From: Macrostomum lignano
Lineage: Eukaryota
Direction: 5' to 3'
Length of the DNA stretch: 29,656 bases
NCBI GenBank assembly: GCA_002269645.1
Contig: NIVC01004112.1
Location: 1 to 29,656, forward strand
The notes beneath the pieces were generated by a model that did no database searches, was not told where the DNA came from, and was given only the letters and a program-made list of their open reading frames with translations. Position 1 is the stretch's first letter, and every line of letters starts with the position of its first letter. The position numbers and the translations under genes are program-made. Shown here piece after piece: positions 1 to 29,656 of the stretch.

Positions 1-1
1 T

Positions 2-3000
2 CGCCTAAAACAGAAAACGATACAATTTAACTTCGATGTCTCTGAGGATGGGGGAATCCCATCAACGATAGGAAAGCTACAGACTATAGCGAATGTTCCT
101 GTTTTAATCACATCCATGCAGTTTCTTTCTAAAGCTGACTTCAGTGCCCCTCTTTCTTTGGTAAAAAAGACAACAACTTCTGCTGAGACGCTTACATGTC
201 TTGAAGATTTGATAGCATGTGCTTCTATCAGCGGTCGAGGACTAAACGCTGTTTCTATTTCCGTATTTTACGAGTTTACTAATTTACCTGACCTGAAATT
301 GTCGATAAAACTAAATATTTTGGTTGTTACACAACCAAGACCACGGAAAAAATCACAACGAATACAGTTACATCGACGTCAACCACCACTAAACCATCGT
401 CAACGACAACTACAACACCTACTTCGACGACCACAACCTCGACGTCGACTACGACAACGCCGCCGTCGACCACAACTACTACACCAACGTCGACAACAAC
501 CACAACGCCTTCAACAACAACTACAACACCAACATCGACGACGACAACTACAACACCTCCTTCGACGACGACAACAACAACACCTCCTGCGACGACGACT
601 ACTACAACACCTACTTCGACGACGACAACTACAACACCTACTTCGACGATGACAACTACAACGCCGACTTCGACGACGACTACTACTACACCTACTTCGA
701 CGACCACAACCTCGACGTCGACTACGACAACGCCGCCGTCGACCACAACTACTACACCAACGTCGACAGCAACCACAACGCCTTCTACGACCACGACACC
801 GCCGTCGACGACAACTACGACACCATCAACTACGACCACTACACCAACAACCACGACAACGTCGACGTCGACTAGTACTACAACGCCTTCCACTACTACA
901 GTGCCGCGTGTTTGTATTGAAATTGATGGACTTTCGAACCCATTCATCATCTCACCATCGAATATTCAAGTAATCGGTGGAACACAGTCTGGATACACGG
1001 CTTCTGATTTAGAAAAGTTGCGCCTGTCATCACCAGTCCCATTTAATTTGAACCGGCCAACGGCCACATCTTTTAGTAATCCAAATGAGAACATTCTAAT
1101 TGAAGTGAACCCTGCAGCTGAATCGACCAGCGGAGTAGAGATTGGACGAATTGAGCTGAGGTTTACAGCCCCGAAGTAACAGCCGTTCGAGTGTACAACA
1201 AGCCGACGCTTTCTCAACCAAATTGGGACACTTACTATTTCTCTGGCAGCAATCTCACGAGCTGCAAGTCAGACCTAATGGTGTGCCTTAGTACAGTCTC
1301 TATTGTGTCGAAAATGCTTCGATTCGAGGTCTTCTACACATCTGTAACTGACAAAAACAGCATCGACCTCCAAATTGGAATATATGGATGTTTCAAGCAA
1401 GGCTCCACAACTTCACCGGCGACAACGACCACGCCCACATCGACGACTACCACTCCAACGTCAACAACCACAACAACGCCTTCAACAACTACCACCACTC
1501 CGTCGTCAACAACAACCACAACGGCTTCAACAACTACAACACCAACTTCGACGACAGCTACTACAACACCAACTTCGACGACCACAACCTCGACGTCGAC
1601 TACGACAACGCCGCCGTCGACCACAACCACTACACCAACGTCGACAACAACCACAACGCCTTCAACAACAACTACAACACCAACATCGACGACGACAACT
1701 ACAACACCTCCGTCTACAACTACGACCTCAACATCGACAACCACAACGCCAACGTCGACTACAACTACGCCAACGTCGACAACTACAACGCCTACATCGA
1801 CGACGACAACTACAACACCTCCTTCTACAACTACGACCTCAACATCGACAACCACAACGCCAACGTCGACTACAACTACGCCAACGTCGACTACGACTAC
1901 GCCAACGTCGACAACTACAACGCCTACATCGACGACAACAACACCTACAACAACAACGACCTCGACGTCGACGACCACAACTCCACCGTCTACAACAACT
2001 ACGACACCATCATCAACAACGACAACCTCAAGCTCAACAACGACCACAGCACCAACGACGACAACCTCGACGTCGACCACCACGACATCGCCGTCGACGA
2101 CTACTACGCCGCCTTCGACAACCACGACTACAGAGAACATTCTTGCAAAGAGCACCTCCTTGCCGCAGCGTTGCATTGAGGAAGACGGCATGGCGAACAA
2201 TGGTCCAATTGGGTTGAGCGACATCTCTGTGAGTGCTTCCACTCAAGGTGTTGGACTCATTGCGCAAAGCGAGTTGAACCTCCTTCGTCCGTCGACGAGT
2301 GGTCTTGATGTCAACCGCGCACCTTCAGTAACCCGCAAAGATGAAAGCATTTCCTTTGACTTCAATGTCAGTGGCGACGACGGCAGTCAGTCGATTATTG
2401 GAAAGCTCAGCATCATTTCAAGCACTCCAGGATTGATTACGTCAATCCAGCTGTATAAATCGTCTGGCGTTGCTGCAATCTTCACATTAGTAAAATCTGC
2501 CAACAGTGCTGAGGACGTGGCCACGTGTAGCAATAACTTTATCGAGTGTGCCTCAATCGGCGGCCTTGGTCTACAGACAAACAGAATCAGAATCAAGTTC
2601 AACTTCATCAATACGAACAACCTTCCGGTCAATGTTCAGGTAAGCATGCTAGGATGTTACACAAGACTTTCGACCACAACATCAACGTCGACGTCGACGT
2701 CGACGTCTACGACAACATCCACATCAACCACAACTACGCCGCCGTCGACCACAACCACTACGCCAACGTCGACAACAACCACAACGCCTTCAACAACAAC
2801 TACAACACCAACATCGACGATGACAACTACAACACCTTCGACGACGACAACTAAAACACCTACTTCGACGACGACAACTACAACACCGACTTCGACGACG
2901 ACAACTACAACACCTACTTCGACGATGACAACTACAACACCGACTTCGACGACGACTACTACAACACCTACTTCGACAACAACCACAACCTCGACGTCGA

Positions 3001-6000
3001 CTACGACAACGCCGCCGTCGACCACAACTACTACACAAACGTCGACAACAACCACAACGCCTTCAACAACAACTACAACACCAACATCGACGACGACAAC
3101 TACAACACCTACTTCGACGACGACAACTACAACACCGACTTCGACGACGACAACTACAACACCGACTTCGACGACGACTACTACAACACCTACTTCGACA
3201 ACAACCACAACCTCGACGTCGACTACGACAACGCCGCCGTCGACCACAACTACTACACCAACGTCGACAACAACCACAACGCCTTCAACAACAACTACAA
3301 CACCAACATCGACGACGACAACTACAACACCTACTTCGACGACGACAACTACAACACCTCCTTCGACGACGACAACTACAACACCGACTTCGACGACGAC
3401 TACTACAACACCTACTTCGACAACAACCACAACCTCGACGTCGACTACGACAACGCCGCCGTCGACCACAACTACTACACCAACGTCGACAACAACCACA
3501 ACGCTTCAACAACAACTACAACACCAACATCGACGACGACAACTACAACACCTACTTCGACGACGACAACTACAACACCTCCTTCGACGACGACAACTAC
3601 AACACCGACTTCGACGACGACTACTACAACACCAACTTCGACGTCGACTACGACAACGCCGCCGTCGACCACAACTACTACACCAACGTCGACAACAACC
3701 ACAACGCCTTCTACGACCACGACACCGCCGTCGACGACAACTACGACACCATCAACTACGACCACTACACAACAACCACGACAACGTCGACGTCGACTAG
3801 TACTACAACGCCTTCCACTACTACAGTGCCGCGTGTTTGTATTGAAATTGATGGACTTTCGAACCCATTCATCATCTCACCATCGAATATTCAAGTAATC
3901 GGTGGAACACAGTCTGGATACACGGCTTCTGATTTAGAAAAGTTGCGCCTGTCATCACCAGTCCCATTTAATTTGAACCGGCCAACGGCCACATCTTTTA
4001 GTAATCCAAATGAGAACATTCTAATTGAAGTGAACCCTGCAGCTGAATCGACCAGCGGAGTAGAGATTGGACGAATTGAGCTGAGGTTTACAGCCCCCGA
4101 AGTAACAGCCGTTCGAGTGTACAACAAGCCGACGCTTTCTCAACCAAATTGGGACACTTACTATTTCTCTGGCAGCAATCTCACGAACTGCAAGTCAGAC
4201 CTAATGGTGTGCCTTAGTACAGTCTCTATTGTGTCGAAAATGCTTCGATTCGAGGTCTTCTACACATCTGTAACTGACAAAAACAGCATCGACCTCCAAA
4301 TTGGAATATATGGATGTTTCAAGCAAGGCTCCACAACTTCACCGGCGACAACGACCACGCCCACATCGACGACTACCACTCCAACGTCAACAACCACAAC
4401 AACGCCTTCAACAACTACCACCACTCCGTCGTCAACAACAACCACAACGGCTTCAACAACTACAACACCAACTTCGACGACAGCTACTACAACACCAACT
4501 TCGACGACCACAACCTCGACGTCGACTACGACAACGCCGCCGTCGACCACAACCACTACACCAACGTCGACAACAACCACAACGCCTTCAACAACAACTA
4601 CAACACCAACATCGACGACGACAACTACAACACCTCCGTCTACAACTACGACCTCAACATCGACAACCACAACGCCAACGTCGACTACAACTACGCCAAC
4701 GTCGACAACTACAACGCCTACATCGACGACGACAACTACAACACCTCCTTCTACAACTACGACCTCAACATCGACAACCACAACGCCAACGTCGACTACA
4801 ACTACGCCAACGTCGACTACGACTACGCCAACGTCGACAACTACAACGCCTACATCGACGACAACAACACCTACAACAACAACGACCTCGACGTCGACGA
4901 CCACAACTCCACCGTCTACAACAACTACGACACCATCATCAACAACGACAACCTCAAGCTCAACAACGACCACAGCACCAACGACGACAACCTCGACGTC
5001 GACCACCACGACATCGCCGTCGACGACTACTACGCCGCCTTCGACAACCACGACTACAGAGAACATTCTTGCAAAGAGCACCTCCTTGCCGCAGCGTTGC
5101 ATTGAGGAAGACGGCATGGCGAACAATGGTCCAATTGGGTTGAGCGACATCTCTGTGAGTGCTTCCACTCAAGGTGTTGGACTCATTGCGCAAAGCGAGT
5201 TGAACCTCCTTCGTCCGTCGACGAGTGGTCTTGATGTCAACCGCGCACCTTCAGTAACCCGCAAAGATGAAAGCATTTCCTTTGACTTCAATGTCAGTGG
5301 CGACGACGGCAGTCAGTCGATTATTGGAAAGCTCAGCATCATTTCAAGCACTCCAGGATTGATTACGTCAATCCAGCTGTATAAATCGTCTGGCGTTGCT
5401 GCAATCTTCACATTAGTAAAATCTGCCAACAGTGCTGAGGACGTGGCCACGTGTAGCAATAACTTTATCGAGTGTGCCTCAATCGGCGGCCTTGGTCTAC
5501 AGACAAACAGAATCAGAATCAAGTTCAACTTCATCAATACGAACAACCTTCCGGTCAATGTTCAGGTAAGCATGCTAGGATGTTACACAAGACTTTCGAC
5601 CACAACATCAACGTCGACGTCGACGTCGACGTCTACGACAACATCCACATCAACCACAACTACGCCGCCGTCGACCACAACCACTACGCCAACGTCGACA
5701 ACAACCACAACGCCTTCAACAACAACTACAACACCAACATCGACGATGACAACTACAACACCTCCTTCGACGACGACAACTAAAACACCTACTTCGACGA
5801 CGACAACTACAACACCGACTTCGACGACGACAACTACAACACCTACTTCGACGACGACAACTACAACACCTACTTCGACGACGACTACTACAACACCAAC
5901 TTCGACGACCACAACCTCGACGTCGACTACGACAACGCCGCCGTCGACCACAACTACTACACCAACGTCGACAACAACCACAACGCCTTCAACAACAACT

Positions 6001-9000
6001 ACAACACCGACATCGACATCGACGACGACAACTACAACACCTACTTCGACGACGACAACTACAACACCTCCTTCGACGACGACAACTACAACACCGACTT
6101 CGACGACGACTACTACAACACCAACTTCGACGTCGACTACGACAACGCCGCCGTCGACCACAACTACTACACCAACGTCGACAACAACCACAACGCCTTC
6201 TACGACCACGACACCGCCGTCGACGACAACTACGACACTATCAACTACGACCACTACACCAACAACCACGACAACGTCGACGTCGACTAGTACTACAACG
6301 CCTTCCACTACTACAGTGCCGCGTGTTTGTATTGAAATTGATGGACTTTCGAACCCATTCATCATCTCACCATCGAATATTCAAGTAATCGGTGGAACAC
6401 AGTCTGGATACACGGCTTCTGATTTAGAAAAGTTGCGCCTGTCATCACCAGTCCCATTTAATTTGAACCGGCCAACGGCCACATCTTTTAGTAATCCAAA
6501 TGAGAACATTCTAATTGAAGTGAACCCTGCAGCTGAATCGACCAGCGGAGTAGAGATTGGACGAATTGAGCTGAGGTTTACAGCCCCCGAAGTAACAGCC
6601 GTTCGAGTGTACAACAAGCCGACGCTTTCTCAACCAAATTGGGACACTTACTATTTCTCTGGCAGCAATCTCACGAACTGCAAGTCAGACCTAATGGTGT
6701 GCCTTAGTACAGTCTCTATTGTGTCGAAAATGCTTCGATTCGAGGTCTTCTACACATCTGTAACTGACAAAAACAGCATCGACCTCCAAATTGGAATATA
6801 TGGATGTTTCAAGCAAGGCTCCACAACTTCACCGGCGACAACGACCACGCCCACATCGACGACTACCACTCCAACGTCAACAACCACAACAACGCCTTCA
6901 ACAACTACCACCACTCCGTCGTCAACAACAACCACAACGGCTTCAACAACTACAACACCAACTTCGACGACAGCTACTACAACACCAACTTCGACGACCA
7001 CAACCTCGACGTCGACTACGACAACGCCGCCGTCGACCACAACCACTACACCAACGTCGACAACAACCACAACGCCTTCAACAACAACTACAACACCAAC
7101 ATCGACGACGACAACTACAACACCTCCGTCTACAACTACGACCTCAACATCGACAACCACAACGCCAACGTCGACTACAACTACGCCTACGTCGACTACG
7201 ACTACGCCAACGTCGACAACTACAACGCCTACATCGACGACAACAACACCTACAACAACAACGACCTCGACGTCGACGACCACAACTCCACCGTCTACAA
7301 CAACTACGACACCATCATCAACAACGACAACCTCAAGCTCAACAACGACCACAGCACCAACGACGACAACCTCGACGTCGACCACCACGACATCGCCGTC
7401 GACGACTACTACGCCGCCTTCGACAACCACGACTACAGAGAACATTCTTGCAAAGAGCACCTCCTTGCCGCAGCGTTGCATTGAGGAAGACGGCATGGCG
7501 AACAATGGTCCAATTGGGTTGAGCGACATCTCTGTGAGTGCTTCCACTCAAGGTGTTGGACTCATTGCGCAAAGCGAGTTGAACCTCCTTCGTCCGTCGA
7601 CGAGTGGTCTTGATGTCAACCGCGCACCTTCAGTAACCCGCAAAGATGAAAGCATTTCCTTTGACTTCAATGTCAGTGGCGACGACGGCAGTCAGTCGAT
7701 TATTGGAAAGCTCAGCATCATTTCAAGCACTCCAGGATTGATTACGTCAATCCAGCTGTATAAATCGTCTGGCGTTGCTGCAACCTTCACATTAGTAAAA
7801 TCTGCCAACAGTGCTGAGGACGTGGCCACGTGTAGCAATAACTTTATCGAGTGTGCCTCAATCGGCGGCCTTGGTCTACAGACAAACAGAATCAGAATCA
7901 AGTTCAACTTCATCAATACGAACAACCTTCCGGTCAATGTTCAGGTAAGCATGCTAGGATGTTACACAAGACTTTCGACCACAACATCAACGTCGACGTC
8001 GACGTCGACGTCTACGACAACATCCACATCAACCACAACTACGCCGCCGTCGACCACAACCACTACGCCAACGTCGACAACAACCACAACGCCTTCAACA
8101 ACAACTACAACACCAACATCGACGACGACAACTACAACACCTCCTTCGACGACGACAACTACAACACCGACTTCGACGACGACAACTACAACACCGACTT
8201 CGACGACGACTACTACAACACCTACTTCGACGACGACAACTACAACACCTACTTCGACGATGACAACTACAACGCCGACTTCGACAACAACCACAACCTC
8301 GACGTCGACTACGACAACGCCGCCGTCGACCACAACTACTACACCAACGTCGACAACAACCACAACGCCTTCAACAACAACTACAACACCAACATCGACG
8401 ACGACAACTACAACACCTCCTTCGACGACGACAACTAAAACACCTACTTCGACGACGACAACTACAACACCGACTTCGACGACGACTACTACAACACCTA
8501 CTTCGACGACGACAACTACAACACCTACTTCGACGACGACTACTACAACACCAACTTCGACGACCACAACCTCGACGTCGACTACGACAACGCCGCCGTC
8601 GACCACAACCACTACACCAACGTCGACAACAACCACAACGCCTTCAACAACAACTACAACACCGACATCGACATCGACGACGACAACTACAACACCTACT
8701 TCGACGACGACAACTACAACACCCACAACGTCGACCACAACCTCGACGTCGACTACAACAACGCCGCCGTCGACCACAACTACTACACCAACATCGACAA
8801 CAACCACAGCGGCTTCGACATCTACAACTCCAAGTTCGACAACAACTACAAAACCAACTTCGACGACGACAACTACAACACCTACTTCGTCGACGACAAC
8901 TACAACACCAACTTCGACGGCAACGACCACGACACCGCCGTCGACAACAACCCCGTATACGACACTAAACACAACATCTGCAACGACTACTACGACACCA

Positions 9001-9139
9001 ACATCAACAACCACAACTCCACCGTCGTCTACAAATACAACATCTACTTCGACAACTACTTTGTCGACTTCAATATCGACGTCAGTAACCACTTCTCCTG
9101 GGATTTCAGGCACACCTACATGTGTGATGATTGAGCCGA
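2..9139 (+). CDS. Giant repeat exon (>9.1 kb): [domain B0]-Thr-[A1]-Thr-[B1]-Thr-[A2]-Thr-[B2]-Thr-[A3]-Thr-[B3]-Thr
   Basis: ORF-track segments 116..652, 649..1179, 1191..3800 and 3826..9207 join into one frame if one base is restored at each of ~318-321 (TTTT), 1169-1172 (CCCC vs CCCCC at 4094-4098), ~3504 and ~3770. Donor CCGA|GTGAGT at 9139/9140. Confidence 0.85.
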
Positions 9140-12100
9140 GTGAGTATTTGTTTTATATTATTATTTTGTTCTTGATAGTGCTAAACATACGAATTCTAAT
9201 TATTTGAAAACCGTTTTTTAGCGACTCCTCCTCCATGTCTTGCTCGCGGTGACTGCGAGTGCATGGTGGCTATGAGCGAAGTCTCCAAGGAGTTGCAGTT
9301 GTCTGAGTCTTATCCAAGAGACGTTTGGGTTGAGTTGGACGGCACCTCAGGTTTGTCCTCTCCTTTAGAAAAGATTAATGAAGGTGACATGCTGGAGTCT
9401 GGTGTGGTTATTCGGATAGACTGCGGCCAGTGCAGCTGCAGCAATGGCGCTCTCCGGTGCAGTAAGACGAACTGCTCGAACGATTGTCAGTGGGGCCAGT
9501 GGAAGCCGTGGGGCTCCTGCTCATCGACCTGCGGCACCGGTGTTCGGTACAGAAATCGCACCGTCGCTTCTCCTGCTCGGTTCGGCGGCGAGCCGTGTCA
9601 GCCTAAAGACTTCCAGGTAAGCTGTGTCCAAAATCCGTTCCTACAACGGAATGGAGCCGAGCTCCGTTAGCAATCGATAGTTTGTCTGACTAGCCAAATA
9701 TAGGGGAGATTTCGCACCAGTCTCCCTGGCCACTTTACAGGCTGTTTAGACATTCCCGTTATTAACTGCTAATCTCTGAAGACATATTCGAAGACAGTTT
9801 CATTCTATCTGAAGCCTTAGTCGACGTGAGATCCGTCTTATTCAGTACAGACCGGTGCTTTAGTTGAAGCCGCTAGCTTATTGTAGATAAAACAGTCGTG
9901 TGTTCTGAACTAATTCTTTGAATTGTTCAATTATTCAGGAATTTGAGCTGTGCAACACTCAGAGATGTCCGTGCGTGTGGAGTCAGTGGTCTGCCTGGTC
10001 CGACTGCTCTCAGACCTGCAACGGCGGAGTAAAGACCCGGACGAGGACGCCCCAGGGCGACTGCCTGCTAGAGGACGCAACCACCGAGACAGCCCTGTGC
10101 AACGTTCATCCGTGCGGCTCGACCACTACTTCGCCAAGCTGCTCCGAGGGCAAGGTGATGCGACAGTGCAGCACCACGTCCTGCCCTTACACCTGTGGTC
10201 ATGTCACTAACGAGACCTGTTCAGACCAGCTGGCCTGCTCAACTGGCTGCTTCTGCGAGCAAGGCTTCGTGTTCGACGAGAAAGCCCGGGCCTGCGTGAA
10301 GCCGGACCAGTGCACCTGCGACCTGACCACCCTGAGCTGCGGCCTCTGCTCGCAGGGCCGCTGCGTCAACGGCGTTGCCACCTGCGTGCCAACAACAAAC
10401 TGCGACTGCACCTGGGGACCCTGGTCAGACTGGGAGCCCTGCTCGAAGGCCTGCGACGGCGGCTCAAGGACTCGAACCCGGGCCCAGGCTACCAGCCGTC
10501 GCGGCACCGGTCGAGCCTGCGTTGGCCTCGCCTCTGAGTCAGAGCCATGCAATACGGGCCGCTGCCCAGGCTGCTTGGACCGCTTCGGCAACCGGGTGCC
10601 GCCTGGCGAAACCATGCCCTCCGAGAACCCCTGCGAGATCTGCTACTGCAGCTACTTCACCGGCAGGCCCGAGTGCATGCCGAAACGCCCAGACGACGCG
10701 TCGAATCCGGCGCCGCAGTGGTCTGATTGGTCGGAATTCTCAGCCTGCAGCGCGCCGTGCGGCACGGGCACCAAGCGCCGGAGCCGCGCCTGCGTCCGCC
10801 TGTGCGTCAACGACACGCGCAGCTGCGCTCCGGACGCCAGGGGCCGCATGGACGCCGATCAGCAGTCCTGCAACCGGCAGGATTGCGCCCCACCAGTCGA
10901 CTGTCAAGTCTCCGACTGGACTAACGGCACCTGCTATGCCAACTGTGACGGCGTCAACCCCACCGCCACCGGCCAACAGCTGCGGCTCCGCCAGATCACC
11001 AGGCAGGCGGCCAACGGTGGCAAGGCCTGTCCGTCAACTTACGAAGTTGTTCCGTGCAGCAAGCAGTGCAAAGTGGACTGTCTGGTAGGCCAGTGGTCCG
11101 CCTGGAGCGAGCGAGTCAAGAACTGCGTCGGCACCGGCTGCAATCCCAGCTGCGGCGTTGGCGAGCGGGAGAGAACCCGGCCAGTGCTGCGGCCGGCGGC
11201 CAACGGAGGCCAGGCGTGTCGAGACCACGAGTTCGAGCCCGTGCTGATGCCCTGCAACGAGACCGTCTGCTCCGGCCCAGAGACTCTCATCAGCTGCGCC
11301 ACCAAGTGCTGGCGAACTTGCTCGGATGTGCGCGCCAACAAGCAGTGCCAGGACGTCGGCTGCATGCAGGGCTGCGGCTGCGCTGGAGACAAGGTCAGGG
11401 AGGCCGACACCTGCGTCGCGGTGGCCGAGTGCAGCTGCGAGCATCCGGAGAACGCGAGCCGCCTGATGCCGCCGGGCTCGGTGGTGAACAAGGCCTGCAA
11501 CAAGTGCACCTGCGTCAGCGGCCAGTTCGTCTGCGAGGAGAAGAGCTGCGCCCAGGACTGCGTCTGGTCGGCTTGGCAGAAAGTTGGCGGCTGCAACGTC
11601 ACCTGCGGCTCCGGCAAGCAGACCTGGACCAGGTAAATTCGTAGAGACTGGCTCTGGATACGCCTCTGACCCTGTGACCAACAGCCAGTGGACACTGAAC
11701 CCTGGACAGAGAGTCATTATTAGACACTGAACTCTGGACAGAGAGCCATTATTAGATACTGAACCCTGGACAGAGAGCCATTGTTAGACACTGAACCCTG
11801 GACAGAGAGCCATTATTAGATACTGAACTCTGGACAGAGAGCCATTATTAGACACTGAACCCTGGACAGAGAGCCATTATTAGACACTGAACTCTGGACA
11901 GAGAGCCATTATTAGACACTGAACCCTGGACAGAGAGTCATTATAGACACTGAACCCTGGACAGAGAGCCATTATTAGATACTGAACCCTGGACAGAGAG
12001 CCATTGTTAGACACTGAACCCTGGACAGAGAGCCATTATTAGACACTGAACTCTGGACAGAGAGCCATTATTAGACACTGAACCCTGGACAGAGAGCCAT

Positions 12101-12755
12101 TATTAGACACTGAACCCTGGACAGAGAGCCATTATTAGACACTGAACTCTGGACCCGACCTCCCCTCAGATCCATCGCAACCCCAGCTGCCAACGGCGGT
12201 GCCGAGTGCGTCGGGCCGACCAGCCGCGTCACCGACTGCTTCGGCGACGAGGGTGCCTGCTGCAACCCCAATGACGCGTACGTGGACACCGGCCGATGCG
12301 AGACCACCTGCGCCCAGCTGCTGAACCCGGAGCTCGCGCAGCCGCACTCCAACTGCCAGCCGGGTTGCCAGTGCAAGCCGGGCATGGCCAGGAACGCCAA
12401 CGGCAGCTGCGTCAGCATCCAGGACTGCTTCGCCTGCCAGGTGAACGGCGGGCGGCGGCGGTTGTGGGCTAACTAGCTAGCTAGCTAACTAACTAACTAG
12501 CTAAGTAACTAACTAGCTAACTAACTAACTAACTAACTAGCTAACTAACTAGCTAACTAACTAGCTAACTAACTAGCTAACTAACTAGCTAACTAACTAG
12601 CTAACTAACTAACTAGCTAACTAACTAGCTAACTAACTAACTAGCTAACTAACTAACTAACTATGCAATAACTAACTAACTAACTAACTAACTAGCTAAC
12701 TAACCAACTAACCAACTAACTAACTAACTAACTAACTAGCTAACTAACTAGCTAG

Positions 12756-12798
<43 letters not shown>

Positions 12799-12995
12799 GC
12801 TAACTAACTAGCTAGCTAACTAACTAACTAACTAATTAACTAACTAGCTAACTAACTAACTAACTAACTAACTAGCTAACTAACTAACTAGCTAACTAAC
12901 TAACTAACTAACTAACTAGCTAGCTAACTAACTAACTAATTAACTAACTAGCTAACTAACTAACTAACTAACTAACTAGCTAACTAACTAACTAG

Positions 12996-13052
<57 letters not shown>

Positions 13053-13133
13053 ACTAACTGACTAACTAACTAACTAGCTAACTAACCAACTAACCAACTA
13101 ACTAACTAACTAACTAGCTAACTAACTAGCTAG

Positions 13134-13176
<43 letters not shown>

Positions 13177-13253
13177 GCTAACTAACTAGCTAGCTAACTA
13201 ACTAACTAACTAATTAACTAACTAGCTAACTAACTAACTAACTAACTAACTAG

Positions 13254-13288
<35 letters not shown>

Positions 13289-13361
13289 GCTAGCTAACTA
13301 ACTAACTAATTAACTAACTAGCTAACTAACTAACTAACTAACTAGCTAACTAACTAACTAG

Positions 13362-13423
<62 letters not shown>

Positions 13424-14495
13424 GACTAACTAACTAACTAACTAACTAACTGACTGACTAACTAACTAACTGACTGACTAACTAACTAACTAACTAACTA
13501 ACTAGCTAACTAACTAACTAACTAACTAACTAACTGACTAACAGGTGAACGGCGTCGTCTGGCCCAGCGGCCGTGTGGACGTGGACCGGGCCAACTGCAG
13601 CAAGCGGCTGTGCCTTCATGGCCAGCTGTCAACACAGCCGCTCGAACTCTCCGAGGTGCCGCCCTGCACGCTGTCCGACGAGGTGCAGGCCGGCACCGCC
13701 GGATCCGAAGCGCAGCGGGTGATGGACAAGTCCGGCTGCTGCTACCGGGCCAGCCTGCGGGCCTGCGCCAGGGGCAGCACCCTGCTGAGGGAGGCCAAAC
13801 GTCCGGACGGCCGCTTCTGCCGGTTCGCCACTCCAGTCAGCATCGACCGGTGCGTAGGCGCCTGTCCGGGTAGCAACTCTGTGCACGTCACTGAGCAGGT
13901 GAGTCCGAGCCTTGATGTGGGTAGCCTAATGGGCAGTGCCTAAGAGAGGCAGAGTCTCAGGCACTGAGGGAGAGGCAGATTCTCAGGCACTGAGGGAGAG
14001 GCAGATTTTCAGGCACTGAGGGAGAGGCAGATTCTCAGGCACTGAGGGAGAGGCAGATTCTCAGGCACTGAGGGAGAGGCAGATTCTCAGGCACTGAGGG
14101 AGAGGCAGATTCTCAGGCACTGAGGGAGAGGCAGATTCTCAGGCACTGAGGGAGAGGCAGATTCTCAGGCACTGAGGGAGAGGCAGATTCTCAGGCACTG
14201 AGGGAGAGGCAGATTCTCAGGCACTGAGGGAGAGGCAGATTCTCAGGCACTGAGGGAGAGGCAGATTCTCAGGCACTGATCGGGGAGGCACCAGCAGGAA
14301 TCCAGTGAATCGCACAGCTGCCCCACTGCACCACTGCAGGGCACGGTGAAGGTGATGGGCGAGTGCTCCTGCTGCAACCCGACGGGCTACCGGGCCAAGC
14401 CGGCCATCACGGCGGCCTGCACGGACGGCGGCAGCATGCAGCTGACTCTGTACGCTATCGAGGGCTGCAAGTGCTCGGCCGGACTCAAGCCGTGA
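2..14495 (+). CDS. 5'-truncated giant secreted mucin / SCO-spondin-hemocytin-like protein. Model: join(<2..9139, 9222..9616, 9939..11632, 12170..12440, 13545..13898, 14340..14495), with four -1 frameshifts in the first exon
   Basis: All five introns are GT..AG with matching phases (1,0,2,0,0) and give one continuous protein. TSP1 motifs (W-x-x-W-x-x-C..C-G-x-G..R-x-R) are split across the 9616/9939 and 11632/12170 junctions, and the cystine knot is split across 13898/14340. Stop TGA at 14493-14495. Confidence 0.88.
901..1394 (+). other. Globular domain type A, copy 1 (further copies 3826..4320 and 6316..6810); divergent discoidin/FA58C-like
   Basis: ~165 aa, begins RVCIEIDGLSNPFIISPSNIQV and ends LQIGIYGC. 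This matches the C..G...I..S.I start and LxLxxxGC end of FA58C domains; an internal C-x6-C is also present. Confidence 0.55.
2163..2666 (+). other. Globular domain type B, copy 1 (further copies 5089..5592 and 7468..7971; diverged partial copy B0 at <2..~330); homologous to type A
   Basis: 168 aa, QRCIEEDGMANNGPIGLSDISV...CSNNFIEC...VQVSMLGCY. Aligns to type A at the first Cys, IG(R/K) core, C-x6-C and terminal GC. Confidence 0.55.
9222..9616 (+). CDS. Exon: Cys-flanked RGD, vWC-like module, first TSP1 repeat (N-part)
   Basis: Acceptor TTTTTAG|CG at 9221/9222, donor CAG|GTAAGC at 9616/9617; encodes TPPPCLARGDCEC...DCGQCSCSNGALRC...DCQWGQWKPWGSCSSTCGTG. Confidence 0.88.
9939..11632 (+). CDS. 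Exon: TSP1 repeats, two TIL domains, vWC-like modules
   Basis: Acceptor TTATTCAG|GAA, donor ACCAG|GTAAAT; WSxWSxC motifs, spondin-type DCxVxxW..AANGGxAC repeats, TIL pattern CxxTC..C..GCxC..G..C. Confidence 0.92.
11691..12153 (+). repeat. 32-bp minisatellite, ~14 copies (GACACTGAACCCTGGACAGAGAGCCATTATTA), intron 11633..12169
   Basis: Unit starts at 11691, 11723, 11755. Confidence 0.95.
12170..12440 (+). CDS. Exon: end of TSP1 repeat 7 and third TIL domain
   Basis: Acceptor CCCCTCAG|A completes the phase-2 Arg codon; SIATPAANGGAECVG...CETTCAQ...CQPGCQCKPG...CVSIQDC; donor CAG|GTGAAC. Confidence 0.88.
12469..13542 (+). repeat. (TAAC)n microsatellite with TAGC/TGAC variants, filling intron 12441..13544
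   Basis: Directly visible. Confidence 0.98.
13545..13898 (+). CDS. Exon: vWC-like remnant and N-half of C-terminal cystine knot
   Basis: Acceptor CTAACAG|GTG, donor CAG|GTGAGT; ...FCRFATPVSIDRCVGACPG. Confidence 0.85.
13944..14279 (+). repeat. 26-bp minisatellite, ~13 copies (GAGAGGCAGATTCTCAGGCACTGAGG), intron 13899..14339
   Basis: Unit starts at 13944 and 13970. Confidence 0.96.
14340..14495 (+). CDS. Terminal exon: C-half of cystine knot (CTCK)
   Basis: Acceptor CACTGCAG|GGC; GTVKVMGECSCCNPTGYRAKPAITAACTDGGSMQLTLYAIEGCKCSAGLKP* shows the CxCCxP...CxDG...IxxCxC pattern. This frame is absent from the ORF track. Confidence 0.85.
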   Translation, partial: GTVKVMGECSCCNPTGYRAKPAITAACTDGGSMQLTLYAIEGCKCSAGLKP

Positions 14496-15039
14496 GTTCG
14501 AGTTTCGAGCGAGCAATGAAAAACTTCAATAATGAAAGAGACAATACAAACTGCTTATTAACCTGTGCGGATTTCTGGTGGCGGGAGCAAAGCTTACAAA
14601 GTATTGTAATTCTAAGGGATTGAAGAAACTATTTTTCATATATTCTATTACATTGGCAGGCAAATAGCAATGTGTCTGTTCCAACCGCTGTGATGCGCAT
14701 ACGATAAATATCTTGCGGATTGCCCCTATTTATTCCTAATATTATCATTAAAATAGAGCCAGATGGATTCAGATTACACAGTTTTTTTGCGAAGAAGCTG
14801 TGATTAAATATAGCAACTCTATTCATTGCATTGCAAAGCTCCGCCCATTCTTACGGTGCTTTTCTGTGTTAAGCTTTCGTTACTTTGTCAAAAGAGAAAA
14901 TTAAGGAAGGCGCGTGACTTGTTAGGGACACTGCAATGTCAGCAGGGGTTTCCACCCCGGTCTGAATCTACTTCCGTGTCCATCAGAGAGGGGTCTGAGA
15001 TTGTGGGTGAGAGAGGGGTCAAAAAGGGTGAAATCAGAG

Positions 15040-15716
15040 ATGGGACGGCAGGGGGGAGGTCAGAAGGGATGAAATGGGAGGTCAGAGGGGGGTAGGTCAG
15101 AGAGAAGGTCAAATAGGGGAGGTCAGAGGGGAAAGGTCAGAGGGGAGGGGTCAGAGAGGAGAGGTCAGAAGAGGTCAGAGAGGATAGGTCAGAGAAGAGA
15201 GGTCAGAGAGGGGAGATCAGAAAGGGAAGGTCACAGGGGAGGTCACAGAGGAGAGGACAGAGAGGTCAGAGAAGGGAGGTCAGAGAGGAGAGGACAAAGA
15301 GAGGTCAGAGGAGAGGACAAAAAGAGGTCAGAGAGGGGAGGTCAGAGAGGAGAGGGCAAAGAGAGGTCAGAGAGGGGAGGTCAGAGGAGAGGACAGAGAG
15401 GTCAGAGAGGGGAGGACAAAGAGAGGTCAGAGAGAGGTCAGAGGAGAGGACAAAGAGAGGTCAGAGAGGGGGGGTCAGAGGAGAGGACAGAGAGGTCAGA
15501 GAGGAGAGGACAAAGAGAGGTCAGAGAAGGGAGGTCAGAGAGGAGAGGACAAAGAGAGGTCAGAGAAGGGAGGTCAGAGAGGAGAGGACAAAGAGAGGTC
15601 AGAGGAGAGGACAGAGAGGTCAGAGAGGAGAGGACAAAGAGAGGTCAGAGGAGAGGACAGAGAGGTCAGAGAGGAGAGGACAAAGAGAGGTCAGAGGAGA
15701 GGACAGAGAGGTCAGA
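15040..15716 (+). repeat. Degenerate purine-rich intergenic repeat (GAGAGGTCAGAGAGGAGAGGACAAA-like)
   Basis: Directly visible; variable unit length. Confidence 0.9.
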
Positions 15717-16402
15717 ACTTAATGCAGTGTTTGTTGCAGCATGTTTGCATGTTCAAGTAAGCCGATATTTGCAATAAAAAACTGGCATGACAAAGACCAG
15801 CTCTGCGGGCAGTCTTGTGTCAGTAGCAGCAACTGTATGCTCATAAATATCATGAATAATGTTGGCGTGCATCAGTGATAAAATATAAAGCGTTATATTT
15901 AGAGCCTGGACAGCAAGGACACAGGTACAAATAAACCACCAAAGCGGGGAAGGACCACCAAGATCTGAGATTTGAGAAAACCGCTTCTGAAATCTGCAAA
16001 CTTGCGCAACTGAATGTGCGACACTATTGCAGTAGTATGCTAATAGTAATACAATATGATTTTAATTTGTTAATTATATAATTTACACGAATCAATAAAA
16101 GCGCTGAAAAGCAAAGGCAGTTTAAAATAGATGCATAATGATATTAGCATAGACTACGGAACCCTATTTTATCTTTGCACTCTTGCGCTCTGAAGCTACT
16201 TAAAGTAGGAATAATAGCATTTTATTTTATTTTAATCAAAAATATCAGACAGACTTGCCGACACCGCAGCGTAGAGAAGCGCGCGATACTCAATGGGATG
16301 ATGGGATGTTAGGAAACTGTGGGAGACAGATGACACTTATTATAGTTCAGTATATGTATATGGATATGCAGGGCCCTGGCTTGCACTGTAAACGACATGT
16401 TA

Positions 16403-16726
16403 TTAACCGGTAACCCAGGTAAATACCCAATTAACCGGTAACCCAGGTAAATACCAAATTAACCGGTAACCCAGGTAAATACCCAATTAACCGGTAACCC
16501 AGGTAAATACCCAATCAACCGGTAACCCAGGTAAATACCCAATTAACCGGTAACCCAGGTAAATACCCAATCAACCAGTAACCCAGGTAAATACCCAATC
16601 AACTGGTAACCCAGGTAAATACCCAATCAACCGGTAACCTAGGTAAATAGCCAATCAACCGGTAACCCAGGTAAATACCCAATCAACCGGTAACCCTGGT
16701 AAATACCCAATCAACCGGTAACCCAA
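16403..16726 (+). repeat. 28-bp minisatellite, ~11 copies (TTAACCGGTAACCCAGGTAAATACCCAA), ~140 bp beyond the dynein stop
   Basis: Unit starts at 16403 and 16431. Confidence 0.95.
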
Positions 16727-16865
16727 ACAGACCCCAACAAAACACCCTGCAAGCTTAGGAATATCAATACCGGGTAACCAAAGAAAAATAGCAAAAAAAC
16801 CGGCAGACCCAGCAACCCCGAAGTCAAAGAAGGTCCCGAGTTCGAGTCCCCCAGGCGCGGCAGAC

Positions 16866-17360
16866 TCAGCGAATTGGGCCGACGCCGGGCGGGTCCTGCT
16901 CGGCGGCAGCGAGCTCAGCGGTGGCCTGCTTGAGCTCGTGCAGGGTCCGGCCAAGCAGCTTCCATTCCTCCTGGCGCGGCGAGGCCAGGCTGTCCGCCAG
17001 CTCGAACACGGTCAGCCGGCCGAGGTGGTCGCCGGCGCCGAGCAGCAGGCCGGAGTCGCTGAACCGGCAACGGTTGACGGCCGCGTCGCACTGGGCCCTG
17101 GCGGCGGCCTGCTCGGTGTCCAAGTTCAGCTGCCAGAAGTCCAGCCGGCCGAGGGCGTCAGCGGCGCAGAACAGGGCCGGGTTCACCGGCGACCAGCACA
17201 GGTCCATCACGTAGTCGGAGGTCTCCTCGAACACGTGCACCGTGCCGAGGTCGCGGAGAGACCAAAGGCGGACAGTCCAGTCGAACGAGGCCGACAGGAC
17301 GATGTGGCCGAGATCGACTGGGCCGGTGGCGCGATGGGTGGCCACGGCCGACACGGGGCC
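16866..17360 (-). CDS. DYNC1I: Dynein IC exon 5 (WD40, stop)
   Basis: Acceptor CTCCAG|GGC; TGA at 16868-16866. Confidence 0.93.
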   Translation of the reverse strand, partial: GPVSAVATHRATGPVDLGHIVLSASFDWTVRLWSLRDLGTVHVFEETSDYVMDLCWSPVNPALFCAADALGRLDFWQLNLDTEQAAARAQCDAAVNRCRFSDSGLLLGAGDHLGRLTVFELADSLASPRQEEWKLLGRTLHELKQATAELAAAEQDPPGVGPIR

Positions 17361-20300
17361 CTGGAGTGGCCGAGGGGGGTGGGGTTGCAGTGAACTGCAT
17401 GCACGGCACTGCTGGGTGATTGATGCCCTATTGTATAGAGCTCTCCACTCTATGCTCCCTTCTCTTCCCAACCCTCTATACTCTCTCCCATTGTCTCCAC
17501 TCTCTCTTAATCTTCTCTCATCTCTTCCTGTCTTTTCTCTCTCTACATATCATCTCCTACTTTCTCATCATCTCATCTCTCCCCATGTTTTTTCATATCT
17601 TCCCACCATCTCCCATCTCTTCCCACCATCTCTGATCTATCCCCATCATCTCTACTCTTCCCCAAACTTCCCTAATCTCCCCCAATCACCTCTACTCTCC
17701 CCCAATCTCTACTCTCCCCAATCCTCTCTACTCTCCCCCAATCACCTCCACTCTCCCCCAATCCTCTCTACTCTCCCCTAATCTCTACTCTCCCCAATCC
17801 TCTCTACTCTCCCCCAATCACCTCCACTCTCCCCCAATCCTCTCTACTCTCCCCCAATCACCTCCACTCTCCCCCAATCACCTCTACTCTCTTCCCCAAT
17901 CACTTCTACTCTCCCCCGATCACCTCTACTCTTCCCCAATCACTTCTACTCTCCCCCAATCACCTCTACTCTCCCCCAATCCTCTCTACTCTCCCTCAAT
18001 CCTTCCTACGGTACTCTACCCCAGCTCTCATCTCGGACGAGCCAGCAACCCTCGAACAATCGGCAGCTTCCCAGACTACAAGAGAGCCAGACTGTCCCAT
18101 CGCACTCGCCAAGCAGCCAGGCGTGCTGAGCCTTAAACAGCGGGCAGTGCGCGCGGGTAAAGAGGGCCCCGCCAGCAAAACAGCAGAGGGCGCCTTCAAA
18201 ATATGTTTTGGCAGAGCATTTGTCACCGAAGCGAGCAATGTATTATTAATTGTTCTGCACTTCGGCAAAGATTGGCTGCGCTGTGTTAAATAACATTTTT
18301 GTAACTTTGCAACCTACAGCTGTGTAACCAGGGTGCTTCCCTCGGCTTATGGAGATCGTGAAGATTTTTAAAAGTGTTTGTAGTACAGTCGTAAAATTCC
18401 GATATGCTCTTCAATTTGCAACTTCCCTGAAAACCCTCCAACATCCCTAAAAACCCTCCAACATCCCTAAAAACCCTCCAACATCCCTAAAAACCCTCCA
18501 ACCAGTGGTCCCAGCGAGTAGGTCACTGATTTTTCGCAACATTCTATTTTTTTTCGCGCATAGATCAAAATCATATGGCGCGCACAACCTTGAAAAGGGT
18601 GCACTGTAATTCTTTTAGGTACGCGCTACACTGTGACAAAAATGTCAGCGAAAGTGCAAACCGTGTTGATGTTTGATGCAACCACAACCACCTGATAGTC
18701 AATTTTAGTCTACCACCTACATTGCTTTCAGAAATTAATGATTCCAGCAACCAAGGATTACAAATAAAAAGGGCTTGTCAACTTAAGCTCATAAAGTGGA
18801 GCCCAAGTAACCATGTACACAAATGATGTCATTCTGCTCACAGTGACACCAGAAAGCTGGGTTCGGCAAGTGACAAAAGTTGGACTTGGGATAGAGAAGA
18901 GAAAGAGAGGGGATAATTAGGGACTCTATTTTTTTAACTTAAGTTGACATAATATTCCCAATTATCCCCTTTGGTTGTTCTTCCATGTTCTAAAGGTCGT
19001 TACTAGGGTTACACATCCTCGAGAGCCTTTGGAATAAAAACAGTGATATTCATAAAACAGTGAAGAAAAGAAACGTGGATAATTTTAATCAGTAACTTTG
19101 ACCGAATCTCAAGTTAGTCAGCAGTAAGAATAGTGCAATTGTAAATTTACTCATCCAACTCGGCCTGTGGCTTCTCCACATAGTTGCCATCCAAATGCAC
19201 ACACTTCTGCCACCTGGACCACATGGCGTTGATAGCCTCGGCAAACGCAGAGAGAGGCATTTCGTAGAGGATGACGTGGCGAGTGAGGCTTTCAAGTTCA
19301 CTTCGGTTTTGAAAAACCCAGCCGCGAAGAAGTTTCTTTATTTGGGGGAAAATTGCAAAATTGGCAGGTGCCAAATCTGGCGAGTATGGCGGGTGAGGCA
19401 GCAACTCAAAGTTAAACTGCTTCGATCTTCCTCCTAAATCTTCGTCCTTCCCGCTGTATGGGGTGGAGCATTATCATGATGCAAAGCAGGGCTTCTCGCC
19501 AGAACGACGCCACTTGTTCCTAAGATTTTGATGTCCGTAGGCCAGGCCATAGACATTGACAAGTTTTACACGTTTGTGGCACGAATTTAAATCCATTTAC
19601 CACGAACAAAATAACTTCAAAATGTACTCGAGGATGTGTAACCCTAGTACCGACCTTAGCGAACATTTTATGTGTAGCAAAGAGATGCTTAGACATATTG
19701 ACGTGATTCAAAAAGCTACATTTTTATGAGAAATTTATCTTTCGTTTAACACCAAGGACGTGAAAATATGATTAGTAACTGTGGAGCAATGATAGAAATT
19801 CCGGGAACTTTAGGGACACCCTTCGTAGAAGCATGAACTTTCAAAAATTTCGCGCCAATCAGTTGCGAAAAATTCGCGCCATTGCTGTAAAATTTGCGCA
19901 TTCGCGCCTCACTGGGACCACTGCCTACAACATCCCTAAAAACCCTCCAACATCTCTAAAAACTCCCTAAAATCCCTAAAAACTCCTCAAAATCCTAGAA
20001 AAACTCCCTAAAATCCCTAAAAACTCCCCAACATTCCTAAAAACTCCCCAAAATTCCTAAAAACTCTCCAAAATCCCTAAAAACTTTCTAGAATCCCTAA
20101 AAGCTCTCCAAAATCCCTAAACATCTCCAAAATCCCTAAAAACTCTCCAAAATCCCTAAAAACTCTCCAAAATCCCTAAAAACTCTCCAAAATCCCTAAA
20201 AACGCCCCAAAATCCCTAGAGACATCCAAAAATCCTTAAAAAAACTCTTCAAAATCCCTAAAAACTTGGCGAAAAGTTGCCAGGCGGCGCGCACCTGGTG

Positions 20301-23300
20301 CCCATCAAGCGCATCCATAATGCCAGCCTTGGCGCCGTGCCTGCAGCCGGTGTACATTGAATAATCCTCGCTGCCAACCACAAAATGATTGGCGTCGCTT
20401 GGCGCAAAGTCCAGACAGGTGGCCGGCACGGGCCGATTCTGGCGCTGCAGGTCCAGCGTCTCCTGCGGCTGGGACAGCATGTCCAGGCTCCACGTGCACA
20501 GCCGGCCGTCGCTGCTGGCCGACACCAGGTTGTGAGCATTCTCGCTGCCCAACACGCACACGCTGAGCACTGGCTGGGTGTGAGCAGTGGAGCTCAGCGG
20601 GCTCCGCTGCACGGGAGTCCGCCTGGGTGTCCGGTTGTCCCACAGCACCACCTGGCCAGAGTAGGTGCCGCCAACAATGAGGTTGCGATGGAATTTGGCG
20701 AAACACGCCGAGGTAACTGGCGACTGGCAGTGGAACACGAACTCGGGACTGTCCTTGCGGAATTTCACGTTCCAGACGCAGACGACACCGTCGGGTTCCT
20801 GCGGCGCGTCCTCGTTAGCGTTGTAGGCGGCCAGGCAGAGCTCCGGGAAGTGCGGCGACCAGTCCAGGGCCGTGACGCAGCGGTTGCGGGACCAGCGGTC
20901 GTCGTAGAACACGCGCTGCTGCTTCACCTGGGCGGGAGTGGTCCGGGTAGACTCGATTAGCCAAACTAACTCTAGACTAGGCCAACCTAAATCTAGACTA
21001 GGCCAACCTAAATCTAGACTAGGCCAACCTAAATCTAGACTAGACCAACCTAAATCTAGACTAGGCCAACCTAAATCTAGACTAGGCCAACCTAAATCTA
21101 GACTAGGCCAACCTAAATCTAGAATAGGCCAAACTAAATCTAGAATAGGCCAAACTAAATCTAGAATAGGCCAAACTAAATATAGACTAGGCCAACCTAA
21201 ATCTAGACTAGGCCAACCTAAATCTAAAATAGGCCAACCTAAATCAAGACTAGGCCAACCTAAATCTAGACTAGGCCAACCTAAATCTAGACTAGGTCAA
21301 CCTAAATCTAGACTACGCCAACCTAAATCTAGACTAGGCCAATCTAAATCTAGACTAGGCCAACCTAAATCTAGACTAGGTCAACCTAAATCTAGACTAC
21401 GCCAACCTAAATCTAGACTAGGCCAACCTAAATCTAGACTAGGCCAACCTAAATCTAGACTAGGTCAACCTAAATCTAGACTAGGCCAACCTAAATATAG
21501 ACTAGGCTAGGCTAGACTAGGAAACTTAGCTAACCTGAACCAACACAATCCAAGCCCACTAATGCTCAAAATGCCTCAAATCACATCTCAACCAAGCACA
21601 ATGGATGTATCCGTCACAATCAATTTATTGCAGCCGCACTGTGCGGCGTACTAAAGCTGAGAGCAACGGCCAATCATATTGCAGCGCATTTGTCACCGAA
21701 CAGAGCAATGGAGAGCAATCTACAGTTCGGCAAAGATTGGCTGCGAGTGCTGAGAATGTCTCGAAGGATTAAGTGGGTATCCAGTAGAGCATCTAGAGAA
21801 ATGTGTGCATTAGTTTATGGAGAATGAGTATTTTAGAGAAATATTTAGGGATTTGGGAAGCGTGTGGGGATCTTGGAAACGTGTGCGGATCTTGGGAGGC
21901 AAATGGGGTTTTTGGGAAACGTATGAGAATTTGGGAAATGAATGGGGTTCTTGAGAAGCGTATGAGAATCTTGGGAAGGAAATGGGGATTTTGGGAAACG
22001 TGTGGGGATCTTGGGAAGCGAATGGGGATTTTGGGAAGCGTATGAGAATCTTGGGAAGGAAATGAGTATCTTGGGAAAGGAATGGGGATCTTGGGAAATG
22101 AATAGGGATATTGGGAAGCGTGTGGGATCTTGGGAAGCGAACAGGGATCTAAGGAAATGAATGAGGATCTTTGAAAGGGAAAGGGGATCTTGGGAAGCGT
22201 ATGAGAATTCTATGAAGGAAATGGGGATCTTGGGAAGTGAATGGGGATCTTGGGAAATAAATGGATACCTTTTTGGGAAGTAGGGTTTTAGAAAATTTCG
22301 GGATGTATCGGAGAATCTTGTGGTTTTGCGATCTCACAAAAGTCATCAGCTCCAATCCTCACCTGCTGCTTGGCGGTTTCTCCCAGCTCCGTGTCCCCGG
22401 AGCCGCCAGAATAGTCGATAAAAATGTCCACATCCTCGGCCAGTGCCCGCTCCATGACTCTGGCGGTCTTATCAAAGAATCTGACAAACGACTCGCTAAG
22501 CAGAATCTGCTGCCTCTCCTCGTCAGACAGTTCGCGCGGCTTCTCCGGCTCGGCGGCAACTGGCGCGGCTCCGTCTGCGGCTGCTCCGGCGGCCACCAGC
22601 TCCTGGACGTGCGGCATGCGCTGAAGCTCAGCTAGGGCCTCGGCCGCGTTGACGCCTTCGCCTTCGCGCTCCGACTCGTCGTAGGTGAGCACTGGGGGAA
22701 TGAGTCAATCAATTGGAGCTATGCATATGGGACCAATGAGATTGCGGGAAGCTCCTCTCTCTCCCTCTCCTGGCCAATCAGATCGCGGGAAGCCTCTCTC
22801 CCTCTCATGACCAATTAGATTGCGGGAAGCCTCCCTCTCGTGACCAATTAGATTGCGGGAAGCTTCTCTCTCTCCTGGCCAATCGGATCGCGGGAAACTT
22901 CTTCTCCCTCTCTTGGCCAATCAGATTGCGGGAAGTTTCTCTCTCCCTTTCTTGGCTAATCAGATTGTGTAAAGAGAAACAAATGTTTTACATACAAAGT
23001 GCAGAAATTCCGGGTAAAATTAGGCTTGATTGTAATGTTTTCTCAACATTTGAAGGGATAAACAATGGCGTGAAATTTATATAGTACATTTGTAGTATAG
23101 GGTACGGTTATTGTTGAGCATTGAGTATCATTTTAAACTAGTGCAAAATAATATCGTAACTAACACAGCAGCTTGGGGTTGTTCATAACGTTTTTAGAAG
23201 GACCAGAGAAATTAAGATTGCAAAAAAATCTTATTAAAAACATAGGATTGGCATTTTTTAAAGGAGAATGCCCGTTATAGGCAAGGGATATGACATATAG

Positions 23301-26300
23301 GGTAGAATGACCCAAATGGAGAGGAAAATAACCCTGGTGGAAGGACAATGACTCTAGTGGAAGGAGTATGACCCTAATGGAGAGGAGAATGACCCTAATG
23401 GGAAGTGAATGACCCTAATGTGAGGGAGAATGACCCTAATGGAGAGGTGAATGACCCTAATGTGAGGGAGAATGACCCTAATGGAGAGGTGAATGACCCT
23501 AATGTGAGGGAGAATTACCCTAATGGAGAGGAGAATTACCCTAATGGAGAGGAGAATTACCCTAATGGAGAGGAGAATTACCCTAATGGAGAGGAGAATT
23601 ACCCTAATGGAGAGGAGAATTACCCTAATGGGAAGGTGAATGACCCTAATGGGAAGGTAAATGACCCTAATGGGAAGGTGAATGACCCTAATGGAAAGGT
23701 GAATGACCTTAATGGGAAGGAGAATGACCCTAATGGGAAGGAGAATGACCCTAACGGACAGAGAATCGAGTCTAAAAGGAAAAAATATCAGTAATAATCA
23801 CAATCTAACAATTAAATAATCTCAAAAATACATTTTTATTTGCCAACATTTATTTCTCTATACAACAAAAGCTTCAAGACACGAGGAACAACTTGCAAGA
23901 AACTACGCGTGATAAACAGAAGTTAAAACAAATACGTGCAGAAATTGGCATGCTTGCTTAAGTGAAGTCAAGTCGGGATTGACAACAGCTGATTCATGCG
24001 GAAATAAACTCGCTCACCATAATATTCCGAAAACCGACCTGACGTGTGACAAATTGGTTGCGCAATAAGTTTTGCTATATTCAAGTGACTGCACTGCATT
24101 TTTCGGCTGGCCCAGCAACTGACACTCTGGGAGGCTGGCTGGCCCAGCAACTGGGGGTCTGGGAGGCTGGCCCGGCAACTGAGGATCTGGGAGGCTGGCC
24201 CAGCAACTGGGGGTCTGGGAGGCTGGCCCAGCAACTGAGGATCTGGGAGGCTGGCCCGGCAACTGAGGATCTGGGAGGCTGGCCCAGCAACTGGGGGTCT
24301 GGGAGGCTGGCCCGGCAACTGAGGATCTGGGAGGCTGGCCCGGCAACTGGGGGTCTGGGAGGCTGGCCCAGCAACTGAGGATCTGGGAGGCTGGCCCGGC
24401 AACTGAGGATCTGGGAGGCTGGCCCAGCAACTGGGGGTCTGGGAGGCTGGCCCGGCAACTGAGGATCTGGGAGGCTGGCCCGGCAACTGAGGATCTGGGA
24501 GGCTGGCCCAGCAGGGATCTTGGAGGCTGGCCCAGCAGGGATCTGGGAGGCTGGCCCAGCAGGGATCTGAGAGGCTGGCCCAGCAGGGATCTGAGAGGCT
24601 GGCCCAGCAACTGAGGATCTGGGAGGCTGGCCCAGCAACTGGGGATCTGGGAGGCTGGACCAGCAACTGGGGATCTGGGAGGCTGGACCAGCAACTGGGG
24701 ATCTGGGAGGCTGGCCCAGCAACTGACACTCTCGGAGGCTGGCTGGCCCAGCAACTGACACTCTCGGAGGCTGGCTGGCCCAGCAACTGACACTCTCGGA
24801 GGCTGGCTGGCCCAGCAACTGACAGTCTTGGAGACTGGCCCAGCTACTGGGATATTTATAGCCTAGAGAATAACTGATAGCTAGAAAGCAAGCACTAGGA
24901 ACTTTGCACCACAAGAAGAAATCAAAGCAAATCAAAGCAGACTCACCGTCTCGCTCGGGCTCCAGATTCATGGTCTGCGTCTCCTTGCAATAGTTGACGG
25001 TCTCCTTAGCAACCACAGTGGTCTGCGTCACCTGGGAAACGGTCAGCTTTTTGGCGCCTACACCGGCTTCTCGTTTTGGACTGGAGCGGGGACTCTCGGG
25101 GCCGCCAGCGGCTGCAAATTCGGATTGCTCAGATTTGAGATGGGGATTCGCTGAGATTTGAGATGGGGATTTGCTGAGATTTCAGATGGGATTTGCTGAG
25201 ATTTGAGATGGGGATTTGCTGAGATTTGAGATGGGGATTTGCTGAGATTTCAGATGGGATTTGCTGAGATTTGAGATGGGATTCGCTGAGATTTGAGATG
25301 GGGATTTGCTGAGATTTGAGATGGGATTTGCTGAGATTTGAGATGGGGATTTGCTGAGATTTGAGATGGGGATTTGCTGAGATTTGAGATGGGATTTGCT
25401 GAGATTTGAGATGGGGATTCGCTGAGATTTGAGATGGGATTTGCTGAGATTTGAGATGGGGATTCGCTGAGATTTGAGATGGGATTTGCTGAGATTTGAG
25501 ATGGGGATTTGCTGAGATTTCAGATGGGGATTTGCTGAGATTTGAGATGAGGATTTGCTGAGATTTGAGATGGGGATTTGCCGAGATTTGAGATTAGGAT
25601 TTGCTGAGATTTGAGATGGGGGGGTTTGCTGAGATTTGAGATGGGATTTGCTGAGATTTGAGATGGGGATTCGCTGAGATTTGAGATGGGATTTGCTGAG
25701 ATTTGAGATGGGGATTCGCTGAGATTTGAGATGGGGATTCGCTGAGATTTGAGATGGGAGTTGCTGAGATTTCAGATGGGGATTCGCCAAGATTTGAGAT
25801 GGGATTTGAGATGGGGATTTGCCGAGATTTGAGATGGGGATTTGCCGAGATTTGAAATGGGATTTGAGATGGGGATTTGCCGAGATTTGAGATGGGGATT
25901 TGCCGAGATTTGAGATGGGGATTTTCTGAGATTTGAGATGGGGATTTTCTGAGATTTCAGATGGGAATTTGCCGAGATTTGAAATTAGGATTGCTGAGAT
26001 TTGAGATGGGGATTTGCTAAGATTTTAGGTGGGGATTTTCTGAGATTTGAGGAATTTAAAATGGAGATTTGCTGAGATTTGAGATGCGGATTTGCTGAGA
26101 TTTGAGATGGGGATTTACCTCCGCTTGCCCCAGCCGCAGGCTCCGTAGACGTCTCGGGCGCAATGCCGAGATTCTTCAGCAGCTCCTCGGTCTCGGAGCG
26201 CAAATCGCTCGGGGTGCCGGCCTCGCCAGGGCTTGGAGTGGCCGCATCACCGCCGCTCGCCAGCTTCTTTTTCTCCTCCATCTTGCGCTTCTCGCGCATC

Positions 26301-26350
26301 GCAGCCAATTGCGCCTTCTTGCGCTCCAGCTCTGCTTTGCGGTCGGCCAT
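16866..26350 (-). CDS. DYNC1I: Cytoplasmic dynein 1 intermediate chain, complete, 617 aa: complement(join(16866..17360, 20295..20927, 22363..22691, 24947..25111, 26119..26350))
   Basis: N-terminal coil [23 protein letters not shown], light-chain site VSQVTQ...[17 protein letters not shown]...[16 protein letters not shown], and WD40 propeller ([41 protein letters not shown]). Exons of 232+165+329+633+495 = 1854 nt; all introns GT..AG with consistent phases 1,1,0,0. Confidence 0.96.
17440..17997 (+). repeat. CT-rich tract becoming a 20-bp minisatellite (CTCTACTCTCCCCCAATCAC-like), dynein intron 4
   Basis: Regular 20-bp period at 17821-17880. Confidence 0.9.
19003..19647 (-). mobile_element. 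Tc1/mariner internal-deletion derivative (645 bp) carrying only the 3' part of the transposase
   Basis: Perfect 21-bp TIR CTAGGGTTACACATCCTCGAG (19003-19023 / 19627-19647) flanked by TA at 19001-19002 and 19648-19649. Minus strand encodes [11 protein letters not shown] (frameshift) [15 protein letters not shown]...[15 protein letters not shown]. Confidence 0.85.
19147..19520 (-). pseudogene. Mariner transposase C-terminal fragment, frameshifted, third catalytic Asp replaced by Asn
   Basis: HDNA and YSPDLAP motifs; 32 nt lie where D34D spacing needs 24; YSPDLAPAN instead of YSPDLAPxD. Confidence 0.85.
20295..20927 (-). CDS. DYNC1I: Dynein IC exon 4 (WD40)
   Basis: Acceptor CCCAG|GTG, donor CAG|GTGCGC; GHQ|GPV junction reproduces the conserved GHQGP motif. 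Confidence 0.95.
20960..21521 (+). repeat. 21-bp minisatellite, ~26 copies (GGCCAACCTAAATCTAGACTA), dynein intron 3
   Basis: Gives the spurious LGQPKSR ORF. Confidence 0.96.
21845..22280 (+). repeat. ~20-bp degenerate minisatellite (AATGGGGATCTTGGGAAGCG-like), dynein intron 3
   Basis: Directly visible. Confidence 0.88.
22363..22691 (-). CDS. DYNC1I: Dynein IC exon 3
   Basis: Acceptor CCCCCAG|TG, donor CAG|GTGAGG. Confidence 0.92.
22733..22966 (+). repeat. ~36-41-bp repeat, ~6 copies (CCAATCAGATTGCGGGAAGC-CT tract), dynein intron 2
   Basis: Directly visible. Confidence 0.88.
23345..23757 (+). repeat. 21-bp minisatellite, ~19 copies (AATGACCCTAATGGAGAGGAG), dynein intron 2
   Basis: Gives the spurious NDPNGEE ORF. 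Confidence 0.94.
24105..24853 (+). repeat. 28-bp GC-rich minisatellite (GGCTGGCCCAGCAACTGAGGATCTGGGA) with 24-bp and ~31-bp variants, dynein intron 2
   Basis: Unit starts at 24193, 24221, 24249. Confidence 0.95.
24947..25111 (-). CDS. DYNC1I: Dynein IC exon 2 (light-chain binding region, KETQT)
   Basis: Acceptor TTTGCAG|CC, donor GACG|GTGAGT. Confidence 0.92.
25130..26118 (-). repeat. 22-23-bp minisatellite, ~43 copies (CAAATCCCCATCTCAAATCTCAG on the transcribed strand), filling dynein intron 1
   Basis: Runs from the donor GT to within ~20 nt of the acceptor. Confidence 0.96.
26119..26350 (-). CDS. DYNC1I: Dynein IC exon 1
   Basis: ATG at 26350-26348; donor GGAG|GTAAAT. Confidence 0.93.
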
Positions 26351-27642
26351 GCTGTGTTGTTGTTGGATATCGAATAGGATTTCATGAACAGAAAGTTGAT
26401 TAATATAAAATATGAAAATTATCCTGTAAAATATTTTACTGTTTGGCTGACTGTATATTGAAAGACGTACCACTACATTTATATACATGCTTTGAGATTT
26501 TTGCTCATATATAACATTTTCGATGTTGATACTAAGCAAAAAACAACACCTTAATGCTTCCATTCCTTTAGGAAACTTAGTACTTATTATGAGTTATGCA
26601 TCAATAATGCCAATTAGAAGACAAGCAGAAGGCATAAGCAGAATATAGCTATTGGAGTCTAATTTTCACAAATTTGACCTACTGACCTAGTAGACTTACT
26701 ATTGCTAACTACTTTCTTACAAAGAGAATAAAGCTGAGAAGGAAAACATCAAATAAAGTAGGTTAACATAGACAATTAAGCTACAAAAGTTATACTAGTC
26801 CCTATTCCAATTACTAGCCACTATCTGTCAATCTTTTCTAATAAAATATGACAGTAGCTCTTAGCTCATCCTTCTTATATCTCAAGTCTTCTATCTTTCT
26901 TTGTAAATAGATTTTTATATTTGCAACATATTTTGGCTGATATTGACTGTTGCAAATGAAACTAAATCAACACTAAATAGGCAATTTTTTTAAAATGAAC
27001 ATGAATAGCTAAAAAGATTAAATGATATATAAATTTGCAGTTTATAGCAAAATGGGCTAATGAGCCAGAGTCAGAGTCTAAGTAAAGAAACCTTTAGAAT
27101 ACCCTCAGAAGATGGCCTGCACCACTATACGAGTATATAAGTTGTATGTTCAAATATCCAAGCTAGGGTTTAGTTTCTAAATGTTTAAAGCTTCAAGAAT
27201 CCTATATACTAAAAAATGAGTTGTCTGTATGTATAATTAGTCTAAAATCAGAGCTGCTAGGATCAAATAATGTGTAAATAAATCAATTGGCTCACTCCTA
27301 CAACACTTACATAGCCATGCTAGTATTTATGCATAGTTGAGTTTTTTAGCCAAAGTTTAATCCTTGATGGGTAAGTGTCTTTTAGTTTTTCTAATATAAG
27401 CACTTCCAATGACTAGAGCTATTAAATTTATAGAGAACACGTGCATAAAACCTAGGAACATACATGCCCAACACCTGTCTGACCTGTCCAAATCAGACAG
27501 GTGAAATGGCCACTAGCCAAGGTAAGTTGCAAAATCGAAAAAAAAACAAATTGGGGGAAGAAAAGAGAGAAAGAGAAAAGGAAAAGGAGGGAGAAGAGAG
27601 GGGAAAGAGAGAGAAAGAGAAGAAAAGAGAAAAAGGCAAGAA

Positions 27643-27716
27643 AAGTTGCAATTGGGAAGAACTAAGTTGCAATTGGAGAACTAAGTTGCAATTGGAGAAC
27701 TAAGTTGCAATTGGGA
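27643..27716 (+). repeat. Short 19-bp repeat, 4 copies (CTAAGTTGCAATTGGAGAA), after a purine tract at ~27540-27640
   Basis: AAGTTGCAATT at 27643, 27664, 27683, 27702. Confidence 0.85.
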
Positions 27717-28927
27717 GATTTTTCTGCCTGTCATCTAGGCGTTGCAGTAAGTATATCTAAGTGTTATATATATGGCAAATTTTCGAAGGCATGATACATA
27801 GAAGGCTCCAATTTGTGTGCAGCACAATGGTTTTGGAAGAAATTGTTTCTTGCCCATGGTTTTAGCAAACTTGTAAGTCCAACTCGACTTCCTGTCATCA
27901 TAGATGCTTTATCTGTTGTAACACCCTATAGTCTCGCAAAACAACTGTCCCAATACTATCTTGAGTAAATAAATCTTTAGTATATCATGCTTTGTCTTGT
28001 TTCTGTGACTGAGAGTTGCTTAAATCTATAGTTAGTACATTATTGGTTTGCTCTTCTCAAGCATCCAGAAATATATCATTAGACAACTATTTGTGACTGT
28101 TTGTATAACTATATATCTCTTTCTTGGAGGACTCTCACTTCTTTGGCCATCAGTCTCAGTCTCCAAATCTGAGTCCAAATGAATGGCTGTATATGGTCAT
28201 TGGATCCACACTTCAATATTAGCATCAGTTGATAGGCAAGATTCTATAGCAATAGATTCAGCATGAGCATTGCGCCATCATATAAATCTGTCTCAAGATG
28301 TCTAGTTTTTTCATTCATTTCAAAAACAACTTCTCTTTTAGCTGAAATTACTTAAGAAAAGCAATATGCTTGGGTTGTTGCATCTGTACCATGAATCTTA
28401 ATTTTTGCATTTTGCACAGATAGATCTCTATTAGAAGCAACAACCTCTGGGTTTTACACTGCTATTAACAGTCCCTCTCTGTGTGAGCTTGCTGAACATT
28501 AGGATGGTGGTGCTTCTAGTTCCCTTGAATGTGCTGTAGCTGCACTATCACCTGATCCCTGGGCTGCACTTAAGATTGCTGGTAAATTTTCTTCTAATAT
28601 CCAATGTGCACCAAAACAATTATTAACTTTTCCAGGAGATACATGACCAAGTTTCTATAATGTAAAGAGTAATAGCTTTCACTCTTCAGTTGCAGAAAGG
28701 AGGCACTGGTTGATAGAATAGTCTTCATGGCCTTATTTATCCCATTCATATGTAGGATTCAGTATACTCATCTAGTCAGGTATAGGTCTATCTTTAAGTG
28801 AAGTATATAATGACTCAAAGAATGTATACCTAAATATATAGGCCTATATGAGTGCACAAGTGTAAATATACAAGTTAGTTTGCCAGACATATATAGACAT
28901 ATAGTACAGTATGTAGAGTGTAGCCTA

Positions 28928-29656
28928 CGAGGTTTATTCAAAAAGTTCTTTTCGGTCCTTTGGCATTTATTTTTAGAAAACGTTGTAAACAGAATTTTAG
29001 CGATTTTACCAAGTTATGTCTATGGCCTAAACGTTCCTAGGGTTTTAAGTCTCAGTTTGCAACTATGTTAGAGCAGCGAACATTTCTATCAGCTGCCACT
29101 CAATTTCTTGGCCATGGCTGAATCATTTTCAAAGCAAGACGTTCAAAGCTTGATGAAGTTTCAGTTTCTGCAAGGAAAAAAGCCACCGGATATGTTTAGG
29201 GAGCTTCAGCAAGTGCTTGGCAACTGTGCACCAACTGAGCAGACAGTTCGAAAATGGTACCGGCTGTTCGCTGAGGGAAGAGAGAGCGTTGAGGACAATG
29301 GCCGCTCTGAAAGGCCGATGACTGCAACCAAAGAGACTGTTGTGAAGAAAGTGCAAGAGCTCTTGGATGATGATCGGCGACGGACTTGCGAAGAGTTGGA
29401 GAAGACGTTGGTGTGTCAGTAGGAAGCGTCCACACTATTCTGACTGAGCGTCTTCTCCTACAGAAAAAGTTCTGCAAGTGGGTGCCACACCTGCTGACAG
29501 GTGAGCAAAAGATGCAGCGAACTCTGGCTTCAAGCAGCCACCTGCCGTCGGTTCCATCGAGAAGGGGAGGATTTTCTATCAAGAATTGTTGCTGGAGACG
29601 AGACGTGGGTTTACAGCTGGGATCCTGAGACAAGGCCCAGTCTGCAAATGGCTTCC
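28928..29656 (+). mobile_element. Mariner element, 5' part (truncated by window end); transposase with two compensating frameshifts
   Basis: TA (28926-28927) then mariner-like terminus CGAGGTTTATTCAAAAAGTT. ATG at 29114; HTH region TVRKWYRLFAEGRESVED; WVPHLL; IVAGDETWVY. One base missing near 29400 and one extra near 29545. Confidence 0.88.

What the first reader, a model, noticed from the sequence alone, without database searches (positions are those of the whole stretch)
2..14495. Beads-on-a-string lectin-mucin: alternating discoidin-like domains in a Thr brush, capped by a SCO-spondin-type polymerisation tail
Seen: at least 7 globular domains of two alternating types separated by 190-390-aa Thr-rich linkers in one >9-kb exon, then 7 TSP1, 3 TIL, vWC-like modules and a cystine knot. 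Known: gel-forming mucins have PTS + vWD/TIL + CTCK but not TSP1 arrays; SCO-spondin and insect hemocytin carry only one or two FA58C domains and no such PTS array. Inference: a hybrid secreted polymer in which many ligand-binding beads are spaced along an O-glycosylated rod and dimerised tail-to-tail. It is a candidate mucus, glue or extracellular-fibre protein; I do not recognise this architecture as a named family.
Basis: partly seen in the sequence, partly recalled or inferred. Interest (0 to 1): 0.8.

Follow-up and report, generated by a model that had tools for sequence, protein, structure and literature searches.

The report
Flatworm mucin paralogous to glue protein
This is the 3' two-thirds of a real, expressed giant secreted glycoprotein gene of the flatworm Macrostomum lignano, an uncharacterised, acidic, mucin-like paralogue of the published glue protein Mlig-ap2, so the architecture is already known but this member is new.

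Summary
Window 2-14495 (+) encodes about 4,000 aa. One exon of at least 9.1 kb holds seven Cys-bounded beads (B'-A-B-A-B-A-B) separated by 188-389-aa linkers that are 96% Thr/Ser/Pro. Five more exons encode 7 TSP1, 3 TIL, weak VWC-like modules and a C-terminal cystine knot.

The organism is Macrostomum lignano. The tail is colinear with the C-terminus of the adhesive protein Mlig-ap2 (31% identity, E 2e-88). The N-terminus, found in UniProt A0A1I8GJ02, carries VWD-C8-TIL plus LDLa and is colinear with the Mlig-ap2 N-terminus. So the "unnamed architecture" is that of Mlig-ap2 (Wunderer 2019), and this is a paralogue.

- Orthologue transcripts join the Thr-rich exon to the tail.
- 23 published footprint peptides map exactly to the gene, two of them across splice junctions.
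- Tail dN/dS is 0.13.
- The four frameshifts are 1-nt deletions that look like long-read assembly errors.
- The beads have no sequence homologues. A moderate AF2 model resembles discoidin/galactose-binding jelly rolls.
- Beads and linkers are acidic or neutral, whereas those of Mlig-ap2 are strongly basic.

This points to a disulfide-polymerised mucus protein rather than the glue. Verdict: new member of a known kind.

The parts
2..322 (+). Bead B' (third bead type), C-terminal about 105 aa. It is cut by the window start. Frame 2, with a 1-nt deletion in a T run near 300 before ...FGCYTTK.
   Evidence: tblastn 37% identity to B. Sequence view. Footprint peptides ADFSAPLSLVK and (K)TTTSAETLTCLEDLIACASISGR map to 134-238.
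340..903 (+). PTS linker L0 (188 aa; 68% T, 14% S, 13% P)
   Evidence: 27-nt (9-aa) tandem periodicity
904..1403 (+). Bead A1, with a single C missing from a C5 run at 1169 (frame 1 to frame 3)
   Evidence: There are only 2 differences from A2 in 542 nt.
1404..2159 (+). PTS linker L1 (252 aa)
2160..2666 (+). Bead B1 (169 aa)
   Evidence: footprint peptides
2667..3828 (+). PTS linker L2 (about 387 aa), with two 1-nt deletions near 3500 and 3765 (frame 3 to 2 to 1)
3829..4329 (+). Bead A2 (167 aa, intact)
   Evidence: Peptides LSSPVPFNLNR...GVEIGR and FTAPEVTAVR map here.
4330..5085 (+). PTS linker L3 (252 aa)
5086..5592 (+). Bead B2 (169 aa). This is the sequence modelled with AF2.
5593..6318 (+). 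PTS linker L4 (242 aa)
6319..6819 (+). Bead A3, identical in DNA to A2
6820..7464 (+). PTS linker L5 (215 aa)
7465..7971 (+). Bead B3, the variant carrying ..AATF..
   Evidence: Peptide SSGVAATFTLVK maps only here.
7972..9139 (+). PTS linker L6 (389 aa) and the end of the giant exon (phase 1; donor GTGAGT at 9140)
   Evidence: The junction is confirmed by orthologue transcripts.
9222..9616 (+). Tail exon 2: Cys-rich VWC/FnI-like module and TSP1 no. 1
   Evidence: Pfam. Peptides ELQLSESYPR and DVWVELDGTSGLSSPLEK.
9939..11632 (+). Tail exon 3, in order: TSP1 no. 2, TIL 1, TSP1 no. 3, VWC-like, TSP1 nos. 4-6, TIL 2, VWC-like, start of TSP1 no. 7
   Evidence: Pfam. WxxW and CSxTCG motifs. Peptide DFQEFELCNTQR spans the 9616|9939 junction.
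12170..12440 (+). Tail exon 4: end of TSP1 no. 7 and TIL 3
   Evidence: Pfam TIL 35 bits. Peptides SIATPAANGGAECVGPTSR and VTDCFGDEGACCNPNDAYVDTGR.
13545..13898 (+). Tail exon 5: Cys-rich VWC-like stretch and the first half of the C-terminal cystine knot
   Evidence: Peptide FATPVSIDR.
14340..14495 (+). Tail exon 6: second half of the cystine knot (CSCCNP...GCKCS) and the stop codon at 14493-14495
   Evidence: VWF CK domain 4nt5, E 0.0014. Peptide CVGACPGSNSVHVTEQGTVK spans the 13898|14340 junction.

Best explanation
Window 2-14495 is the 3' part of a very large Macrostomum lignano gene. It encodes a secreted, heavily O-glycosylated protein that polymerises through disulfide bonds.

Shown:
- It is a paralogue of the adhesive protein Mlig-ap2. 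Both are built on a SCO-spondin/hemolectin-like scaffold.
- The domain order is N-terminal VWD-C8-TIL assemblies and LDLa repeats (these lie outside the window), then a long array of about 170-aa Cys-bounded beads separated by nearly pure Thr/Ser/Pro linkers, then a TSP1/TIL/VWC-like tail ending in a cystine knot.
- It is transcribed, spliced as modelled and translated.
- It is present in the material that worms leave on surfaces.

Inferred, by analogy with VWF and gel-forming mucins:
- The cystine knot dimerises chains tail to tail.
- The D'D3-like assembly links dimers head to head.
- The PTS linkers become stiff glycan brushes.
- The beads, probably divergent discoidin-type jelly rolls, act as spaced interaction nodes, much as CysD domains do in MUC2 and MUC5AC.

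Most likely role: the beads are mildly acidic (pI about 5) and the linkers uncharged, whereas Mlig-ap2 beads and linkers are strongly basic (pI 10-12). I therefore think this is a structural polymer of the worm's mucus (gliding, protective or trail mucus) and not the surface-binding glue itself. I put the mucus reading at about 0.55.
For: Organism and locus:
- P0003 (BOX15_Mlig003285g1) is 100% identical over exon 3.
- L001 (NIVC01002293.1) is 99.4% identical over window 5909-11771.

Paralogy with Mlig-ap2:
- Tail against the Mlig-ap2 C-terminus (from supplement 1 of PMC6410801): 31% identity, E 2e-88, colinear over q11-950 / s59-1001.
- P0121 (UniRef100_A0A1I8GJ02) links VWD x2, C8, TIL and LDLa to bead B at 99% identity.
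- The P0121 N-terminus is colinear with the Mlig-ap2 N-terminus: 27.6% identity, E 5e-87.
- The P0121 N-terminus matches the D'D3 assemblies of VWF, MUC5B and MUC2.

One gene, expressed:
- Transcript contigs L002-L005 span the PTS-to-tail junction.
- Tail dN/dS is 0.125 and 0.133 against two orthologues.
- 23 peptides from Dataset S2 (footprints_Trypsin_intact_1 and _2) map exactly. Two of them map only across the modelled splice junctions.

Domains and chemistry:
- Cystine knot.
- PTS composition.
- Charge contrast with Mlig-ap2.
- Bead fold: AF2 pLDDT 63, pTM 0.67. The top Foldseek hits are APC10, the CASPR2 discoidin domain, FVIII C2, CBM32, neuropilin b1 and the DDR2 discoidin domain, with probabilities 0.96-1.0.

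Frameshifts as assembly errors:
- The older contig carries 14 further 1-nt C deletions in a stretch where the window is open.
- Peptide FTAPEVTAVR spans the A1 frameshift site in its intact form.

Context: flatworm mucus is stripped with the disulfide reductant N-acetylcysteine (PMC9229212).
Against: - No expression site is known. The footprint samples also hold vitellogenin-like protein, tubulin and other cell proteins. Presence there shows deposition on the surface, not a source in a particular gland.
- No peptide was found in the stored parts of the PNA pull-down or the tail datasets. Those files were cut when stored, so this is inconclusive.
- The link between the N-terminus and the window rests on a collapsed gene model and on one transcript group. 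It does not rest on contiguous DNA.
- The cystine knot and the VWC-like modules are below Pfam thresholds.
- The bead fold comes from a 4-sequence alignment. Foldseek E-values are 2e-3 to 2e-2 and TM is about 0.45.
- The four frameshifts cannot be proven to be errors from this window alone.
Confidence: 0.7

Rival explanations
1. It is a third component of the duo-gland glue. [quoted passage not shown]
For: - It is a paralogue of Mlig-ap2 with the same plan.
- Its peptides occur in both footprint sheets, with 13-19 peptides per transcript fragment.
Against: [quoted passage not shown]
- Earlier tail-specific in situ screens assigned four transcripts to Mlig-ap2 and none to this gene (PMC6410801).
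- The chemistry is opposite: acidic or neutral here, strongly basic in Mlig-ap2.
- The footprint samples are visibly contaminated with non-glue proteins.
Confidence: 0.18
2. It is the product of the releasing gland. On this reading it is a carbohydrate-rich polyanionic mucin that competes with cationic Mlig-ap1 and triggers detachment.
For: - Releasing vesicles are PAS-positive and poor in nitrogen (PMC6410801, Fig. S19 legend).
- The release factor was still unidentified in 2022 (PMC9229212).
- A protein whose linkers are 96% T/S/P would be mostly glycan by mass.
- The beads are acidic.
- The protein is present in footprint material.
Against: - The authors predict a small molecule.
- There is no evidence on where the gene is expressed.
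- The charge of the glycans is unknown.
- A polymer of several thousand residues (about 4,000 aa in the window alone) is an odd fast-acting release agent.
Confidence: 0.07
3. This copy is a decaying pseudogene. The frameshifts are real, and the peptides and transcripts come from another near-identical copy.
For: - There are four frameshifts in the first 3.8 kb.
- M. lignano carries duplicated loci.
- Peptides cannot tell apart copies that are 99% identical.
Against: - All four are 1-nt deletions, and at least two lie in homopolymer runs. This is the error type seen 14 more times in the older contig at sites where the window is intact.
- There are no stop codons within the correct frames.
- Splice sites and all 956 tail codons are intact.
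- The bead copies differ by 0-2 nt.
Confidence: 0.05
4. It is the flatworm orthologue of SCO-spondin and makes a neural or extracellular fibre rather than mucus.
For: - VWD plus LDLa, TSP1 interleaved with TIL, and a cystine knot.
- A fish SCO-spondin fragment (P0035) aligns to tail residues 451-952 (E 7e-34).
- Invertebrate mucin-like proteins cluster with SCO-spondins (PMC4948705).
Against: - There is about 1,900 aa of PTS in the window alone.
- There are only 7 TSP1 modules.
- The protein is recovered from material left on glass by the worms.
Confidence: 0.03

Closest known systems
Mlig-ap2, Macrostomum lignano adhesion protein 2 (GenBank MH586845; Wunderer et al. 2019, PMC6410801), and the ap2-like proteins of other Macrostomum species (PMC8621496)
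   Same: - Same species and the same overall plan: VWD/C8/TIL and LDLa at the N-terminus, then a long array of repeats, then a TSP1/TIL tail with a cystine-knot-like end.
- Each repeat is a Cys-bounded domain of about 150-170 aa followed by a Thr-rich stretch.
- The tails are colinear over about 950 aa (31% identity, E 2e-88).
- The N-termini are colinear over about 1,000 aa (27.6% identity, E 5e-87).
- Both are found in footprint mass spectrometry.
   Different: - The beads show no detectable sequence similarity to Mlig-ap2 repeats (BLAST and hhalign).
- The beads have 4 Cys, against 2 in Mlig-ap2.
- Two or more bead types alternate here. Mlig-ap2 has two homogeneous blocks of 21 and 25 repeats.
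- The linkers are almost pure T/S/P and uncharged. Mlig-ap2 linkers are K/R-rich (pI 12).
- The beads have pI about 5, against about 10.
- The tail is closer to outgroup proteins than the Mlig-ap2 tail is: 250 vs 147 bits to a monogenean protein, and 126 vs 60 bits to a SCO-spondin fragment.
- No functional data exist for this gene.
SCO-spondin and invertebrate SCO-spondin-like mucins (Lang et al. 2016, PMC4948705); insect hemolectin/hemocytin
   Same: - VWD assemblies plus an LDLa cluster.
- TSP1 repeats interleaved with TIL/VWC-type modules.
- A C-terminal cystine knot.
- The authors' own annotation of the N-terminal transcript gives Drosophila Hml and human MUC5B as best hits.
- From my own knowledge: SCO-spondin and hemocytin carry one or two F5/8-type-C (discoidin) domains. 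These are a plausible source of the beads.
   Different: - Those proteins have no long PTS array and no amplified bead series.
- SCO-spondin has many more TSP1 repeats.
- The beads do not match the Pfam discoidin model.
Vertebrate gel-forming mucins (MUC2, MUC5AC, MUC5B) and VWF
   Same: - A D'D3-type VWD-C8-TIL assembly. P0121 residues 564-1092 match the D'D3 regions of MUC2, MUC5B, MUC5AC and VWF at E 1e-110 to 1e-128.
- Very long PTS domains interrupted by small globular Cys-containing domains, comparable to CysD.
- A C-terminal cystine knot that aligns with the VWF CK dimerisation domain.
   Different: - The tail has TSP1 and TIL modules in place of D4 and the VWC series.
- LDLa repeats are present.
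- The interrupting domains are about 170-aa predicted jelly rolls, not CysD domains.

Membership tests
Mlig-ap2 / flatworm ap2-like proteins | C-terminal TSP1/TIL region homologous to and colinear with Mlig-ap2 | tested here: met
   blastp of the spliced tail against the published Mlig-ap2 C-terminus gives 31% identity, E 2e-88, over q11-950 / s59-1001.
Mlig-ap2 / flatworm ap2-like proteins | N-terminal VWD, C8, TIL and LDLa region | tested here: met
   This region lies outside the window. P0121 (A0A1I8GJ02) has VWD x2, C8, TIL x2 and LDLa x4 or more, followed by bead B at 99% identity. It is colinear with the Mlig-ap2 N-terminus (E 5e-87). One 2,625-aa transcript group in Dataset S2 holds both VWD/LDLa peptides and bead B peptides.
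Mlig-ap2 / flatworm ap2-like proteins | Central array of long repeats (a globular unit plus a Thr-rich stretch) making up most of the protein | tested here: met
   There are seven beads and seven linkers in the window. The repeat units are not similar in sequence to RP-1 or RP-2. The same lack of conservation is reported between species for ap2 repeats (PMC6745481).
Mlig-ap2 / flatworm ap2-like proteins | Basic, Lys/Arg-rich repeat region, as in the proposed surface-binding protein | tested here: not met
   Beads have pI 5.0-5.4, and the linkers are 96% T/S/P with about 0.5% K. Mlig-ap2 beads have pI 9.7-10.0 and its linker has pI 12.
Mlig-ap2 / flatworm ap2-like proteins | Present in secreted footprints | tested here: met
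   23 peptides from Dataset S2 (footprints, trypsin, two sheets) map exactly to the window model. The samples also contain obvious non-glue proteins.
Mlig-ap2 / flatworm ap2-like proteins | Expression in adhesive gland cells and loss of attachment on RNAi | not testable with these tools
   No in situ or RNAi data were found for this gene. The transcript ids RNA815_290.1, RNA1310_22614 and RNA1509_11446 are absent from the searchable literature and from the stored Arbore 2015 supplements.
Gel-forming mucins | PTS domain(s) plus N-terminal VWD assemblies, including a D3-type multimerisation module | tested here: met
   PTS composition. P0121 against the D'D3 regions of VWF, MUC5B, MUC5AC and MUC2: E 1e-110 to 1e-128. 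Whether there are three full D assemblies is unknown, because the model lacks its start.
Gel-forming mucins | C-terminal D4 - VWC series - CTCK, with no TSP1 repeats | tested here: not met
   There is no VWD in the tail. There are seven TSP1 and three TIL modules instead. A CTCK is present.
SCO-spondin | VWD + LDLa cluster + TSP1 repeats interleaved with TIL/SCOR modules + CTCK | tested here: met
   SCO-spondin fragments P0035 and P0080 align to the tail through to the cystine knot.
SCO-spondin | No mucin-type PTS array; some 25 TSP1 repeats; an EMI domain; forms Reissner's fibre (from my knowledge of the family) | tested here: not met
   About 1,900 aa of PTS and only 7 TSP1 modules are in the window. 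The EMI domain and tissue of expression were not tested.
Discoidin / F5_F8_type_C domain (for the beads) | Match to the family's sequence profile | tested here: not met
   No Pfam hit for A, B, B' or C at E up to 10. An exhaustive HMMER profile search of 1.84 billion representatives found only the M. lignano protein itself.
Discoidin / F5_F8_type_C domain (for the beads) | Eight-stranded jelly-roll fold with the first and last Cys at the two ends of the domain | tested here: inconclusive
   - AF2 model of B: pLDDT 63, pTM 0.67, all-beta. The C-terminal 110 residues have pLDDT 75-89, and the N-terminal third is below 50.
- Foldseek top 50 is dominated by galactose-binding-domain-like folds: APC10, the CASPR2 and DDR2 discoidin domains, FVIII C2, CBM32 and neuropilin b1.
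- However, E is 2e-3 to 2e-2 and TM is about 0.45.
- Terminal Cys residues are present in the sequence (C5 and C166 of B).

The most novel reading that the evidence does not exclude
This acidic, almost wholly glycan-bearing paralogue of Mlig-ap2 could be the long-sought product of the releasing gland. It would be a polyanionic mucin that masks the cationic Lys/Arg repeats of Mlig-ap1 and so detaches the worm.

A milder version is more likely (I put it at about 0.4). On that reading, this gene is the ancestral-type mucus gene. The glue protein Mlig-ap2 would have evolved from it by charge inversion of beads and linkers, and the beads would be amplified, highly diverged discoidin domains of a hemolectin/SCO-spondin-like ancestor.
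Probability: 0.07. Interest if true: 0.8.

Novelty: new member of a known kind. Interest (0 to 1): 0.5.

Why it matters
Macrostomum lignano is the main model for reversible underwater adhesion. Its two glue proteins are seen as templates for biomimetic adhesives.

A second giant protein with the same scaffold as the surface-binding protein, but with opposite charge, gives a natural comparison for two questions:
- Which features make a mucin-type polymer sticky (basic beads and linkers) rather than lubricating or protective (neutral glycan brush, acidic beads)?
- How did a glue evolve from mucus? That idea was already raised for flatworm adhesives (PMC6745481).

The protein already sits unannotated in the published footprint proteome. 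Its contribution to footprints, mucus trails or release can therefore be tested at once with in situ hybridisation and RNAi.

On the practical side, the window gives a better gene model than the public one. The public model is truncated by an assembly frameshift.

Tried and rejected
- Word-index homologue search with beads A+B: no hit.
- Exhaustive profile search with A/B/B': only M. lignano A0A1I8GJ02 and one spurious bacterial repeat protein. The beads therefore have no detectable relatives elsewhere.
- BLAST and hhalign of the beads against Mlig-ap2 repeats RA and RB and its N-terminal unique domains: nothing significant (best hhalign probability 0.4%). Homology of the beads between the two paralogues is unproven.
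- Pfam on all bead types at E up to 10: nothing.
- First AF2 model (bead A, 3 sequences): pLDDT 48. Its Foldseek list was not usable.
- The look-up of encoding contigs for P0121: not on record.
- The public contig NIVC01002293.1 ends inside the repeat array at window 5909, so it gives no upstream DNA.
- Literature searches for the gene and transcript identifiers found nothing.
- The Arbore 2015 supplements have no entry for RNA815_290.
- No peptides were found in the stored parts of the PNA pull-down and tail datasets. Both files were truncated, so this was not interpreted.
- Rfam scan of the window: nothing.
- Rejected: that this is Mlig-ap2 itself or an allele of it. The tails are only 31% identical.
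- Rejected: that the repeat exon and the tail are separate genes. Transcripts and peptides cross the junctions.

Full report
**1. What is in the sequence**

The + strand of window 2-14495 carries one long coding region. From position 2 to a GTGAGT donor at 9140 there is no intron. Instead, globular segments alternate with Thr-rich segments.

tblastn of the two globular types places the beads as follows:
- B' at 2-322 (cut by the window start; 37% identical to B)
- A1 at 904-1403
- B1 at 2160-2666
- A2 at 3829-4329
- B2 at 5086-5592
- A3 at 6319-6819
- B3 at 7465-7971

A and B are homologous to each other (26% identity, E 4e-12). Each starts with ..C-I-E-x-D-G.. and ends with ..G-C-[FY]. An internal C-x6-C brings the count to four Cys.

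The copies of each type are almost identical in DNA, with 0-2 differences in about 540 nt. The A-linker-B-linker superunit of 2.4-2.9 kb was therefore amplified or homogenised very recently.

The linkers are 188-389 aa long. Over 1,903 residues they are 67.5% Thr, 16.3% Ser and 12.3% Pro, with a 9-residue (27-nt) periodicity and no in-frame stops. This is a textbook mucin PTS domain.

**2. The frameshifts**

The reading frame changes four times, at about 300, 1169, about 3500 and about 3765. Each time one base is lost (frame 2 to 1 to 3 to 2 to 1).
- The one in A1 is a C4 run where A2 and A3 have C5.
- The one at about 300 is a T run just before ..FGCYTTK.

The older public contig for the same locus is L001 (NIVC01002293.1, GCA_002269645.1). 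It is 99.4% identical over window 5909-11771 and carries 14 additional 1-nt deletions, nearly all of a C, in a stretch where the window reads through. One of them, at window 10396, explains why the NCBI model BOX15_Mlig003285g1 starts at an internal Met.

The published footprint peptide FTAPEVTAVR covers the A1 frameshift site in its intact form.

I therefore read the four frameshifts as residual long-read assembly errors. This inference cannot be proven from the window alone.

**3. The tail**

Five further exons with canonical GT-AG introns give a 956-aa Cys-rich tail ending at a stop codon at 14493-14495. The exons are 9222-9616, 9939-11632, 12170-12440, 13545-13898 and 14340-14495.

Pfam and motif scans give the following:
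- Seven TSP1 repeats. Five are above a gathering score on their own. Two have E 5e-10 to 7e-9 but fall just below the cut-off.
- Three TIL domains.
- Three short VWC/FnI-like modules below threshold.

The last 75 or so residues align Cys for Cys with the crystallised dimeric CK domain of VWF (4nt5, E 0.0014). They are below the Pfam Cys_knot cut-off (18.5 vs 24 bits).

**4. Organism, and evidence that it is one expressed gene**

The tail exon is 100% identical to a Macrostomum lignano protein.

Four transcript contigs from public sequencing runs (Logan assemblies) encode tails 81-85% identical to the window's. They are L002 from SRR28338165 and L003-L005 from SRR30276804, SRR30276812 and SRR30276815, and they come from related species. 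Upstream of the called ORF they read ..TTTT..GTPTCLMLEP|TTPPPCLARGDC.. in a single frame. This is exactly the junction I predicted between the giant exon (phase 1) and exon 2.

The tail is under purifying selection, with dN/dS of 0.125 and 0.133.

**5. It is a paralogue of a characterised protein**

Wunderer et al. 2019 (PMC6410801) described Mlig-ap2. It has 14,794 aa, with two VWD, TIL and an LDLa domain at the N-terminus, 46 central repeats of 255 or 221 aa, and TSP1 repeats at the C-terminus. It is O-glycosylated with Gal-beta1-3-GalNAc, made in the adhesive gland, and required for attachment.

Its full sequence is printed in their supplement. Each repeat is a Cys-bounded domain of about 150 aa followed by a Thr-rich stretch. 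That is the same beads-on-a-string plan.

The window's tail aligns end to end with the Mlig-ap2 C-terminus (31% identity, E 2e-88).

An exhaustive profile search with the beads found one protein, P0121 (UniRef100_A0A1I8GJ02, M. lignano 'VWFD domain-containing protein').
- It has VWD x2, C8, TIL x2 and LDLa x4 or more.
- These are followed by bead B (99% identity), a further bead type C, and out-of-frame PTS.
- Its N-terminus is colinear with the Mlig-ap2 N-terminus (27.6% identity, E 5e-87).
- It matches the D'D3 assemblies of VWF, MUC5B, MUC5AC and MUC2.

Both ends of the protein are therefore homologous to Mlig-ap2.

**6. Direct proteomic evidence**

I searched the supplementary mass-spectrometry tables of the same paper with tryptic peptides predicted from the window. 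Dataset S2 is described in the main text as mass spectrometry of adhesive footprints. Its sheets footprints_Trypsin_intact_1 and _2 contain three unannotated transcript groups that belong to this gene:
- A 2,625-aa VWD transcript. The authors' automatic annotation gives MUC5B, Crassostrea 'mucin-17-like' and Drosophila Hemolectin as best hits. It has 16-19 peptides, including both P0121 N-terminal peptides and bead B peptides.
- A 738-aa fragment (RNA1509_11446 / RNA815_290.1 / RNA1310_22614) with bead A and bead B' peptides.
- A 1,176-aa tail transcript with 8-13 peptides.

All 23 bead and tail peptides that I could read map exactly to the window model. DFQEFELCNTQR and CVGACPGSNSVHVTEQGTVK map only across the 9616|9939 and 13898|14340 junctions.

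The protein is therefore made, spliced as modelled, and present in material that worms leave on a surface.

There is a caveat. The same sheets are headed by vitellogenin-like protein and also list tubulin and similar cell proteins. The samples are therefore not pure glue.

The stored parts of the PNA pull-down and tail datasets contain none of these peptides. Those files were cut when stored, so I draw no conclusion from that.

**7. The beads**

No Pfam family matches any bead type, even at E 10. No relatives exist outside M. lignano among 1.84 billion representative proteins. Neither BLAST nor hhalign links the beads to the Mlig-ap2 repeat domains.

An AF2 model of bead A from three sequences was poor (pLDDT 48). 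A model of bead B from four sequences was better.
- pLDDT is 63 and pTM is 0.67.
- It is all-beta. The C-terminal 110 residues have pLDDT 75-89, and the N-terminal third is disordered.
- Its Foldseek hits in the PDB are almost all galactose-binding-domain-like jelly rolls: APC10/Doc1, the CASPR2 and DDR2 discoidin domains, factor V and VIII C domains, CBM32 modules and neuropilin b1.
- Probabilities are 0.96-1.0, but E is only 2e-3 to 2e-2 and TM is about 0.45.

The Cys residues at the two ends of the domain also fit. 'Discoidin-like' is therefore a reasonable but unproven description of the fold. It is not family membership, and lectin activity is not shown.

From general knowledge, hemolectin/hemocytin and SCO-spondin carry one or two discoidin domains near their LDLa/VWD regions. 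The beads could be amplified, fast-evolving descendants of such a domain. This is inference.

**8. How it probably works**

Shown: the domain inventory, expression, and deposition on surfaces.

Inferred from the well-studied VWF and mucin assembly pathway (PMC7599080 and related work listed):
- The cystine knot forms disulfide-linked tail-to-tail dimers.
- The D'D3-type assembly forms head-to-head links.
- The PTS linkers are densely O-glycosylated and extended.
- The beads provide regularly spaced non-glycosylated nodes for cross-links or ligand binding.

The physico-chemical contrast with Mlig-ap2 is strong. Beads here have pI 5.0-5.4, against 9.7-10.0. Linkers here are uncharged, against pI 12.

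The window's tail is also the more conservative of the two. It scores 250 against 147 bits to a monogenean protein, and 126 against 60 bits to a fish SCO-spondin fragment.

I therefore favour a mucus polymer (gliding, trail or protective mucus) that resembles the ancestor from which the basic glue protein diverged. This agrees with the idea that flatworm adhesives evolved from mucus proteins (PMC6745481). It also agrees with the use of the disulfide reductant N-acetylcysteine to strip flatworm mucus (PMC9229212).

Two alternatives remain open. It could be a third glue component. More speculatively, it could be the carbohydrate-rich, nitrogen-poor content of the releasing gland (Fig. S19 legend). 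Only localisation and knock-down can decide.

**9. Novelty and verdict**

The gene is a new, uncharacterised member of the Mlig-ap2 / SCO-spondin-like mucin kind. What is new:
- An improved gene model.
- Recognition of the cystine knot.
- A tentative fold for the beads.
- The charge contrast with the glue paralogue.
- The fact that its peptides are already in the published footprint data.

Interest is moderate. It is useful to the bioadhesion field and easy to test, but it is not a new category.

**10. Surroundings**

Downstream, on the minus strand, lies a cytoplasmic dynein 1 intermediate chain gene.

The introns of both genes consist largely of mini- and microsatellites.

A Mos1-type transposase HTH fragment lies at the window end.

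Noticed in passing
window 16866-26563, minus strand: This is a cytoplasmic dynein 1 intermediate chain gene, convergent with the mucin gene. Its exons lie at about 25985-26563, 22288-22692, 20196-20927 and 16866-17471. The 20196-20927 exon matches human DYNC1I2 at E 1e-91, and WD40 Pfam hits are present.
   Followed up: partly
window 11691-12154, 12469-13542, 13944-14279, and many arrays between 15078 and 26116: Introns 3-5 of the mucin gene are almost entirely tandem repeats: a 32-bp unit x14.5, (CTAA)n x269 and a 26-bp unit x12.9. The introns of the neighbouring dynein gene are likewise filled with 20-30-bp minisatellites.
   Followed up: no
window 29108-29422 (+): An ORF fragment with the HTH_48 domain of Mos1/mariner transposases (E 1.4e-9). 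It is probably a transposon remnant at the edge of the window.
   Followed up: partly
L001 (NIVC01002293.1), corresponding to window 5909-11771, notably window 10396: The public Mlig_3_7 contig ends inside the repeat array. It carries 14 extra 1-nt deletions relative to the window. The one at window 10396 truncates the NCBI model BOX15_Mlig003285g1 to an internal Met at window 10614.
   Followed up: yes
Dataset S2 of PMC6410801 (no window coordinates): The footprint proteome holds a second VWD, MUC5B/Hemolectin-like transcript that differs from this gene's N-terminal transcript. It is 8,908 nt and 2,969 aa, with pI 5.6 and 11 peptides. It may be a further mucin-like paralogue deposited by the worms.
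   Followed up: no
P0121 residues about 1395-1545, and peptide LSVFGCFEK (outside the window): A further bead type (C) follows bead B in the UniProt model. The model's ending ..LSVFAHKTT appears to be frameshifted, because the footprint peptide reads LSVFGCFEK, which is the usual ..GC[FY] bead ending. Several peptides of the 2,625-aa transcript map neither to P0121 nor to the window, so more of the protein lies upstream.
   Followed up: partly
window 1334-2242 (-), 4260-5168 (-), 6750-7547 (-), and off-frame + ORFs over the linkers: Long ORFs run antisense or out of frame across the PTS regions. They are by-products of the (ACN)n codon repeats and are not genes.
   Followed up: yes
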